Sequence record: NC_061446.1
Strand: one strand, 5' to 3'
DNA: 64,000 nt
Position 1 is the stretch's first letter. Each line of letters starts with the position of its first letter. Positions 1 to 64,000 of the stretch are shown one piece after another. A program made the translations under genes and the position numbers. The notes below the pieces were generated by a model that searched no databases, had not been told where the DNA came from, and saw only the letters and a program-made list of their open reading frames with translations.

Positions 1-3000
1 TGCGATTGGCTGTTATACGAAGCAGTACCAGTGATGATAGCGCTCTGAACAGTGCTCACCGTGTTACCGATGATGGTGTTATTGCCTGGGTACGTGAACG
101 CTGTAGTAGAACCAGAGCTACGTGTGATAACAGGCGTCAGGTCGACAGTGGTGTTATCAGAGAACGTCAGACGGAGAATGTAGGTACCAGTCTCACCTTT
201 GTTCACAGCAGCAGGACCAATCAGCTCGCGCTTAGTGATCGTTGCAGCCTGATTGATAAGCGTAATCACTTTCTCAGGAGCGTAGGTCTTACCATCAACG
301 GTAACAGCAGCAGCACGAAGCGTAGCAGTCTGGTTCTGGCTAATCGAGTTAGCAGGTACGGTCAGCTTCACGCGAGTTGAAGTAGAGCCGACAGACATAG
401 TTGCATACGCAGCGCCCTGAGGCAGTGACCACGTTGGCAGAGAGGCATACTCGTTTGTTGCACCCGACAGGCGAGTAACACGAACGAAGTAGTCACCAGA
501 CACAGTGCCCTCAGTGATAGAGTCATCACCGATGATTTCCACTTTCGACACGTCATCAGTTGGACCAACAACGGTGAACTGGACGTTACCGGTCTTCGAT
601 ACGGTACCAACAGTCGCAGCTACGTTGAGCTGGAAGGTCAGAGTGCCGTAGAATCCGCTGAGTGCTTTCTTAGTGCGAATGCGCCAGCCAGTTGTTCCAC
701 CAGCAACGATCTCAAAGTATTCTTGAGCCGCAGTGGAGAGCGTGTAGGACAGCTCACCGCTTGTACCCTCACGAGTAGAAGAATCAGAGAACGTCAGTAC
801 GCTATGCAGGTCACGCGTTACACCAACAGCAGTACCGAAGTCATACACAGGCGATGGCGCTTGTGGCTGAACGGACAGCAGGCTGATAACGATGATGTTC
901 TTAATCAGCACGGACTTCTGAGCGTTACGCCCATCGTAAGTCGCACGAATCAGAACAGTTGTGTCCTGAGTCACTTCACCAGCAGACAGCACACCAGTTT
1001 GTGCGATGCTTGCAATTGCGCTACCCTGAATCACAGACCACGTCGGTGAAGCTACCTGACGGTCAGTACCATCAGAGAGAATTTCCCACGCGGTGTATTG
1101 CGCAGTAGTGTTCTCGTTCATCGAGTCGTTGCCGCGAATCTCCAGCGAGGTCACAGTTGGCGGATTACCAACGATAGACACAGGCAGGGTGGCAGTCTTC
1201 GTGATGCCGTTCTCAGTGTACGAAGCATACAACGTTACGCTGGTGTTAGCGATAGGCACAGCACCAACAACCAACTCTGAGTTGGCAAACGTTGCGTAGT
1301 TCGAAGCCTGCTGCAAACGGAACTCGTTCGGGCTGATCGTTGCAGTGTGTCCATCAGAGTAAGTAGCCAGCACCGTATACGGAGTGGTTGTCTTCTCTTG
1401 AACAGACGACGGGCCGACAATCTTAATGCTCGACAGGTCAACGACAGGCACAACATTCACGATTGTAATATCGAGCGTTGCGGACTTAGTGATGCCGTTC
1501 TCCGTGTACGTTGCAGACAGCTTAACAGGAATGTCCGAAGACACTTTGCCTGCGTTGACAGTCTTGTTCACGATAGTAACGATATCCAGTCGGTCAGCCG
1601 TAAACGTAGTCGGGTCAACCAGCTTGGTATGGCCATCAGAGTAAGTAGCGAGGAACGTATAGTTCGCGCTTTCTTCACTGCGAATAGTGTTCGCACCCTG
1701 AATAGCGAGAGAGGTCAGCGTTACCGCAGCAGTCTCTTTCAGAATAGTAACGTTCTTGTTACCAGTGACGGTCTGATCAGCCGTGATGTACGTCGCAGTC
1801 AGAACGATGTTGCGGTCCTGAGTTGTTTCTTTCTTCGCAGTAACCACGTTGCCACTGATAGTGGTGTAAGTGGTAGGAGCAGCAACGAAAGAGTTCGGCG
1901 TAATCATTTCAGTGTCGCCATTCGACCACGTAATCTTAAACGTGTAGGCTTCACTTTGCTGAGAAGCAATGGTAGAAGAACCAAGCACTTCGAGCAGCGT
2001 GATCAACTGAGCCTTAACAGTGACGTTCTTTGTCGCGCTAAAGGTCAGGCCGTTATACTGATAAGTAGCAGTCAGTTTGACCACGGTATCAGTAGAGACT
2101 TTCTTCGCAGTACCCTGCAGGCCAACGAGAGACAGAGCGTTCGCGTTATCCACCGTGAAGTTCGACGGCATGATAGTTGCGACGTTACCTGACTTGTAGC
2201 GAGCAGTCACGGTATAGGTCTCTTTCTGCTTATAGACCAGCGTGTCAGCACCAACGATGGAGATAGATACCAGCTCGTCGTCAGGGATGAATGCGTTCTT
2301 GATCAGCAGGTCGTAGGTAGCAGTTACCCAGTTGCCGTAAACAGGGTCACGCTTACGTGCCGTGACTTTCAGCACAACGTCGGCAGCGAGGTCAGGCGCA
2401 GACACTGTACCGTCCTGAGTGATAGTCACACCGATAACGTTCTCTTCGATGGACCATTCAACGCCAGTAGGGTTGTGCTCAATGCTGTTTGACCACTCAG
2501 CGTCGATGTTCAGTTTGACGCTACTGTTATCCGACATGTAGCTCGCGTTGCCTGGCAGGCTAATGCGCAAGTTAATCAGGTGAGGTGATTCCCACTCGAC
2601 GTTATCGGCGTTGGGCTTGACCCACTTACCGATATACTTGTTCGGGTTAACAGGGTCCTGATCGACAATCGCCAGAACATACCCAGGTTGCGGTTCGTTA
2701 GAGCTTGCGACTTCAACGAATGCAGTGGAGTTCAGGCGAATCATGGTACGCGCGTAATCAGGATGATCGTGATTAGTTGGGTAACGCGCATCGGCCATAC
2801 GTGGGTCAGAACTCGACACAGCGATAGGCATATCAGGGTCAGTCGGCTCAGTCTTAGTAACAACGCTACCAAGACGGCTGGTGGTCGCATGAGCGATTTC
2901 CAGATCACCTACTTCAATACCCAGATCAGCAGCGTTCTCCACAACGAAACGGAAGAACTGTTTCTGAGCAAACAACTGCGCGTAGTCAGTCACGGTTACC

Positions 3001-3275
3001 CATGAGCCACGGTGATTGCCGTCAGATACAGCAGAGGTACGACGCAGCACATACTGATACTGTGGGCTACCAGTGTTTGCGTCAATCCAAATCAGGTTGT
3101 ACGGCTTCTCAGAAAACGATGGCTCAGTCAGAGACACAACAACCTGATGCACTTCCGTTTGATCGTTCGCGTTAGGACGGAACAAGAAAGTGATTGGGTT
3201 ACGTGGCGTCAGACCGCGAGTACGAGCCAGAGCGATATACTGTTTAGCAAAGCCGTCGATCGTGGTTACGCTCAT
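1..3275 (-). CDS. Large Ig-like repeat virion fibre protein, runs off the left edge (>1091 aa; absent from the ORF track)
   Basis: ATG at 3275 overlaps the TGA of the upstream gene (ATGA). Hand translation begins MSVTTIDGFAKQYIALARTRG. It reads in frame at both ends and at the internal stretches I translated, ending ...ASYNSQS at the edge. Repeated ~90-aa Thr/Val-rich units (L.SI.I.G...Y.V.A.YSDG ... V.LTATY..NG). Confidence 0.85.
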   Translation of the reverse strand, partial: MSVTTIDGFAKQYIALARTRGLTPRNPITFLFRPNANDQTEVHQVVVSLTEPSFSEKPYNLIWIDANTGSPQYQYVLRRTSAVSDGNHRGSWVTVTDYAQLFAQKQFFRFVVENAADLGIEVGDLEIAHATTSRLGSVVTKTEPTDPDMPIAVSSSDPRMADARYPTNHDHPDYARTMIRLNSTAFVEVASSNEPQPGYVLAIVDQDPVNPNKYIGKWVKPNADNVEWESPHLINLRISLPGNASYMSDNSSVKLNIDAEWSNSIEHNPTGVEWSIEENVIGVTITQDGTVSAPDLAADVVLKVTARKRDPVYGNWVTATYDLLIKNAFIPDDELVSISIVGADTLVYKQKETYTVTARYKSGNVATIMPSNFTVDNANALSLVGLQGTAKKVSTDTVVKLTATYQYNGLTFSATKNVTVKAQLITLLEVLGSSTIASQQSEAYTFKITWSNGDTEMITPNSFVAAPTTYTTISGNVVTAKKETTQDRNIVLTATYITADQTVTGNKNVTILKETAAVTLTSLAIQGANTIRSEESANYTFLATYSDGHTKLVDPTTFTADRLDIVTIVNKTVNAGKVSSDIPVKLSATYTENGITKSATLDITIVNVVPVVDLSSIKIVGPSSVQEKTTTPYTVLATYSDGHTATISPNEFRLQQASNYATFANSELVVGAVPIANTSVTLYASYTENGITKTATLPVSIVGNPPTVTSLEIRGNDSMNENTTAQYTAWEILSDGTDRQVASPTWSVIQGSAIASIAQTGVLSAGEVTQDTTVLIRATYDGRNAQKSVLIKNIIVISLLSVQPQAPSPVYDFGTAVGVTRDLHSVLTFSDSSTREGTSGELSYTLSTAAQEYFEIVAGGTTGWRIRTKKALSGFYGTLTFQLNVAATVGTVSKTGNVQFTVVGPTDDVSKVEIIGDDSITEGTVSGDYFVRVTRLSGATNEYASLPTWSLPQGAAYATMSVGSTSTRVKLTVPANSISQNQTATLRAAAVTVDGKTYAPEKVITLINQAATITKRELIGPAAVNKGETGTYILRLTFSDNTTVDLTPVITRSSGSTTAFTYPGNNTIIGNTVSTVQSAIITGTASYNSQS
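1201..1649. repeat. DNA-level remnants of Ig-unit duplication
   Basis: CCATCAGAGTAAGTAGC is exact at 1351-1367 and 1633-1649; GTGATGCCGTTCTC is exact at 1201-1214 and 1489-1502. Confidence 0.8.
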
Positions 3276-3904
3276 TCATTATTCTCCAGAATGTCGGTCG
3301 CAATCAGATGGCCGTATGATGCTTTCACGGACGTATCAGCGATGAAGGTAGAACCATTGTCACCTACGTTTGCGTCCATGTTCACTTTGTCCTGCACGGT
3401 CTTCACTTCGACCAGAGGCTTCTCGGCGTGCATTTCATCGTGAGGCAGTGGTGTGCGCTTATCGGTGTTACGTGGGTCAGAGACAGATACGAACGTAGGA
3501 CGACCGACAGTAGCAGGCTCAGTGGTCAGGCGAGCAATACCGTATTCGTCAACAGACGCGTTAGGAATATCGCTACCACCACTAATGTCAGCAGGATCAT
3601 AATACTGCGGAGCCCACAGAGAGTTGAAGTTTTTCACTTCTTCCCACGTATTTTTGTAGCCACCAGCAGGCTCTTTGGATTTACGTGCAAGGAACTTGCG
3701 ATAGAACGCGCTGTTCACATCCATGCAAAGCCACACAACGTTCATCGGAAGCACAACGCCAACAGGCTCGGCTGAGGCGGTGATGAACGTACAACTGATG
3801 TTGAGTGTCGGGTTAATCTGACGAACGATTTGGTCTTTCGACGTATCATCCATAAAGCCCGTAACAGCCAACAGAGCAGCAGCGATTTCATTCAGTGTAG
3901 TCAT
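3272..3904 (-). CDS. Putative fibre protein, paralog 2 of trio
   Basis: Start moved to ATG 3904 (MTTLNE, GGAG upstream). Shares P.N..W....S..Y...L.R, W..V and A(S/T)...G...L motifs with its neighbours. Confidence 0.7.
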   Translation of the reverse strand: MTTLNEIAAALLAVTGFMDDTSKDQIVRQINPTLNISCTFITASAEPVGVVLPMNVVWLCMDVNSAFYRKFLARKSKEPAGGYKNTWEEVKNFNSLWAPQYYDPADISGGSDIPNASVDEYGIARLTTEPATVGRPTFVSVSDPRNTDKRTPLPHDEMHAEKPLVEVKTVQDKVNMDANVGDNGSTFIADTSVKASYGHLIATDILENNE

Positions 3905-3914
3905 AACCGCTCCG

Positions 3915-4553
3915 TTAGTCAGTAGGTTGGCCGAGTTCAGATTCACGTACCTTACGCCATTGAAGCGTATTGTCTTCAAGTACCATAACCTGATTCACAG
4001 CAGGAACCAGCTGGTCTTTGATAGGCACATGTTCTTCGCCGTAGCTACCGTTGATGGAGATCATAGTAGCAGGCTTCTCAGGGTGCGTGTGGTCTTTCGG
4101 GTCACGATTGTTAGACAACGTTTCATCACCCTCAAGCACAACGCGCGACTCGGCCTCTGGGTACGACAGATAGCCGATACCACGAGTAATAGAAGTCGCA
4201 AGCGGAGGCAGAGTTTGGTTGATGATTTTCAGATCGTTCGGGTCATACGTCTGTTCTCCCATGGCATCGTCATAGAAGTACAGCGCAGTCCAAACGTCTT
4301 TGTACGGGTCAGCCAGATCTTTCGTCGTGCGCTTGAACGCAGTGCGGAAAGTAGGCGACTCAGGGTCGTAGTCAATCCAGATCGCATTGATCGGAAGGAC
4401 GACATAACGTGGAACTGCATACGAGCAGTAGAACAACAGACCTAACTGCGAACCATCTTTGGGAAGACGGAACATGATTGGGTTTTTGTTCTGCTGGTGG
4501 ATATTCGTAAGCAACTCAACGTTACTGATGAACTGTTCAAGTTTCAGTTCCAT
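3915..4553 (-). CDS. Putative fibre protein, paralog 1 of trio
   Basis: 212-aa ORF; LPINAIWIDYDPESPTF, ATSITRGIGYL and RDPKDHTHP motifs are shared with the two downstream genes. Confidence 0.7.
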   Translation of the reverse strand: MELKLEQFISNVELLTNIHQQNKNPIMFRLPKDGSQLGLLFYCSYAVPRYVVLPINAIWIDYDPESPTFRTAFKRTTKDLADPYKDVWTALYFYDDAMGEQTYDPNDLKIINQTLPPLATSITRGIGYLSYPEAESRVVLEGDETLSNNRDPKDHTHPEKPATMISINGSYGEEHVPIKDQLVPAVNQVMVLEDNTLQWRKVRESELGQPTD

Positions 4554-4584
4554 TGTGTTCTCCGTTTACCAGAAGCGGTGGTTA

Positions 4585-4591
4585 AAATTAT
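4585..4591 (-). promoter_or_regulatory. Class 2 motif ATAATTT
   Basis: Upstream of the fibre trio; overlaps a stop codon. Confidence 0.4.
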
Positions 4592-5283
4592 ACAGGGTCG
4601 CCTGACTTAGGACTGGTAGAACCGTATTTAATACGGAACACATAGTCCAGGCTATCGAACGGGAAGTCATTGCGATAGACAACATAATCAAAGCCACCGA
4701 GACTGACTTCCGCTGCTCCTTGGAAGTTGAAGTCATTGAACTCCATAGCTCCATCCCATGAGCCAGAGAATCCCTGCGCTGTCTCTTGAAAATATCCATA
4801 GAGTAAACGCTTTGGCCATGCGACATAGAAGAAGCGGTTGTTATCAGACGTAGATTCGTTCGGTGGGCAAGTGATTGTTTGAGGACTCGATTCACCGAGA
4901 ATAGTAGTCAGAGAACGGAAGAATGTATCGTTGTAGTCTTGAATCGACAACACTTTATCGTGTATGCCAAAGCGAGGACCATATTCACCACTGAACGGCA
5001 CAGACACCCTAACTTTGTTCGACGTAGCATTGAGAGTGGTGCTGACGTTATATGCCTTAGCCACAAGGTCATGCTCGCCTGTATCAAAAGGCAGAGTGAA
5101 GTCGAAATATGCAGTCGTTCCAGAAGTAGGCAGGTCAAGTTTCTTGAGCACTGTACCCGCTGCATTCTCAATCTGGAGTGTACCACGCAAAGGCGGATTA
5201 TCCATTGCGACTAAGAATCGCAGTTCTTTGTTACGCAGCGAGAAGCAGTATTCCAAGTTACCTTGAATGGTCAAAGTAAGCAT
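4588..5283 (-). CDS. Hypothetical protein, probably virion-associated
   Basis: 231-aa beta-rich ORF between the sheath and fibre genes. Confidence 0.6.
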   Translation of the reverse strand: MLTLTIQGNLEYCFSLRNKELRFLVAMDNPPLRGTLQIENAAGTVLKKLDLPTSGTTAYFDFTLPFDTGEHDLVAKAYNVSTTLNATSNKVRVSVPFSGEYGPRFGIHDKVLSIQDYNDTFFRSLTTILGESSPQTITCPPNESTSDNNRFFYVAWPKRLLYGYFQETAQGFSGSWDGAMEFNDFNFQGAAEVSLGGFDYVVYRNDFPFDSLDYVFRIKYGSTSPKSGDPV

Positions 5284-5299
5284 AGAACCTCACAATACG

Positions 5300-5325
5300 A
5301 AAAAAGGAGGACCGAAGCCCTCCTC
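5300..5325 (-). terminator. Intrinsic terminator after the sheath gene
   Basis: GC stem with TTCG loop, then TTTTTT. Confidence 0.75.
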
Positions 5326-5330
5326 ATTGA

Positions 5331-7007
5331 TTACTGACTCAGAGTTGTGGAGGTACTGCCTGTCGGGTTGATGTTGAAACGATAGATCAGACGCTTCGTA
5401 GTACGCGTCGGGTCCAACACGATATCCAGAATCAGGTCGCCATTAGCGATAGTCTGGTTGGTGTTGTTGTTCTCGTCACAGACAACCTGATAGCCCTGAG
5501 AACCGGAGCTACCGCTACGCAGACCACGTGCCAGTTTGATTTCTTCGAGGAACTTCTCGACGATACCTTTCAGATAGCCACGCAGGATGCTATCGTTCGG
5601 GTCAAACAGGCCAACGCGGCAGGTGCGCTGACAGACTTCAAGCACGTAGCCCACCATACGCTGAATCTGAATCTGCTGGAAAGCAGAGTTCTGATTGTAC
5701 TGAGTGCTCGCTTCCCACACCGCATAGCCACCGCCCATAATATCAGGCAGCTTACGGATGTAGTTGACTTGCTCACGCGTCATTGCATCACGGTCATCCT
5801 GATCATACTTCTGAGCGATAGCATGGAAGTCGAGAGGACCAGATGCAGTGATACCAGCAGGTGCGAACCAGCTACCACGGTTGTTATCCGTGTAAGCAAA
5901 CACAGCACAGATCTGACCAACACACGCAGTCCACAGATAGCGGCCGGTGTCTTCGTCGAAGATCTTAATGTCAGGCGTATACAGAGCCATGTTGGTATCG
6001 TTGACGTTCAACGTCTGACGGCGATAACGAATCGCTTTCGACACAGACTGCTCGGACGACGGGATGCCGCAGATAACGAAACAGTTAACGTGCGCAGCAG
6101 CAGCGGCCTTCATACCACGGTGAATGATGTAATCCTGAGTAGGACTAATCAGCAGCGTCACACGAACTTCTTCCGGATCACCGAAGTATTCCTGATATGC
6201 TTTCGCAAAGTCATCAGAAGTACAGGTGTCACCGTCAGCACCGCCCTGGAAGAAGATGAAGTCGGTGGTAAAGAAGTCGATATCGGTGGTGAAGTACGGG
6301 TTGCGAACGAAGCGGAAGTTGGAGCTTTCGTTTTCCATCGCGTGATCGATACGATACTGGCGGTCGAACTCATCCGCATAATCGTACAGGCTGCACTGGT
6401 AAGAGTTTACCGGGTTGCTGCCATTCTGATAGTTCTCGTACTCGTCGATATAAAACAGCTTCGTGTTATACGACTTGCGGTCGTCAAACGGGTCGAGACC
6501 CTTAGGACAGGCCGGACGAATCTGCAACGCCATCTGGTTGTTCCAGTCACCTGGGTTTTCCAGAATAACGTAACCGATGATGTTATCGTTCAACGGGTCA
6601 GTAGGCAGGAAGCCCAGCTGATCAGGAGAATCTACACCGACGATGTTACCATCTTGGTCGGTGTATGGAGTGATACGCACTACAGGCTGAACAGCAGACG
6701 CGTCATCGACAGTAACCACACCGACCGCGTATTTTGCGTTCTTAGTGATACGGACGAATTTGAGCTGGTTAGTCTGTTTAGCAACAGGCAGCGCGAGATA
6801 CAGGCCGAGGCCATACTTGGGATCTTTTGCACCGAAGATGTTTTTCAAATCATCTTTATTACGCACATCAACACGCTGGTTTACAGGGCCGCGACGAGCC
6901 TGACCAACAATGCCTACTACTGCCGTAGATAAAGACGTTGCACCAACGGAGAGATCCCGTACACCAGTATAAACACCAGCAGAGGAATGCGTTGAGTTAA
7001 CGGGCAT
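5331..7007 (-). CDS. Contractile tail sheath protein
   Basis: Start moved to ATG 7007 (MPVNSTHSSAGVYT) after AAGGAG. N-terminal GIVGQARRGPVN and C-terminal SWFAPAG, QIQRMV, VVCDENNNT motifs are typical of T4 gp18-like sheaths. Confidence 0.92.
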   Translation of the reverse strand: MPVNSTHSSAGVYTGVRDLSVGATSLSTAVVGIVGQARRGPVNQRVDVRNKDDLKNIFGAKDPKYGLGLYLALPVAKQTNQLKFVRITKNAKYAVGVVTVDDASAVQPVVRITPYTDQDGNIVGVDSPDQLGFLPTDPLNDNIIGYVILENPGDWNNQMALQIRPACPKGLDPFDDRKSYNTKLFYIDEYENYQNGSNPVNSYQCSLYDYADEFDRQYRIDHAMENESSNFRFVRNPYFTTDIDFFTTDFIFFQGGADGDTCTSDDFAKAYQEYFGDPEEVRVTLLISPTQDYIIHRGMKAAAAAHVNCFVICGIPSSEQSVSKAIRYRRQTLNVNDTNMALYTPDIKIFDEDTGRYLWTACVGQICAVFAYTDNNRGSWFAPAGITASGPLDFHAIAQKYDQDDRDAMTREQVNYIRKLPDIMGGGYAVWEASTQYNQNSAFQQIQIQRMVGYVLEVCQRTCRVGLFDPNDSILRGYLKGIVEKFLEEIKLARGLRSGSSGSQGYQVVCDENNNTNQTIANGDLILDIVLDPTRTTKRLIYRFNINPTGSTSTTLSQ

Positions 7008-7033
7008 GATTTGTCTCCTTATATGACTGTCTG

Positions 7034-7040
7034 AAATTAT
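7034..7040 (-). promoter_or_regulatory. Class 2 motif ATAATTT
   Basis: Between a terminator and the sheath RBS. Confidence 0.55.
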
Positions 7041-7061
7041 CGTATAAGAGACTAGAAACGC

Positions 7062-7088
7062 AAAAGGGGCAGCCGAAGCCACCCCTTT
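7062..7088 (-). terminator. Intrinsic terminator (conserved GGGGTGGC-TTCG-GCTGCCCC type)
   Basis: Hairpin plus T-run after the DHH gene. Confidence 0.8.
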
Positions 7089-7091
7089 GTT

Positions 7092-8177
7092 TTAACAATC
7101 GCAACCTACGGAATCGAAGTCCAGTTTCAGTCCCGGATAGAGTTCATTGAACTCCGTCAGAGGCATATTGAAACCTGCGGCACTTGGATGCCCGTCGCCA
7201 CCACGAGTACGTGCAATGTAGCGAGCACTGCCTTTGTGGCCTTCCGGATATCCCTGCGAACGACAGCTAACATATACACGGTCCGGGTCACGATGACCTT
7301 TACGCACCAGCAGCACTGTTTGAAAGTGCGGATAGTTTTCGTAGACGTGTGCGCCAGTCTCAGACGCGATGTTCTTATCGCAAGGCACAACTGCGTGTTT
7401 AACACCGACCAGCGCGTTAGGCTCAGAGAAGTTGCTGTTTTCGTCAATCATGTGGCGAATCTTCGCGTCACGATCAGCGATTGCAGCCTCTCCCTGTTTG
7501 ATAATCTGCTCAATATCACCAGACAGGATAATCTTATATGCCTTACGCACGGTCGGAGGCATATCGGTGTAGATGATACCACACTTCTCAACGTCGCTAA
7601 ACACTTCCTTAGAGTAACCTTCGTAGAAAGCGAATGCACGTTTGTTGGTACGAATCCACAGATCGCGGTCAGACACCAGTTGGGCGCAGCGGATGATGTT
7701 GCCTGTGCAGGAGTATTGATGCTGCTGGAACTCACCGACATGCGCCATGTAGGCAAGCAGTGCGCCGCTACCGCCGGCAGCAAACGTCAGAGACACAGGA
7801 GAAACGTCGAGCGCAGCACATTCGGCAGCATACTTCTCTTGGTCACGAACATCGTGGTGGTCGAGAACTTTAAACCCACCAGCGCCGAAGCGTTTAGTGA
7901 AGATAGCCATCTGCTTTTCAGTCAGAGAGAAATCAACTACGACAACGCGGGTGTAACCTTTGGGATCTTTGATGAACTCACCTTTATCATCCTTGATGCC
8001 CTCAAGACCAGGCAGGTCTTGCAACAGTACACCGTTAGCGTCAACAATATCGCCTTGGTTTTCTGCATAGACAGCAGGATAGAAGTGAAGCGTATCATTG
8101 GGATACGCGAGTGCTGTGATGGCCGCAGCGAAACTGCCATCAGCACATCCTTGATGATAGACAACAAGTGTAGTCAT
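7092..8177 (-). CDS. DHH/DHHA1-family phosphoesterase
   Basis: YHQGCADG, VVVDFS, LDHH and C-terminal GGDGHPSAAGF motifs. Confidence 0.85.
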   Translation of the reverse strand: MTTLVVYHQGCADGSFAAAITALAYPNDTLHFYPAVYAENQGDIVDANGVLLQDLPGLEGIKDDKGEFIKDPKGYTRVVVVDFSLTEKQMAIFTKRFGAGGFKVLDHHDVRDQEKYAAECAALDVSPVSLTFAAGGSGALLAYMAHVGEFQQHQYSCTGNIIRCAQLVSDRDLWIRTNKRAFAFYEGYSKEVFSDVEKCGIIYTDMPPTVRKAYKIILSGDIEQIIKQGEAAIADRDAKIRHMIDENSNFSEPNALVGVKHAVVPCDKNIASETGAHVYENYPHFQTVLLVRKGHRDPDRVYVSCRSQGYPEGHKGSARYIARTRGGDGHPSAAGFNMPLTEFNELYPGLKLDFDSVGCDC

Positions 8178-8179
8178 GA

Positions 8180-9046
8180 CTAAACCCAGTGGTTGTTAGA
8201 ATTGTTTCCAGTTTGGGCAGCGCGAGCATGTGCAACCATCTGGCGCAAGCCCTCCAGCGTCCGTTCTAAGTGATCGCGATAGTGTTCGTCGGCAATGTTC
8301 ACACCGTGATGGAATGCTACAGTAAACAATTGCCATTCATTCGATTGGCGCAGTGCTTCCATTTTACGGTAAAGAATTTCACGACGCTCGCGGGCACGTA
8401 ACAAACGCTGAATTAAATTAAGTGGATCGTGAGATTTTGAAGCAAGTTCAATGTGAATTGCATCTAAACCCTCATAGTCCAAACGAGCCAAAGCCAGCTT
8501 TGCGTTCAGGAACAATTCGCGGCGCCGAAGCTGTTCTTCCTGAGGCATACTACGGCACTTATCCGGGTGCGTCATACGTGCAATGGCTTTGTAGATTGCC
8601 TTACACTTCTTAGCGAGGACGGCACGGGACCACTTCTCATGATCTGCCTGCTGGTCTGCATCACCTTCGTTATCACGCACTTCGTGGTCAGTGTCTTCCT
8701 CGAAGTTATCATCCACCAGCTTCTGCAAGTCTTCTGCATTCGCTTTGTCTTCGAGGTCATCGGACTCGGACATGTTGATAATGATGGACTGGAGTTCAGC
8801 GTTGAGACGCTCAATCTCCATAATAATCGGCTTGTTGTTTTTGTTCAGCTTGTCGATTACTTTGGTAACGCGTTCACAATCAGCACTGTAGCGTAGTTCG
8901 AGTGCGGCTACTTCTTCGAGGACTTCTTCAAGCGTTTCGCCGCCTTCCTCTCCAAGCTGATCCAGTTGTTGTTCATCCGCCAATTCGGTAGACGAGGCCA
9001 ACAGTGCTGGAAGTTGAGGGATAACCATCAACTGAGTATTTGTCAT
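8180..9046 (-). CDS. J-domain (DnaJ-like) co-chaperone protein
   Basis: KAIYKAIARMTHPDK contains the HPD signature, after an acidic coiled-coil N-terminus. Confidence 0.75.
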   Translation of the reverse strand: MTNTQLMVIPQLPALLASSTELADEQQLDQLGEEGGETLEEVLEEVAALELRYSADCERVTKVIDKLNKNNKPIIMEIERLNAELQSIIINMSESDDLEDKANAEDLQKLVDDNFEEDTDHEVRDNEGDADQQADHEKWSRAVLAKKCKAIYKAIARMTHPDKCRSMPQEEQLRRRELFLNAKLALARLDYEGLDAIHIELASKSHDPLNLIQRLLRARERREILYRKMEALRQSNEWQLFTVAFHHGVNIADEHYRDHLERTLEGLRQMVAHARAAQTGNNSNNHWV

Positions 9047-9237
9047 GGGCGAGTCAGCTCCGAGATTGGTTTAGCCACCAGCTCTGCAATGCGCGGCGGG
9101 CACTGAGGGTTGCGTTTTAAGTTCTTGTGCAACCACTGCAAGTTGTTACCAGACGAGGACACCTCAGCACGGAAGCTAGGCAGTTTAAGCTCGTCACGGT
9201 GTTTGGCCAGCAGCGCATTCAGTTCATTCAGCAACAT
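9043..9237 (-). CDS. Small hypothetical protein
   Basis: 64-aa ORF with AGGA RBS and a 4-nt overlap with the next gene. Confidence 0.65.
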   Translation of the reverse strand: MLLNELNALLAKHRDELKLPSFRAEVSSSGNNLQWLHKNLKRNPQCPPRIAELVAKPISELTRP

Positions 9238-9246
9238 TGTTTTTCC

Positions 9247-9867
9247 TTAAAGAGAAGAAGTCATCAGTTCGAGAACATTTGAAACCACATGCGCAGGACC
9301 GATAGAGATGCCGGTGTGCGCTTGCAGATGAATACGTTTCGTAAACAGTTCGAGCGGGTCAGGCCCGCCGCCTGTCACTACGATGCGAGGTATCTTTGGG
9401 AACATCTCAAGGATGTCACGCAGTCGTTCAATCTTATAGCTGGTGCTGTCCATCGTTACGTTGGTCAACACTAACAACGACGGTCGCTTGCTTTTGAGTT
9501 GTTCATAGTCGAAGCGATCACCATACAACGTTACCCAGCGAGGCTTGAGCGCTGTCTCTGCGCTGTCTTCTACCGCAGCGTTAAAGATATTCAGCGCTGC
9601 CATTTTCGCTCGGTAGTCATTCGGGAAACTGCTAATCACCGTGATGCGTGGATCAGTCTCGAATGGATTCTGAATCATCTTAGCAAGGTGAGTAAGTTGT
9701 TTGGTCTTTGATACAACACGACCCTTGAAGTAAGGCGACAGGGGTTTGTAGTCTTGCGCTGCCTCTACCACATCAAAGTTCTCGCGCTTGCCAAACAGGA
9801 GCTGGGGGTCTACACCCAGCGTCTGCATTTGCTTTGCCACAGCAGGTTCAAAATCGAATGTTAACAC
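9247..9867 (-). CDS. Hypothetical protein, possibly a degenerate DnaC/IstB-like AAA+ fold
   Basis: GTG start with GGAGG RBS; ITVISSFPNDYRAK, SLLVLTNV and PRIVVT fall where P-loop, Walker B and sensor strands would lie. Confidence 0.45.
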   Translation of the reverse strand: MLTFDFEPAVAKQMQTLGVDPQLLFGKRENFDVVEAAQDYKPLSPYFKGRVVSKTKQLTHLAKMIQNPFETDPRITVISSFPNDYRAKMAALNIFNAAVEDSAETALKPRWVTLYGDRFDYEQLKSKRPSLLVLTNVTMDSTSYKIERLRDILEMFPKIPRIVVTGGGPDPLELFTKRIHLQAHTGISIGPAHVVSNVLELMTSSL

Positions 9868-9892
9868 AATACCCTCCGTTGTTCATGTCAGG

Positions 9893-9901
9893 TATTTACA
9901 G
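9893..9901 (-). promoter_or_regulatory. Class 1 motif CTGTAAATA
   Basis: Exact copy ~25 nt upstream of the 9867 start. Confidence 0.6.
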
Positions 9902-10246
9902 ATTTGGGCTGCGCTGCCACACAACGAATTTGACGTTCAGAGCACGACCATCACTCAAGGCAGCTTCGCGTGGATCATGGCGATAAAAGTGTTTCTCCAG
10001 CTGCTCAGGTCTTTCGTGATAGACGACTGACGCATGAGCGGGATTGGGCACGGATTCATAGGTGTGACTCTCAATCACTACCAGATTGTCGATGCGAAGA
10101 ACACCAGGAACCTCGAACACAGTCGGCAGCTTGCTTGGTGTAGTTGCGGTACCAAGAACTGTCTCATGATACTCAACTAATGCTCTAACTAACGCACGGC
10201 CAGCAGCAGTAGTGAGCGTCAGATTATACTCGGTTCTAAATTCCAT
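9896..10246 (-). CDS. Hypothetical protein
   Basis: 116-aa ORF with AGGAG RBS. Confidence 0.7.
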   Translation of the reverse strand: MEFRTEYNLTLTTAAGRALVRALVEYHETVLGTATTPSKLPTVFEVPGVLRIDNLVVIESHTYESVPNPAHASVVYHERPEQLEKHFYRHDPREAALSDGRALNVKFVVWQRSPNL

Positions 10247-10261
10247 GGTGTTCTCCTATTA

Positions 10262-10633
10262 TTACATCAGTGGCATTTCTGGATCGACGTAGGTGTACAA
10301 GAACACCACGTTCCAACCGGAGGCAGCTTCCGGGTTATTGTGGAAGCGATATCCGTAGAACATCAGGATGCCCGTACTACCTTCTGCCAGTGTTGGGTCG
10401 TAGATAGTGAACGCTTCTTCCAACTTGAGCGCGTCAGCAATGCTGATAGCCCAGTTATCCAAATCGAACGGACCTTCTGGAACTTCCCACGAATACGAAT
10501 GCTTCTGCCAGTGTTCGGCTTGCATGTCAGTATCTTTGGAAATCCAGTCGAGATGTTTAAGTCCCATGTGCAGAGCGACAGCGCGAGGAATGCCGTGCTC
10601 GTTCATGTAACGCTGCAATTGATCAAGACGCAT
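10262..10633 (-). CDS. Hypothetical protein
   Basis: 123-aa ORF with AAGGA RBS, overlapping the upstream gene end. Confidence 0.7.
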   Translation of the reverse strand: MRLDQLQRYMNEHGIPRAVALHMGLKHLDWISKDTDMQAEHWQKHSYSWEVPEGPFDLDNWAISIADALKLEEAFTIYDPTLAEGSTGILMFYGYRFHNNPEAASGWNVVFLYTYVDPEMPLM

Positions 10634-10946
10634 TGCATAGTTCCTTAATGGTGCGTGGGAAGACTGTCACGTTAATGCGCGTGTGATCTTTGTGTTCAGG
10701 ATGCGGTAGACATTCATGAGACACAAGCCAGACGTTCGTGCATTCGAGTTTATCACGCATCACCATTAACAGGTTGGACATGACAGACACGCTATGCACG
10801 AAGTTAGAATAATCGAGAGTGAGGATCATTACTTCACTCGTCGGTTCTTCATCGCCTTGGTTCCACAGGCTAACGTTCATCGACAGGCGGGCTGCTTCAC
10901 TTCTCAACATATCCATATCGAGAGTGTGCGGTAAACGCTCTTTCAT
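10623..10946 (-). CDS. Hypothetical protein
   Basis: 107-aa ORF with AAGGAG RBS. Confidence 0.7.
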   Translation of the reverse strand: MKERLPHTLDMDMLRSEAARLSMNVSLWNQGDEEPTSEVMILTLDYSNFVHSVSVMSNLLMVMRDKLECTNVWLVSHECLPHPEHKDHTRINVTVFPRTIKELCNAS

Positions 10947-10984
10947 TTAAACTCCTTATAGCTTCAAAAGAGACAGTCTATAAA

Positions 10985-11470
10985 TTAGAGAGCGAGGCCT
11001 TTCAGAAGAAGACGCGCACAGGTCAGGAATTGACGTTGTTTGTTTTGAGGCAGCTTACGATAGAGCTGGAGGATATCCTCTAACGAGGCATCTTCATCGG
11101 TACTCACATGAACGCTTTCAATCGTGCCGAGTTCTCCTTTCATCCAGTTGGCTTTGGTGACAGTTAACAGGAAAGTACCTCGATACTCTTCCATGATACG
11201 ACCACCAGGCCCGCCAACAGGGTTACGAACTTTGGTATGCTCGATGTTTGCGATGCGCTGAATCGCTATACCGTCAGGGAACTGCGCAAACACCTCAGAC
11301 AGATCAATATCTGCCTTGTTGTCTGGTGCAGGAGATTTAGCAACGAATGTCACACGGAACGTTTCGCCGCCTTCAACGTCGTATTGACCATCATAGATGA
11401 TATTGTCGTTGGCCCGCAGCGTGTCAGTAATCAATTTGAAAATCGGATCTGAGAACATGCTATTCCTCAA
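10985..11470 (-). CDS. Hypothetical protein
   Basis: 161-aa ORF in the operon; the true start may be ATG 11458 (GAGGA upstream). Confidence 0.7.
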   Translation of the reverse strand: MRNSMFSDPIFKLITDTLRANDNIIYDGQYDVEGGETFRVTFVAKSPAPDNKADIDLSEVFAQFPDGIAIQRIANIEHTKVRNPVGGPGGRIMEEYRGTFLLTVTKANWMKGELGTIESVHVSTDEDASLEDILQLYRKLPQNKQRQFLTCARLLLKGLAL

Positions 11471-11975
11471 TATAGTTGACGAGCATACCGATATGATTTG
11501 TAATCATTGTCTTTTGCTCTGAGGTCAGCTCGCTATATGCAGGGATGTTAGGGAACTGACCCTTCATTGCGAGATAGATTGTTTGAATGTTCGGAACTTC
11601 CTGCTCGACTCGACCGCGATGAATAATACAACCGCGATAGATGAATGCAGACGCAGGCAATGAGGGGTTTAGTTGAACAGGATCGACACAATCATAGGCA
11701 ACCAACACAATCGTATTGCCGAACACCTCTTTCAGCATTGATAGAGGCTCGTCTGGGTTCTCACTTTCCAGATCGTATGTCTCATACGTCGCGTCAACGG
11801 TACTTGTCGCAGCACCGCCAATGTTGATGTTCAGGCGTAGGTCCATCTTCGTGTGAACATCACGCATATCGGGATGTGGTGTGAGAATAAAGCCCTTCTC
11901 CTCAAGGGCTTTACGCAGCATTTGGGAAAATTCGATACGGCCCCGTTTATGCTGCGGTGTGTTTTGTAACTGCAT
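11460..11975 (-). CDS. Hypothetical protein
   Basis: 171-aa ORF coupled to the helicase stop (TAATG). Confidence 0.7.
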   Translation of the reverse strand: MQLQNTPQHKRGRIEFSQMLRKALEEKGFILTPHPDMRDVHTKMDLRLNINIGGAATSTVDATYETYDLESENPDEPLSMLKEVFGNTIVLVAYDCVDPVQLNPSLPASAFIYRGCIIHRGRVEQEVPNIQTIYLAMKGQFPNIPAYSELTSEQKTMITNHIGMLVNYIEE

Positions 11976-13576
11976 TAGAATCGCCTCATGCCTAAGTTAG
12001 ATGGCTGGCCTTTCACACGCGCTTCTGGTTCGAAGTAGTCAGGCAGCTCGCTATCAAGCGCTTCACCTCTCGACACAACTCCCATCCAGTCACGCAGCTT
12101 CTTCGGTGTACGTTTAGCTTTCGCGTACCCAAACTTCCAGCACATCTTGAGAACGGAACGAGCACACTGCATCGAGCGGTCCATCTTCGGATCAATGAAC
12201 ATACGAATAACAGGTGTGCGTTTGTTTTCCATTGGCGTCAGAATACGACACGATTCCTGTTTCCAGTTCGGCTCGTTGTTCATCGGCATGATGTAGTACA
12301 GCGTGTCCCACTTAGGAACGTTCAGGCCTCGCTGCATCAGCTTACGCATACCGACAACGCAACGTATCTTACCTTCACGCGCTGCATCAATGATCGGCTT
12401 ACGCTTCTTCGCTTCTTTCGCACCGCCAAGGAACACAGCAGCAACTTCATCCATGTAATGCTCATTGATACGCTGCACCAGACGACGCGCTTGATCAGTG
12501 AACATGATTGGGATTGCGATACTTCGACCGGCATCTAGGTCTTTGATAATCCATTCAAAGATCTTATCGTTGCGGTCTGGATGGTTCGCAAGGAACTTAC
12601 AGAATCGCACCCAACCACTTTTGTTGTTGTAGTTCGCTTTCGACTGCACTCTATTTGAGGTCTTATGCAGAGTTACTTTCGGCACAAGCTCCTCAACAAA
12701 CGCCTCGGCAATCACAGGCCCGAAGATAGATTCAATCAGGTAGTGACGTCCGTCTTTACGTTTAGGAGTTGCAGTCAGGCCGAAGCGATACTTCATTTTC
12801 AGAGAGGCCAGTACGCGGCTGTAGCAGCTTGCGTTACCAGCGTGACATTCATCGACGAACAACGTACCGTAGTTCTCGTTCAGCAACTTGAGTCGCTTCT
12901 TCGAGTTCTTACTATCAGAGATCAAAGACTGATAGGTCACAAGGATGATCTGGAAGTTCTTATAGTCGTCCAGAGTCTTCGGGAATCCATACAGCTTCTT
13001 ACCGTGCTTCTCTTCCAGCTCAGGCAAGTTCGTCATCGCTTCGATAGTCTCTAAGAAACCATCGAGGAAGTCTTTCTGGTCAGCCATAATGACTGTACGG
13101 AAACCAGAGTGACATGCACCAGCAGTACCGATAACTGTCTTACCAGAACGAGGCGGTGCTTTAAACACACCACACAGTTCGCCGAACATCTTCTCGAAAG
13201 GCTCTTCCTGATATTCACGCAGCTTGCCTGTGAACTTCACTTTGTAGTCGTAAGGAACACGCGACGTACCATTAACGAACTTCACTTCTTTCAGGCTTAA
13301 CCCTGCTGTCTTTTCAAAACGGTGCATCTCACCATAAGGAATCGACACGTAACGCTTACCCTTAATGTCAGAGTATTTCGCCAGCACGGTTATATCAAGC
13401 AGACCGCCCTTTGAACACTGGCGGCATTCATCGGACGGTCGTATAGAACGAAACTCACAGTTCTTGCACACGGCATTTTCGAACTCGTAGTGAGTCATCT
13501 TCTTGATGATGTTGTCTGCGTCCACAACCTTAACTGGAATGTGCAGACGGCTATCGACCAATACTTTGGCAGTCAC
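11975..13576 (-). CDS. Superfamily 2 DNA helicase (UvsW-like) with N-terminal Cys cluster
   Basis: Walker A APPRSGKT, DECH box, GLTATP, GLNVP and QESCRILT motifs; CKNC...CRQC near the N-terminus. Confidence 0.88.
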   Translation of the reverse strand: MTAKVLVDSRLHIPVKVVDADNIIKKMTHYEFENAVCKNCEFRSIRPSDECRQCSKGGLLDITVLAKYSDIKGKRYVSIPYGEMHRFEKTAGLSLKEVKFVNGTSRVPYDYKVKFTGKLREYQEEPFEKMFGELCGVFKAPPRSGKTVIGTAGACHSGFRTVIMADQKDFLDGFLETIEAMTNLPELEEKHGKKLYGFPKTLDDYKNFQIILVTYQSLISDSKNSKKRLKLLNENYGTLFVDECHAGNASCYSRVLASLKMKYRFGLTATPKRKDGRHYLIESIFGPVIAEAFVEELVPKVTLHKTSNRVQSKANYNNKSGWVRFCKFLANHPDRNDKIFEWIIKDLDAGRSIAIPIMFTDQARRLVQRINEHYMDEVAAVFLGGAKEAKKRKPIIDAAREGKIRCVVGMRKLMQRGLNVPKWDTLYYIMPMNNEPNWKQESCRILTPMENKRTPVIRMFIDPKMDRSMQCARSVLKMCWKFGYAKAKRTPKKLRDWMGVVSRGEALDSELPDYFEPEARVKGQPSNLGMRRF

Positions 13577-13578
13577 AT

Positions 13579-14124
13579 CTATTTCCTTGAGTTCGGCAGA
13601 CCGTACTCACGCTGATTGATGATGTTCATCGTATCGACAAGTGCTCTGTATGCGAAGCCGCACTTATCAATGTCCTTGATATACAGGTCAAGCTCTTCCT
13701 TAAGCAACTCAAGTTGATCAGCGTAGCGGTAGTATTCGGCCATAATGTTTCTGACACAACGCTCGCGTTCTTTCGCAGCGCCGACGGCTTTCAGATCTTT
13801 TGCATACGTGACCGAGGCGTAATCCTGAAACCGTTCCAACATATCATTTAACAGTTTTGAGGCTGTATGAATATGCGTCATAATCTCAGTCATACGGCTT
13901 CGGTACGATTGATCTTGAATTATCGACTCGGCTACTTTGTTCAGTGCCTGCGGGTCAGAGATATTCAGTGTTCTGACCTTACGCATCTTGAACAGTCTAC
14001 GCGCTTCTTCTTGCAGCTCGGCCAAAGGTTGCTGAAAAATATCGTTGGTCTTATAAATATCTCTCAGCTTCTTATAGCGCTTGTCGTTCTTGACCTTTAT
14101 TCGAATGCGCTTTAGGTCGTCCAT
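13579..14124 (-). CDS. Putative UvsY-like recombination mediator
   Basis: Helical coiled-coil protein next to the UvsW-like helicase. C-terminal IDKCGFAYRALVD resembles the T4 UvsY C-terminus as I recall it (IKSRGFAIKHIQD). Confidence 0.5.
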   Translation of the reverse strand: MDDLKRIRIKVKNDKRYKKLRDIYKTNDIFQQPLAELQEEARRLFKMRKVRTLNISDPQALNKVAESIIQDQSYRSRMTEIMTHIHTASKLLNDMLERFQDYASVTYAKDLKAVGAAKERERCVRNIMAEYYRYADQLELLKEELDLYIKDIDKCGFAYRALVDTMNIINQREYGLPNSRK

Positions 14125-14570
14125 TAATCACCTTTGTCAGTTACGAGAATAGGACTCTCAGGAGTCTTGTGCGGCATAGCAAAGAAACTGCCATGCTCGT
14201 CTCGATAAATTAGCAGACCCCCAGAAGGACCTTCGATAGGACAGGTGAAGTTGTATAGTTTTTCGAGCGGAGGCATGTAGCCTACAGTCACTGCGTTAAA
14301 CGTACACCACTTCGCGGAGACTTCAAGCAGTGAGCCAACAACAGTGTCGGCTAGGCGCAGATACGATTGCTTGAAGTGGTAGCTATGTTCTATAGGCGCA
14401 ACGCTATCAATATCCAGCGAGTCACCGTACACAGCTTTATAGATCAGACAGAAACGACGACGCCCACGCGGGGCATTAGGTATTTCATACAGAACATCAT
14501 GTATGAGCGAACAAACGTCCCCAATGAGGACGTTTTTCTTAATAGCCAGTTTGGCCAGACGTGCCGTCAT
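14124..14570 (-). CDS. Hypothetical protein
   Basis: 148-aa ORF translationally coupled on both sides. Confidence 0.7.
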   Translation of the reverse strand: MTARLAKLAIKKNVLIGDVCSLIHDVLYEIPNAPRGRRRFCLIYKAVYGDSLDIDSVAPIEHSYHFKQSYLRLADTVVGSLLEVSAKWCTFNAVTVGYMPPLEKLYNFTCPIEGPSGGLLIYRDEHGSFFAMPHKTPESPILVTDKGD

Positions 14571-15745
14571 GCTGGCAGGTACCCAAAGTACAACAACGTG
14601 TGCGTGTCGAACTTATAGTTCAGACTGAATGCGTTCAGGCTATTGATGTTCGCACCGTGGAAGCCCATGTTGTGTCGTTCTTCACGCCCGATGTTACGCA
14701 GCAACTCACGGATGATACGCATGTCGAGCGAGGTACTAAACTCTTTCTCAACAGGCTTCGCCAGCTTCAAGCTGTCCTGTACGCTGCCGCTATCGTTACC
14801 AAACTTGAGTTTGAACTCCTGCTTCTTAACGAGGAGTTTCGCGTTCGTATTACCCTTCTTCTCAATCAGCGTTGAGATGTTAGCGAACGGAGCAGACAGG
14901 TCACCTTTAATCACACAACCAATCAGCGGCTTACCGAGTTGCGCAATCATGTTGTCCATGTAACGATAGTCTTCATCGCTTGCCTGAATCGGCGGCAGTG
15001 TCAGAACAAACGACTCCGCTTCGGCTGCGAATGAACTGCTGTCTACGTGGAACGTTACCTTCTCTTCACCGCAGAAGCGATAAATCAGATCGAACATTTC
15101 GCCAGTCAGACTGAAACGGAACGGCTTCACTTTCTTTTTCAGTGCAGCGCGATAGCGAGATGAAGTCCAGTGACCAGGACTGACGAGGCTCAGGCTCTCA
15201 CCGTCACAGATAACACGACACATCACGGTCTGGCCCGTGATTGTATCTTTCAACCGAGTCAGCTTAACGCCCTGAGTCATCGCGTCGATAACTTCACGCG
15301 TCATCTCATGGCCACCTTCGATATGGTGATGCAGACCCTGTTCGACCATTGGAATCTGCTCGGCCGATACCGGACGCAGTTTCACTTCTGCTTTGTACTT
15401 GCCTTTCTGTTCGCTGATGTTCAACGTCTTACCGTCGAACTCAACATTTAGCTCTTTACGCTTGCTGATCAGACCGGTCAACTGAATCGGGTCGATGTTC
15501 ATTACCGTGTCAGCGTCGGCGGTCGCGCCAGGAACGAGATAAGCAACGAAGGTATCAGGAGTACGGCCCAGAACGAACACGTCGGACTTATACGTCACCA
15601 GCAGGTGGATGTGAGTCAGCTTGTCGTCCGACTCAGAGAAACGCGTTACGCTATCAACACGTTTAAGAATATCTGACAGGAACGTACCGTTCAGCGTTAG
15701 GCTGCATTTCTTAGCGGGGTTCTTCGGCAATCGACAAGTCTTCAT
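14567..15745 (-). CDS. Putative sliding clamp (DNA polymerase III beta-like)
   Basis: 392 aa (three-domain beta-clamp size), alternating helix/strand pattern, N-terminus LSDILKRVDSV...IHLL, located two genes from the polymerase. Confidence 0.55.
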   Translation of the reverse strand: MKTCRLPKNPAKKCSLTLNGTFLSDILKRVDSVTRFSESDDKLTHIHLLVTYKSDVFVLGRTPDTFVAYLVPGATADADTVMNIDPIQLTGLISKRKELNVEFDGKTLNISEQKGKYKAEVKLRPVSAEQIPMVEQGLHHHIEGGHEMTREVIDAMTQGVKLTRLKDTITGQTVMCRVICDGESLSLVSPGHWTSSRYRAALKKKVKPFRFSLTGEMFDLIYRFCGEEKVTFHVDSSSFAAEAESFVLTLPPIQASDEDYRYMDNMIAQLGKPLIGCVIKGDLSAPFANISTLIEKKGNTNAKLLVKKQEFKLKFGNDSGSVQDSLKLAKPVEKEFSTSLDMRIIRELLRNIGREERHNMGFHGANINSLNAFSLNYKFDTHTLLYFGYLPA

Positions 15746-16004
15746 CTCTATCCTCTAAAACAAATTGTAGTGTGCCCTGTATATTTACAGCATTGAGGCG
15801 CTTGCCGGATGCTGCAATCAGTCCATTCAGAACGCCAACGAAGTCAGCGCTGTAACAGTCAGGTGCTATCTGGTGGACATAAATATCATCAGGCACGTCA
15901 CCTGGGTTAAGCTGCCAAGCAGTACGCAAGGCAGCACCCATGAATGCCGGACGTTCTACCAGATGCTTGTTCAGGAACGAACATATATCTTCGGCCGTCA
16001 TCAT
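15711..16004 (-). CDS. Hypothetical protein
   Basis: 97-aa ORF overlapping the polymerase stop by 4 nt. Confidence 0.6.
   Translation of the reverse strand: MMTAEDICSFLNKHLVERPAFMGAALRTAWQLNPGDVPDDIYVHQIAPDCYSADFVGVLNGLIAASGKRLNAVNIQGTLQFVLEDRDEDLSIAEEPR
15782..15790 (-). promoter_or_regulatory. Class 1 motif CTGTAAATA
   Basis: Exact copy upstream of the clamp gene. Confidence 0.65.
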
Positions 16005-19000
16005 TTCTTCGCAATCCCCTTAAGAGCAGATTTGAGCATGGACTTACTGAGTTTGATTTTCTTCTTAGGCGCAGCGCCCTCTGTAGAGGCAGCGGCTTTC
16101 TTCGCAGCTTCTTCCGCTTTGTACTTCTCGAACGTTTTAATGTTCTTCGGAAGTTCTGCCAGCCACTCCTTGATGTTCTTCTTGTCCTTGTTGGTGAGAG
16201 GATTAACTTTGTCCATGCTACGAATTTTAATATCGTTAGCCCAAAGCTGTTTCTTCATCCAATCGGACATGAGATGATACTGGTCTTCCATAATGCTGTC
16301 CAGTGTCTTCTCAACATCGAGGTCTTTCTCACCCAGCTCGTCACGCTTAATCTCAAGGCCGTCTTTAATGAGCTTCCTGAGTTGAACGTAAGAGAAGTTC
16401 CAACCCTGCACGTCTTTCTCTGACGCACCGATTTCAAAGTCAATCTCAGGTACGGACGTGAACTCAAACCCTTCGTGACGCTTCTGCACAACTTCGACCA
16501 CTGCGCTGGTCATCGCACGTTCGATCATATCGAGCGCAAGGAAGATCCATTTGTAATCGCAGTCAACGGTCAAGGAGTCGTGTACCGATACGTTCATGTC
16601 AAAGTCTGGGTACTCGCCATTCGCTTTCCAATACTCATATTTCATACGATCCAGAATACGAATCGCGGACATCATCAAGTCAGAACCGAAGCCCTGTACC
16701 GGACTGTTTACCGCACGACGGTCACACGCTGCATGAACCATGTTCGCTTCACGATGCGACTCTGGAAGCATCAGGCCCCAGAGGTGACGACGACGACCAA
16801 CTGGTGATTCAACAAAGAAGTTCTCATGTGCAAACTTCTGAATCTTATCGAACCACTTCAAGCCCACAGGGAATCGTTTAAGGAACTTGCTTTTGATTTC
16901 TTCAATCTCACCGACTTCACGTCCAGTTGATTTCGCAAGACCTTTGTTACCCTGCTGATAGATCAGGCCGAAGATTACTGTCTTAACCGCGTTACGTACG
17001 GACTTGGTTACGTCCATTACGTTTGGAATACCGAAGAAGTAAGCGGCGTTGATTTTGTGAACGTCACCCTCAGCTTCGACGCGGTGCTCAATCCACGGAT
17101 CAGGCACAGTACGGAAACGATGACGCAGCTTACGGCCTTGCTCGAATACGTCTGCAACGCCCTGGTCACCTGAGATGATTGACCAACCACGAACTTCGTG
17201 CGCTGAGTAGTCGACCTTGATAAGCAGGCGATTCTTACGCGCAATCAGAATACGTTTGATCAACTTACCCATCTCACTACGAGACGGTACCTGTTGCAAG
17301 TTCGGGTCAGATGCTGAGGTACGACCCGTTACAACTCCAAGATAACCATACGTCGGTCGAATTGAACGGTCATGTTTGAAGTCTTCTGATTCACCCCAGA
17401 GCTTGAGCAGGCTGTTAACGTAGGCGTTCTTGAGCTTGTACGCTTTGCCGAGTTTGGTATACAACGCAACCAAAGGCACATCCTTATACGCCTCCTGGAA
17501 GTCCTTGTCGAGCTTGCCCGCCTTCTTGCCGTTCTCACGTAACTGTTCCCCTTCTTTCAGAGGCTTGAGCTTCATCACATCGAAGAACAGAATCTGTTTG
17601 TGTTCCGACTTCGACATATCGAACTTGGTCACTTCGACTTTGCCCATAAGACCCATCTTAGGAACATTGTCGTCTTTGCAAATAACCTTGTTCGCAGCCT
17701 TAACCTCAGGGCTGTTCATGAACTCACGCTCTACGTTTCGAATTTCTTCGTTGATAGGGCTGTTCGGCAGGTTGAGCTTAAACAGGTAATCAATGTCTGC
17801 GCCTGCGCCTGTCGTTTCAAGAATCGAGAACGCATGAATCTGGTCGGAGATTTGCTCACTAACCATCGACTCATACTTCTTGTATTTAATATCGTTGGCT
17901 CGCTTTTGCTGTTGCTCTGCGATACGGAACGGAACGATAACGTCGAGGCCGGCATACTCCTGCACCGATTCGTCGAGGTCAACGTCTGCGATTGTCGCTC
18001 GCATCTCTTTACCGAACGACACTTCGTGGTACACCTGACAACCAAACTGCATCGTCAGGTTAGCCAAGTTATAATAACCGCTACCGGTAACGTTCAACAA
18101 CGACTTGGCGTTTTCATCGAACGCAAACTCACCCGCTTGAATATCCCAAACGTTTGCTGCATAACTACGGATGCCGAAGTTAGAGCGCATTACGTTCAGG
18201 TCGAACTTCGCGTTGGTATAGATCTGATATTTGTTCTCGTTGTCCTCGAAGTAATCTTTGAACAACTCACTTACCTTGCGTAGTTCTTTCGGACTGAATG
18301 GACTATCGCGGTGATAGATAGGGACAACATACGCTTTCTGACCGTCGGAAGATAACTGCACCGTCAAGATTTTATTCTTGATACGATTCAGGTTCTCTGT
18401 TTCGGTATCGACTGCAACCTTCTTGGCGCGCTTCATACGCTTCAAGATTTTCTCAAGTTGCTTGACCTTCGTTACATACACGAGGTCCCAGTTACGCTTC
18501 TTACCACACGTAACTTCATCGATCTTATAGCGCATACCCTTGTTAAGCCACGGCAACATCCAGCGAGCCATGTAACCTAACGTGTACGATGAACCTTTGA
18601 TGTGCATCGGGTTCAACACGGTGTGATAGCTGACGTTCGGCACATGGATAAAGCTGTGCTTCTTACCGTCATGCTTGAGCTTCGTTGGAATCTCAACACC
18701 GTACCAGTGCTCGTAATGATCTTTCGAGAACTGTATCTTCTCGCTGTTCAGTGCTTTGAACGGCGCTTTACCGAAGGTCAGAACATAGTCTGGCTTGTAC
18801 TCAACAATCAAATCACGAATACGATCCGCAAACGCTTGGTCTGCGTCTTCTTTGAACTGCTCGCCCTTGTCATACGTCTTGAACATGTTGTACGAGACAA
18901 CAAGGAAGTTCCAGTCGTCAAGAGTTGTCTTGGTCGGAAACGTATCTTCGAGATACTGCATCTGATTCAGGAACAACTCACCTTCCGTGCTACTGAATAT

Positions 19001-19171
19001 CTTGCCGCTACGCAAGTCTTCGGTAGGCATGTGATCGAGGACGAGAAGTGCTTTACCACCTTTGGCACTTTTACTTATGCCTTTTAGTATTCGAACACCG
19101 TCATACGTCTGCTGGTCAGCAAACTGTTCAGGTGGATCGAAGTCAAGAGCTACGTGCTTGATTTTCACCAT
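16001..19171 (-). CDS. polA: Family A DNA polymerase: UDG-like N-terminal domain, 3'-5' exonuclease, polymerase
   Basis: Exo I VAVDTETE, Exo II NAKFD, TGRTSASDPNLQQVP, motif A DYSAHE, motif B KTVIFGLIY, motif C VHDS. Confidence 0.95.
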   Translation of the reverse strand: MVKIKHVALDFDPPEQFADQQTYDGVRILKGISKSAKGGKALLVLDHMPTEDLRSGKIFSSTEGELFLNQMQYLEDTFPTKTTLDDWNFLVVSYNMFKTYDKGEQFKEDADQAFADRIRDLIVEYKPDYVLTFGKAPFKALNSEKIQFSKDHYEHWYGVEIPTKLKHDGKKHSFIHVPNVSYHTVLNPMHIKGSSYTLGYMARWMLPWLNKGMRYKIDEVTCGKKRNWDLVYVTKVKQLEKILKRMKRAKKVAVDTETENLNRIKNKILTVQLSSDGQKAYVVPIYHRDSPFSPKELRKVSELFKDYFEDNENKYQIYTNAKFDLNVMRSNFGIRSYAANVWDIQAGEFAFDENAKSLLNVTGSGYYNLANLTMQFGCQVYHEVSFGKEMRATIADVDLDESVQEYAGLDVIVPFRIAEQQQKRANDIKYKKYESMVSEQISDQIHAFSILETTGAGADIDYLFKLNLPNSPINEEIRNVEREFMNSPEVKAANKVICKDDNVPKMGLMGKVEVTKFDMSKSEHKQILFFDVMKLKPLKEGEQLRENGKKAGKLDKDFQEAYKDVPLVALYTKLGKAYKLKNAYVNSLLKLWGESEDFKHDRSIRPTYGYLGVVTGRTSASDPNLQQVPSRSEMGKLIKRILIARKNRLLIKVDYSAHEVRGWSIISGDQGVADVFEQGRKLRHRFRTVPDPWIEHRVEAEGDVHKINAAYFFGIPNVMDVTKSVRNAVKTVIFGLIYQQGNKGLAKSTGREVGEIEEIKSKFLKRFPVGLKWFDKIQKFAHENFFVESPVGRRRHLWGLMLPESHREANMVHAACDRRAVNSPVQGFGSDLMMSAIRILDRMKYEYWKANGEYPDFDMNVSVHDSLTVDCDYKWIFLALDMIERAMTSAVVEVVQKRHEGFEFTSVPEIDFEIGASEKDVQGWNFSYVQLRKLIKDGLEIKRDELGEKDLDVEKTLDSIMEDQYHLMSDWMKKQLWANDIKIRSMDKVNPLTNKDKKNIKEWLAELPKNIKTFEKYKAEEAAKKAAASTEGAAPKKKIKLSKSMLKSALKGIAKK

Positions 19172-19210
19172 CTAGTCCTATCAGAGTGTGTAACACAAAT
19201 CGATGGCTGT

Positions 19211-19219
19211 TATTTACAG
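19211..19219 (-). promoter_or_regulatory. Class 1 motif CTGTAAATA
   Basis: Exact copy between a terminator and polA. Confidence 0.7.
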
Positions 19220-19231
19220 ATTCCAGAAACG

Positions 19232-19258
19232 AAAAAGGGCACCCGAAGGCACCCTTTT
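19232..19258 (-). terminator. Intrinsic terminator
   Basis: GGGTGCC-TTCG-GGTGCCC plus TTTTT. Confidence 0.8.
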
Positions 19259-19267
19259 GATTAAATA

Positions 19268-20410
19268 TTACAGCGTAGATACGATAGCACGGAACACCTG
19301 ATATGCGCTCTGATAATCAGAGAAGGTACCCAGCTGCTCAAATGCAGACTTAGGCAGATCGCTAGGCGCACCAGCAGACGAATCGTACTTGGCGACAGTG
19401 AACTTGCCACGACCGCGAGCCTGTTTGATAGAGCCAGTCATTGACGCAGTCGGTCCGAACACAACACCAGTCTTGCTGCCGGTACCCATCACAAGGATGC
19501 AATCTTCATCGCCACCCATGTTAGCAACGGTAGCAGTCACGCTACGTTTCGGCGCAGGCAGTTGCATGGCTTTGAACATAGCCCTTACGTTCTCACCATC
19601 ACCACCCTTCATCAGCGCATCATACAGAAAGTCATAGCCGTTCGCGCTCGATGTGTTGCTTGTGCTAGGCATGCGAAGTTCAGCGGCAGTGCGCTCACCT
19701 TTCTTAGCAGCCGTAGCAATCTCGGCGTCAGTTGCGTCTTTGGTGGCCAGCAGTTTGATGACGTTCTTGATTGAACGCAGTTCGCCCAGATGAATCTGAA
19801 CCTTCTTGACCTTTTTGAGATGGTCACCAACGAAGGTCATCAGCCAGCCTTTCTGCTGCATGACAACAGCCACTTCCAGTTTCTTATACTGGAAAGAGAA
19901 CTGCTTGCCGGAAGCGTATAAGAACTTACCTGCTCCAGCTACAGGCTCAACAGCGCGAATGAAGTCGGGCGCATAGTCACGCGCATCGCTTCGGATCAGA
20001 CTGGAGTACGCAGGAGAAAACGTACCTACAGTAGTTACCGGGGCCTGTGGCTTCCCAGCACGAGGCTTAGCAACGACTTTGTTAGGGTCAGTTGCTTTGA
20101 TCTTGATTGCACGAAGACCGTTAATGGTAGCCACCAGCGTCCTGGCTTTATACAGGTTCTTCATGGCGGTGACAAGATTCTTGCCAGCAGCTTTCTTCGC
20201 AAGGGCGGTAGTCGCCGCTGCGTCGTTCAGCAGGTCAAGGACAGCGGACAGCTTCGCAGTGTCCAGCTCTTTGATTTTAACCAGCTCGTCAATCTTCTTA
20301 ACGATAAGTTTTGCGTTCTTACCGAAAAGGATTTCAGCGTTGGCGATCTGCGTTTTGTTCGCAGCAGAGACCGACACAACAGTGCCGGACGGGAGAGTGA
20401 TTTCGTGCAT
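19268..20410 (-). CDS. Lys/Ala-rich hypothetical protein with N-terminal VSVSA
   Basis: 380-aa ORF with AAGGA RBS and a downstream terminator. Confidence 0.75.
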   Translation of the reverse strand: MHEITLPSGTVVSVSAANKTQIANAEILFGKNAKLIVKKIDELVKIKELDTAKLSAVLDLLNDAAATTALAKKAAGKNLVTAMKNLYKARTLVATINGLRAIKIKATDPNKVVAKPRAGKPQAPVTTVGTFSPAYSSLIRSDARDYAPDFIRAVEPVAGAGKFLYASGKQFSFQYKKLEVAVVMQQKGWLMTFVGDHLKKVKKVQIHLGELRSIKNVIKLLATKDATDAEIATAAKKGERTAAELRMPSTSNTSSANGYDFLYDALMKGGDGENVRAMFKAMQLPAPKRSVTATVANMGGDEDCILVMGTGSKTGVVFGPTASMTGSIKQARGRGKFTVAKYDSSAGAPSDLPKSAFEQLGTFSDYQSAYQVFRAIVSTL

Positions 20411-20419
20411 TGCTGTTCC

Positions 20420-20986
20420 TTAACGTTTCTTGTTGGTCCAGTTGTTCTGCTTAACAGGCGCAGGTGAGGTGTTCTCTTCCGTGATTTCGTCGTCGGCGTC
20501 TTCTTCCTCGTCCTCGACGTCATCTACTTCCGGCTCAGGTTCAGGCTGCGGTTCAGCCTGTTTGACAGGAGTAGTCTCCATCACAGACGCAGCGAGGGGT
20601 GCCTGAGACTCAGTATTTACAGTAGCAACTGGCTCTGCTTCTGCGGCCTGACGCGCTTTAGCTACTTCACCAACAGCGTGTTCGTGAATAACGTCAGTGG
20701 TAAGCAGCGCGCCCTTATCTTTCAGGATTGCATCTGCTTTCTCTTGGTCCCATTGGTCCCACAGGATATCAAGAGTCTTGTAACCGTAGTTCATGCCTTT
20801 CGGCAGCTTGCCACGACCGTTGAACGGCAGACCGTTAGAAGGAGTAGCTGGCTCGAACTCGTCCATCATCTCCCACTTACGTTTAGCCTCGATACACTTC
20901 GGGCCCCAGACGCCATCGCAGGCACCGTCGTACAGACCAAGCATGGTCATGATGATCTGTAGCTTCTGATAGAATTTGTTCAGCAT
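20420..20986 (-). CDS. Peptidoglycan-binding (PGBD-like) protein with acidic tail
   Basis: LQIIMTMLGLYDGACDGVWGPKCIEA matches the PG_binding_1 pattern; Asp/Glu-rich C-terminus. Confidence 0.7.
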   Translation of the reverse strand: MLNKFYQKLQIIMTMLGLYDGACDGVWGPKCIEAKRKWEMMDEFEPATPSNGLPFNGRGKLPKGMNYGYKTLDILWDQWDQEKADAILKDKGALLTTDVIHEHAVGEVAKARQAAEAEPVATVNTESQAPLAASVMETTPVKQAEPQPEPEPEVDDVEDEEEDADDEITEENTSPAPVKQNNWTNKKR

Positions 20987-21002
20987 AACGTGTCCTCTTA
21001 TA

Positions 21003-21031
21003 GAAGGAGGGGCCGAAGCCCCTTACCTTTT
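21003..21031 (-). terminator. Probable terminator after the SNF2 gene
   Basis: GGGGC-TTCG-GCCCC hairpin with a weak T-tract. Confidence 0.55.
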
Positions 21032-24000
21032 AGACTGATTTGTTTTTCGACATGGTCAGTTTCAACTTGTCGAGTGCGCCAGTGACCTTTTTGATGTTCG
21101 TGACGGTGTAGCCTGCTTTCACGATCTTATTGATACGTGCTTTCGCAGTTGCCGCATTCTTCACGAATCCAATCCACATTCCAGGCGCCATGTCGAACGT
21201 ACCGAACTTACGAGTGTTCGGGATTTTCGTGCCGACGAAGCGTTTCATCTGCGGGTTGGTCTTCAGGTCGAACATGATACGCAGCCTGTCTTCCATGATC
21301 ATCGGATATGCCTTGACGTGTTTCTTATCAGAGGCAGACTTGTGACGAACGAGGAAGAACTTCGGCAGTTGCTCTTGACCCTTCGTTGCCAGCTTAACGT
21401 TGAAGCCCATACGCGGAGTAGACTCGTCAAAGAAGTCCAGTACAAACTCCAGACGCTTCTCCGACATACGGTCGAATTCCAGCTTCTTCTTAACTTCGAT
21501 GAAGTCCAGCATAGCTTCAAAGTCAGCGTAGTACGCACAGTCGTAGTAAACGTAATCGCCGAACTCAACGAACTCAAAGTCCTTGAGTGCTTTCGCATCA
21601 GGGTCAGTCGCGTTCGCATACAGTGCTACAAATCCGTTGTACACGGTAGGAGTCAGCTCCAGTGCCATATCAGCACCAGTCGCTTCTGCAACAGCTTTCG
21701 CACCAGGCTTCATACGAGTCGTGGTGTTAGCCAAAGGAGGCAGGTCAGCAGTCTTACGGCGACGAACTTTCTTGGCAGCTTCTTCAACACCTTCGTTGAT
21801 TGGCTTACCAGACTCTTTGTTCGCAGCACGTTTGGCAGCACGGGCAGCTTTACGCGCCTGAGCTTCAACCTTCTTCTCTGTCTCTTTCGTATCAGCCGTC
21901 TGCGTTTCATCAGCAACGGTGTCTTCAACTTCAACACGGTTAGCTTCTGCGTTTGCACGTTTGCGATCTTTCTCATTCGCCCACGGCTTACGCTGCTCGA
22001 AGAAACGTTTCAGGTCGTTCTTGTCTACCTTAGTAGCAATGTGAACTTTGGTCGCAGGAATTGCAACGGTCTCACCAGAGCCAGCCAGACGAACACGAAC
22101 GGTACTGATAGGACTATCGCCACGCAGCTTGCCGTCAACCATACGCACAGTCACAGACACGACAACACCGTTACCGAACTCAGTCACGACAGGTGCACGA
22201 TTCAGAGAATCTTTCAGCCCTTCGCCGCTAGTGAAGTTACGGTTACGCGCCCAATCCAACAGACGCTCAGTGCCCCAGCCATTACGATCAGGGATCTTCT
22301 GGTTAGCAACAAGCGGAGTCTGCTCCATCACGCGGAAGTCAGTCAGAGCCGGAGTAGCTGGCAGAGCCTGCATTGCTGCAACCGTTGTACGGCGCATCTC
22401 CTGGAACTCTTGAGACTCGATTTCGTTCAGGTCACGCTTCGCAAGGAAGTAGTCACCGAAGTCTTCCATCGTGTTGTTATCAATCAGCAGCTTCGCACTC
22501 ATTTTGATCGGGTCGAGCTTGTACTGGTCAAGTGCTTCGTAACGCTGGTTGCCTTTCTCGTCGAAGCGAGTCTTCTCCAGAGTCTTCCACATCAGACGTG
22601 CGACCTTACCAACTTCCAAGGTCTTGTTCGTCATAACCCAGTCGATGAACACAACTTCACGAGCCATGTCACCCGGCTTACCGTTCTCGTCCAACTTCGC
22701 AGCAGCAACGTCAGGACGGAAGATACGCGCAGTAGACTGGTCGTAAGTACCTGGTGACCACGGAGTATCGCAGCGGATGATGCGGCTACCCATCTGCATG
22801 TTGTGGCCTTCGGAGATTGCCTGCTCGTTCGCAATCAGAATCTGGACGTTGTTGTCAGTTTTGAATGCGTCGAGGTTAGCGTCTTTGTTCTGACCCAGCT
22901 TACCAACTTCACCGTGATACACCACAGCAACTTTCTTATAGTTGGCTGGCAGTGCGTTGTAGATGGCGTTTGCTGCACGAACGTAACGCGTAAAGACAAT
23001 CAGCTTGCCCTGAACTTCCGGCTTCCAGTAGTCCGGATCGTCCGGAGGCGGAACCATTGAAGGCGGCAGCGCTTGACGCTTGAACTCTTCGGACTGCTTA
23101 CGTGCCAGATACTTCTGACCGTTGTAGACAGCAATGTCCAGCTCACGCGGCTCTACGCCTGGCTTCCATTCGAAGATCTGTTGCTCACCGATCATGCGGT
23201 CGCGTTCTGGCTGCACTTCGAAGTGCTTACGAATACGGTCGATAATGGTCAGCACTTTCGCAGAAACGAAGTTGGTAACGCCAGCGGCTTCAAACGTCAT
23301 ACGAGCAACGTCATCACCCATCGGGTCAGTCAGCATCATTTCCATACGCTGGAAGTACATGTTCAGGTCAGCGTTGCTTGCCAGCAGTGCGCCTAAATCA
23401 TCACCCTCTTCGATCTCGTCTTCGTCAATATCAGAAGCGGTATCGCCATCACCACCACCAGCTTCGTCGTCATCGTCGTCACTGTTACCTGCTTTCTTCT
23501 TAGCAGACTTGGCCGCTTCGTCCAGCTTCTCCAGAACTTCCGCGTACATTGCGTTGTACACTTCCTGGTGAAGCGCAGAGTTAGGCACTGACGGATCATC
23601 GATCTCAACCTGGATGAAGGTATCAATCGGGTTCGGCAGCATGAACGCCCAATGCTTACGCTTGAACGAGATGAACGCCGTATGGTTAGCCATACGTGAG
23701 TGCGCACGACGAATCATTTCGATATCGTCTTTCGCGCCATCATACGCAACGTCCAGTGAATCACCGAACATAGCAGGCGTCATCAGTGCGGCCTGACCAA
23801 CGATATCACGCACACGGTCAGTTACCAGCGTACCAGTAGCGATACGAGCATAGCGGACGGACGGAGCAGTGAAGACCGCTTTGGTATTGAAGTGAACCTG
23901 AGAGCCAGCCTGACCGCCAGAGAAGTTCTTCACTTTGTGGGACTCGTCGAGCAACACATAGCTGAACTTGAAGCGGTTAACGAACTCAACAGCACCACGC

Positions 24001-26879
24001 ACACGAACACGAACACCGCCGATATCAACGTTGAACGTACCAGTTTGCAGATAGCTCAGGCCGACGATGAAGATTGTGTTACGAGGTGACTGAGAGATCA
24101 CATCGTACATGCGTTCTTCGCCCCACGTGTTCACGGTGTCAGCAGTGATAGGCACTGCGTTCCAGCCGTCAACGATTTTGTGGAGGTCGTCACACCAGTT
24201 CGCTACGAGGTTAGACGGACAGATGATCAGAGGACGAATCCCTTCTTCACCCAAATCGTCTAGCTCTTTGATGGTGGCCGCAATATCAGTCAGACCGATG
24301 ATTGTCTTACCACCGCCAGGCGCGATAAAGATTGTTGCAAAGCGCGGACGACGACGCAGAGTTTTGTGCGCTTCGACCTGATGCGGCAGCAACGCTGCAC
24401 CGTCTTTCAGACCCGGGATGCGGATATCATCAATGGTGATACCGCTATCAGGTTTCAGGCGTTCGATCTCAGTCTCAGCCGATTCGAAAATCTCAAGAGA
24501 CTTAGGAATCACATCGCTGTACATCGTAGCGAATGGCAGAATGATCTGTTGCAGACGACCTGAGCCTGGAGCCTGTTCGCTTTCAATCAGAGAACTAAAC
24601 AGCTTCTTGCGATCAGCACGTACAAGCGACTGCGCCATTTCACGGTACAACGCACCACCGAAGTAGTTGTTGAGGCGTGCCATGTCAGACAGCTTGGACT
24701 TCTCACCCATTACAAAGTAGTGAGTGTGCGACGGCAGTGATTCGGTAGCAGCCTGAATGCTTCCCATCTCGCTCATGGAAGTTGCAATCAGGTTAGAACC
24801 ACGCAGGCCAGCAGCATCGTTCAGCACACGAATCATGATACGCAGCATCGTCAGAGCAGGGCGCTCGTTAGACAGGTCTGGTACCGAGAAATCGTTAGCG
24901 ATCAGATTCTCATAGAGGTCTTTGTCCATCGGGCTTTCAGACAGAGCCGCATCTTCTGCGTCCATGCCGATTGCTTTACGTGCATTCTCCACCAGCGTTT
25001 TCAGGTCAGGAACTTGTTTGTTCTTGAGCATGAACTCGTAGGTCTGGCAGGTCTGCGCGATGATGTTCAGTAGCTCAGGCAGGTTAGAACCTTCGGTGGA
25101 ATTGTATTTGATCGTGGACTCACTCACACTCTCAACCAACTTACCGCTACCGGACTCAACTTTGGCAGCTTCAATCAGCGTGTCATATGACGGACGGAAC
25201 AGAGCCATACCACCAGATGCCTGATTGTGATAGATGTTACCAATCACGTTCGCAGCAGAACGGAAGTTAGGCGCTTCACCCGGCTCCGCAAAGTCGTAGC
25301 CGAGAGCATCAGCAACGTCCAGCGAGTTAGGTGACTTCATGCCGACAGTACGGGTTTCGTTAACTGCCAGACCGCCGCCGTTCGAGGTGTTCACGATCAG
25401 AGAGAAGTCAGGGTCGATACCGATGCACACGTCACTGAAACGAGACAGTGATTTGGCTTTCGTCTGCACATCACGGTCGAAGTCCAGATTACCGTTCTGG
25501 ATAGCGAACATGTTTGTACGCAGCGTGTCGTGCTCAGTAGACAGCGGCACACCTTTTTCGAACAGGTCTTCGAGGACGCCGTTGAGCGTGGTTTCGTAGG
25601 TCTTAACCATCTCAATGTCAATGTCTTCACGACGAGGTAATACGGCCATCGTACCGTTAGGCATGATAGTCATACCGTGTTCATCAGCAACCACGTCGTT
25701 AACCACATAGCCGAATTTCTCACGCAGCTTTTTCAGCTCAGGCAGAGAAGTGGCAGAAGTTACATAACGCGGAATACGAGCAGCACGGGTGATACCAGTA
25801 CGAGTAGAACCAGCAACACGGAAGTAGTAGCTCGCCCAACCCTGGAACCAACGATACAGACACATGGTCTGAGTGTCGGCACCCTGAGAGATATACTCCA
25901 CCAGCTCTTTTTCGAAGTTAACAATCAGGCCGCCTTCGACACGAATGTCGGTTGCCAGTGCTACTTCGTTGAAATCGACAGGCGTATCGTGACTGATCTT
26001 CATCGCTTGCAGCTTGCGATCAATCATCTGTTTGCCTGGGATAGAGCGAATGCCGATTGTCATGAAATCGCCCAGACCATCAACTACGGATTTTTCCAAG
26101 TTGCGGAACAGGTCAATATCAATGCCGTTCATCGACGGGTGAATAGAACGCAAAGCAGCGTTATACACAGACCAGTCTTTGTCAAGCGGGATACGAATCA
26201 TCTTCGTATCGAATGCGTTGGCGTTAGTACGCTCAGTGCCGAAGATATCCTTGTAGATAGTCTTTGCCACACGAATTGCAGACTGCGCAATATCGGAGCT
26301 GTAGGTACGCAGGTTGGCGCTTTCGAAGTTCGCGTCGTTATCAACACGAGGACGGTCGCTACCCTGATTGTTCAGAACGTTGAAGTTACCGTTCGAAGCC
26401 AGCGGGCTGGTGGGGCACGGAGTACCAGACATGATAATGTCTTTGCCGCCAGGGAAGCGCGTACTGTTTTCGATGATAGCGCCAGAAGATGCAGACAGGT
26501 GCTCGGCCAGAGCAGTCTTAATCTCACGACTCAGCTTGTCGCCGTTCAACATCATGTTGATTTTCAGCGAGGACGCTTCGACGTTGTTCTTGATACGCTT
26601 AACGAAATCATCCGGAGAGACTTCCAGCATATCTTCGAACTCTGCACCGTTAGTAACGATGTAGTTAATCAGGTCGAAGGCCGCGTAGATGCGAGCTACG
26701 GTAGAAGCGGTGAATACTGCCAGTGCTTCATAGTTACGACGGGACTTCCCTGTCGCGTACATCTTCGACGTCTTGGCGTCGAATTCGGGCGGCAAGGGCT
26801 TGATAGCAAGTGCCTGATTAAACGTATCGGCAATTTGCTGGGTAGCCGTTGCTGACGTACTAATCATCTGATTCATCAT
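21030..26879 (-). CDS. Giant SNF2-family helicase/ATPase (1949 aa)
   Basis: LLPHQVEA, APGGGKT, ICPSNLVANW, LDESHKVKN, ATGT, KLIVFT, EGHNMQ and PWSPGTYDQSTARIFR motifs; about 800 aa of unassigned N-terminus. Confidence 0.9.
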   Translation of the reverse strand: MMNQMISTSATATQQIADTFNQALAIKPLPPEFDAKTSKMYATGKSRRNYEALAVFTASTVARIYAAFDLINYIVTNGAEFEDMLEVSPDDFVKRIKNNVEASSLKINMMLNGDKLSREIKTALAEHLSASSGAIIENSTRFPGGKDIIMSGTPCPTSPLASNGNFNVLNNQGSDRPRVDNDANFESANLRTYSSDIAQSAIRVAKTIYKDIFGTERTNANAFDTKMIRIPLDKDWSVYNAALRSIHPSMNGIDIDLFRNLEKSVVDGLGDFMTIGIRSIPGKQMIDRKLQAMKISHDTPVDFNEVALATDIRVEGGLIVNFEKELVEYISQGADTQTMCLYRWFQGWASYYFRVAGSTRTGITRAARIPRYVTSATSLPELKKLREKFGYVVNDVVADEHGMTIMPNGTMAVLPRREDIDIEMVKTYETTLNGVLEDLFEKGVPLSTEHDTLRTNMFAIQNGNLDFDRDVQTKAKSLSRFSDVCIGIDPDFSLIVNTSNGGGLAVNETRTVGMKSPNSLDVADALGYDFAEPGEAPNFRSAANVIGNIYHNQASGGMALFRPSYDTLIEAAKVESGSGKLVESVSESTIKYNSTEGSNLPELLNIIAQTCQTYEFMLKNKQVPDLKTLVENARKAIGMDAEDAALSESPMDKDLYENLIANDFSVPDLSNERPALTMLRIMIRVLNDAAGLRGSNLIATSMSEMGSIQAATESLPSHTHYFVMGEKSKLSDMARLNNYFGGALYREMAQSLVRADRKKLFSSLIESEQAPGSGRLQQIILPFATMYSDVIPKSLEIFESAETEIERLKPDSGITIDDIRIPGLKDGAALLPHQVEAHKTLRRRPRFATIFIAPGGGKTIIGLTDIAATIKELDDLGEEGIRPLIICPSNLVANWCDDLHKIVDGWNAVPITADTVNTWGEERMYDVISQSPRNTIFIVGLSYLQTGTFNVDIGGVRVRVRGAVEFVNRFKFSYVLLDESHKVKNFSGGQAGSQVHFNTKAVFTAPSVRYARIATGTLVTDRVRDIVGQAALMTPAMFGDSLDVAYDGAKDDIEMIRRAHSRMANHTAFISFKRKHWAFMLPNPIDTFIQVEIDDPSVPNSALHQEVYNAMYAEVLEKLDEAAKSAKKKAGNSDDDDDEAGGGDGDTASDIDEDEIEEGDDLGALLASNADLNMYFQRMEMMLTDPMGDDVARMTFEAAGVTNFVSAKVLTIIDRIRKHFEVQPERDRMIGEQQIFEWKPGVEPRELDIAVYNGQKYLARKQSEEFKRQALPPSMVPPPDDPDYWKPEVQGKLIVFTRYVRAANAIYNALPANYKKVAVVYHGEVGKLGQNKDANLDAFKTDNNVQILIANEQAISEGHNMQMGSRIIRCDTPWSPGTYDQSTARIFRPDVAAAKLDENGKPGDMAREVVFIDWVMTNKTLEVGKVARLMWKTLEKTRFDEKGNQRYEALDQYKLDPIKMSAKLLIDNNTMEDFGDYFLAKRDLNEIESQEFQEMRRTTVAAMQALPATPALTDFRVMEQTPLVANQKIPDRNGWGTERLLDWARNRNFTSGEGLKDSLNRAPVVTEFGNGVVVSVTVRMVDGKLRGDSPISTVRVRLAGSGETVAIPATKVHIATKVDKNDLKRFFEQRKPWANEKDRKRANAEANRVEVEDTVADETQTADTKETEKKVEAQARKAARAAKRAANKESGKPINEGVEEAAKKVRRRKTADLPPLANTTTRMKPGAKAVAEATGADMALELTPTVYNGFVALYANATDPDAKALKDFEFVEFGDYVYYDCAYYADFEAMLDFIEVKKKLEFDRMSEKRLEFVLDFFDESTPRMGFNVKLATKGQEQLPKFFLVRHKSASDKKHVKAYPMIMEDRLRIMFDLKTNPQMKRFVGTKIPNTRKFGTFDMAPGMWIGFVKNAATAKARINKIVKAGYTVTNIKKVTGALDKLKLTMSKNKSV

Positions 26880-27370
26880 TCACCCAGTTTGGTATAGTTG
26901 TCAATCATAGACTGCCACACGCTCGGTACGGGCAAGCGACGGTCTGCGGCGATATCCGATAGCACAACGGCTAATGCGTAAGCACGAAGAGGACTAAGCC
27001 CTTCGAACTTGTCGCGCGTAAACACAGACGTGAGTTGTTCGTTGGTCAGTGTCTGATACTGCGCACGATACTCGGACAGATACGTGCCGTACTTACCGTC
27101 ATCAACCGGCATGGTATCAGGGATGCTCTGAATAGACAACAATGCTTTCGCAAGAGCGTCCATAATCAAAAGCAGATCAGCCTGATCATACGGTGTGATA
27201 TCTGGCACGTTTGAACGACCCAGCAGTTCGATGACTGACTGCGGAAGTTGAATAGGCTCTCGCGTTTGAGAGATGGACTTCATGATTCCTTCGGCAGCAC
27301 CAGCATACAGCTTACCGCTATCTGCGATGCCCTTCAAAAGAGTATGAAGCCGCGAGTTTACGTCAATCAC
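26876..27370 (-). CDS. Hypothetical protein
   Basis: Start moved to GTG 27370 after AGGAG. Confidence 0.65.
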   Translation of the reverse strand: MIDVNSRLHTLLKGIADSGKLYAGAAEGIMKSISQTREPIQLPQSVIELLGRSNVPDITPYDQADLLLIMDALAKALLSIQSIPDTMPVDDGKYGTYLSEYRAQYQTLTNEQLTSVFTRDKFEGLSPLRAYALAVVLSDIAADRRLPVPSVWQSMIDNYTKLGE

Positions 27371-27380
27371 GGTTCTTCTC

Positions 27381-28163
27381 CTAAATAAAAATGCTCTTGA
27401 CCAAAGTGTTGAGCCTCTTCTCCACAGCATGACGTTTGTACGTGGACAGGAAGCAGGTCAGCCTGCGCGATTGCAGATGCAGCGCAATAGCGTTACCCTT
27501 AACCCGCGCACAGTCAACCCCCAAATCAATACTCCACGGATGCCAAGCACGAGGTGCAAGCATCACTTGTTGAATTGTTGGGTAAGTGTCTGGCACAACA
27601 GGCAGAGGAGACTTTGCCAGTTTCTTCGTCAAATTATCAGTTTTGAACAAGGCTTTAGGCTGTTTGTTCGAAAACCAGTAAGGAACCTGCTTGTGCAGTA
27701 TCTCACCTACTTTCGGAATACCACCACGAGTTGTCTGCGGCACATACACCAGATAAATATCGATCGTGGTGTTGATGCAGTTAGCAACACGATTGTAGTC
27801 GCTGTTGGTTCGACTATGCACCTCAGCCAGCCTGAACTTATTGCTGAACTCAATACGTTGCAGCCATCTTTTCAGGTCAGCCTGTTGAATCTTGAGGAGT
27901 GCTTTTGCCTGCTCAAGAGAGTGCTTGGTAATCGGTGGGATAGGACGTAACAGGTACGTTGTGCTGCTACGAGCCAGAGAAGAAATAAACCCTTCTACAA
28001 CGCGCTGCATACCGAGAGGTTGTGGCAGCGAATGAAAGAGGTCAACCGCTGTTTGAGTTGAGATGTACGCACCCCAAGCCTCGATGTACTCAGGGCTAAC
28101 GCAGTCAGGAAAGTTGCGTAAGTCCAATCCCACGTCTGAGCCATATTTCTGCAAACGACTCAC
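27381..28163 (-). CDS. Hypothetical protein
   Basis: GTG start with GGAGG RBS, overlapping the HNH gene stop. Confidence 0.7.
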   Translation of the reverse strand: MSRLQKYGSDVGLDLRNFPDCVSPEYIEAWGAYISTQTAVDLFHSLPQPLGMQRVVEGFISSLARSSTTYLLRPIPPITKHSLEQAKALLKIQQADLKRWLQRIEFSNKFRLAEVHSRTNSDYNRVANCINTTIDIYLVYVPQTTRGGIPKVGEILHKQVPYWFSNKQPKALFKTDNLTKKLAKSPLPVVPDTYPTIQQVMLAPRAWHPWSIDLGVDCARVKGNAIALHLQSRRLTCFLSTYKRHAVEKRLNTLVKSIFI

Positions 28164-28525
28164 CGTCTACCTCCATGCAGCAGTCTCGAACCACGTCGGT
28201 TGTTACTGCCGATCTGATTGTTATCGCAGTCATAGCAAAGCAGTTCGAGGTTATGCTTCATGTTCGAACCACCTTTAGCATGACCAACTTTGTGGTTGAG
28301 AATGAGTTGAGGAGTACGAGTACCACAGCGCTCACATTGTTGGCCACGCTCGTCGATGATGCTCATTTTGAGACGTGTCCAATCACCCCTGTCCATACGA
28401 ACGTGAGTACCAGCGCGAGCACGTTCAAATCCCGTAACACCAGCAAGACGTTGAGAAGTGGACATGCTTCTTCCACGACCACCCATAGTTCTTGCTGCAA
28501 TACCGCCTTTTGGTCTGTATGCCAT
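28160..28525 (-). CDS. HNH endonuclease
   Basis: CERCG...LNHKVGHAKGGSNMKHNLELLCYDC. Confidence 0.85.
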   Translation of the reverse strand: MAYRPKGGIAARTMGGRGRSMSTSQRLAGVTGFERARAGTHVRMDRGDWTRLKMSIIDERGQQCERCGTRTPQLILNHKVGHAKGGSNMKHNLELLCYDCDNNQIGSNNRRGSRLLHGGRR

Positions 28526-28547
28526 GATGATCTCCTAAATACAGTTC

Positions 28548-28556
28548 TATTTACAG
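28548..28556 (-). promoter_or_regulatory. Class 1 motif CTGTAAATA
   Basis: Exact copy upstream of the HNH gene. Confidence 0.65.
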
Positions 28557-28558
28557 AC

Positions 28559-29383
28559 TTAGGCGCTCGCGCTAAATATCTGAACTGTCTTCGATAGACC
28601 TGCCTGATAGGCTTGCTCAATATCTTTCGCAGCGTTACGAATGATAGTCTCAGTCTGATTCTGAGCACCAGCAATCATTTCAACAGGCAGGTTCTTTTTA
28701 TTCCATGCGTTAATCTGGTGGAATACGCCAACCAGAATTGTACCAGCAGACTCAGCGAAAGGTCCCATGACTTCTTCATTGAGAATCTCTGCCAGTTGCG
28801 ACACATCGCGCAGCGCACGAAGGTCAGCGATGATTTCACGCATCTGGTTATAGAGTTGCATCAGTGCGTAAATATCACGGCTCTGTTTGGATTTCTTATA
28901 CTGCTCCTCACACAATCGCGCCATTGACTGACACTGCTTGAACATCGTCATGTACTCGGCAATCTGGTCGTTCTCTTGTTTGATAACGTCAGGCACTTCT
29001 GCCATGGCTTCAAGGAACTGACCTTCCAGAGCAACCACATCGGTGCTCAAACTCCGTGACTCTTTCTTCTTCTTTTTCTTTTTGATGGTGTCTACTGCAT
29101 TCTCTTTCTTTTTCTTAGCCTTCTTGGGCTTTGGTTCATCAAGAGACTGCATTGCCTTTTGAGATGCTGCAATATCCGAATAGAAGTCATCGGGATCAAT
29201 GTGTTTGGGCAGCACGTCTTTCGAAGGGTCGGACTTCTTTTTCTTCTTGACCTTAACGCCTTTGCTAACTGTCTTAGCTTTCTTGACGGTGGTCTTAGCT
29301 TTAACTTTCGCTTTACTCTTTTTCGCAGATGCTTTTGCAGGCTGGGCGAAAGAGCCAATGTCATCCAAGCTTATGGCCGCCAT
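28559..29383 (-). CDS. Hypothetical protein with Lys-rich N-terminus and helical C-terminus
   Basis: 274-aa ORF containing KKKKK tracts. Confidence 0.7.
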   Translation of the reverse strand: MAAISLDDIGSFAQPAKASAKKSKAKVKAKTTVKKAKTVSKGVKVKKKKKSDPSKDVLPKHIDPDDFYSDIAASQKAMQSLDEPKPKKAKKKKENAVDTIKKKKKKKESRSLSTDVVALEGQFLEAMAEVPDVIKQENDQIAEYMTMFKQCQSMARLCEEQYKKSKQSRDIYALMQLYNQMREIIADLRALRDVSQLAEILNEEVMGPFAESAGTILVGVFHQINAWNKKNLPVEMIAGAQNQTETIIRNAAKDIEQAYQAGLSKTVQIFSASA

Positions 29384-29405
29384 GTGAAAATCCTCAGTAG
29401 AAACG

Positions 29406-29433
29406 AAAAAGGGAACCCCGCGAGGCTCCCTTT
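29406..29433 (-). terminator. Intrinsic terminator
   Basis: GGGAGCC...GGTTCCC plus TTTTT. Confidence 0.7.
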
Positions 29434-29442
29434 AGGGTTTGT

Positions 29443-30249
29443 TTAGAAGCTGTGACCTTTGATGATAGCAGCAATCTTGCCGAAGTATTCCGGGCTGTAG
29501 CGGAACATCTTGGCATAGTAGTCCAGCAGCTTGTTAACGTCAACGCCAGCAGCGGCAGACACTGAATCAACCTGCGGGAAGTGTTTCTCGTCCAGCTCGT
29601 CGCCAGACAGAACAGCTACCATGCTCATGGAAGTGATCTGCTCTTCCTGACCCTGATCGTCAACAACGATGAAGCTGTTGTCGTCAGTTACGTTAGCGGC
29701 AACGAAGCCAACTTTCAACGCACCGGAGTTAGACACGAAGCTAACCATGTCACCACCAACAACGCTGGACAGTTCCAGATTGTGGCGAGCAACGGCCTGA
29801 GCCAGAGTAGGCATAGACGCCTGCAGGTTGACGGTAGCCGCACCAGACACAGAACGAATCATGTCGATCAGTTCAGAGTTGTCGTTCGCGTTGCTTTCGC
29901 GTACCAGAACGTCTTCACCGCTTTCGCTACGACGTACTGCCCACATGCGCTCGGACTTGTCCATGTACATGTTTTTCGACAGTGCCTGGAACTCGTCACC
30001 CATCTGCGACACAGGGATAACGTCCTGCATACGGCTGAGGATGGTACGAACGAAGCTGGTGGTTTTACCCTGCTCGATCATAGAAGACGCACCTTCAACA
30101 GGCATGTATTCACGATTGCAGGAAGCGCTTACGATGGCGCCGAAGTTGTCCGCGATGTTCTCGCCGACGTTGTGAGTTACTTGCACGATGGCCACGCTCT
30201 GAGTGTCGTTGAGCTGGTCAATCTGTTTGATGAAAGCCTTCATTGTCAT
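29443..30249 (-). CDS. Putative virion (head) structural protein
   Basis: 268 aa, AGGAG RBS, CTAATTT motif upstream, terminator downstream; internal RSVSG and DSVSA. Confidence 0.6.
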   Translation of the reverse strand: MTMKAFIKQIDQLNDTQSVAIVQVTHNVGENIADNFGAIVSASCNREYMPVEGASSMIEQGKTTSFVRTILSRMQDVIPVSQMGDEFQALSKNMYMDKSERMWAVRRSESGEDVLVRESNANDNSELIDMIRSVSGAATVNLQASMPTLAQAVARHNLELSSVVGGDMVSFVSNSGALKVGFVAANVTDDNSFIVVDDQGQEEQITSMSMVAVLSGDELDEKHFPQVDSVSAAAGVDVNKLLDYYAKMFRYSPEYFGKIAAIIKGHSF

Positions 30250-30272
30250 CTCCTGAATGTTTCGACAATATG

Positions 30273-30279
30273 AAATTAG
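30273..30279 (-). promoter_or_regulatory. Class 2 motif CTAATTT
   Basis: Intergenic, upstream of 30249. Confidence 0.55.
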
Positions 30280-30291
30280 TAAACTTAGGGT

Positions 30292-31455
30292 TTAGCCTGT
30301 CACGCGATACCGCGCATTGACCCAGATACTGCGGTTACCAACAGTAGCCCATTTGGTTGTTGGGCTGTTTGTGATGCCGAGCTTGCCAAGTGCGCGAGCA
30401 CCGTCAATCGCACCAGAACCCTGAGAACCATCACCGTCGTTGATTCCGGCCTTAGACAGTTTGTTCTTCAAGTTCGTAACAGGACCTTGAATCTGCGTTT
30501 CGAGTCTACCTAAAGCAGCTTCGATAGAAGGTGTTCGGTCCATGTTTAAGTTGACGACTTGCCCCGTAAAGTCGAAAGCCATTTGCCCTTCTGCCTGCAA
30601 TTGAGCAGCGAGCGCATAGTAGCAACTACAGGTAATCCAGCCATCTAAGATTGTACCTTGCATGTTCGTGCCGCTAAAGCCAGTAACACGCGGGCCAATC
30701 ATGTTGAACAGCGCAAGACCACGATAGAGATAACCAATCAGGTCAGCTTGCGTGTACTCCAGTTCAGGAATAACGTTGTGCTGACGTGCTTTGTTGATGT
30801 GGTCTTCCACCAGAGATGCAGCAATAAGAACCTGAGGCGTCACTGCCCAGAGCTTATATGTCAACATCTTGGTTGTCTTGCGTGAGGCAGAGGTGTAGTG
30901 CGCGATTAAACTAATCGGCTCAAGGCGACGAGTAGCAACCCACACAGGCACCTGAAACACGCAGGTCTTTGCACGGTTCACAATCATCTTCACACCCGCA
31001 TCGCCGGAGTCGATATCGGATGCAACGATTTGGTTATTGAGTGCGAGCTGGAATCTCAGCTTATCGCCACGAGTATCGAAGTGGAACGGCAACGTCAGTT
31101 CAAACGTTTCGTTATCACCGAACAGCGTAACGATATCCGTAACACGGTTCTCAGTCAGTGGCTCAACAATGAGTTCCTGACTCGACTGCATGATCCCTTC
31201 TTCGGAATCATAACGCCATTTGACTGTCAGACGTTTATCGTCCACCAGCCCCATGTTAGGAATCGCAACATCAGCAGTCCAATAGCCAGGAACTTCTCCC
31301 GGCGTTGCGACTACTTGAGCCAGCACCGATTTATCGTCAGGGTCAATGAGGCTTACGACAGGCCCCATATCGTCTGACTGCGGATAAACGGGCTGATCTA
31401 GATCATCGAAGAAACTCTCCTCGAGGACCAGTACGTTACCTTCTGTTGTGCGCAT
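30292..31455 (-). CDS. Putative neck/adaptor structural protein
   Basis: Start probably ATG 31455, one nt after the upstream TGA. Ig-like N-terminal half and helical C-terminal half (ADLIGYLYRGLALFN); function is inferred. Confidence 0.5.
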   Translation of the reverse strand: MRTTEGNVLVLEESFFDDLDQPVYPQSDDMGPVVSLIDPDDKSVLAQVVATPGEVPGYWTADVAIPNMGLVDDKRLTVKWRYDSEEGIMQSSQELIVEPLTENRVTDIVTLFGDNETFELTLPFHFDTRGDKLRFQLALNNQIVASDIDSGDAGVKMIVNRAKTCVFQVPVWVATRRLEPISLIAHYTSASRKTTKMLTYKLWAVTPQVLIAASLVEDHINKARQHNVIPELEYTQADLIGYLYRGLALFNMIGPRVTGFSGTNMQGTILDGWITCSCYYALAAQLQAEGQMAFDFTGQVVNLNMDRTPSIEAALGRLETQIQGPVTNLKNKLSKAGINDGDGSQGSGAIDGARALGKLGITNSPTTKWATVGNRSIWVNARYRVTG

Positions 31456-31456
31456 A

Positions 31457-32563
31457 TCAGTCTGCCTTAGTGAGTCCCAGATACTCAATCAGATTGCGTA
31501 GCTGGTCGTTATACCCACCTTCGATTAGCGCTCGCGCCATTGCGACGTGGTTCGAGTTAATCGTCCGCACCACTTTAGCCTGATACTCAGGAACGTTCTG
31601 CATGTTCTGGCTCAGGTTGTAGAAGTAACTACGAACGAAGTTGGTTCGTTCCACGTTGCTCGCTTCCATATCGCTTGTGTCCTGCGTAGGAGTCAGCAGC
31701 AGGTAGAGCGCAGCAAGTAGTTCAGGACTCTGGTCAACGATAGGCGATACCAACGACGCAGCAATCTTCGTCAGTCCTTTCGCAACAAAATCAACCACAG
31801 TCTTCTCGATGAACGCTGTACCTGCTTTACCTACGTTTGGCAAATACAAGCCAGGCAGGATGTAGATGCAGAAGTAAAGCGGAAAGTCTTTGCGCATCAC
31901 GTCAGAGATAAGCATCTCCGAGTAGTCTTTCCAGATGTTAACGTTGAAGTGCCATTCATCGTAAGGCACTGTACGCATCAGGTTCGACACTGACAGGTCT
32001 TTCACTTGGTTAGCCTGCGACGCAAGATCGCGAGCACTCTGCGAAGGACCAAGGTTCGAACTTGATACCAGCTGGACGTAGTTGCGTGTAACAGCACCAA
32101 CAGTGTTGTACACAACGTTCAGCATTTCAACACCATTACCGTTCAGCGCAAAGATAACCGAACGAGGAAGACCGATAGTGATGTACTCGTTATTATTGTC
32201 AACGCCCCACAAGCGCCAGTAACGCCCGCGACCGAGTTGAGTCATCGGCTGCGGGAGAATACGGTTAGCGCGAGGTTTCAGGCAGAACGTGAAGCAGATA
32301 CCGCTGTCAATCATGATCACTGAATCATCAGGACGATTCGAATAACCCATCGACATATCGTTATCCGTCGAGTACACGTTCACCAGAGTGAAGTTCAGCG
32401 ACTTGGTGAAAGGCATCTGAGCTTCAATCAAATAGGCGAGGACTTGACGAATGATAGTATCGAGCACATAAGGAGAAGCGCTACGCATTTGTTGTGGCCG
32501 ATACTGACCACCATACGTATTCTCCTTGAATGTGCGATCTACCTTGAAATGCGTTAACGCCAT
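31457..32563 (-). CDS. Hypothetical protein
   Basis: 368-aa ORF coupled to the upstream gene (TAATG). Confidence 0.7.
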   Translation of the reverse strand: MALTHFKVDRTFKENTYGGQYRPQQMRSASPYVLDTIIRQVLAYLIEAQMPFTKSLNFTLVNVYSTDNDMSMGYSNRPDDSVIMIDSGICFTFCLKPRANRILPQPMTQLGRGRYWRLWGVDNNNEYITIGLPRSVIFALNGNGVEMLNVVYNTVGAVTRNYVQLVSSSNLGPSQSARDLASQANQVKDLSVSNLMRTVPYDEWHFNVNIWKDYSEMLISDVMRKDFPLYFCIYILPGLYLPNVGKAGTAFIEKTVVDFVAKGLTKIAASLVSPIVDQSPELLAALYLLLTPTQDTSDMEASNVERTNFVRSYFYNLSQNMQNVPEYQAKVVRTINSNHVAMARALIEGGYNDQLRNLIEYLGLTKAD

Positions 32564-33846
32564 TACTTGACCGACTGTTTCAGCAGGCGTTTCTGTTGCG
32601 GATTCAGGCCCATAACATCTGCAATCTCGTCGATCTTACGCAGAGTCAGAACGCCCTTAGCAGTACCACCAGAACCGGTCAGAGAGATCTTAACGAACTC
32701 ACGACCGTTACGGCCGCTGACCATCTGATGCACAACGCTGTTCTTACCACCACGTCCTGCACGGAGCGCAGTAGATGCCATGCCCAGGATTTCAGTAACA
32801 GCTTCTTTCTTCTCGGTCGGGCTGAGGCCAGGAACGAGACGCACATACAGGCTGTCGTTCTGGACACGCACGTTGTCGAAGATTTCTTTCTTACGACCAC
32901 GAATGGTATGCTGTTGCAGACCCAGCGTAGTGGTGTCACGCAGGTTCTGAGTAGAACGGTTGATTGGCTTACGCTCGCTGTAGTTCAGGAAGCCGTCGAG
33001 AGCCATCAGGTGGTTGATGGTACGCTTCATTTCAGGAGCAGTAGCAATCTGACGACCCATCGGGAAGCTACCCGGAACCTTCTCGTCAACGATTGACGTC
33101 AGGAAGTTTTCGCTGATGCCGTTAGCAACCGCGATCGTGGTAGACAGTACCAGAGCATAGTTCGGGTAGTGCATACCGTCAGAGTTCACGAAGTTGTCGA
33201 TGAACACGTAGGTCTGGAAGCAGATCGGGTCAGTACCGGACGCGATGAAAGTACGAGTACGAATCTTCGAATAGTCTTCTTTATTCAGAATCTTCGACAG
33301 GTAGTTGGCGATGGTAGCAGCCAGCTTAGTGTGTTCTTTCGGCGCGCCGTTTTTAACGTCGATGCTCATGAGCTTAACCAGTTTGGTCTGCTGGTCTTTC
33401 GCCTGAGTAATAACGTTGAGCAGAGACTTAGCGGCTGCGTTCTGATCTTTGAATGCGCTGAAAGTCTTGCTGTTCAGAATCTGGTAGGCAACGGACAGTT
33501 CACCAATTGCCTGAGACAGTTGGCTTACCTGCTGGTTGTATTGAGCTTTGCTCTTAACGTCAGAAATATCGATCTTAGACAGGTCGATAACTTGGTTCAG
33601 GTCAATCGCTTTTGCCTGTTTGCCTTTGATTGAGCCTTCGATATCGGAGAGTTCGATGGCCTTAGCGCTGACGGACAGGAGTTTCTGCGGGATTTTAACT
33701 GACGTGGCGTTTGCGATAACTTTATCGAGTACGTTACGGAACTCTTTCGCTGTGCGGGCACCACGTAGGGCAGTCATGTTCCCAGAGCTATAGTCAACAG
33801 ATGCGCTGATACTGCTAACTTCATTGTTTTTGGCAGTCTTAGCCAT
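32563..33846 (-). CDS. Putative virion protein with N-terminal SSISA
   Basis: About 427 aa, GAGG RBS (ATG 33852 is an alternative start), CTAATTT motif upstream. Confidence 0.65.
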   Translation of the reverse strand: MAKTAKNNEVSSISASVDYSSGNMTALRGARTAKEFRNVLDKVIANATSVKIPQKLLSVSAKAIELSDIEGSIKGKQAKAIDLNQVIDLSKIDISDVKSKAQYNQQVSQLSQAIGELSVAYQILNSKTFSAFKDQNAAAKSLLNVITQAKDQQTKLVKLMSIDVKNGAPKEHTKLAATIANYLSKILNKEDYSKIRTRTFIASGTDPICFQTYVFIDNFVNSDGMHYPNYALVLSTTIAVANGISENFLTSIVDEKVPGSFPMGRQIATAPEMKRTINHLMALDGFLNYSERKPINRSTQNLRDTTTLGLQQHTIRGRKKEIFDNVRVQNDSLYVRLVPGLSPTEKKEAVTEILGMASTALRAGRGGKNSVVHQMVSGRNGREFVKISLTGSGGTAKGVLTLRKIDEIADVMGLNPQQKRLLKQSVK

Positions 33847-33884
33847 GATCATCCTCTACTGGGTCTAGTAATCATATCGAATAA

Positions 33885-33891
33885 AAATTAG
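33885..33891 (-). promoter_or_regulatory. Class 2 motif CTAATTT
   Basis: Intergenic, upstream of 33846. Confidence 0.55.
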
Positions 33892-33959
33892 CGACTCAGG
33901 CGTGTTTTGTCCGATATAGTGTTCGCACTGACTTTACAAATTTTGGTCGCTATAAACGC

Positions 33960-33992
33960 AAAAAGGGGCAGCCGAAGCCACCCCTTTTTTTT
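33960..33992. terminator. Intrinsic terminator after the H1-like gene, T-runs on both sides
   Basis: AAAAAGGGGCAGCCGAAGCCACCCCTTTTTTTT. Confidence 0.8.
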
Positions 33993-34023
33993 GTTTCGAG
34001 TAATGTCTTATCGACCAGGCCGA

Positions 34024-34701
34024 TTAAACAGTTACTTTACCTTTTGCTTTGGTCTTTGCTGCTTTTTTCGCGCCGGCTTTCTGAGCTGCGGTACCTTTGT
34101 GATGTACCTGCTTCTGGGTAGTTTCTTTACCCTTTTTCAGACGCGGCAGCGGTTTCAGCTTCGGCTTAACCAGAGTTACTGCTTTCGGAGCGACTTTCGG
34201 CGTTACCAGTTTGCCGTCTTTGATCATCGGCTTACGAGCTTTACGCGCGGCCAGACGAGCTTTCTGCTTCGCAACCAGGTTGCGGTAGCCGGCTTTCTGT
34301 TTGGCTTTCAGGTTGCTCAGAGCGATGGTCTGACGTTTCAGCAGCAGCTTACGTACCGCGCCCTGAGAGCTTGCGGTAGTTTTCAGGCCGGCCTGATATT
34401 TAGCCAGACGCTCTTTCAGACGCTGTTCGATAGACTTCGCTTTGCCTTTAGCTTTCTGCTTACGCAGGTGCGTGGCGCGCTCGTTGTCGAACTTTTTGTC
34501 CGCAGTGGTTTTCTTCGCAGCAGGCTTTTTAGCTTTAGCAGCTTTCGGAGCCTTTGCAGCTTTAGGTGCTTTCGCAGCCTTAGGCGCTTTGGTGGTTTTC
34601 GCCTTTTTGGTACCAGTAGCTTTGGTAGCTTTCGCTTTCTTAGCTTTGGAACCGCCTTTAACCGGATCGGTCGGAGATGCAAGTTTGCGTTTTACGGCCA
34701 T
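34024..34701 (-). CDS. Histone H1-like Lys/Ala-rich DNA-binding protein
   Basis: KAPKAAKAPKAAKAPKAAKAKKPAAKK repeats; very basic 225-aa ORF with its own promoter motif and terminator. Confidence 0.75.
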   Translation of the reverse strand: MAVKRKLASPTDPVKGGSKAKKAKATKATGTKKAKTTKAPKAAKAPKAAKAPKAAKAKKPAAKKTTADKKFDNERATHLRKQKAKGKAKSIEQRLKERLAKYQAGLKTTASSQGAVRKLLLKRQTIALSNLKAKQKAGYRNLVAKQKARLAARKARKPMIKDGKLVTPKVAPKAVTLVKPKLKPLPRLKKGKETTQKQVHHKGTAAQKAGAKKAAKTKAKGKVTV

Positions 34702-34768
34702 GATTATATCCTCAAGTTACAATTGAACTTTCGTCCTGTGGACATTAAGTTTTGAAATCAGCATGTAA

Positions 34769-34775
34769 AAATTAG
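34769..34775 (-). promoter_or_regulatory. Class 2 motif CTAATTT
   Basis: Intergenic, upstream of the H1-like gene. Confidence 0.5.
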
Positions 34776-34817
34776 TATATTCCCTAATACTTTCGTCAGG
34801 AATTTTCCTAAATCTTT

Positions 34818-35891
34818 TTACATAGCAGCATACCCTATTTCAGATAACACCGCGTTAAGTTCCTTGCGAGCACGGATGCGCAAGGACTTTTTAATCCCAG
34901 AAGCCTTCAGGTAATCCTTTAGGCCATCTCGTGGGTCAATGTCCGCAAGCGCCAGCTCACTAACATCAACTGTATCTATATTATCGAGATCGACACGTTT
35001 ATTCGTGGAATTTATTTGGGAAATGTTTGGGACGCGAGTACGGATATCTGCTGGGATCGACACGGTATCTTTAACAACAAGACGGTAGCGAATCGCAGGG
35101 TTTACTTCCAGACGTGACCAGTCTTTCTGATTTTCAATTGCAACTGTTTCCAATCTAAACCCAGGCTTGCTGTCAACAAACTTCTGTTGTACCACCAGCT
35201 CACCCTTCTTATACTGCACACGGATATGAATGAATCCTTTCGGCAGTGCTTCGCCAAACGTTTTCTGGTACGGTGACCCGCAGTAAGTGAAACGTTTCTT
35301 TTCCAGAACCTGATGCAGGTGGATGTGTCCGCTGATTGTATAATCGCGCGGGTCTACTTTGATATCCTTCTTTGTTTTAAGAGGACGTCCGTTATCGCCA
35401 AGCGCACCTACAGCTTCAACGTGGCAGAAGTTGAGGCAAGGCTTCTTATGCTTGATGCTTTCTTTCGCTGGGTGTGGCAGGAAGTTAACAACGATACCAT
35501 CAATCTCAACCTGCTTTGGTCGGAGATAGATATGCAGCGACTTGAGGAAGTCCCATTCGCAGAACGTCTTAATCAAGTCCATGCTGGTGCTCGACATATC
35601 GGCCCAGTCGTGGTTGCCGCCGCAGTACCACGTTTCGATAACGCCTTCGTATTTGAGGAAGAACTGGAGCAGCTTGCGCTTTGTTTCGTCATCCATTTTA
35701 AACTTGTCGGTTATGTCGCCCGGAACAAAGATGTGTCGAATGCCGTGCTCTACAGCGTACTGATAAATACGGTCGATCGTTTCAAGCTGACGGTCAACGT
35801 GATCAGTAGGGAAATGATTAGCAAGCCCTTCGAAGTGCCAGTCAGCGGTCACCAGAGCCTCTAACATCTCAGATACTTTTTTCTTTTTCAT
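34818..35891 (-). CDS. sbcD: SbcD/Mre11-like metallophosphoesterase nuclease
   Basis: TADWH, PGDITD, GGNHD, CH and SGHIH...YCGSP motifs; start moved to ATG 35891 (MKKKKVSEML). Confidence 0.88.
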   Translation of the reverse strand: MKKKKVSEMLEALVTADWHFEGLANHFPTDHVDRQLETIDRIYQYAVEHGIRHIFVPGDITDKFKMDDETKRKLLQFFLKYEGVIETWYCGGNHDWADMSSTSMDLIKTFCEWDFLKSLHIYLRPKQVEIDGIVVNFLPHPAKESIKHKKPCLNFCHVEAVGALGDNGRPLKTKKDIKVDPRDYTISGHIHLHQVLEKKRFTYCGSPYQKTFGEALPKGFIHIRVQYKKGELVVQQKFVDSKPGFRLETVAIENQKDWSRLEVNPAIRYRLVVKDTVSIPADIRTRVPNISQINSTNKRVDLDNIDTVDVSELALADIDPRDGLKDYLKASGIKKSLRIRARKELNAVLSEIGYAAM

Positions 35892-35920
35892 CAATACAAT
35901 CCACGAGTTTCTTTGACTGC

Positions 35921-35929
35921 TATTTACAG
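35921..35929 (-). promoter_or_regulatory. Class 1 motif CTGTAAATA
   Basis: Exact copy upstream of sbcD. Confidence 0.65.
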
Positions 35930-35944
35930 AATATGGTAGGTAAA

Positions 35945-36454
35945 TTAGGAGCGCCTGTTGAAGTTCAGCCAGTCTTTCCACCAATACGTAACGGGCTTGT
36001 TTTGCTTGAGTGCGTAGTCAATACAGTTCTGCGTACCGGAGGGTGCACCACAACACAATGAGATCAGGCGATCAGTTTCATCAACCATATAGTGATTGCG
36101 CTTGTTGAGTGCGAACCCAGCTTGACCGTCCATGTGAAGCCAGTCTTCTTTTGATGTAACTATTCTTACTTCGTGGCTTTTATTAAGAAGACCATCAAGT
36201 TCAATCACGCTACTGATTGGCCAGCGAGCATTGAACCCAGGATAAGGTAGACAGGAAACAACTTTATGTCCTTGGTCGATAGCAGCAGTCGCTACAGCCA
36301 TATCAAAGCCAAGAGCGCACCCGACGTAGATGATTGCATCGTCGTCCAGTGCGAGTAATCTGCGATGTGCGAAAGTATACAGGCGATCTTTTGCCTTAGG
36401 GCTGAATCCACCCAACGATTGTGGGCGATGACCAGTGAAGGATATCTTTTCCAT
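35945..36454 (-). CDS. SLOG-superfamily protein (YspA/DUF1273-like)
   Basis: ISFTGHRPQSLGG, GCALGFDMAVA, KRNHYMVD and SGTQNCIDYA motifs. Confidence 0.8.
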   Translation of the reverse strand: MEKISFTGHRPQSLGGFSPKAKDRLYTFAHRRLLALDDDAIIYVGCALGFDMAVATAAIDQGHKVVSCLPYPGFNARWPISSVIELDGLLNKSHEVRIVTSKEDWLHMDGQAGFALNKRNHYMVDETDRLISLCCGAPSGTQNCIDYALKQNKPVTYWWKDWLNFNRRS

Positions 36455-36460
36455 ACAGGG

Positions 36461-36469
36461 TATTTACAG
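36461..36469 (-). promoter_or_regulatory. Class 1 motif CTGTAAATA
   Basis: Exact copy 6 nt upstream of the SLOG gene ATG. Confidence 0.6.
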
Positions 36470-36493
36470 AAGCACGTCCATGTGCCGATACAA

Positions 36494-36859
36494 TTAGACC
36501 GTTACTTCTAGGTCATGATCGCCTGAGTTCCATACGAGTTCACGAATGTTTCGTGGCATGATGATGCAGCCAGAAGAGGCGGTACCAGGAGCCTTGATGC
36601 TGTCACCGTGCATCTGAAATGCAGAGCGACCGAACATCTCGTTCTCTTTTGCAGGAGTCAGATCCATAGCATACGGTCCTGTCTTCTGACTGGTACGAGG
36701 AGCATTCAGCGTGTAGTGACCTACAGGCAAGGGACCCATTCCCACGATGTTCTGACTGTCGTGTTTGTTCTTGTGTTCACCTTTACCTGCATATCCTGTA
36801 GCAATTAGTTTACCTGCCGAGTTATACAGACGGCCTGTTGTTTGTTCATACTTCCACAT
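36494..36859 (-). CDS. Tlde1/DUF2778-like L,D-transpeptidase-fold protein
   Basis: GYAGKG, GPLPVGHY and GRSAFQMHGD...SSGCI with His and Cys retained. Confidence 0.8.
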   Translation of the reverse strand: MWKYEQTTGRLYNSAGKLIATGYAGKGEHKNKHDSQNIVGMGPLPVGHYTLNAPRTSQKTGPYAMDLTPAKENEMFGRSAFQMHGDSIKAPGTASSGCIIMPRNIRELVWNSGDHDLEVTV

Positions 36860-36868
36860 AGAGACTCC

Positions 36869-37720
36869 TCAGATGTGTATGGTGGATTGTTTTAGTTGCA
36901 CATAAGGACGTGTACCTGGCTTCAGGTCTGCATCCACTTCGAAATCAACACCTTTAAGCAAACGCATAAAGACATTATCTGCCATGACCATAACAGCATG
37001 ACTCAGATTGATGGCCTCATTCTCAGCAGTGAGATTCTCCCCAGTAGCTCTATACTGGACAGGCCCCAAATTTTGATATGGCCTGTGTGTTCCGTTCTGT
37101 GCAGCACTGTTTGGATAAGTCCACATTGACAGGCAATCAACAAACAAAACAGAATCAGTCACGTCAGAAAATACAGGTGAGATATCTAAGATACCACCGG
37201 CGGGTCTGTTAGTGATCGGTATACTTTTTGTCGATAGCGTGGCGCCGTCCGAATACAGACCACGAACAGAATAACTTCTACCTAGATATGTACCGCTGTC
37301 CTCTGCTTTCCATGTAGGATATAAGATTGCTTCCACATCTCCCGGGTTCAGCACAGACACACGATTCTGCAAGGCCTGATAAGAGTACGCAGTAGGACCT
37401 TGTCTGTACTCGTCACCACCATTAGAAACATGATGGTGTATAATACCTACGTTTGATGAAGCAGTAGATATAGTGGGAGGTGCTGCATACTGGCTCTCAC
37501 CGTTTTTCGCGTACTTCAAGAAGGTGAGATAGTAGTTGTCGCCGACACGACCACGCACAGGGTTGAGTTGATTGTTAGTACCTAAGACCGTACGCGCTTG
37601 ACGCAACGTATCGTCGATGGTGTCTAAGGTAAATTCAGGAAGGTCGTCTTGATCATCAAAGAACATGACTGCGGGATGCACTGCTTCATTCAGCGCTGCG
37701 AAACTGGATAAATATTGCAT
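36869..37720 (-). CDS. Hypothetical protein, paralog of 41146-41988
   Basis: Shares MQY(L/I)SSF, LNPVRGR...LKY and C-terminal PGTRP. Confidence 0.75.
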   Translation of the reverse strand: MQYLSSFAALNEAVHPAVMFFDDQDDLPEFTLDTIDDTLRQARTVLGTNNQLNPVRGRVGDNYYLTFLKYAKNGESQYAAPPTISTASSNVGIIHHHVSNGGDEYRQGPTAYSYQALQNRVSVLNPGDVEAILYPTWKAEDSGTYLGRSYSVRGLYSDGATLSTKSIPITNRPAGGILDISPVFSDVTDSVLFVDCLSMWTYPNSAAQNGTHRPYQNLGPVQYRATGENLTAENEAINLSHAVMVMADNVFMRLLKGVDFEVDADLKPGTRPYVQLKQSTIHI

Positions 37721-37763
37721 GTTATATACCTTGGTTTTTTATTGATGTACCACGGCATAGCAC

Positions 37764-37796
37764 AAAAGGGCCTACACCTTTCGATGCAAGCCCTTT
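37764..37796 (-). terminator. Probable terminator
   Basis: AAAGGGC...GCCCTTT stem plus T-run. Confidence 0.6.
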
Positions 37797-37801
37797 GGGT
37801 G

Positions 37802-37939
37802 TCAGACTATGACTGTCTTGATCACATTACGGTTCTTCTTTGGGTCGAACCATACTTCTTCAATAATCTTGCCCATGCCGAAGTTGATCATCTGCACCGT
37901 ACGACGACGCACAAGCAACAGACGTTTTGACTGGAACAT
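37802..37939 (-). CDS. Small 45-aa protein (not in the ORF track)
   Basis: MFQSKRLLLVRRRTVQMINFGMGKIIEEVWFDPKKNRNVIKTVIV; TAAGGAG RBS; terminator immediately downstream. Confidence 0.6.
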   Translation of the reverse strand: MFQSKRLLLVRRRTVQMINFGMGKIIEEVWFDPKKNRNVIKTVIV

Positions 37940-37941
37940 GA

Positions 37942-38451
37942 TTACTCCTTAATCATCTTGACGCGTGTGTGATCAAAGATGCCGAAGGTAGGCACATCGT
38001 GGTGCTCACCCTCATTACCTTTAATCGAGTCATACCCAGCAAGTTTGAGTATCTTGCTGATCTCGGTATACTCGTCCCACCACATATAAACCCTTTTGTG
38101 CTGCGATGAAGGGATTAGGTTGTTGAGCGCGTCTAATCGTTTGACAAGAGTTATCGCCTCATCTTTGCCGACCAAATGCAACTGGAAGGCTTCCATGATA
38201 AGTTGTTTAACCCTTCTATAAATCTCAGCGAACTTTACTTCCGTCCACAGAGAACGGAACTTCAAGGTAGCATAGCGACCAGGGTCCGCATGAAATTTGT
38301 AGAGGCGCCCACCTTCTGCATACAGTTCAGCATACGCACGATCTGGAGTTACCCAAGTCATGTGCTGCTTCTTCGCATGATCGTCAGACCAGTCTTCTGC
38401 AAGACCGCGATAGTAGATTGTGGGCGCACTCAAGCTAACAAAGATCTGCAA
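37942..38451 (-). CDS. Putative ADP-ribosyltransferase-fold protein
   Basis: YYRG, TWVTPDRAYAELYA and LKLAGYDSI...TFGIFD resemble ART-PolyVal-like domains. Confidence 0.5.
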   Translation of the reverse strand: MQIFVSLSAPTIYYRGLAEDWSDDHAKKQHMTWVTPDRAYAELYAEGGRLYKFHADPGRYATLKFRSLWTEVKFAEIYRRVKQLIMEAFQLHLVGKDEAITLVKRLDALNNLIPSSQHKRVYMWWDEYTEISKILKLAGYDSIKGNEGEHHDVPTFGIFDHTRVKMIKE

Positions 38452-38454
38452 CGG

Positions 38455-39585
38455 TTACTTGCCGCCTTTCATCCAAGAGTTCTGAGCGGCCATACGATCT
38501 ACCTTGTCAAACTTCTGCAAGCGTTTGATGGACGCCTCCAGGCCTTTACGAGCAGACTGCAAGCTGTAGCCAGGCACGGAGCCTCCGCCGTTGCCGCCAA
38601 AGTTAGCGCGACTGTCCCACTTGCCTGTCTTAGGGTTTTTGCTCATGCGATAGCTTGCAGTGCCGAGCTTATACTCGATGCTGTTGCCTTTAACGCGGAA
38701 CTTACCTTTGGTGACACCGCCCTTCTCGATAAGGCTCTTAACGATGTTGGCGATCTCTTTAGAAGCAGGAGCGTGATCGTGTGCTTCGATACTAACTTTG
38801 GTGCCCGGCACACGCTTAGTAGTGAAGCTATCAAGCGCTACGTTACCGAGCTTTTTAACTTCTTTGTCTGGATTACCTTTCAGTGCTTCATCTAACGTCG
38901 ATGCTTTCTTCTTTGTCTTGGAAGTGAGCCCAAGATCGTTAGCGCGTTTTTCTTTCAGTGCTTTCGCTTTGGCTGGCGTGTGTGCTCCAGTGATAGCACC
39001 TTTCATTTTCTTAACAGGAGCTTTAGCGGCAGCTTTGGTTGTGGTCTTGCTGCCCAGCGCGTCGAAAGCGGCTTCTTTAACAAACTTAGGCTTGAATGCA
39101 CCACGCTTACCAGTAACGCCAAATTCAGTCAACTTGGTAGAGCGCACCGCTTTAATTGCTTTGGTCAGACCGGGATCGACCAGCACAATGTCAGTTGCAG
39201 ACAGAGGAAGATTCAAACCACCCAGACCGTGTTTCTTCGCATGGGAGTTTGCTTCTTTGATCAGAGTTTTAGCTTCCTTGATCAAAGTCTTGCCTTTAGC
39301 CTTGTCCTCTTTGGCGGCTCGTTGAGCATTCAGCTTATTTGGGCCTTTTGGACTTTTACCAGCCACAGCAGAGGCCTTTGCCGCATTAGTATAGTATTTC
39401 ATACCAGCAACAGCGGCAGTTTTAGCTTTCTTCAACAGACCAAGAACAGCTTGCAGTTCTGCTTTCTTCGCAGAGTTAACAACCAAAGTCTGAACGCCGC
39501 CGACTTTAGCGATCTTGTATGAAGGTTTCTTTGCAGCAGACTCGGACGCAACAGTCTGCCCAACATTGATTTTGATAAGTGCCAT
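38455..39585 (-). CDS. Lys/Ala-rich basic protein with N-terminal ASESA
   Basis: 376-aa ORF with GAGGA RBS. Confidence 0.75.
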   Translation of the reverse strand: MALIKINVGQTVASESAAKKPSYKIAKVGGVQTLVVNSAKKAELQAVLGLLKKAKTAAVAGMKYYTNAAKASAVAGKSPKGPNKLNAQRAAKEDKAKGKTLIKEAKTLIKEANSHAKKHGLGGLNLPLSATDIVLVDPGLTKAIKAVRSTKLTEFGVTGKRGAFKPKFVKEAAFDALGSKTTTKAAAKAPVKKMKGAITGAHTPAKAKALKEKRANDLGLTSKTKKKASTLDEALKGNPDKEVKKLGNVALDSFTTKRVPGTKVSIEAHDHAPASKEIANIVKSLIEKGGVTKGKFRVKGNSIEYKLGTASYRMSKNPKTGKWDSRANFGGNGGGSVPGYSLQSARKGLEASIKRLQKFDKVDRMAAQNSWMKGGK

Positions 39586-39594
39586 TTGGGTTCC

Positions 39595-40197
39595 TCAAAC
39601 CAGGGCTCTGCCTGGGAGATCGAAGTTTTTACCTGCCGAGTAATCACCCAGCGCCTGATATAGTGAGTCACGCAGCATTTGCTGAATGATATCCGAGTTG
39701 TGTGCCGAAGCGTCTTTGAAAGCAACCTCGATCGATTCATTCCTTGGATTCAATACAGCATAACGCAAGGGGCAGATCTTTTGCGCTTCACACCACGCGT
39801 CGATTCTGATTTGCAGGTCAGGTGTGATTGGAATACGGAAGTCTGACAGTTGAAACACAACGCTCTGGATAGGAGGAGGTGACGACTCTGACTTAACAGT
39901 GTCAGTGCCCAGCTTCTCCATAGCCATCGCCGCGTTGTACACGGAGGAGAACTTGGTCTTCAACGTGTTTGTTTCGACGAGCTTATAGCTATTCGCCGCA
40001 AGCCCTTGACGACGCAACTTGGCAATCTTAACAACATAATCACCAGAGTCGTCAGAAGCAAATGCAACGTAAGCGTAGAACGCGAAGCCAGACGCTTCAC
40101 GCAGCAACTTATGATCTAAGGCACGGTCGCCTATGATAACATTCAGTTGTTGCAGACCCATCTGGACTTCGCGTGACAGTGAAACGTAGATTTGCAT
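39595..40197 (-). CDS. Hypothetical protein with N-terminal MQIYVSLS
   Basis: 200-aa ORF coupled to the upstream gene (TAATG). Confidence 0.7.
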   Translation of the reverse strand: MQIYVSLSREVQMGLQQLNVIIGDRALDHKLLREASGFAFYAYVAFASDDSGDYVVKIAKLRRQGLAANSYKLVETNTLKTKFSSVYNAAMAMEKLGTDTVKSESSPPPIQSVVFQLSDFRIPITPDLQIRIDAWCEAQKICPLRYAVLNPRNESIEVAFKDASAHNSDIIQQMLRDSLYQALGDYSAGKNFDLPGRALV

Positions 40198-40535
40198 TAG
40201 CGCAGACGAGCGAGAGCCTGTTTAGCTTTTGCCAGAGTCTGTTCGTAGTTCGCTTCGTCGTCGAACTCAGGCTCCATGCGGATCTCGATGCCAGAGATAT
40301 TGAAGCCGACATCTTCGTCTTCATCTTTGGTCACCATACCGAAACGCGCAACGCCGTTTTTGTAGCTGATGAAACGGAAGTCGAGAATATCTTCCGGACC
40401 ACCCAGGTCAGACGGCATACCGTCGTCCAGCAGATCGAAGAACTCTTTCTTCGTCAGTTTGCTGAACACGGCATTGATAGCAGAGGCAGATTCGGACTTA
40501 ACAGCTTCTTCCAGATTCAGTTTGATAAGGGACAT
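40197..40535 (-). CDS. Acidic hypothetical protein with N-terminal KSESA
   Basis: 112-aa ORF with GGAG RBS. Confidence 0.7.
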   Translation of the reverse strand: MSLIKLNLEEAVKSESASAINAVFSKLTKKEFFDLLDDGMPSDLGGPEDILDFRFISYKNGVARFGMVTKDEDEDVGFNISGIEIRMEPEFDDEANYEQTLAKAKQALARLR

Positions 40536-40537
40536 GG

Positions 40538-41110
40538 TTAGTGTACTCCAACTTGTTTAGTGATTGTGATAACACGCTGGTACCAACCATAGATGTTATC
40601 TTCCTGAGTTTCATCTGCCTTTGCAATGTTCTTCAACTTCGCAATACGGCAGCCGTTATAGGCATAAGCCAATACTTTAATGTCGCGTACTTTGACGTAA
40701 GCGGCAAGAGCAGCCAGCGTCTTCGGACCAACATTCGCAGCAGGAGTAAAGTCAGGGTAGAGTTTACCACGACCATTCAAGATGTTCAGTTGGTCTTGCA
40801 GTTCAGCGATTGCTGCTGGTGGGCCTGAATTAACAGCGTAGTCGAATACCCACAGTGCCAACTCTTGGCTGTACTTCGCAATTTCATCACACTTGCAGAA
40901 GTCCCAGAAGTTGGCGCTGTAGATCTTATACGCAATCTCATAAGGCAGGTCTTGCATCGCACCCTTGTAACCATAGGCGCGAGCGTTCTTTTCAGTGACG
41001 CCCCAACGAGTAGGACCGCCACGGTCAGCAGCACGGTTAGTGTACTTCGAGCCACCTTCGCGATCAATAACCTCAGCGATGGCGTTCTTTCTAAACGTCA
41101 ATGCGTCCAT
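40538..41110 (-). CDS. Glycoside hydrolase family 108 lysozyme with C-terminal PG-binding domain
   Basis: REGG catalytic motif, DRGGPTRWGVT, FDYAVNSGP and C-terminal YGWYQR. Confidence 0.9.
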   Translation of the reverse strand: MDALTFRKNAIAEVIDREGGSKYTNRAADRGGPTRWGVTEKNARAYGYKGAMQDLPYEIAYKIYSANFWDFCKCDEIAKYSQELALWVFDYAVNSGPPAAIAELQDQLNILNGRGKLYPDFTPAANVGPKTLAALAAYVKVRDIKVLAYAYNGCRIAKLKNIAKADETQEDNIYGWYQRVITITKQVGVH

Positions 41111-41136
41111 AATAAAGCCCTCTGTTAGACAGATTA

Positions 41137-41143
41137 AAATTAG
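41137..41143 (-). promoter_or_regulatory. Class 2 motif CTAATTT
   Basis: Intergenic, upstream of the GH108 gene. Confidence 0.55.
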
Positions 41144-41145
41144 CG

Positions 41146-41988
41146 TTAGATGAACAAGTTTGTCTCTTTGAAGCGCATCTTAGGTCGAGTGCCCGGCGTA
41201 GCGTTGACTGCATGAAAATCGTTTGAGTCTAGCTTACAAAAGGCACGAAACTCTTTCAGATAACAAAACGCCTTATCAAGCACAACACTTTCATCATCAC
41301 CTGTTTGCGTCTGAGAGAACACGCCATCATACGATGGGAAAGAAATGCCTGGCTGCCCATTTGAACCTGATGCTCTTGCAGATATAGGAGTAGCCATCAT
41401 AGTGTACGGGTAGTTAGGAGTTTCGGTTGCCCGAAAAGTAGCAAACGTACACACGCCAGTACCACCAGCAGCAGAACAGGAACCAGAAGCATTCTCCCCT
41501 GTCTCTTTTGCATAGAGAGTGGTGAGTGTCCCTGTAGCATACTGACCATATGGACAGTTGCCATCATGCAAATTCATTGGAGGCATTAGAATCGGCTGAT
41601 TGCTCTGCATTCCAGTTGTCAGGAACACGGTCACATTGCCGCTCGCATTAAGGAACGAGTAAGACTGAGATTCCGCAATACTGGAGTTGCCGCTGAGTCC
41701 TTTACTTGTGTCCTGCTGAACAATGTCCGTGTCGTTATTCAGAGTCACCGGACTTCCGTACATATACTTCAAACAGGTGAAGTGATATTTGCCTGACTTA
41801 CGACCACGAACTGGATTTAAGAATCCGTTGAAGCCAAGAACAGCGCGAGCTTTACGTGCAAGCGCATTTGCTTTTGGCATATCGGTAATTGTGGAGAAGT
41901 CGGAAGACTCTCGGCTATCGTAGAGAAAAACATTAGGATTCGTGGGTGAAGGCCCACCCAACCCAAAGAACGAGGATATGTACTGCAT
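41146..41988 (-). CDS. Hypothetical protein, paralog of 36869-37720
   Basis: MQYISSF, LNPVRGRKSGKYHFTCLKY and PGTRP; GAGG RBS. Confidence 0.75.
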   Translation of the reverse strand: MQYISSFFGLGGPSPTNPNVFLYDSRESSDFSTITDMPKANALARKARAVLGFNGFLNPVRGRKSGKYHFTCLKYMYGSPVTLNNDTDIVQQDTSKGLSGNSSIAESQSYSFLNASGNVTVFLTTGMQSNQPILMPPMNLHDGNCPYGQYATGTLTTLYAKETGENASGSCSAAGGTGVCTFATFRATETPNYPYTMMATPISARASGSNGQPGISFPSYDGVFSQTQTGDDESVVLDKAFCYLKEFRAFCKLDSNDFHAVNATPGTRPKMRFKETNLFI

Positions 41989-42036
41989 GATTTCTACCTC
42001 AGGTAGGTTGTTAACAAGGTGCTACGCTCTAAGGTA

Positions 42037-42043
42037 AAATTAG
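42037..42043 (-). promoter_or_regulatory. Class 2 motif CTAATTT
   Basis: Just downstream of a terminator, upstream of 41988. Confidence 0.55.
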
Positions 42044-42056
42044 TGCCAAGATCGAC

Positions 42057-42076
42057 AAAAGGGGCCGAAGCCCCTT
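42057..42076 (-). terminator. Intrinsic terminator
   Basis: GGGGC-TTCG-GCCCC plus TTTT. Confidence 0.8.
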
Positions 42077-42425
42077 AGAATGTCCAACGTGTTGACCAAG
42101 CGATTAAGCCTGAGAGAATACCAATGTGAGACAGATACGCATACTGCAACACGTAACCCTTTACGTAGTGTTTGAGTCCACCAGCATACATCCCATCATA
42201 AACGGCAGCTATTATGGTGAACGACATTACGTAGGTGAATACGTGCCACTTGGTCATCTCCATCACCTCGTAACAGAACACAATCAGAAAGATAGCTACG
42301 GTCATGAGGTATACAGTGCGTTTGATTTCCGTCAGGTTAATACAGAGAACAACAGGACGTATCAGAAACGCAGCGAGTATCGACACCCAGATTAACGTTT
42401 CGTAATCGGTTGACATATTAGACAC
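42075..42425 (-). CDS. Small membrane protein
   Basis: 116 aa with about four hydrophobic segments. Confidence 0.65.
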   Translation of the reverse strand: MSNMSTDYETLIWVSILAAFLIRPVVLCINLTEIKRTVYLMTVAIFLIVFCYEVMEMTKWHVFTYVMSFTIIAAVYDGMYAGGLKHYVKGYVLQYAYLSHIGILSGLIAWSTRWTF

Positions 42426-43131
42426 CCTGATTGGCGAGATAGGTATCGGTGATATTCGAGGTCTTCTCTACGTTACCGCGAATGTAACCTATCTCGAACA
42501 CCTGAACGTTGTGTTTGACAACAGCTTCACCAACTGTCTCACACGCACCGCTATTCAGATCAAGGAAGGCCTGACACAAACGTTCTGCTACAGGCTTGGC
42601 CAAGATCTTCATCAGCGTATGCTTTTGGATTGCAGTCAGCTTGATAGGCAGCGCGTCAATCTCACGCTCGATGTTCTTACGTCCGCCGTGATAAATCCAG
42701 CGACAGATAGTTGCAGTCAAAGGCTTCTGGTGAGTCTTCGAGGGCAACGTGTAGATGTACGTCATCAGACGATAGAACAGGCTGCCGTCGATTGCACGTT
42801 TCTTGAGGTCATCAAGATACTTACCAACAGGACTCAGCTTACCTTTCTGTGGCTCCATCTGATCGAGTTTGAGATCAACATCAAGCCCGTAACGACGCAG
42901 CGTTTCAGAATGTCCAAACACAAACACAATGTGTTCGGGCATATCACGAATAGCAACAGCATTACGGCTATACTCTTTCTCGCCGACAACGAACATGTAC
43001 TTACGGTATTTCTTGGATGGGTCAATGACACCACCAAGTGGAACGAAGGTCACACGATCAGCCTGACCTTTCTTTCTCAGCCAGCCCAGCACTTGCTCTG
43101 GGCTTTGCCGCGTTACTGCGATTACAGGCAT
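42418..43131 (-). CDS. Hypothetical protein
   Basis: 237-aa ORF in the SbcC operon. Confidence 0.7.
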   Translation of the reverse strand: MPVIAVTRQSPEQVLGWLRKKGQADRVTFVPLGGVIDPSKKYRKYMFVVGEKEYSRNAVAIRDMPEHIVFVFGHSETLRRYGLDVDLKLDQMEPQKGKLSPVGKYLDDLKKRAIDGSLFYRLMTYIYTLPSKTHQKPLTATICRWIYHGGRKNIEREIDALPIKLTAIQKHTLMKILAKPVAERLCQAFLDLNSGACETVGEAVVKHNVQVFEIGYIRGNVEKTSNITDTYLANQGV

Positions 43132-43133
43132 CG

Positions 43134-43457
43134 TTACTCCACCGTATTAAGGGCTTGTGCCGTGTACTCACGCAGAGTACGTTCGATGTTTGAGGCCAGC
43201 GTCGGGTGACAGATAAGCTGGTGGTCTTTCATGTACACACGCAGCGAAGGACGCATCACCCTGCGAACCTGTGGATAGATACCGAAGATTTTATGCAGAG
43301 GAGTCTTGTAGTAAAACTCCTCCTGCTCGTCCATGCAGTTAATGTTTGCCACAACTTCGTACTTGGCAAAGATAGCTGGATTGCGATTGATATACGCAGG
43401 TTCAATCGGCACACTGCCTTTCTCGTGATCGCTATTTAACTGACCGAAGATCATCAC
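43134..43457 (-). CDS. Hypothetical protein
   Basis: 107-aa ORF overlapping the SbcC stop by 4 nt. Confidence 0.65.
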   Translation of the reverse strand: MMIFGQLNSDHEKGSVPIEPAYINRNPAIFAKYEVVANINCMDEQEEFYYKTPLHKIFGIYPQVRRVMRPSLRVYMKDHQLICHPTLASNIERTLREYTAQALNTVE

Positions 43458-45784
43458 ATTACCTTACGCGTTAACTTAGACACACCACCTTGCTTGGTGA
43501 TAGTCCATTGGTTGTCAGAGAAGTGCTCAACGTCCAGAGGGGTAATCCAGTAGACGTTAGGAATGATTTGCTTGAGAATCGGTAGGAAGTTCTTCACGAT
43601 ATGATCGCGTGTCGCATCACTACAGGAGTTCTCAGGTTCATCGAGCACAATAAAGTTTGTACGTCGATTAGCAGGAATGAATGGCATGATCGCTACAGCA
43701 AACAGCAGACGGAAACAGTTTGTCTCTGCACCACTCATGATTGCAATGTCCGTTGTCTTCTTCGACACCAGACGGGTAACGGTTGCACCAACACCCTGCT
43801 TGGTAGTAAACAGTTCGAAGTGCATCGGCTCAGGGAACACCAGACCAGAGTATTCGTTCAGCTTCTTCTCAATCTGTTTGATACGGCCTTCAACCGCTTT
43901 CAGTTTAAGAGCATTGTTGCTGTATGCCTTATACAGGACTTCGAATACTTTGCGCTTGTCGATCAGCGGTTGCAGGTCTGCGAGCTTGCTGCGAAGTTCA
44001 CGTAACGTTTCTTCGTAGTGTTCGTGCTCCTGAATGCGCATCTGGATGTTCTGTGCCTTACGCTCCTTCTTCTCAATGTCTGCGATCAGCTTTTCAACTT
44101 CGGCGCTAACCTTTTTGTACTCACCGTCGATCAGATAGAACTCACGGTCAGGCTTACCAACGCCTTTGATTGCAGCACGAAGGTCTTTCAGAATCTCAAG
44201 GTCCTTGATTCGGTTCTTGATTGTCTTACGGGCTTTCTTAGGCTGCTTAACCGCTTTAGGCTTCTTGAGAGCATCACGCTTGGCCACCAGCTTCTCGTAC
44301 TTCTTCGCTGTCTCGAACTGTTCTTCGATTTCATCCAGCTTAGTGCCGATTGCCTTGAGTTGCTTTTCAAGGTCTTTGCGTTTATGCTTCGGCTTCTTGA
44401 CCTTCTCTGCCTGCAATTCAGTGAGCTGGTCATTCAGCTTGTAGTAGTCAAGAGCTTCGATACACTCGTCAATGATCGACTGAGCTTTCGTTGCAGCGCG
44501 GGCCATAGCTTTCAGGTCAACATCTTGTCCACAGGTAGGGCATGAGTTGCCGTCGTGATCGTGTTCCTGAAACGCACGATACGCCTGAACTATTGCTTTG
44601 GATTCTGCGCGGGCATCTTGTGCCTCTTCCTGAGTTCGTTTAGGAGCTTTGAGCTTAGACAGCTTTTTACTGAGCTTGTCCACGGCTTCTCGCCAGTCGT
44701 CGTACTCTTCCTGTTGTTCATCGACTTTCTCCAGTAACGCTTCGAGGCTCTCTTCCTCTTTTACCAGTGCTCCGTGCTTCTTACGCAGCTTCTTGTTGTC
44801 AAGCGCCGCAACGTCACCGAGTGCTTTGATTTTCTTTTTGACTTCGGATAGCTCGGTCTGATATTCGTCCAGTGCTTCCACAAAGTCATCGTAACGGTCA
44901 TGCTCGATCAACAGACCACGTAAGGTATTCAGTTCACCTTTGAGGTCGTCCGTCTCGATGCCTAACGTGTCGAGTTCATGCTTGAGCTTCTCATACTTCT
45001 TCGCGGTTGTGCGCTGAGTACCGAGTTCAATCAGGAGTTCCGACAGTTCGTTACGTTTGGCCTTCATCTTATCCGACTGCTTGATGATTGCAGCCAGCGT
45101 GTTCTTTTCTTCGGCGTGAATAGACAGCGCGTTTTGTTTACGCTGAGTAACGTCCAGCATGTCCGCCAGACCTTTAGATTCTGTCTCGGCATCTTTAGCC
45201 AAGTCCAGTTTCTTCTTCAACGCCGCACGGATGTTATCGAACACATCCAGATTGAATAACGAGGTCAGGTACTTTAAACGATCAGCAGGTTGCGCACGTT
45301 GGAAGGGATGCGGTATCTGCGACTGAATGTAGGCATAGCTGTAGAACTCGTCTTTCGACAACGGCCAATGCTTTGAGATCCACGAACGCGCTACGTCCTG
45401 ACGACCGACCTTCTGGTCTTCACCGTTGTAGTAAACTTTATAGCTCTTGGCTGTTTGCTCGATACGAACAATACCGCCCAACGGAGATTCCCATGACAGA
45501 TCGATAACGCTGCCCTTACTGAGCATGTTACCCTTGTCTTTCTTTTTCAGAGCAAGAGGGTCAGCTTCGTAGAGCAGCGTAGGTATTGCACCGAACAGGA
45601 GACTTTTGCCTACGCCGTTCGTATTGTCTTTAACGTTTGGACTGTCGAGGTTTCTGCCGCAGATAGTTGCGAAGCCTTCACTGTCCAATGTGTCAATATC
45701 AAGTTCTTTGTACACGCCAACATCGCGGAGATGAATCTCTTTTAATCCGATGCCGTGGTTCTGCTTTTGCTTCGCTTTGGCCAT
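43454..45784 (-). CDS. sbcC: SbcC/Rad50-like ATPase
   Basis: Walker A NGVGKS, long coiled coil, Zn hook CPTCGQ, signature MSGAE, Walker B IVLDE. Confidence 0.9.
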   Translation of the reverse strand: MAKAKQKQNHGIGLKEIHLRDVGVYKELDIDTLDSEGFATICGRNLDSPNVKDNTNGVGKSLLFGAIPTLLYEADPLALKKKDKGNMLSKGSVIDLSWESPLGGIVRIEQTAKSYKVYYNGEDQKVGRQDVARSWISKHWPLSKDEFYSYAYIQSQIPHPFQRAQPADRLKYLTSLFNLDVFDNIRAALKKKLDLAKDAETESKGLADMLDVTQRKQNALSIHAEEKNTLAAIIKQSDKMKAKRNELSELLIELGTQRTTAKKYEKLKHELDTLGIETDDLKGELNTLRGLLIEHDRYDDFVEALDEYQTELSEVKKKIKALGDVAALDNKKLRKKHGALVKEEESLEALLEKVDEQQEEYDDWREAVDKLSKKLSKLKAPKRTQEEAQDARAESKAIVQAYRAFQEHDHDGNSCPTCGQDVDLKAMARAATKAQSIIDECIEALDYYKLNDQLTELQAEKVKKPKHKRKDLEKQLKAIGTKLDEIEEQFETAKKYEKLVAKRDALKKPKAVKQPKKARKTIKNRIKDLEILKDLRAAIKGVGKPDREFYLIDGEYKKVSAEVEKLIADIEKKERKAQNIQMRIQEHEHYEETLRELRSKLADLQPLIDKRKVFEVLYKAYSNNALKLKAVEGRIKQIEKKLNEYSGLVFPEPMHFELFTTKQGVGATVTRLVSKKTTDIAIMSGAETNCFRLLFAVAIMPFIPANRRTNFIVLDEPENSCSDATRDHIVKNFLPILKQIIPNVYWITPLDVEHFSDNQWTITKQGGVSKLTRKVM

Positions 45785-45987
45785 TAGATATACTCGAATG
45801 CTTCTTCCTGAATAAGACCTTTACCGTGAATCTGCTCGAACACTTCGATCTCGTCATCGGTATACGGCTCGGCTGCTTCTGCAATCACATCGTAACTGAC
45901 AGATTCGTCTTTGCGGCCTTCACCGTAGTAATGAACAGGCTTGACGATGCGCCAGACAGGGACTTGTATTAGTTCGCGCTCTAACAT
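45784..45987 (-). CDS. Small hypothetical protein
   Basis: 67 aa, TAATG-coupled on both sides. Confidence 0.65.
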   Translation of the reverse strand: MLERELIQVPVWRIVKPVHYYGEGRKDESVSYDVIAEAAEPYTDDEIEVFEQIHGKGLIQEEAFEYI

Positions 45988-46196
45988 TAGTGGAATACCG
46001 CAGTTGGTTCAACCCACAATTCAGCAGCATTATACTTTTTACGCAGCTCGTTCAGTACGGTATCAGACACAGGGCTGGTGGACGAGAAGATACACTGAGG
46101 CACTTTCTCTTCCTGACCTGTTACCGGATTAATATCGTGGTCGTGACGCATTACGTTCCAGCGTTTGTTTACGCGGATATTGATAGTGTGTTCCAT
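45987..46196 (-). CDS. Small hypothetical protein
   Basis: 69 aa; first gene after a CTGTAAATA motif. Confidence 0.65.
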   Translation of the reverse strand: MEHTINIRVNKRWNVMRHDHDINPVTGQEEKVPQCIFSSTSPVSDTVLNELRKKYNAAELWVEPTAVFH

Positions 46197-46232
46197 AGTT
46201 GTATGCCCAGGTTTGGTATGAAAGATACTGCT

Positions 46233-46241
46233 TATTTACAG
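46233..46241 (-). promoter_or_regulatory. Class 1 motif CTGTAAATA
   Basis: Exact copy heading the sbcC operon. Confidence 0.7.
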
Positions 46242-46293
46242 TTTCTAGGCGTATAGACAAAAAGAAGGGCCACCAGCAATGGCAGCCCTGTCT

Positions 46294-46743
46294 TTAGTAG
46301 CGTCTTGGTTTCTTTGGCTTCTTAATCTTGGTGGACTTAGGACGCTTGATACGCTGCAAGGCCTTACGTGCCTCAGCAATCTGACCAGACAGAGTAGCGC
46401 GTTGTTTCTTCACGGCATCTGTATCTTGGTCAGTGCCTTTCAGTTTATCAAGGCGGTTCCACTCTTTGACCAAACGATCAACGACAGCAGCACGACTAAC
46501 ACGTTGCTGGTTGGTACGCACAATATCCTGCTGCGTCTTTACCGAGCGTTGCGCTTCTAATACTTTGGCACGTCCTGACTCAATGCCTTTCGTATCACCG
46601 TCAGACTGTTTTTCGTTGAGCGTCTTACGTGCGACGGTTGCTCTGCGTTGTGCTCCTTTCAGATCATCACGCGAGTTCTCTAAACTGACTTTCGTTTCTT
46701 CAAGTGGGCTGGTACGCGCACTCAAGCTAATGAGGATTTTCAT
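46294..46743 (-). CDS. Basic coiled-coil protein with N-terminal MKILISLSA
   Basis: 149 aa, GGAG RBS, Lys-rich tail. Confidence 0.7.
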   Translation of the reverse strand: MKILISLSARTSPLEETKVSLENSRDDLKGAQRRATVARKTLNEKQSDGDTKGIESGRAKVLEAQRSVKTQQDIVRTNQQRVSRAAVVDRLVKEWNRLDKLKGTDQDTDAVKKQRATLSGQIAEARKALQRIKRPKSTKIKKPKKPRRY

Positions 46744-46759
46744 AACGGCTCCAGAAATG

Positions 46760-46786
46760 AAAAAGGGCAGCCGAAGCCACCCTTTT
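46760..46786 (-). terminator. Intrinsic terminator (conserved type)
   Basis: GGGTGGC-TTCG-GCTGCCC plus TTTTT. Confidence 0.75.
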
Positions 46787-46874
46787 GTAGAATGGCGCGC
46801 TATGCACCCGACTGTTAAGTCTACTACGGTTATTTTACCTCGCAGTAGTCAGCGAGGAGATTGGGATCACCTCC

Positions 46875-47411
46875 TCATGCTGATTGAAGATCGACAACTT
46901 CCTCGTCTTCTATATCAGCGGCAGACCACGAACGAAGCACGGACGCATTGCCGCGATTGCCTGTCAGCATAGTACGCACTGCTGGTTTGGCATCGCGCTC
47001 TGCATAGTAGTTGCTAAGAGCGTTCTCATTAGCGAACCACAAAATGGAGTGACCACCTTTCGGGCAGATCAGGAATTGTGCTGGACGCTGCGGAACGTTC
47101 AACGTCATATAAAAATCACCAGCACCAGTAGGACCCATCATAGGCATGGGTTTCATGATCTGCATAAAATCGTTGGCATCTTTAAGGCGAGTATCGCCTA
47201 ACAGCCAGAGAGCACCTTCTTCACCTTCACGCACGGCAGACAATGTGCCTTTGCGAGTAGTGATTGAACCGAATACATCCTGATCAAATCGAGCCAGACC
47301 AAAGATAAGCGATGCGAGTTTCTTCAAATCAGGAGTGGTGCATGGGCTATCAATTTTCGCCATGCCCTCAGACCCAACTGTAATCTTCGAGAGTGATACA
47401 AAGATTTCCAT
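46875..47411 (-). CDS. Hypothetical protein with N-terminal MEIFVSLS
   Basis: 178 aa with an ATAATTT motif upstream. Confidence 0.7.
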   Translation of the reverse strand: MEIFVSLSKITVGSEGMAKIDSPCTTPDLKKLASLIFGLARFDQDVFGSITTRKGTLSAVREGEEGALWLLGDTRLKDANDFMQIMKPMPMMGPTGAGDFYMTLNVPQRPAQFLICPKGGHSILWFANENALSNYYAERDAKPAVRTMLTGNRGNASVLRSWSAADIEDEEVVDLQSA

Positions 47412-47447
47412 TATTGTCTTCCAGAGCTGTATGATTAATTGTAGTTA

Positions 47448-47454
47448 AAATTAT
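47448..47454 (-). promoter_or_regulatory. Class 2 motif ATAATTT
   Basis: Just downstream of a terminator, upstream of 47411. Confidence 0.5.
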
Positions 47455-47478
47455 CGTTCAGTCAGACATTTCTGAAAT

Positions 47479-47510
47479 AAAAATGGGCAGCACTTTGGCC
47501 ACCCATTTTT
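47479..47510. terminator. Terminator after the clamp loader gene
   Basis: AAAAATGGG...CCCATTTTT symmetric hairpin. Confidence 0.7.
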
Positions 47511-47520
47511 CACTTATTTA

Positions 47521-48810
47521 TCACTTCTTCTTTTTCTTTTTCTTTTTCTTCTTAGGCTCGTCGTCTTCTTCATCGTCGTTGCCTAAATCAACAGTCAACT
47601 TACCGCTGTAGATGTTCGCCATCACTTCGGTAATTCCAGTCTCCAGCATAATATCTGCCGGCACCGAAGTTGAGTTGAATGCCACTTCTGCATCAGCCAG
47701 AGCTTTCTGCAAATACACCAAACTGACCAGATTGACTTTGATGTTGTCTTTCTTGATCATGTTCATGAACATCTTGAGACCCGCAGACTGCCACTTATTC
47801 GTTTCGGCGTAATGCCCCAACACACCGTGAATAATCCAACGAGCTTTCGCTACGATTGCACGAGGGTTGTTTGCTTCACGCAGGAACTGAATAACACCGA
47901 TCAGGTCCATAGACAGATAAGCACCAATCATCTGAACTGCTTTCGCTTCCATGTCGATTTCTGGATCAGCAGCAGCCAGTTCAGCAACGAGGTTCTTATC
48001 AAAGTCTTCACCACCACGAACAGAGGCGTAGATGTTTTGCAGCATGGTGATTGCACCACGCATCTGTCCACCAGCGTACTCTGCTACCTGATGAAGTGCC
48101 GCTTCTGCTTTATCACGCGCCTTGTCTTTCTTCGGCAGGATATCAAGCTGACCACTGATCTCAATCAGGCGTTTATGAATCACGTCAGTTGCAATCGGTC
48201 TGATCGGCAGTTGCGTCATACGACTGATCATCGTGCCTTTCATCTTCTCAGGGTTCGTTGTTACGAAGATGAAGACTACGTGCGCTGGAGGCTGTTCGGT
48301 AATCTTGAGCAGCTTGGATTCAGCAGCACTGGACATGAGGTGCGATTCGTCGAAGATGAACACACGACGTTTGAACATCGGGCTTAACGGGGCCGAGTCA
48401 ACAATCTTCTGTGAGCCTTCAACTTTACCTGCATCGCCGCCCATATCGAACTCTTGTTCGTCAGGATGTGCGCCACGGTCGTGCATCTCACACGAACGAC
48501 ACTTACCGCAGGCAGAGAACGAATCGCAGTTGATATACTTCGCCACCAGACGTGCGAACGTTGTCTTGCCTGAACCAAGATGACCTGTGATAATCATTGT
48601 TGACGGAATCGTTTTCGACTTCTGCCAACCCTTCATGATCTTCACGATGTGATCTTGACCCACGTAATCTTCGATACGCTTCGGTCGGAACTGATCTGCA
48701 AAGTTAACCGTGGTCAACTCAACAGACTCGGAAGAACCGCTTTTCTTTTTCGATGGCTTATCGTCACCGAACGAACGCGACTTCTTCTTTTTCTTTTCTT
48801 CTTTCGCCAT
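47521..48810 (-). CDS. dnaX: Clamp-loader AAA+ subunit (DnaX gamma/tau-like)
   Basis: RPKRIEDYVGQDH, GHLGSGKTT, Zn module CDSFSACGKCRSC, IFDESH, LLKITEQPP...FIFVTT. Confidence 0.88.
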   Translation of the reverse strand: MAKEEKKKKKSRSFGDDKPSKKKSGSSESVELTTVNFADQFRPKRIEDYVGQDHIVKIMKGWQKSKTIPSTMIITGHLGSGKTTFARLVAKYINCDSFSACGKCRSCEMHDRGAHPDEQEFDMGGDAGKVEGSQKIVDSAPLSPMFKRRVFIFDESHLMSSAAESKLLKITEQPPAHVVFIFVTTNPEKMKGTMISRMTQLPIRPIATDVIHKRLIEISGQLDILPKKDKARDKAEAALHQVAEYAGGQMRGAITMLQNIYASVRGGEDFDKNLVAELAAADPEIDMEAKAVQMIGAYLSMDLIGVIQFLREANNPRAIVAKARWIIHGVLGHYAETNKWQSAGLKMFMNMIKKDNIKVNLVSLVYLQKALADAEVAFNSTSVPADIMLETGITEVMANIYSGKLTVDLGNDDEEDDEPKKKKKKKKKK

Positions 48811-48846
48811 TTTACTTCGCCCTTTATTTTGATGCGTTACACCAGT

Positions 48847-48855
48847 AATTTACAG
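48847..48855 (-). promoter_or_regulatory. Class 1 variant CTGTAAATT
   Basis: Upstream of the clamp loader gene. Confidence 0.55.
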
Positions 48856-48949
48856 ATTTTAGACAAAAAGAAAGGACCACATCTCAAAGTGAGAGGGTCC
48901 TTATTTATAAGGTGTTGGATGATAACACATCGGCAGTGGGCGCTGACGA

Positions 48950-49147
48950 TTAGGCAAAGCACATTTCCCAGCGTGGTACAACGCGGAAGAACTGCTTAAA
49001 GTTGGACGGCGGATTCTTCTTGATTGATTCAAGTTTCTGTTCCACTACGTCATAATCTTTTATGCCACTCTCTACGGTGTGAGTGGTGAATGTACCGTCA
49101 GCCTGAATCAAGTCGGCGACAACACGGTAGCTTGGTTTACGAAGCAT
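48950..49147 (-). CDS. Small hypothetical protein
   Basis: 65 aa, AGGAG RBS, CTGTAAACA upstream. Confidence 0.65.
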   Translation of the reverse strand: MLRKPSYRVVADLIQADGTFTTHTVESGIKDYDVVEQKLESIKKNPPSNFKQFFRVVPRWEMCFA

Positions 49148-49187
49148 CTATTCTCCTGTGTAAAAATTTTCTCGTTCTTCTGAATTA

Positions 49188-49196
49188 TGTTTACAG
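49188..49196 (-). promoter_or_regulatory. Class 1 variant CTGTAAACA
   Basis: Upstream of the 49147 start. Confidence 0.5.
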
Positions 49197-49239
49197 TTTA
49201 CTGCGAGTAGTCACACAAGAATAAAGTCAGACAAATCTT

Positions 49240-49572
49240 AAACTCCAATAGACTCTCATGGAAAGCATATTGGAGTCCACCCTCGCCAGATGACGGTCCA
49301 GCCAGGGCTTTCTCCCCGTGTCTTTCAATTGCACCGACACGGTAGCGCTTGCGGTCTTACGCTCCCTGTGGCTTGCGAACATATCGGCAGGTAGCAGGGT
49401 TCGCAGCCTAGAGCAGCCGCTTTCGGCCATTAGCGATAACGCGGTGTTACGCTAGTTGGCCTGACTCTGTGGCCGAGTCCGTACAAAAAAGAGTTCGGCC
49501 TATCCCCAAATTCGGCAAAAGAAACAGGCCGAACTAAACAGTCAGCGCAAACTCCTTATGCACTGTTTTGTA
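49240..49572 (-). ncRNA. Candidate structured non-coding RNA (no class recognised)
   Basis: The longest gap without a credible gene (only a 67-aa ORF lacking an RBS) is tiled by at least 8 inverted repeats. Strand is inferred from the upstream CTAATTT and the U-tract. Confidence 0.5.
49484..49535 (-). terminator. Terminator-like hairpin inside the candidate ncRNA
   Basis: Perfect 10-bp AGTTCGGCCT/AGGCCGAACT stem followed by CTTTTTT on the minus strand. Confidence 0.65.
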
Positions 49573-49579
49573 CTGTTAC

Positions 49580-49586
49580 AAATTAG
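49580..49586 (-). promoter_or_regulatory. Class 2 motif CTAATTT
   Basis: Upstream of the candidate ncRNA; no gene follows. Confidence 0.45.
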
Positions 49587-49614
49587 AAACATCCTGCAAT
49601 AAATCAGACAATTC

Positions 49615-50202
49615 TTAGTCTAACATTGGAATAAGATTTTGCAGAAAATGCTCACGGTCAAACGACGAAATTCTGTGCGGATGATCAATGTGCATGTTCC
49701 ATGGTTTGTTGAATAGCAGTACGCTACGAGGCAGCACCAGTTGCTCACCGACGCGAGTGAACTTATCCCGCACGGCAGTAACAGGATTATCATCGACAAG
49801 GACGTAGGTACCTTCGCCGTGTACTTCGTTCAGATACGCAATCTTGTCAGGATGCTGGCGGCTATCCAAAACATGAATGTGATCGAACAACGACAGGTGC
49901 TTCTCCAAAGACTTGCGCGTGTTGCGTTCGCCTTTAGGGTGATAGCCTCTGTGTGTACAAATACCCGCACTGAAACCTTCACGTACCAACATCGCAACCG
50001 TCTGGATGAAGTAGTCACGCATGTTGGCTTCGAGCATAAAGCGGCCGTCTTCCAGCATATCAATAAACGGCTGCTTACCATTCTCAGGCGTGATGTAGGA
50101 ATCGGTACCTGGATAGATTCCCCAGTTCATCAGATAGCACAACATAAAGTTATGCGTGTCGAATGCTGTGTCGTCCATGTCGAAGAAAATCTTCTTAATC
50201 AT
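49615..50202 (-). CDS. HAD-superfamily 5'(3')-deoxyribonucleotidase-like phosphatase
   Basis: IFFDMDDT, ICTHRG, DKIAYL, LVDD and LFNKPWN motifs. Confidence 0.8.
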   Translation of the reverse strand: MIKKIFFDMDDTAFDTHNFMLCYLMNWGIYPGTDSYITPENGKQPFIDMLEDGRFMLEANMRDYFIQTVAMLVREGFSAGICTHRGYHPKGERNTRKSLEKHLSLFDHIHVLDSRQHPDKIAYLNEVHGEGTYVLVDDNPVTAVRDKFTRVGEQLVLPRSVLLFNKPWNMHIDHPHRISSFDREHFLQNLIPMLD

Positions 50203-50546
50203 TAGTGCCTCGTACTTTTGACAACCAAAGGAATGTCATTGATGAAAGCGAGAGTTAGCAACTCACCATTATGGCGCAATCGCATTTCATCGGCATTCAT
50301 TACGACAACAATATCGGCGAGAGGATCTACCTTGAACGTTGGGACTTCGATAAGCTGTGCTTCCACTTCGCTTTCTTCGTCGTCAACAACGTAATAGCCT
50401 CCATACATTAATACAGTGTCACCTGAATCTACAAGGTGACCAACGATACACTCGTCACCATCAATAACCATATGCAGCGGCTGATCGATGTAGTAACCGT
50501 TACCGTCATCTGAGTCGAACTCAAAGTCGAAGTCCTCGTCGCCCAT
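50202..50546 (-). CDS. Highly acidic small protein
   Basis: 114 aa; hand count of 27 Asp/Glu versus 5 Lys/Arg. Confidence 0.7.
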   Translation of the reverse strand: MGDEDFDFEFDSDDGNGYYIDQPLHMVIDGDECIVGHLVDSGDTVLMYGGYYVVDDEESEVEAQLIEVPTFKVDPLADIVVVMNADEMRLRHNGELLTLAFINDIPLVVKSTRH

Positions 50547-50549
50547 AAT

Positions 50550-51125
50550 CTATGCCCTCAAATCAACCAAGATAGATGCAGACAAATCTCGAAGCATGTC
50601 ACGACCGAGAGGTGTGTACATTGTTTGGGAAACTACAATTCGTTCAAGGAAGAGGCGAGAACTGATAACGTCCTGTCCTGTGCGCTGTTGAACGAAATCA
50701 ATTATGGCTGATGGCGGTTGAATGAGGAACGTTAAGATCTCAGCGTCATGCAGGACGCTACCCATCTCTGTAACAGGACGCATCTCTGTTTCCTGATCGA
50801 GAATGTATGAGATTACACGATCTTCATTACCAATGTTGCGATGTGTTTTAAAGAACTTGCGAGCAGCACTCACGGTGCACATAAAATCGTACTCCGAAGA
50901 AGTCGGCATACGGAGAAAGAGTGAAGCTAAGAGCAGGTTTATTTCTAACTGCGGGCCTTGCTCGATGTTTAACATGGCATGAGAGGTCAGTACCACATCT
51001 AACGAGAAGTCACGAGTGTAGAGCGGGTGAGAGTTCGCTGTCTGATCAAAGTAGTCGAGAGCCATGTGCAGCCCTCGACGTTTTAACAGGTGCTCTGCCT
51101 TGATACGGTTCAGGCGGTGCATCAC
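50550..51125 (-). CDS. Hypothetical protein, possibly degenerate HD-domain fold
   Basis: SHPLY...V...ML and VLHDAEIL echo HD hydrolases, but the central HD dyad is absent. Confidence 0.5.
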   Translation of the reverse strand: MMHRLNRIKAEHLLKRRGLHMALDYFDQTANSHPLYTRDFSLDVVLTSHAMLNIEQGPQLEINLLLASLFLRMPTSSEYDFMCTVSAARKFFKTHRNIGNEDRVISYILDQETEMRPVTEMGSVLHDAEILTFLIQPPSAIIDFVQQRTGQDVISSRLFLERIVVSQTMYTPLGRDMLRDLSASILVDLRA

Positions 51126-52096
51126 TCGGCGCCACGAATCTCTTTGAGAGAGTTCTTGATCGCTTTGCGCAGCGTCTTACCAGTGTCAATGCCGTCGATG
51201 TGACGAGCAAACACATTCGCAAACAACGTGGTTGGATTCTTCATGATTGCTTTGTCGAGGTCAGGACGACCCTCAGCAATCTGAATCTCACCTGGCCAGA
51301 GTTCGGCAACTGCCTGACTGTCGTTAGCGGCAATCAGCTCTAGTTCACGGACCGAGATACTGTTCTGGCGAGCAATCGTGCGGAAGATCATGTCAACGAA
51401 AGGCAGCAGGTCTTCGGACACAACGTTCTTCACGTCTTTCGCATCACCAGCTCGCTGGAAATCTTCCAGCAGGCCTTCGAGGTGAGTCTGCGTGATCTTC
51501 TGGACGTTACGCAGTTTCTTGAACAGCATCATCCAGCGGACTTTGCGTTTAGAACTCAGCAGGTGCGTCCACACTGATTCGCCTAAGGCAATCATCAATT
51601 TGTTGTAGACGTCAACCGACACGCAATCACGATCAACAAACACAGTGATCTCGTCGTGCCACTCGTCCTTCTTGAACTTCGTTCGGAAGGAGTGAGTCTT
51701 CGACCCTGATTGCTGGACGAAGTTGATTTGCTTGCAGCGGCGCATAGCCTCCTGAAGGCCGTACTTCTCAATCACCTTCGGAAGTTTCTTCACGGCCAGA
51801 CGACAGGCTTTAGCGACTTCTGCTTCGCGCCCGTAGAGAGCGAGACGAGGCAGACCACCATAGACAGGCATTGATGCGTAAGGTCGGACAGTGACACCGC
51901 ATACAGACATGCCTGGCTCAGGGTCTGGCCCCAAGACAGCCAGCACGTCACCCGCTTTGGGACTGAACTTGATCGTTTCTGTTTCCGGCGCACCAAGCGT
52001 GTTAGCCAGAATGCCAACAGTGTTGCCGGTTGCCAGAACAAGATGATTCTTGTTACCTTGCCTTACGACAAGGTAATCATTTTCACTATGTTTCAT
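51122..52096 (-). CDS. Hypothetical protein
   Basis: 324-aa ORF with regular codon usage. Confidence 0.75.
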   Translation of the reverse strand: MKHSENDYLVVRQGNKNHLVLATGNTVGILANTLGAPETETIKFSPKAGDVLAVLGPDPEPGMSVCGVTVRPYASMPVYGGLPRLALYGREAEVAKACRLAVKKLPKVIEKYGLQEAMRRCKQINFVQQSGSKTHSFRTKFKKDEWHDEITVFVDRDCVSVDVYNKLMIALGESVWTHLLSSKRKVRWMMLFKKLRNVQKITQTHLEGLLEDFQRAGDAKDVKNVVSEDLLPFVDMIFRTIARQNSISVRELELIAANDSQAVAELWPGEIQIAEGRPDLDKAIMKNPTTLFANVFARHIDGIDTGKTLRKAIKNSLKEIRGAE

Positions 52097-52104
52097 AACG
52101 GCCT

Positions 52105-52623
52105 TTAAAAGATTGAGTCAGCGATATTGTAGGTGTGCACCTGTGCGGTATGCCCACGACAGATACGACCTTCGGATTGCTCGAACGTTGCAGGACGCCA
52201 GTCTTCTTTGGCTTCAATGGAGACGATGACTTGCTCGTCCCCCATGTCACCGTCTTCGAGAGTTCCAGCGATCATGCGAAGCGCAGCAGGTCGGTCTTTG
52301 CCGAGATGCGATAACTCCGCAATCATGACACGCGGCTTGGTACGATCACCAAGTTCGTCGAGCGCCCAGCCAAGCTCAGACAGAGAACGAATTTGGTACG
52401 CTTCAACTTGAGCGTTACCACTGTACTCGTCTGGTCCGAAATAAACAATTTCAAAATCGTTGACGTCGGTTTGACTGACAAAGAAGTGAGGTGCGTCCAC
52501 CATAATAGAAGGTGAGGCGCACATCTGGAGCATGCCCATGTATGGATTAGGAATCTCACGGGCTTCTACCGAACAGGACTTCCCAGCAAAACTTTGGATT
52601 ATGCTGTGTGCGAGATTATTCAT
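52105..52623 (-). CDS. Hypothetical protein
   Basis: Start moved to ATG 52623 (MNNLAHS) after GAGG. Confidence 0.7.
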   Translation of the reverse strand: MNNLAHSIIQSFAGKSCSVEAREIPNPYMGMLQMCASPSIMVDAPHFFVSQTDVNDFEIVYFGPDEYSGNAQVEAYQIRSLSELGWALDELGDRTKPRVMIAELSHLGKDRPAALRMIAGTLEDGDMGDEQVIVSIEAKEDWRPATFEQSEGRICRGHTAQVHTYNIADSIF

Positions 52624-52630
52624 TGTAACC

Positions 52631-52825
52631 TCAGTTCTCAGGAGTAGGTTTGGTCGGGCTTGGTGTATACATAAAACCATAGCCCACCATTTTGTTTTGT
52701 TGACGCTTTGCTTGCTGCTTGCGTTTGATCTCGGCGTCACGCTTGTCCAGCTCGTCAAAGATACCTACGCGGCGAGCATAACGAAACTTCGGATGTACGG
52801 AGATATGTTTGACGATAGCTGTCAT
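52631..52825 (-). CDS. Small basic protein
   Basis: 64 aa with GAGGA RBS, filling the operon gap. Confidence 0.6.
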   Translation of the reverse strand: MTAIVKHISVHPKFRYARRVGIFDELDKRDAEIKRKQQAKRQQNKMVGYGFMYTPSPTKPTPEN

Positions 52826-52835
52826 GCGTTATTCC

Positions 52836-53303
52836 TCAATCGGGTTTTTCAAGTTGCCTGTGAATGAAGTACATCATATCGTCATCTTCATCCTCCGGCT
52901 CGTAAAGATCTAGCTTTGGAAAATTCCAAGCGACCTCTACTTCATATCGCCTAAGTGCGAACATTATCGCTGCATCAATTTCTTGATAAACGCATTCGAA
53001 AGGCTTTAAGTAAGGATAGGACAGGCATAAAGTTTTTATTGGCTCAGGCGGGCAAGTCTTCAACCACGGAACTATCTCAGCAAGAGATTTCTCCAGCAGT
53101 TCTTTACTTCCGTACTTAGGCCAGTCCTCAAGAAGAAGTTTGGTTATGTACTTCTTTCGATTCTTAGCGAGTGCCGCATATTCCCGAGTAAGAAATTTCT
53201 CAACGCCTTTCTCTGGAACAGTTTGTTTCTTTGCGGCTAGAACGATTTCAAGTTTGACCGCTATGCGCAATCGAGCCAACTGACTGCATTTAACTTTCGG
53301 CAT
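52836..53303 (-). CDS. Hypothetical protein coupled to the Pol-like gene
   Basis: 155 aa, TAATG overlap with 53303-54952. Confidence 0.65.
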   Translation of the reverse strand: MPKVKCSQLARLRIAVKLEIVLAAKKQTVPEKGVEKFLTREYAALAKNRKKYITKLLLEDWPKYGSKELLEKSLAEIVPWLKTCPPEPIKTLCLSYPYLKPFECVYQEIDAAIMFALRRYEVEVAWNFPKLDLYEPEDEDDDMMYFIHRQLEKPD

Positions 53304-54952
53304 TAATCATCACCCATAAAATCAAGGGTATCAGAGAATTTCTTAATGATGAACTTCGCCTTAGCCGACTGGACGTCACCCTTAGATTTCATTAGGGCGC
53401 CATCGTGTTCAAGCGAGTAAACGATTTCAACATTACCACTTAGAATCGCCTCAAACAAATGATTCGATTCAATGCCAGATATGCAATGACTCATGGTTCG
53501 TCGTCGCACCTTACGAGACGAGATACATTGGTCATGTTCGAGAACATACTTGGCTCCAGTATCGCACGTCAGCAACATTCCTTCGGACGTATAGCGGAAT
53601 CGCTTGGAATAAATATCACATAGTCTCTGTAGCGCTTCGATGAAATGCTTGCAGTCTATGTTCCACGACTCCACAAAGTCGTAGACCTCACTCAGATTTT
53701 TAAAGTGAGGTCTAAGCGCCATCACAGCACTCGCCCTAGGGCTTTTCGCCAACCTGTCCGCACTGAACAGCGTTCCATAAAAACAAATTTTCACCAGCTT
53801 CTTCGATAGGCGAGTGTTGTTTGGGTTAGCTTGTTGGAGTTTATCTACAATGTCATTTACAGAATGTACATCGTCAAGGAAGCTGCACTCGATGCCGTTG
53901 TCTGCAAACTCCTTACGGATGATGTTGAGCTGACTGCTCTCCATATCCCAGTTATCGCCAACAACACTACATGCCTGTTTAAGAACGGCAGGGAATGATT
54001 GGAACCCACCACCCTGTTCGAACAGACGCCCACCGACTCGCGCAATTGTATACGCTGGGTAGTATCTGATTATCAGAGGTTCCTCGGACACGATCTGAAT
54101 CGGTCCCGAAAGAATCGCCTGTAGACAACTCATTACCTGATGATATTGTTTTAAGGCCTTTCGTGTCCCTCTGAAACTCTTAACAGTCAGATAATCGAGA
54201 ATGGGGTCGATAGCAATTTCGTTTGGCCCTATCTTCTTCAACACCGCATTATAGAGCTTACGCGCAGCACGATCCCGATTAGAGTTCAGTCCGTATTTTG
54301 CGTTGCCTCCGGACAGGTCATGCTTTCGAGGCTTGAAAGGTTTGTTAGCACTCGCGCTGATCATATCCATAATCGTTTGACCGAATCGTTCTTGAACCGC
54401 CTTCAATGGACTATAGAGTCTCGTTAGCTCAAGAATTTCACGACTGGACTTAGGGCGATTCGGGTACATCGCGTCTAAGTGCTTTCGCTTGATGCGGAAC
54501 TCTCGACAACGACCAGGCGATCCCGGCGTTTTCTTTTTATACTTCTTGTAGTCCATTACATTAGCGATAAGCCACTCAAGGGCTCGGCTGAAATGTTTTT
54601 CAGTTCGTTCCCATTTTGGACCTACTGGACCACGTAACTTATTTTCGCACCCGAATACCATCGGAAGCTCTTTGACTCCAAGTTTTCTGCTGAACGGCAC
54701 CCACACGGTACCAAACTTTTCAAACTTCTTTCTTTTTGTCGGATAAAGCGAGGATTGAAGCACATGCCAGAAAAATAGATTGATCTGACGGCGAAACTCG
54801 GCTTCATGCTTCGCTGGACCGTCATACGGGCATTTCTCAACAACATTATCCCTCACCCACACCAGAGGTTCTAGCTCTTGGTGAGTGGGATTTCGCGTCA
54901 AGACCGCTTTGCCCTTTTTCATAAAAGAAGACATTCGAATCTCCTGAATCAC
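53303..54952 (-). CDS. Divergent family A / TV-Pol-like polymerase-fold protein
   Basis: GGRL..FQSFP, NWDMESSQ, VKICFYGTLF, ISGIES and LEHDG occur in PolA motif order; no exonuclease motifs seen. Confidence 0.6.
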   Translation of the reverse strand: MIQEIRMSSFMKKGKAVLTRNPTHQELEPLVWVRDNVVEKCPYDGPAKHEAEFRRQINLFFWHVLQSSLYPTKRKKFEKFGTVWVPFSRKLGVKELPMVFGCENKLRGPVGPKWERTEKHFSRALEWLIANVMDYKKYKKKTPGSPGRCREFRIKRKHLDAMYPNRPKSSREILELTRLYSPLKAVQERFGQTIMDMISASANKPFKPRKHDLSGGNAKYGLNSNRDRAARKLYNAVLKKIGPNEIAIDPILDYLTVKSFRGTRKALKQYHQVMSCLQAILSGPIQIVSEEPLIIRYYPAYTIARVGGRLFEQGGGFQSFPAVLKQACSVVGDNWDMESSQLNIIRKEFADNGIECSFLDDVHSVNDIVDKLQQANPNNTRLSKKLVKICFYGTLFSADRLAKSPRASAVMALRPHFKNLSEVYDFVESWNIDCKHFIEALQRLCDIYSKRFRYTSEGMLLTCDTGAKYVLEHDQCISSRKVRRRTMSHCISGIESNHLFEAILSGNVEIVYSLEHDGALMKSKGDVQSAKAKFIIKKFSDTLDFMGDD

Positions 54953-54976
54953 TTCTTTTCTTCGTTTTCTTCTTGT

Positions 54977-54985
54977 TGTTTACAG
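54977..54985 (-). promoter_or_regulatory. Class 1 variant CTGTAAACA
   Basis: Upstream of the Pol-like gene. Confidence 0.5.
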
Positions 54986-55120
54986 AAACCTCTTGCTTTG
55001 CAAGGCGATACAAGGCAGGTAGAAGAACAAGCAACGCTGGGCGATCGAGCGGCGCGCTCAAGGCACGGGATATACGGATATACATGAGGGCTTTAGGCGC
55101 ACTCCGTTTTTGAGCCACCA

Positions 55121-55327
55121 AAAAGGAAGAACCACACCCTCATACGTTAAAACCCATGTCCTATACGCTTAAACATATACCCAGGAGCGATCACAATTTT
55201 CAAAAAGATCTACCCGAAACCATGTAAATTTTTTTCAAATTTGGAGAGATTTCTGTCCATTTTTCACCCAATGGGTCAAAAACAGAGGAAAAACCCGAAT
55301 AAAATCAAGGACTTTTCCTCTTCTGCA
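55121..55327. other. AT-rich non-coding tract (possible origin or promoter region)
   Basis: Hand count 65/180 G+C (36%) over 55141-55320; A/T tracts; imperfect repeats ATACGTTAAAAC / ATACGCTTAAAC. Confidence 0.4.
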
Positions 55328-55987
55328 CTACTTTTTCTGAGAAACGCGTTTACCGAGCTTCACTCCGATCTGCGTCAGAATGCGTTTAACAGTCTCTCCG
55401 TCATGCTCTTCCATAGCAGCGGCTAAGCGTTCGCCCTGTTCGCGCGATAGCTCAGGCATAACCATTTTAAGCATCTGCGAACGTAGTTTTGCGCTCTTGG
55501 ATTTGCCTTTCGAGACAGACACGCCCTCATTCGCCTTAAGCGCACTGCTAATCGCTTTCTGCACACGACGATCACCAAAAATGTCGCCGAATATGTCACC
55601 GAACAGGTCCTTGAACGACAATCCGCCGCCCATAATGTCGTCTTTCGTGAAACGAACAGGTACACCCAGCGCATTAGTCTTCGCGCAGTGCGTACTTTCA
55701 ACCTGATTTGTTGTGCGTCCACCAGCACGGAAGTTCTCGTCAGGACGTGATGCCTTGCCCTCTGCGCCCGGCTTAGTGTTGCCGTTGCGCAAATCTGGAT
55801 CGCCTTCAACCTGTTTGTTTTGATCAAACATATCGTCGGCAGTTTCGCTTTGATTTGGGTCGAACGGGATCTTACCTGTCAGCTTGTTTGGATCTGGCCA
55901 GCTATCAGGAATATCAGACGCAGGCTGTGCCTTGTTCGTCATATCACCGTTTGCTTCACCACTCAAACTGATCTTAATACGAGTCAT
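55328..55987 (-). CDS. Hypothetical protein with N-terminal IKISLSG
   Basis: 219 aa, AGGAG RBS. Confidence 0.7.
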   Translation of the reverse strand: MTRIKISLSGEANGDMTNKAQPASDIPDSWPDPNKLTGKIPFDPNQSETADDMFDQNKQVEGDPDLRNGNTKPGAEGKASRPDENFRAGGRTTNQVESTHCAKTNALGVPVRFTKDDIMGGGLSFKDLFGDIFGDIFGDRRVQKAISSALKANEGVSVSKGKSKSAKLRSQMLKMVMPELSREQGERLAAAMEEHDGETVKRILTQIGVKLGKRVSQKK

Positions 55988-55996
55988 TTGAATCTC

Positions 55997-57106
55997 CTAT
56001 CGAATTTTATAGCCTTTGAAAATGTTATACGCAATCTCTTTGCGCTGTACGGGACGAGTGACGCACACCCATTCCCACTGATCGTTTTTCGCTGTGCGTT
56101 TCTTCGGTGCTTCCATAACTTTCAGCACGTAGTTTTTGAAAGGCAGAACGAGAATGTCTTCCGGCTCAATTGCACCGCTGCGAGCAGGCAGAACTACCGT
56201 GATGTTACCAACAGTCAGTTCCTGATCGTAGTTCAGCACGTTTGCTTCTTCGCTGATGTTGCCTTTAACAGGCGGAACACCCAAGTCAAAGATCATGGTG
56301 CAGTGCGTGAAAGCCTCAATGCCTTTGACGCGAATCGTTACATGCTTACCGCGCCAGCGCTCCAGATTCTCTGCTGTCAGATCGACTTCAACGCCGTTCA
56401 CTAGCAGCATAGGACGTGGGAAAGCAGGAAGCAGAGTTTCATTCAGACGTACCGAATAAGTCGCCTGCGTAAAGTATTTTGGAATAAGCTGATCAAAATC
56501 AGCGTAGCCGTCTTTACGTACCTGTCTGAATGTTGCAGGGCTGGTGGACTGATCAAGAGTATAGCCCGCCAGCTCTTTAATGTGATGGTGCGTAGCGATG
56601 TTGTATACAAAGCCAGTGCTGATAAAGCCCGGCACAACACCCTGACGGAAACAGATACCGCAGTTCGCAACGTTGCCGCCGTCCCATTTGACGTCGAACT
56701 CCTCACCAGAGTCTACGCCCATAATATCGGCTGCGTCCATAACGGCGTTCATGCCATCATCAATATCGTCGAGGGTTACTGCCTGGCGTCCACCGCCAAA
56801 CATGCCTTTGCCTACGGTATCGATCTTAACGCCGCCTGACATTGAATCAGATTCTCGTCCAAGACTTTTCATGCCTGCCGGAATATTGTCCATAATGTCG
56901 TTCTCAACCTTGTTGCAGCTACAGGTGAGACCCATCTTCGCTTTCTTGAAGATGACAATATCGGTGGCGTCAACCGCAAGCGCCTGTTCGACTTTGGATT
57001 GCACGACCTTCTGAATACTGTCGAGGCGTTGCTGGACACGTTCAGTTTCGTAGGTCTTGTGCCTGTCATAGGTATTTCGTGGTCTCCCACGTTCAATCCA
57101 GCTCAT
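55997..57106 (-). CDS. Putative head-completion/neck protein
   Basis: CSC...CGICFRQG...GF Cys pattern and C-terminal EPEDILV...NYVLKV; CTAATTT motif upstream; function is inferred. Confidence 0.5.
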   Translation of the reverse strand: MSWIERGRPRNTYDRHKTYETERVQQRLDSIQKVVQSKVEQALAVDATDIVIFKKAKMGLTCSCNKVENDIMDNIPAGMKSLGRESDSMSGGVKIDTVGKGMFGGGRQAVTLDDIDDGMNAVMDAADIMGVDSGEEFDVKWDGGNVANCGICFRQGVVPGFISTGFVYNIATHHHIKELAGYTLDQSTSPATFRQVRKDGYADFDQLIPKYFTQATYSVRLNETLLPAFPRPMLLVNGVEVDLTAENLERWRGKHVTIRVKGIEAFTHCTMIFDLGVPPVKGNISEEANVLNYDQELTVGNITVVLPARSGAIEPEDILVLPFKNYVLKVMEAPKKRTAKNDQWEWVCVTRPVQRKEIAYNIFKGYKIR

Positions 57107-57129
57107 AAAAGTTCTCCTCTGTGTGCTTG

Positions 57130-57136
57130 AAATTAG
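57130..57136 (-). promoter_or_regulatory. Class 2 motif CTAATTT
   Basis: Intergenic, upstream of 57106. Confidence 0.55.
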
Positions 57137-57205
57137 TGACTAAGAATTTAGGACCTTCTGCCTAGCAAATACTTATTTATAGTATGTTAAATCACGGAGC
57201 CTAAC

Positions 57206-57754
57206 ATGCGTATTCTCTCAGGCGACCCGGGAAAAGTTAACTTCGCGTTGTCTGTTACTGAATTTACGGACAATCGCATTAACATACTCGGTACGCGGAT
57301 GTTTCAACATCCAATCCAGAACCTGCATTACGATATGCGCCAGCCGGTCAAAGAGTTCATGAAGGAGCTCGAAGACATATGGAAGCGCTATGGACCGTTT
57401 GATGCGATGTGCTTTGAACGATTCCAGTCACGCGGATTAGGCGGCAACACCATTGAAGCAATCAGTCTGATGCTTGGTGTGCTGTCCATGTTCGCGCTGA
57501 AAAAGAATTGCCCGATCGATTTGATTACGGCCAGTCAGTGGAAGAACGCGTTTAACCGCACTATGGACCTCAAGGGTTATTACGCGGAATACAATCTGAC
57601 TTCGAAAAAGAGCCGCAAAGCGATTCACGAATTTGACGCAAGCCTTATTGGCATGTATACCTTCTACCGCCAGACGAACCGGAAACCTTTTGTGGGCTTC
57701 AACAGAATCGTTGACGTTTACGTTCCGAAGTTCTTGGCAGCACCTGTACTGTGA
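57206..57754 (+). CDS. ruvC: RuvC-like Holliday junction resolvase
   Basis: ILSGDPG, FERFQSRG, ASQWK and HEFDA carboxylate motifs. Confidence 0.8.
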   Translation: MRILSGDPGKVNFALSVTEFTDNRINILGTRMFQHPIQNLHYDMRQPVKEFMKELEDIWKRYGPFDAMCFERFQSRGLGGNTIEAISLMLGVLSMFALKKNCPIDLITASQWKNAFNRTMDLKGYYAEYNLTSKKSRKAIHEFDASLIGMYTFYRQTNRKPFVGFNRIVDVYVPKFLAAPVL

Positions 57755-57761
57755 GGCAAAC

Positions 57762-58127
57762 ATGGAACACGAACAACTGCTCGCTCTCGTTAAAGATGTA
57801 GTGTCTGAATTTGGCACTCCTGTATACCTCGATCGTGGTCAGGTTGGCGAGAACAGCCGCACGTATGCCACTATCGAAACTCTGATCAACGTTCAGTCCG
57901 ACGCGCAAGGCACGACGCTGCTGCAAGATCTGAAAGCGAAGATCGCAGAGTATGTTGAACTGCTGCATACCGAAGGTGCAACGCGCTCTATTGACGGAGC
58001 CATTCAGCGTCTGGAACCTGTTACTCAGGGTCAGAAGTTTACCTACCGCGACCCGATGGTAAACGAAATTCCCAACGGTGTGCTGTACTCTGTCTCCATT
58101 GGTTTTCCCATGTTTGTGGCCAATTAA
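57762..58127 (+). CDS. Hypothetical protein
   Basis: Start moved to ATG 57762 (MEHEQ) after GAGG. Confidence 0.7.
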   Translation: MEHEQLLALVKDVVSEFGTPVYLDRGQVGENSRTYATIETLINVQSDAQGTTLLQDLKAKIAEYVELLHTEGATRSIDGAIQRLEPVTQGQKFTYRDPMVNEIPNGVLYSVSIGFPMFVAN

Positions 58128-58128
58128 T

Positions 58129-58137
58129 CTGTAAATA
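58129..58137 (+). promoter_or_regulatory. Class 1 motif CTGTAAATA
   Basis: Exact copy on the plus strand upstream of plus-strand gene 58174, so orientation follows gene direction. Confidence 0.7.
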
Positions 58138-58173
58138 TCCTTACTTGGTTAACATGGCTCGTGGGATATAGAA

Positions 58174-58866
58174 ATGGCGAAGTTGAAGAAAGAACAAAAG
58201 GCAGTTGTGGCTAAAAAACCTGCGAAGGTCAAGAAGTCCAAAGCCGTCAAAACAAATAAAGGAAAAGCAGTAGCTATTCATGTTGTTCAGGACACGCGTC
58301 CGATTGTGCATTGCCCTGAAATGGAAGAAAAGCCTCAACCGTTTCGTTTTCGTGGCCAGTGCCCGATCACAACATGTCAGTATTGCACCCGCGAAACGCC
58401 TAACGGCTGCATGGCGCTTGACCGCAAAGAAGCTGCCGACCGTTCAATCTCTAACAGGGAGATCGCTTATTACAAACGTGGCCTCTTCCCAGAACTCAAA
58501 GAGATGGATCAAAAGCAATTGGACAATACGATTCGACGCGCACAAAATCGTACCCGTACTGCTATCTGTCTTACTATGTTTATTGCCGGGATTGATGATT
58601 CTGATTGCGATAGGTCTTTTGAGTACATAGAAGGCCGCAGTCGCATTGTCGATCAGGTCCATAACTATCTGGTGCAGACGTTCAATGATTACCGTCCGTG
58701 GATGCTGGCGTATCTCGATGACGAAGAACGTTTCTCTCAGATGGTAGGCAAGATAACCAATTCTGACTTTAATTTAGGTATGGCACTGCGGTTAACGCCT
58801 CGTAAGTATCAGACGTTCTGCCAGTCGCTGCAAAACCTTAAACAATCTGGAGACTCAAATGAGTGA
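58174..58866 (+). CDS. Putative Zn-binding, HTH-containing regulator
   Basis: Lys-rich N-terminus, CPITTCQYC...GC, then SISNREIA...TIRRA. Confidence 0.45.
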   Translation: MAKLKKEQKAVVAKKPAKVKKSKAVKTNKGKAVAIHVVQDTRPIVHCPEMEEKPQPFRFRGQCPITTCQYCTRETPNGCMALDRKEAADRSISNREIAYYKRGLFPELKEMDQKQLDNTIRRAQNRTRTAICLTMFIAGIDDSDCDRSFEYIEGRSRIVDQVHNYLVQTFNDYRPWMLAYLDDEERFSQMVGKITNSDFNLGMALRLTPRKYQTFCQSLQNLKQSGDSNE

Positions 58867-60628
58867 AATCTTCTCTCTCGATCAGTATCGCGCTATGATT
58901 AAGCGCAACATCCTGAGCGAGCCTCAGATGCTGGTGAAGAACCAAACCCAACCGCTGGGCCAAATCTCTTTCCAGTGCCCTGGTGACAACTTCAAAATGA
59001 AGGACGTCATCATCCCAGCAACTCGTAACGCTGTTGACCTGACACAACAGGCACCGTTGGAAAATCTGCTGGCGTGTAGCCAACTGAAATCTTTGATTCA
59101 GTTGCAGCGTATCGCACTGCTGAATCCTGACGATATGCCTACGCCTGGCGAAGGTGTTTCTCAGCCTTCCCTGTCTCAGCCGCCTGTCGCTGGTGCGCTG
59201 TCTGTTGACGGTACAACTATCCCGAACGCTGTTGTGATCGTTGAGCAGAACGGTAACGTCTGGACTGGTACTTCTAACGGCAGCGGTGTATTCACTGTTG
59301 ACGTGTCTGGTCTGGAAGAAGGTCCGTTCTCTATCACTGTAACTGCGACCGGTTATACTCCTGCACGTTTCGACTACGAAGCAGGCCCGCAACCACGGCA
59401 ACCAATGCCTGAACCGACTGTACACGCTGTCTTTAAAGAGACGACTGTTTCGGGAACGACTGTTGCGAATGCTAATATCGTTGTGTCTGTGGCAAGCAAA
59501 CAGTTTACCGGTCAGGCAGATGATCAGGGTGCGTTCTCTGTGAACGTTGACCCGCTGCCGTTTGGCACTATCTACCTGACGCTCACTGCCGATGGATATC
59601 TGGACAAGCAGGTTGATGTTGTTGTCGATAGCGTTCCAGGTCTGGCTCAGATTGATGCAACCGCATTCCTGTCTACTGACCTGTCTGGTAAAGCAAACCC
59701 TAACGGTGAAGTCGAAATCATGATCGACGGTCAGTCCAATCAGTTCGCTACTGCTGATGCGCAGGGTAACTGGACTGCAACTGTCGGCGCGATTAAAGGC
59801 GCTGTGTCTATTCGTGCTCTGGAAATTGATGGGTACGACGAAGCGACTGCTACCATGCAACCGACCAAGCGGCAGTTTGGTGCAATCGCTGTTGATGACG
59901 CTGATGCGTTCGGCGAGACCCGTACCGAAGTCACAGGTACTATCGCTGGTCTGAATGCCGAAGCGAATGACATTGCTGTTACGGTAACAGTTCAGGCGGG
60001 CGTGTACGAAGGTACTGTCAATCTGGCTGCTGGCACTTTCAACATCTCTGGTGTTGATGCAAAAGCTGGTGTGGGCTCTACTGGTGTGGTCAACGTTACC
60101 TCTGCGTTCTACGAAGATGGTTCAACGTCGTTCACTATTCTGGAAGAGTTCTCTCCGCCTACGTTGCAGCAAGCACAGGATGGCCAGACTGCTGTAGTCG
60201 GCGATACAGCCGCTTCTACTCAGGTTAAAATCACGATGAACGGCGAAACCAAAACTGCGTCTTCAAATGCGCAGGGTGCGTTCAGCGTTGGCGGCTTCAC
60301 TAACGTTGTCCCAGGTCCGGTCACTATCGAACTGTCTCGCGCTCAGTATCTGACTGCAACCTTCCAGGTCACTCAGGTAGTTCAGGCGCTGGCACAACTC
60401 GACGCTGATCTGAAAGCTGGTGAAGAGACTGTTGCAGGTCAAGCAACTCCTGGCTCCAATGTTACCTTGACGCAGGGTAGCGTTACTGGTGACGCAGTAG
60501 CAGATGCAAGCACTGGTGAGTTCATTATTACGCTGTCCGGCCCTCTGGTTGAAGGTCAGGCTCAGCTTGTAGCGCAACATGCTGGCTATGTTGACTACAC
60601 CGACACCTTAGCTGTCGCGGCAGCTTAA
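58859..60628 (+). CDS. Ig-like repeat virion (decoration-type) protein
   Basis: Repeated V.G.T.A..V.......A(D/N)AQG.F.V units after an N-terminal domain shared with 60681-61334. Confidence 0.75.
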   Translation: MSEIFSLDQYRAMIKRNILSEPQMLVKNQTQPLGQISFQCPGDNFKMKDVIIPATRNAVDLTQQAPLENLLACSQLKSLIQLQRIALLNPDDMPTPGEGVSQPSLSQPPVAGALSVDGTTIPNAVVIVEQNGNVWTGTSNGSGVFTVDVSGLEEGPFSITVTATGYTPARFDYEAGPQPRQPMPEPTVHAVFKETTVSGTTVANANIVVSVASKQFTGQADDQGAFSVNVDPLPFGTIYLTLTADGYLDKQVDVVVDSVPGLAQIDATAFLSTDLSGKANPNGEVEIMIDGQSNQFATADAQGNWTATVGAIKGAVSIRALEIDGYDEATATMQPTKRQFGAIAVDDADAFGETRTEVTGTIAGLNAEANDIAVTVTVQAGVYEGTVNLAAGTFNISGVDAKAGVGSTGVVNVTSAFYEDGSTSFTILEEFSPPTLQQAQDGQTAVVGDTAASTQVKITMNGETKTASSNAQGAFSVGGFTNVVPGPVTIELSRAQYLTATFQVTQVVQALAQLDADLKAGEETVAGQATPGSNVTLTQGSVTGDAVADASTGEFIITLSGPLVEGQAQLVAQHAGYVDYTDTLAVAAA

Positions 60629-60637
60629 TCCTTTTAC

Positions 60638-60653
60638 AGGGGCTTCGGCCCCT
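60638..60653 (+). terminator. Hairpin after the Ig-repeat gene
   Basis: AGGGGC-TTCG-GCCCCT; no T-run on the plus strand. Confidence 0.5.
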
Positions 60654-60680
60654 AATAGAAATGAAATTCGGAGATTTACA

Positions 60681-61334
60681 ATGAGCAAGCAAAAGACTAC
60701 CGTACAGCCGATTACTCTCGCAACCTATAACGAGCGCTACGGCAAAGACACAGTTGCACCGATGTATGTCGCTAACCGTACCGAGCCGCGTGGCAACGTA
60801 ATGTTCAGCGCGAAAGACGATCTCGGCCAGCCAGTGCCTGTACTCGTACCTGCAACTTTCATCCCGATCGATCTGACCCAGCAGGCTACTAAAGACAGCC
60901 TGTTGCAGTCTACTCACCTGCGTCGCGCCCTGACTATGGGCCAGCTGGTTATCATCGACACCAAGAGCGCCGAAGAGTATCTGCGTAACAGCAAGATCGC
61001 TCAGACCGAGATGCGTAATCTGAATAAGATGAACGCGTCTATCGCTGCTGACCTGGGCGAAGAAACTGGCGAACTGGCTGCAATCGATCTGGGCGGCGGC
61101 AGCAAGAAGAAAGAGATCCTGTTCGAAGACGGTGATCAGTATTCTTCCAACCAGTTCGTTAACGCATTCATCATGCGAGCGCAAGAAGACAGCGGCGAGT
61201 CCGACGACAATCTGGAACGTGAATTCCTGTCTCGCGGTCTCGGCCTGCCTGTGTCTGAGCTGAACATTCTGCGCGAGCACATCACTCGTCCGGCAATCGT
61301 TGAGCTGATCGTTCAGGCGCTTGACGACGCGTAA
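60681..61334 (+). CDS. Putative virion protein sharing a domain with 58859-60628
   Basis: V.NRTEPRG...VPAT..PIDLTQQA..DSLL motif. Confidence 0.7.
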   Translation: MSKQKTTVQPITLATYNERYGKDTVAPMYVANRTEPRGNVMFSAKDDLGQPVPVLVPATFIPIDLTQQATKDSLLQSTHLRRALTMGQLVIIDTKSAEEYLRNSKIAQTEMRNLNKMNASIAADLGEETGELAAIDLGGGSKKKEILFEDGDQYSSNQFVNAFIMRAQEDSGESDDNLEREFLSRGLGLPVSELNILREHITRPAIVELIVQALDDA

Positions 61335-61349
61335 TCCAAAGCTACAAAC

Positions 61350-61388
61350 AAAAAAAATGGGAGGCCCCGAAAGGAGTCTCCCATTTTT
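61350..61388. terminator. Bidirectional terminator between convergent genes
   Basis: A-run, ATGGGAG...CTCCCAT stem, T-run. Confidence 0.8.
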
Positions 61389-61389
61389 A

Positions 61390-61560
61390 TTACTGCTGCT
61401 GTTCTCTCATGCGATCAAGAAACGCTTTACCTGCGCCCGGCACAAGCACTCGCGGCTCGAAAGGAATCTTATTGATTCTGCCCTGCATGTTACGGCGAAA
61501 GCGTTCACGTAGTGCCTGAACGGTGTGTTGCTTAAACTGCTTTCTGAATTTCAAAGCCAT
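61390..61560 (-). CDS. Small basic 56-aa protein (not in the ORF track)
   Basis: MALKFRKQFKQHTVQALRERFRRNMQGRINKIPFEPRVLVPGAGKAFLDRMREQQQ; AAGGA RBS, starting one nt after the primase stop. Confidence 0.6.
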   Translation of the reverse strand: MALKFRKQFKQHTVQALRERFRRNMQGRINKIPFEPRVLVPGAGKAFLDRMREQQQ

Positions 61561-61561
61561 T

Positions 61562-62620
61562 CTACTTTCCTTTCTTCTCTATTGCCTTTGGTCTATTCCA
61601 CCCAAGTTCTTTCGCTGGCATGATGCACTTCTTACCGTGAATATCACGCAGCGTCATACGAACTTCTTTGATCAACTTGAATGGTGCGTTGTCGGGGTCG
61701 AGCTTAATCAGCTTACCGTCTTCATCAAACTCACGAGGTAGTTTAAAGTGCTTGACCGGTACTGGTGAGTTACGTTCAAATTCATCTTTGATCTTTGTGC
61801 GCAACAACTTCCCACCACCATCGTTATCTGTCATCGTATAGACAACACTCACGCCAAGCATTTCAATCGTTCTGCGTTTCGTTTCACCAAACTGCTCTGC
61901 ACCGAGAACAGCCAGCGCTGGTATTCCGTATGACAGGAGAGCCAGAGCATCTCGCGGCCCTTCGACAAGAACGATGTATCGCAACTTGTACTTCTTCAAA
62001 CACTCTTTCACAAGCGGCAGAGGGAACAGGCCTTTGTCTTTTGCCCAATCGCCTTGCGAGTTCACATAGCTGGTGCCGTTCATTTGCTTACGCAGATAAG
62101 CTGCAATCCCACCTATGTATTTCGTTCCATGCTTACACGGAAAGAAACAAACGTTTGTGCCTGTGTGCTGTGCATTAAGCAAACCACCAGCAGCACGAAC
62201 AAGCGCACCCGGATAGCCACGCCACTCAACATCGAGCGGCCACTCCATGTATGACTTACGTCCGAGTGCTTTCATCAACAGACCGACAGACGGATAAGTA
62301 CCAATCTTCGAGCCAATCTGATCATACGTTTTAAGCAATGCACTGAGCGAGTTCGTTCCTGCGTCTTTTAACGCCCAGCCTTTGATCTCTTGCAGTCGAG
62401 CATGAGCCGCTAATTTGTTCCAGCCGCCCTTCTCGCCGCAGCCGAAGCAGTGAAAGAATCCGAGTGGTATCTCCATGCCTACAGAAGTGTAAATACCACA
62501 ACTAGGAGTCTTATCACTGTGGAACGGACAGCACACCATAACAGTGTCGCCGTTATATTTCTTCTCGCCCGGCAGTTTACCTATTTCGTCAAGAATTATC
62601 TGATGAACGTCTTCTGCCAT
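61562..62620 (-). CDS. dnaG: DnaG-type DNA primase
   Basis: CHC2 finger CCPFHSDKTPSC...CFGCG; TOPRIM LVEGPRDAL and TDNDGGG. Confidence 0.9.
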   Translation of the reverse strand: MAEDVHQIILDEIGKLPGEKKYNGDTVMVCCPFHSDKTPSCGIYTSVGMEIPLGFFHCFGCGEKGGWNKLAAHARLQEIKGWALKDAGTNSLSALLKTYDQIGSKIGTYPSVGLLMKALGRKSYMEWPLDVEWRGYPGALVRAAGGLLNAQHTGTNVCFFPCKHGTKYIGGIAAYLRKQMNGTSYVNSQGDWAKDKGLFPLPLVKECLKKYKLRYIVLVEGPRDALALLSYGIPALAVLGAEQFGETKRRTIEMLGVSVVYTMTDNDGGGKLLRTKIKDEFERNSPVPVKHFKLPREFDEDGKLIKLDPDNAPFKLIKEVRMTLRDIHGKKCIMPAKELGWNRPKAIEKKGK

Positions 62621-62659
62621 ACCATCCTCTGTCTATTTCGTAATTTACGCATATAAGCA

Positions 62660-62668
62660 TATTTACAG
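62660..62668 (-). promoter_or_regulatory. Class 1 motif CTGTAAATA
   Basis: Exact copy upstream of the primase gene. Confidence 0.7.
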
Positions 62669-62685
62669 ATATAGGGATAACTAGA

Positions 62686-63021
62686 ATGGGTAACCAGCAT
62701 CGTTATGTAGCTTCGGTAGAACGTCGCTTTTATGGACCTCAATGGTTGGCGCTATGCGACCTGATTAAGGTAGAGCCTCAGACGTGTGGTGCGTTCGCAA
62801 AGAACGGTCATATGATGGGCCTGACTCTGCCTAAAGAGTTTGATGTTGAAGCTGCAACAAAGAGCCTGCGCCTTGTCTACTCAGTCAAGGAAGAAGACGT
62901 GGCCGTGCGCTGTTACCTGTTCGGTACTCGCTACTACAAGTTCGTTTTCTTTGAACAAACAATTGCCGTAAGCGAGGATGATTATGAGAACGTTCGCAAA
63001 CGTACCAGCGCGAGTCAATGA
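62686..63021 (+). CDS. Hypothetical protein
   Basis: 111-aa ORF divergent from the primase gene. Confidence 0.65.
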   Translation: MGNQHRYVASVERRFYGPQWLALCDLIKVEPQTCGAFAKNGHMMGLTLPKEFDVEAATKSLRLVYSVKEEDVAVRCYLFGTRYYKFVFFEQTIAVSEDDYENVRKRTSASQ

Positions 63022-64000
63022 TACTCGCGCTCTGTCTCGCATCGGCAAGATGATCGATGCGGCACTCGACGTAAAAAATCAAGAGAAGCGCTGGCCAAAG
63101 AAACGCGTCAGTCCTTCAATGTTTCCTATCTGCGCGATTCAAGAAACTGCCAAACTGATTTACCAGAAGCACAACAAGTGCATGACAGGTGAGTCTGGTA
63201 CGTTGCTGAACATCTTTGCGAAAGCAGGGACAGGGATGCACGAATCGTTACAGAACGCACTGGGTCATAGTGGTCAGATGGTTGGCCACTGGAAATGTAC
63301 GAACGAAAAATGCCCTGAATACCCAAAGACCAAAGGTAAAATGGTTGACGGTAAATATAAGAAGGGCAAGTACACGCGAACTCGAAGCACGAACAATCGC
63401 TGTCCGACGTGTGATAAACCCATGGCTTATGCAGAACTAAAAGTCCTGTATAAGTCACTCAAGGGTTACGTCGATGGACTGATTGATAATCTTGATGGCA
63501 CGTATAGCCTGATCGATTTGAAATCGACTATGGTGACCAAAGCTGCTGACGGATCTTTCTTCGTTAAGTATCACCGCTTCCAGATCGCAACATACGCATA
63601 CCTGCTGAAAAAACGTTACGGCTACAACATCGTGGATTACACTCTGGTTTACGTGCCGCGCGACAACCCGAAGAAGTTTGTCGAAAAGACCTTTGTGTTT
63701 GACGAGGCAGAGTCTAAACGTGCCAAAGACTTTATGATGGAACAAATACGCGCATGGGATGCCGCGGTAAAATCGGCGCGCACTGGTGATCTGCTGCCAG
63801 CTATTAAACGAAAGCCGTGCAAGAGCGCTGAGTATTATTGGGACGAGTTCCACGGATATGACACATGCCCTTTTGTTGACTATTGCTTTATTCAATCACA
63901 CATGATTGACTTCATGAAGAAGTTAGAGCAGCGAATCATGGCCAACCCCGACCTAACTTATATGGAAATTGTAAGCACTGGTCGGAAAACTCAACAACAA
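62984..64000 (+). CDS. Cas4-like PD-(D/E)XK exonuclease, runs off the right edge (absent from the ORF track)
   Basis: Hand translation from ATG 62984 (GAGGA RBS): PSMFPIC, GTGMH, GYVDG, IDLKS, QIATY and C-terminal C...C..YC; open to 64000. Confidence 0.8.
   Translation, partial: MRTFANVPARVNDTRALSRIGKMIDAALDVKNQEKRWPKKRVSPSMFPICAIQETAKLIYQKHNKCMTGESGTLLNIFAKAGTGMHESLQNALGHSGQMVGHWKCTNEKCPEYPKTKGKMVDGKYKKGKYTRTRSTNNRCPTCDKPMAYAELKVLYKSLKGYVDGLIDNLDGTYSLIDLKSTMVTKAADGSFFVKYHRFQIATYAYLLKKRYGYNIVDYTLVYVPRDNPKKFVEKTFVFDEAESKRAKDFMMEQIRAWDAAVKSARTGDLLPAIKRKPCKSAEYYWDEFHGYDTCPFVDYCFIQSHMIDFMKKLEQRIMANPDLTYMEIVSTGRKTQQQ

What the first reader, a model, noticed from the sequence alone, without database searches (positions are those of the whole stretch)
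52836..54952. Second, exonuclease-less family A / TV-Pol-like polymerase
Seen in correct order and spacing: GGRLFEQGGGFQSFP (cf. TGRTSASDPNLQQVP in this phage's PolA), motif A NWDMESSQ (Asp at 53945-47), motif B KLVKICFYGTLF (cf. KTVIFGLIY), MSHCISGIES (cf. VNSPVQGFGS) and motif C LEHDG (Asp at 53402-04). Both catalytic Asp positions are kept. The N-terminal ~280 aa is basic and unassigned, and a 155-aa partner is coupled by TAATG. Established: TV-Pol is a transposon/virus family related to PolA and T7-type RNA polymerases, proposed to act as primase-polymerases. Inference: because the phage already has PolA and DnaG, this enzyme may do something else, such as origin priming, dedicated transcription, or templated synthesis from an RNA such as the 49240 element (speculative).
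Basis: partly seen in the sequence, partly recalled or inferred. Interest (0 to 1): 0.8.

Follow-up and report, generated by a model that had tools for sequence, protein, structure and literature searches.

The report
Swappable extra DNA polymerase cassette
This jumbo phage of the fire-blight bacterium carries, besides its normal replication machinery, a second proofreading-less DNA polymerase of the little-studied 'TV-Pol' family with a small coupled partner protein, and the pair is exchanged as a unit between otherwise near-identical phages.

Summary
The window is Erwinia phage pEa_SNUABM_30. gp211 (53303..54934, minus strand, 543 aa) and gp210 (155 aa, start overlapping as TAATG) are real genes under purifying selection, both annotated 'hypothetical'.

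The AlphaFold model matches only family A DNA polymerases in the PDB (56 hits, E down to 4e-5). Sequence profiles alone do not reach PolA. They do reach the transposase-adjacent polymerase of Microcystis phage Ma-LMM01 (134 bits) and relatives next to resolvases, integrases and transposases. So this is a TV-Pol of the subclass with an N-terminal domain.

The phage also has PolA, a DnaG-type primase, clamp, clamp loader and helicases, so this enzyme is extra. The partner is an orphan all-alpha protein, not an OB-fold SSB like MP of CcPol-MP.

New here: leader, pol and partner form a ~2.44-kb cassette replaced in situ. Backbone proteins are 99% identical where pol is 46%, with recurrent boundaries and discordant trees.

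Most likely it is a primase-polymerase auxiliary to the replisome. No structured RNA or Rfam match supports RNA-templated synthesis.

The parts
53303..54934 (-). gp211, TV-Pol-family polymerase (543 aa; ATG start at 54934, stop at 53303-53305)
   Evidence: ORF. Deposited CDS. PHROG 30690, E = 2.7e-100. AF2 pLDDT 82. Foldseek hits to family A DNA polymerases. TV-Pol profile link. dN/dS 0.03-0.07.
54275..54934 (-). N-terminal basic domain (residues 1-~220), shared with the N-domain subclass of TV-Pol; function unknown, possibly nucleic-acid binding
   Evidence: pI 10.2. Lower-confidence mixed alpha/beta model. The A2 profile alignment to Ma-LMM01 gp030 covers profile positions 6-376, which includes this domain.
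54110..54271 (-). Thumb-like helical segment (residues ~222-275)
   Evidence: Helices 222-232, 242-254 and 258-275 in the model, pLDDT >90. Assigned by position only; coordinates were not inspected.
53990..54052 (-). Beta-hairpin with invariant R303 and the GGGFQ..P loop (equivalent of TGRLSS..PNLQN.P in Pol I)
   Evidence: Invariant in A1 and A2. Strands 295-297 and 304-306. Paired with TGRTSA..P.LQQ.P of the phage PolA in hhalign.
53924..53959 (-). Motif A (N328-W-D330-M-E-S-S-Q335); catalytic Asp D330 at 53945-53947
   Evidence: D330 invariant in 78 sequences. Strand 327-331. Coordinates verified.
53762..53803 (-). Motif B / O-helix equivalent (K378..K382..Y386..F390)
   Evidence: K382 invariant. 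Helix 378-391. Aligned K-to-K with Pol gamma and with the phage PolA.
53459..53494 (-). 'QG' motif equivalent (H483..S-G487-I-E489)
   Evidence: G487 and E489 invariant. Paired with VQG.GS of PolA.
53390..53422 (-). Motif C (S-L-E-H510-D511-G512); catalytic Asp D511 at 53402-53404
   Evidence: D511 and G512 invariant. Beta-hairpin 502-508 / 512-517. Coordinates verified.
52836..53303 (-). gp210, translationally coupled 155-aa partner; orphan all-alpha protein
   Evidence: TAATG overlap. Only 7 homologue clusters. AF2 pLDDT 80.8, seven helices. No PDB fold match. dN/dS 0.04-0.14.
54935..55283 (-). Cassette-specific non-coding leader/promoter region that is swapped together with pol and partner
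   Evidence: Homology to the 97%-identical backbone of L012 stops at 55285. Unalignable between cassette types apart from two motifs. No unusual RNA folding and no Rfam hit.
55221..55233 (-). A-tract + TTTACAYGG element, conserved upstream of nearly all cassette types; function unknown (promoter or recognition site)
   Evidence: Unique in 164 kb of this genome. Present 290-410 nt upstream of pol in 17 of 18 jumbo-phage loci and absent upstream of mobile-element relatives.
54979..54986 (-). TCTGTAAA promoter-like motif 45 nt upstream of the pol start, shared with replication genes
   Evidence: 10 sites against 2.3 expected; none of 100 shuffles reaches 10. Also precedes PolA, clamp loader, exonuclease and the DnaG-type primase.
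55284..55321 (-). Terminator-like hairpin after gp212; marks the upstream boundary of the cassette (belongs to the conserved backbone)
   Evidence: 9-bp stem AGAGGAAAA/TTTTCCTCT followed by GTTTTTG, read. The boundary of backbone homology falls here.

Best explanation
gp211 is a catalytically intact, proofreading-less DNA polymerase of the TV-Pol family. It consists of an N-terminal basic domain, a short thumb, an Arg hairpin, and a palm with fingers inserted.

It is made from its own transcription unit together with a translationally coupled, fast-evolving all-alpha partner (gp210). The unit carries the same TCTGTAAA promoter-like motif as the phage's PolA, clamp loader and DnaG genes, so it is probably expressed with the replication genes.

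By analogy with CcPol-MP, the only characterised TV-Pol, the pair most likely acts as a DNA-dependent primase-polymerase. The partner would enable or target primer-independent DNA synthesis, for instance start or restart of synthesis at particular sites, as an auxiliary to the PolA/DnaG/DnaB replisome.

The leader-pol-partner unit is a discrete ~2.44-kb cassette that related jumbo phages exchange by recombination in the conserved flanks. This is probably driven by selection to escape something that targets it, or by incompatibility between co-infecting phages.

Shown: the gene pair, conservation, fold, family membership, presence of a conventional replisome, and cassette swapping. Inferred: DNA (not RNA) synthesis, priming, the partner's role, and the selective cause of swapping.
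For: Fold. The AF2 model has pLDDT 82, and >90 over residues 220-530. All of the top-50 listed PDB hits (56 reach E <= 1e-3) are family A DNA polymerases: apPOL 3.8e-5, Taq, Pol theta, Klenow, Bst. Viral hits include virophage and NCLDV helicase/primase/polymerase proteins.

Family. 382 clusters at E <= 1e-3. Invariant R303, D330, K382, G487, E489, D511, G512. Ma-LMM01 gp030, next to IS605-type transposases, scores 134 bits on A2 and 20 bits on A1. Relatives sit beside a resolvase, integrases and an ISNCY transposase, as described for TV-Pol (PMC2579912).

Functionality. dN/dS is 0.03-0.07 for pol and 0.04-0.14 for the partner.

DNAP-like motif positions. Tyr at K+4, Phe at K+8, Gln at D+5.

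Co-regulation. The TCTGTAAA motif precedes PolA, clamp loader, exonuclease, DnaG and this gene.

Precedent. CcPol needs its small partner MP to prime DNA de novo with dNTPs (PMC7581432).

Cassette. Flanks are 96.7-97.2% identical up to 55285 and from 52840, while pol is 44-46% identical. Backbone/pol identities are 99/46, 97/46, 94/41 and 97/47%, and the trees are discordant. The same boundaries recur in independent pairs. A partner ORF follows pol in every cassette type.
Against: - No biochemical data exist for this clade.
- The partner is all-alpha with no fold match, so the MP/SSB mechanism cannot simply be transferred.
- No helicase gene is adjacent, unlike most TV-Pol and CcPol contexts.
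- The phage already has a DnaG-type primase, so a second primase is not obviously needed.
- Sequence-only comparisons with PolA are not significant: hhalign E = 0.43 and 0.058, and the PDB HMM search gave nothing significant.
- The RxxxK motif of the original TV-Pol description is KxxxK here and variable across the family.
- No origin, iteron array or structured RNA could be demonstrated in the leader.
- Pol and partner are sometimes exchanged separately: WIN-L005 has pol at 89% and the partner at ~47%. This argues against strict pairwise co-specificity.
Confidence: 0.55

Rival explanations
1. Repair, translesion or gap-filling DNA polymerase, functionally like Pol theta or Pol nu. It would be an exonuclease-less family A enzyme that extends existing 3' ends at damaged or broken phage DNA, with the partner as an accessory factor. 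It would have no priming activity.
For: Pol theta and Pol nu are among the best structural matches. There is no exonuclease domain. The phage has a separate replicative PolA and primase. Yutin et al. proposed repair as one option for their extra PolA, divPolA2 (PMC11348598). One distant member lies between a UvrD-type helicase and an RNase H gene.
Against: This does not explain the obligatory, fast-evolving coupled partner, the repeated in-situ swapping, or the family's prevalence as the apparently sole polymerase in small integrative or transposable elements. The N-terminal domain has no counterpart in repair polymerases.
Confidence: 0.18
2. The cassette makes a product other than the phage genome. 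This could be a short or protein-linked DNA primed on the partner, or a decoy or signalling nucleic acid. It would act in counter-defence or in competition between phages, which would explain the arms-race-like turnover.
For: Hypervariable, horizontally exchanged cassette in a near-identical backbone. Orphan partner with an invariant Tyr42 and an invariant C-terminal Asp. The fingers subdomain, which binds substrate and template, is the most divergent part at 18-43% identity. A unique conserved cis element lies in the leader. Yutin et al. attribute DNAP swapping to avoidance of host defences or to replicon incompatibility.
Against: Entirely indirect. There is no PADLOC hit and no structured RNA or Rfam hit in the leader. 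No similarity to terminal proteins or known anti-defence proteins was found. Selection within cassette types is purifying rather than diversifying.
Confidence: 0.12
3. A resident selfish element. The pair would be the remnant of a TV-Pol mobile element that persists and spreads among co-infecting jumbo phages by recombination, without serving the phage.
For: TV-Pols are typical of transposons and integrative elements (PMC2579912). The cassette phylogeny is discordant with the backbone.
Against: The cassette has no integrase, transposase or nuclease. It occupies the same locus in every member of the group, including phages whose backbone proteins are only ~57-62% identical. It is under strong purifying selection and carries the phage's own replication-gene promoter motif. 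No empty site was seen among 18 loci.
Confidence: 0.08
4. A T7/N4-like single-subunit RNA polymerase dedicated to a small set of phage promoters, for example the conserved TTTACAYGG element.
For: TV-Pol is related to both PolA and T7-like RNAPs (PMC2579912). Motif C is HDG, not HDE. One phage RNAP appears weakly in the viral fold search (rank 47, E = 8e-3). A unique conserved upstream element exists. Yutin et al. raise the RNAP option for divPolA2.
Against: None of the top 50 PDB matches is an RNAP. The protein is too small for the T7 RNAP N-terminal and specificity-loop apparatus. Position K+8 is Phe rather than the Tyr that reads the ribose 2'-OH in T7 RNAP, and D+5 is Gln rather than Gly (numbering from established Klenow/T7 literature). 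CcPol prefers dNTPs (PMC7581432). The putative promoter occurs only once in 164 kb. The group uses a phage sigma factor with the host RNAP (PMC7412058).
Confidence: 0.05

Closest known systems
TV-Pol family (Iyer, Abhiman & Aravind 2008, PMC2579912), N-terminal-domain subclass
   Same: Minimal family A core without any nuclease: thumb, Arg hairpin, two catalytic Asp, fingers Lys. It shares the N-terminal globular domain, shows profile-level homology to the Ma-LMM01 member, and its relatives sit next to resolvases, integrases and transposases.
   Different: Here it sits in a 260-kb phage with a complete replisome. It has no recombinase or D5 helicase neighbour and occupies a fixed locus with phage-type promoter motifs. 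The RxxxK Arg is Lys here and variable across the family. The N-domain model is mixed alpha/beta rather than all-helical.
CcPol-MP primase-polymerase of SCCmec and the PolA-SSB pairs of Bacillota elements (PMC7581432, PMC10061031)
   Same: A TV-Pol-class exonuclease-less PolA with a small protein encoded immediately downstream in the same operon. In CcPol-MP the partner confers de novo DNA priming with dNTPs.
   Different: MP is a beta-rich OB-fold ssDNA binder, whereas gp210 is all-alpha with no fold match. CcPol lacks the N-terminal TV-Pol domain, which gp211 has. There is no adjacent helicase here, and no activity data.
divPolA2 and in-situ DNA polymerase swapping in Caudoviricetes (Yutin et al. 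2024, PMC11348598)
   Same: An extra, divergent, exonuclease-less PolA with an unknown N-terminal domain, encoded alongside the main replicative polymerase. The polymerase gene is the only strongly divergent region between close relatives.
   Different: The divPolA2 reference protein is not matched by this family's profiles (3.3 bits). The swaps Yutin et al. describe concern the main replicative DNAP between families A, B and C. Here an accessory TV-Pol is swapped together with its partner and leader, within one family.
Canonical family A DNA polymerases (Pol I/Klenow, Taq, T7 DNAP, Pol theta/nu; Pfam PF00476)
   Same: Same fold, and the same order of motifs pre-A, A, B, 'QG' and C. The catalytic Asp pair and the O-helix Lys are present.
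   Different: There is no Pfam PF00476 match and no significant profile-profile score. There is no 3'-5' exonuclease domain. Motif C is HDG, the thumb is short, and there is an unrelated N-terminal domain.
T7-like single-subunit RNA polymerases
   Same: Same palm/fingers superfamily. Motif C lacks the Glu of DNAPs.
   Different: No RNAP-specific N-terminal domain or specificity loop is evident. The residues at the sugar-selecting positions are DNAP-like. RNAPs are not among the top structural matches.

Membership tests
TV-Pol (Iyer 2008) | Profile-level sequence homology to a founding member | tested here: met
   Ma-LMM01 gp030 scores 134 bits (domain E = 6e-42) on A2 and 20.4 bits on the jumbo-phage-only profile A1. 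It is the only matching ORF in the first 50 kb of the phage named in the paper, and it lies next to an IS605-type transposase pair. The paper's text does not give the gene number, so identifying gp030 as 'the' TV-Pol is inferred from context.
TV-Pol (Iyer 2008) | [quoted passage not shown] | tested here: met
   R303 is invariant in 78 sequences and lies between strands 295-297 and 304-306.
TV-Pol (Iyer 2008) | RRM-like palm with two conserved metal-binding Asp | tested here: met
   D330 and D511 are invariant. The palm matches family A polymerases.
TV-Pol (Iyer 2008) | Fingers module with an RxxxK motif | tested here: inconclusive
   K382 is invariant. Position -4 is Lys378 in this protein and variable across the family, and it is Val in Ma-LMM01 gp030 itself.
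TV-Pol (Iyer 2008) | Thumb centred on two antiparallel helices | tested here: inconclusive
   Helices 242-254 and 258-275 precede the hairpin in the model. Their geometry could not be inspected.
TV-Pol (Iyer 2008) | Never fused or linked to a nuclease domain | tested here: met
   No exonuclease domain: none of the 25 homologues carries any Pfam domain, whereas the phage PolA homologues carry PF01612. The neighbouring genes are not nucleases.
TV-Pol (Iyer 2008) | Context with a D5-like helicase, or with a resolvase, integrase or transposase | tested here: not met
   Not met for the window gene: its neighbours are conserved phage genes with no recombinase or D5 helicase. Met for distant members of the same profile family. 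This is a typical context, not a structural requirement.
Canonical family A DNA polymerase (Pfam PF00476) | Significant match to the family sequence model | tested here: not met
   No Pfam domain on any homologue. hhalign against the phage's own PolA gives E = 0.43, and against a PolA alignment E = 0.058. The profile search against PDB sequences is not significant.
Canonical family A DNA polymerase (Pfam PF00476) | Right-hand fold with motifs A, B and C in order | tested here: met
   Foldseek probability 1.00 to apPOL, Taq, Pol theta, Klenow and Bst. Motif pairing is collinear.
CcPol-MP / PolA-SSB primases | Small partner encoded immediately downstream in the same operon | tested here: met
   TAATG overlap. 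A coupled partner follows pol in every cassette type.
CcPol-MP / PolA-SSB primases | Partner has an OB fold and binds ssDNA | tested here: not met
   The partner model consists of seven helices, pLDDT 80.8, with no PDB fold match.
CcPol-MP / PolA-SSB primases | Primer-independent DNA synthesis that depends on the partner | not testable with these tools
   Requires biochemistry.
T7-like single-subunit RNA polymerase | Closest structural relatives are RNAPs; Tyr at K+8 and Gly at D+5 | tested here: not met
   The top 50 PDB hits are all DNA polymerases. F390 is at K+8 and Q335 at D+5. The residue equivalences rest on motif alignment and established Klenow/T7 numbering.
divPolA2 (Yutin 2024) | Sequence-profile match to the reference protein AUR84708 | tested here: not met
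   3.3 bits. Only the GGR..QNLP..YD stretch aligns.

The most novel reading that the evidence does not exclude
The leader-pol-partner cassette is a self-contained specificity module. One version is a primase-polymerase that, with its cognate partner, starts DNA synthesis at a cognate site in or near its own leader. Different cassette types would then define replication 'incompatibility groups' among co-infecting jumbo phages. The other version is that it synthesises a non-genomic, possibly protein-primed DNA used in counter-defence. Either would be a new role for a family A polymerase in a large phage, and would explain why it is swapped between 97-99% identical backbones.
Probability: 0.15. 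Interest if true: 0.85.

Novelty: new variant of a known kind. Interest (0 to 1): 0.58.

Why it matters
TV-Pols are a widespread but almost unstudied branch of family A polymerases. This profile alone finds 382 clusters, none of which matched a functionally annotated family in the libraries searched. Only one member, CcPol-MP, has been characterised biochemically.

This case shows a TV-Pol domesticated at a fixed locus in a whole group of jumbo phages that already have a full replisome. It is paired with a different kind of partner (all-alpha rather than OB fold) and is exchanged as a promoter-to-stop cassette between near-identical genomes. That gives three things:
- a tractable system for asking what an accessory primase-polymerase does in a large virus;
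- natural 'allele swaps' for testing pol-partner-site specificity;
- a second, independent example of the in-situ polymerase swapping recently described for replicative DNAPs, which bears on whether defence avoidance or replicon incompatibility drives it.

Practically, it also fixes several 'hypothetical protein' annotations in a family of fire-blight biocontrol phages.

Tried and rejected
- **Sequence libraries:** NCBIfam, PADLOC and a direct PDB sequence search of gp211 and gp210 gave nothing meaningful.
- **PolA by sequence:** hhalign of the family against the phage's own PolA, and against a 25-sequence PolA alignment, was not significant (E = 0.43 and 0.058), although collinear. The A2 profile against PDB sequences gave only Pol gamma motif B at E = 2.
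- **Structured RNA in the leader:** rejected. z = -0.74 and no Rfam hit.
- **Iterons in the leader:** only 2-3-copy short repeats, which differ between cassette types, and they are not statistically established. The sigma-70 promoter and terminator scans were at chance level.
- **Partner related to the TV-Pol N-terminal domain:** rejected (hhalign probability <= 1%).
- **Partner as an OB-fold SSB:** rejected.
- **Partner types t2 and t4 homologous to t1/t3:** not detectable.
- **Same family as divPolA2:** rejected at HMM level.
- **TTTACAYGG element upstream of mobile-element TV-Pols:** absent.
- **L021 as a circular-genome assembly artefact:** corrected. The two 7.87-kb copies differ at 2.9% of positions.
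- **Database scans that failed:** The search for related loci failed with the broad alignments because no stretch was conserved enough. P0064 had no close relative in GTDB genomes.
- **Virion proteomics for related phages:** none found in the accessible papers, so a packaged enzyme can be neither supported nor excluded.
- **Paralogues:** a second copy was sought in 164 kb of the genome and none was found.
Full report
**Source and gene models.** The window is bases 124001-188000 of Erwinia phage pEa_SNUABM_30 (NC_061446.1, 259,771 bp, genus Alexandravirus), a jumbo phage of the Y3/Alexandra/AD1 'hairy myovirus' group. The finding corresponds to gp211 and gp210, both deposited as 'hypothetical protein'. 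The ATG at 54934 has an AGGAG Shine-Dalgarno 7 nt upstream and is the deposited start, so the protein is 543 aa. The 155-aa partner (52836..53303) starts within the pol stop codon as TAATG.

The two Asp codons are at the stated coordinates, and the N-terminal 280 aa has pI 10.2.
- An exhaustive profile search of 1.84 billion representatives found 382 clusters at E <= 1e-3 and 132 at E <= 1e-10. Most are 450-600 aa proteins sharing the C-terminal ~250 residues.
- Across 78 of them, down to 15-20% identity, R303, D330, K382, G487, E489, D511 and G512 are invariant.
- The family-wide pattern is GR..E.GGG.Q / NYD..SSQ / WK...Y....G / LQG.E / NEHDG.
- None of those tested carries a functional annotation. 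The 25 close homologues have no Pfam domain, NCBIfam gives nothing, and PHROGs 30690 and 34692 are 'unknown function'.

**Fold.** AlphaFold2 on the 20-sequence alignment gave mean pLDDT 82, and >90 over residues ~220-530.
- Foldseek against the PDB gave 56 hits at E <= 1e-3. All 50 listed are family A DNA polymerases: apicoplast apPOL 3.8e-5, Taq, Pol theta, Klenow, Bst, Pol nu and Mycobacterium Pol1. Probability is 1.00 over ~300-390 aligned columns.
- Against predicted viral structures, its own family comes first (Dickeya JA phages, Yoloswag). Next comes a mixture of phage PolAs and virophage/NCLDV 'replication' or 'helicase/primase/polymerase' proteins: Pyramimonas orientalis virus 8.9e-7, Zamilon 2.5e-5, Qinghai Lake virophage 6.5e-4. 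That is the class Iyer et al. called TV-Pol.
- Sequence alone does not reach PolA. hhalign of the family against the phage's own PolA gave E = 0.43, and against a 25-sequence PolA alignment E = 0.058. The family HMM against all PDB sequences gave only Pol gamma motif B at E = 2.
- Those sub-threshold alignments are nevertheless collinear. They pair GR..E.GGG.Q with TGRTSA..P.LQQ.P, K...Y with K...F, LQG.E with VQG.GS, and EHDG with VHDS.

**Family membership.** Iyer, Abhiman and Aravind (PMC2579912) define TV-Pol as follows:
- a minimal family A core, with a thumb of two antiparallel helices, an Arg hairpin, a two-Asp palm and fingers carrying RxxxK;
- never linked to nucleases;
- either fused or linked to D5-like helicases, or carrying an uncharacterised N-terminal domain and lying next to resolvases, integrases or transposases.

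The paper names Microcystis phage Ma-LMM01 as a host of such an element. I fetched its first 50 kb and scanned all ORFs. Only gp030, which lies next to an IS605-type transposase pair, matched: 134 bits (domain E = 6e-42) on the broad profile, covering profile positions 6-376 and hence the N-terminal domain, and 20 bits on the jumbo-phage-only profile.

Distant members retrieved by my profile sit in the contexts the paper describes:
- 10 nt downstream of a PF00239 resolvase in an integrase-bearing island;
- with an excisionase-like HTH, a Y1 transposase and an integrase;
- in a 7.87-kb integrase-bearing unit present as two tandem 97%-identical copies, where a 120-aa gene overlaps the pol stop;
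- directly after an ISNCY transposase in the Desulfosarcina widdelii chromosome.

I therefore file gp211 as a TV-Pol of the N-terminal-domain subclass, with two caveats. The Arg of RxxxK is Lys378 here, is variable across the family, and is Val in Ma-LMM01 gp030 itself. The window gene has no recombinase or helicase neighbour.

It is not the 'divPolA2' of Yutin et al. 2024, an architecturally similar extra PolA. That paper's reference protein scores 3.3 bits against my profiles.

**An extra enzyme.** The phage has a canonical UDG-exo-PolA (gp170, E = 7e-34 to Klenow, Pfam PF01612+PF00476 on its homologues). It also has a DnaG-type primase (gp220), a sliding clamp (gp168), a helicase (gp165), an SbcC-like protein (gp197), a clamp loader (gp202) and a DnaB-like helicase (gp001). 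This agrees with the description of the PaBG group (PMC7412058), which mentions no second polymerase. The PolA domain is 83-86% identical between this phage and Yoloswag, JA13 and fHe-Yen9-02. The TV-Pol in those same phages is about 15%, 36% and 43-44% identical.

**The partner.** A coupled ORF follows pol in every relative, but it falls into at least four types: 155-172 aa, ~165 aa, 174 aa, and 356-390 aa in Dickeya JA phages.
- Types 1 and 3 share a weak full-length profile match (E = 0.008), a C-terminal ..E[IL][DE]R.L.K.D motif, and invariant R13, A15, E19, Y42, W61 and terminal Asp. The other types are not detectably related.
- The window's partner has only 7 homologue clusters among 5.8 billion proteins.
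- Its model (pLDDT 80.8, pTM 0.78) is seven helices with no PDB match; the best is E = 3. It is unrelated to the pol N-terminal domain.
- It is therefore not an OB-fold ssDNA binder like MP of CcPol-MP (PMC7581432, PMC10061031).
- Both genes are under purifying selection within types: dN/dS 0.03-0.07 for pol and 0.04-0.14 for the partner.

**The cassette.** This is the unexpected result.
- In IMG/VR contigs L012/L013 the eight flanking genes are 95-100% identical to the window's, yet pol is 44% identical and the partner is undetectable.
- At the DNA level the backbone is 96.7% identical down to window 55285, the 3' end of a terminator-like hairpin after gp212. It is 97.2% identical from 52840, the partner's stop codon. 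The 2.44 kb in between is replaced.
- Conversely, pEa_SNUABM_17 has an 84% backbone but a 94-95% identical cassette.
- Backbone-versus-pol protein identities are 99/46 (WIN-L012), 97/46 (L004-L014), 94/41 (L014-L015) and 97/47 (L019-L020).
- In the backbone tree WIN pairs with L012/L013 (support 1.00). In the pol tree it pairs with L004/L005/L006 (0.997-1.00).
- Independent pairs reuse the same two boundaries. In the Dickeya pair the downstream breakpoint lies inside the longer partner ORF.
- The cassette is itself mosaic. WIN-L005 has pol at 89% but the partner at ~47%. WIN-L004 has dS of 1.16 in pol and 0.26 in the partner.
- Divergence between types is spread over the whole protein. It is greatest in the fingers (18-43%) and least around the Arg hairpin and motif A (49-70%).

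**The leader.** The ~350-nt non-coding region that travels with the cassette is unalignable between types except for two elements.
- TCTGTAAA lies ~45 nt upstream of the start. The motif has 10 sites in the window against 2.3 expected, and none of 100 shuffles reaches 10. It lies 9-45 nt upstream of gp159 (exonuclease), gp170 (PolA), gp202 (clamp loader), gp220 (DnaG-type primase) and a few others. This suggests co-expression with replication genes.
- An A-tract followed by TTTACAYGG lies ~290-410 nt upstream of pol. It occurs once in 164 kb of this genome, is conserved in 17 of 18 jumbo-phage loci across all cassette types, and is absent upstream of mobile-element relatives. Its function is unknown.
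- The leader is not unusually structured (z = -0.74), has no Rfam match, and contains only 2-3-copy short repeats.

**Mechanism.**
- Shown: an intact polymerase active site in a family A fold without proofreading, TV-Pol membership, a coupled but non-SSB partner, a complete separate replisome, and repeated in-situ exchange of the transcription unit.
- Inferred: DNA rather than RNA synthesis. The basis is that DNA polymerases are the only top structural matches. In addition, Tyr at K+4 and Phe at K+8 follow the DNAP pattern, and Gln occupies the Klenow E710 / T7 RNAP G542 position. These equivalences come from motif alignment and the established literature. CcPol also prefers dNTPs.
- Inferred by analogy: partner-dependent de novo priming, as in CcPol-MP.
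- Why a phage with DnaG keeps such an enzyme, and why it is swapped, remains open. Yutin et al. propose avoidance of host defences or replicon incompatibility for swaps of replicative DNAPs, and either could apply here.
- Rivals: a repair or translesion polymerase, a producer of a non-genomic product, a resident selfish element, and an RNA polymerase. They are ranked in the report sections.

**Verdict.** This is a new variant of a known but barely characterised kind. The cassette behaviour and the novel partner make it worth experimental follow-up, although the function is still inferred.

Noticed in passing
window 9895, 19213, 28550, 35923, 36463, 48849, 54979, 58128(+), 62662: TCTGTAAA(TA) is enriched (10 sites against 2.3 expected). 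It lies 9-45 nt upstream of start codons, often after terminator-like hairpins. It precedes PolA, the clamp loader, the small exonuclease gene, the DnaG-type primase, the TV-Pol and a few unknown genes. It is probably a phage promoter element of the replication-gene class.
   Followed up: partly
window 16001-19171 (-), 61562-62620 (-), 14567-15745 (-), 11975-13576 (-), 43454-45784 (-), 5331-7007 (-): Several 'hypothetical proteins' in the deposited record can be assigned. gp170 is PolA (Klenow E = 7e-34, motif C HDS). gp220 is a DnaG-type primase, gp168 a sliding clamp, gp165 a helicase, gp197 SbcC-like and gp155 a tail sheath protein.
   Followed up: partly
NC_061446.1 16007-16189 (outside the window; L028): gp023 is annotated 'DNA primase' but is only 60 aa. 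It cannot be a complete primase. The real DnaG-type gene is gp220.
   Followed up: no
L021 1-13987: Two tandem 7.87-kb units, 97% identical. Each carries a phage integrase, an RHH protein, a TV-Pol (P0100), an overlapping 120-aa downstream gene and a 442-aa protein with a weak terminase-like hit. This looks like a small integrative or satellite-like element whose only recognisable polymerase is the TV-Pol.
   Followed up: partly
L024 588-7684; L025: TV-Pol P0064 starts 10 nt after a PF00239 serine resolvase. It is flanked by an OLD-family ATPase/TOPRIM nuclease and an HNH-type endonuclease, in an island with a phage integrase. This is a defence-island-like setting.
   Followed up: no
L016-L020 about 9650-10850: In Dickeya JA-type phages the gene after pol is 356-390 aa, with a Lys-rich variable N-terminus and a conserved C-terminal two-thirds. 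The swap breakpoint between L019 and L020 falls inside it.
   Followed up: no
window 55221-55233 (-): The A-tract + TTTACAYGG element is unique in 164 kb of the genome, yet it is conserved upstream of nearly every cassette type although the surrounding sequence is unalignable. No sigma-70-like -10 follows at the right spacing.
   Followed up: partly
I did not analyse it further.
   Followed up: no
L003 6066-15474: A distant family member (P0059, 680 aa) on a 185-kb phage-like contig lies between a UvrD-type helicase and an RNase H gene. This is a replication/repair-type neighbourhood, different from both the jumbo-phage and the mobile-element contexts.
   Followed up: no
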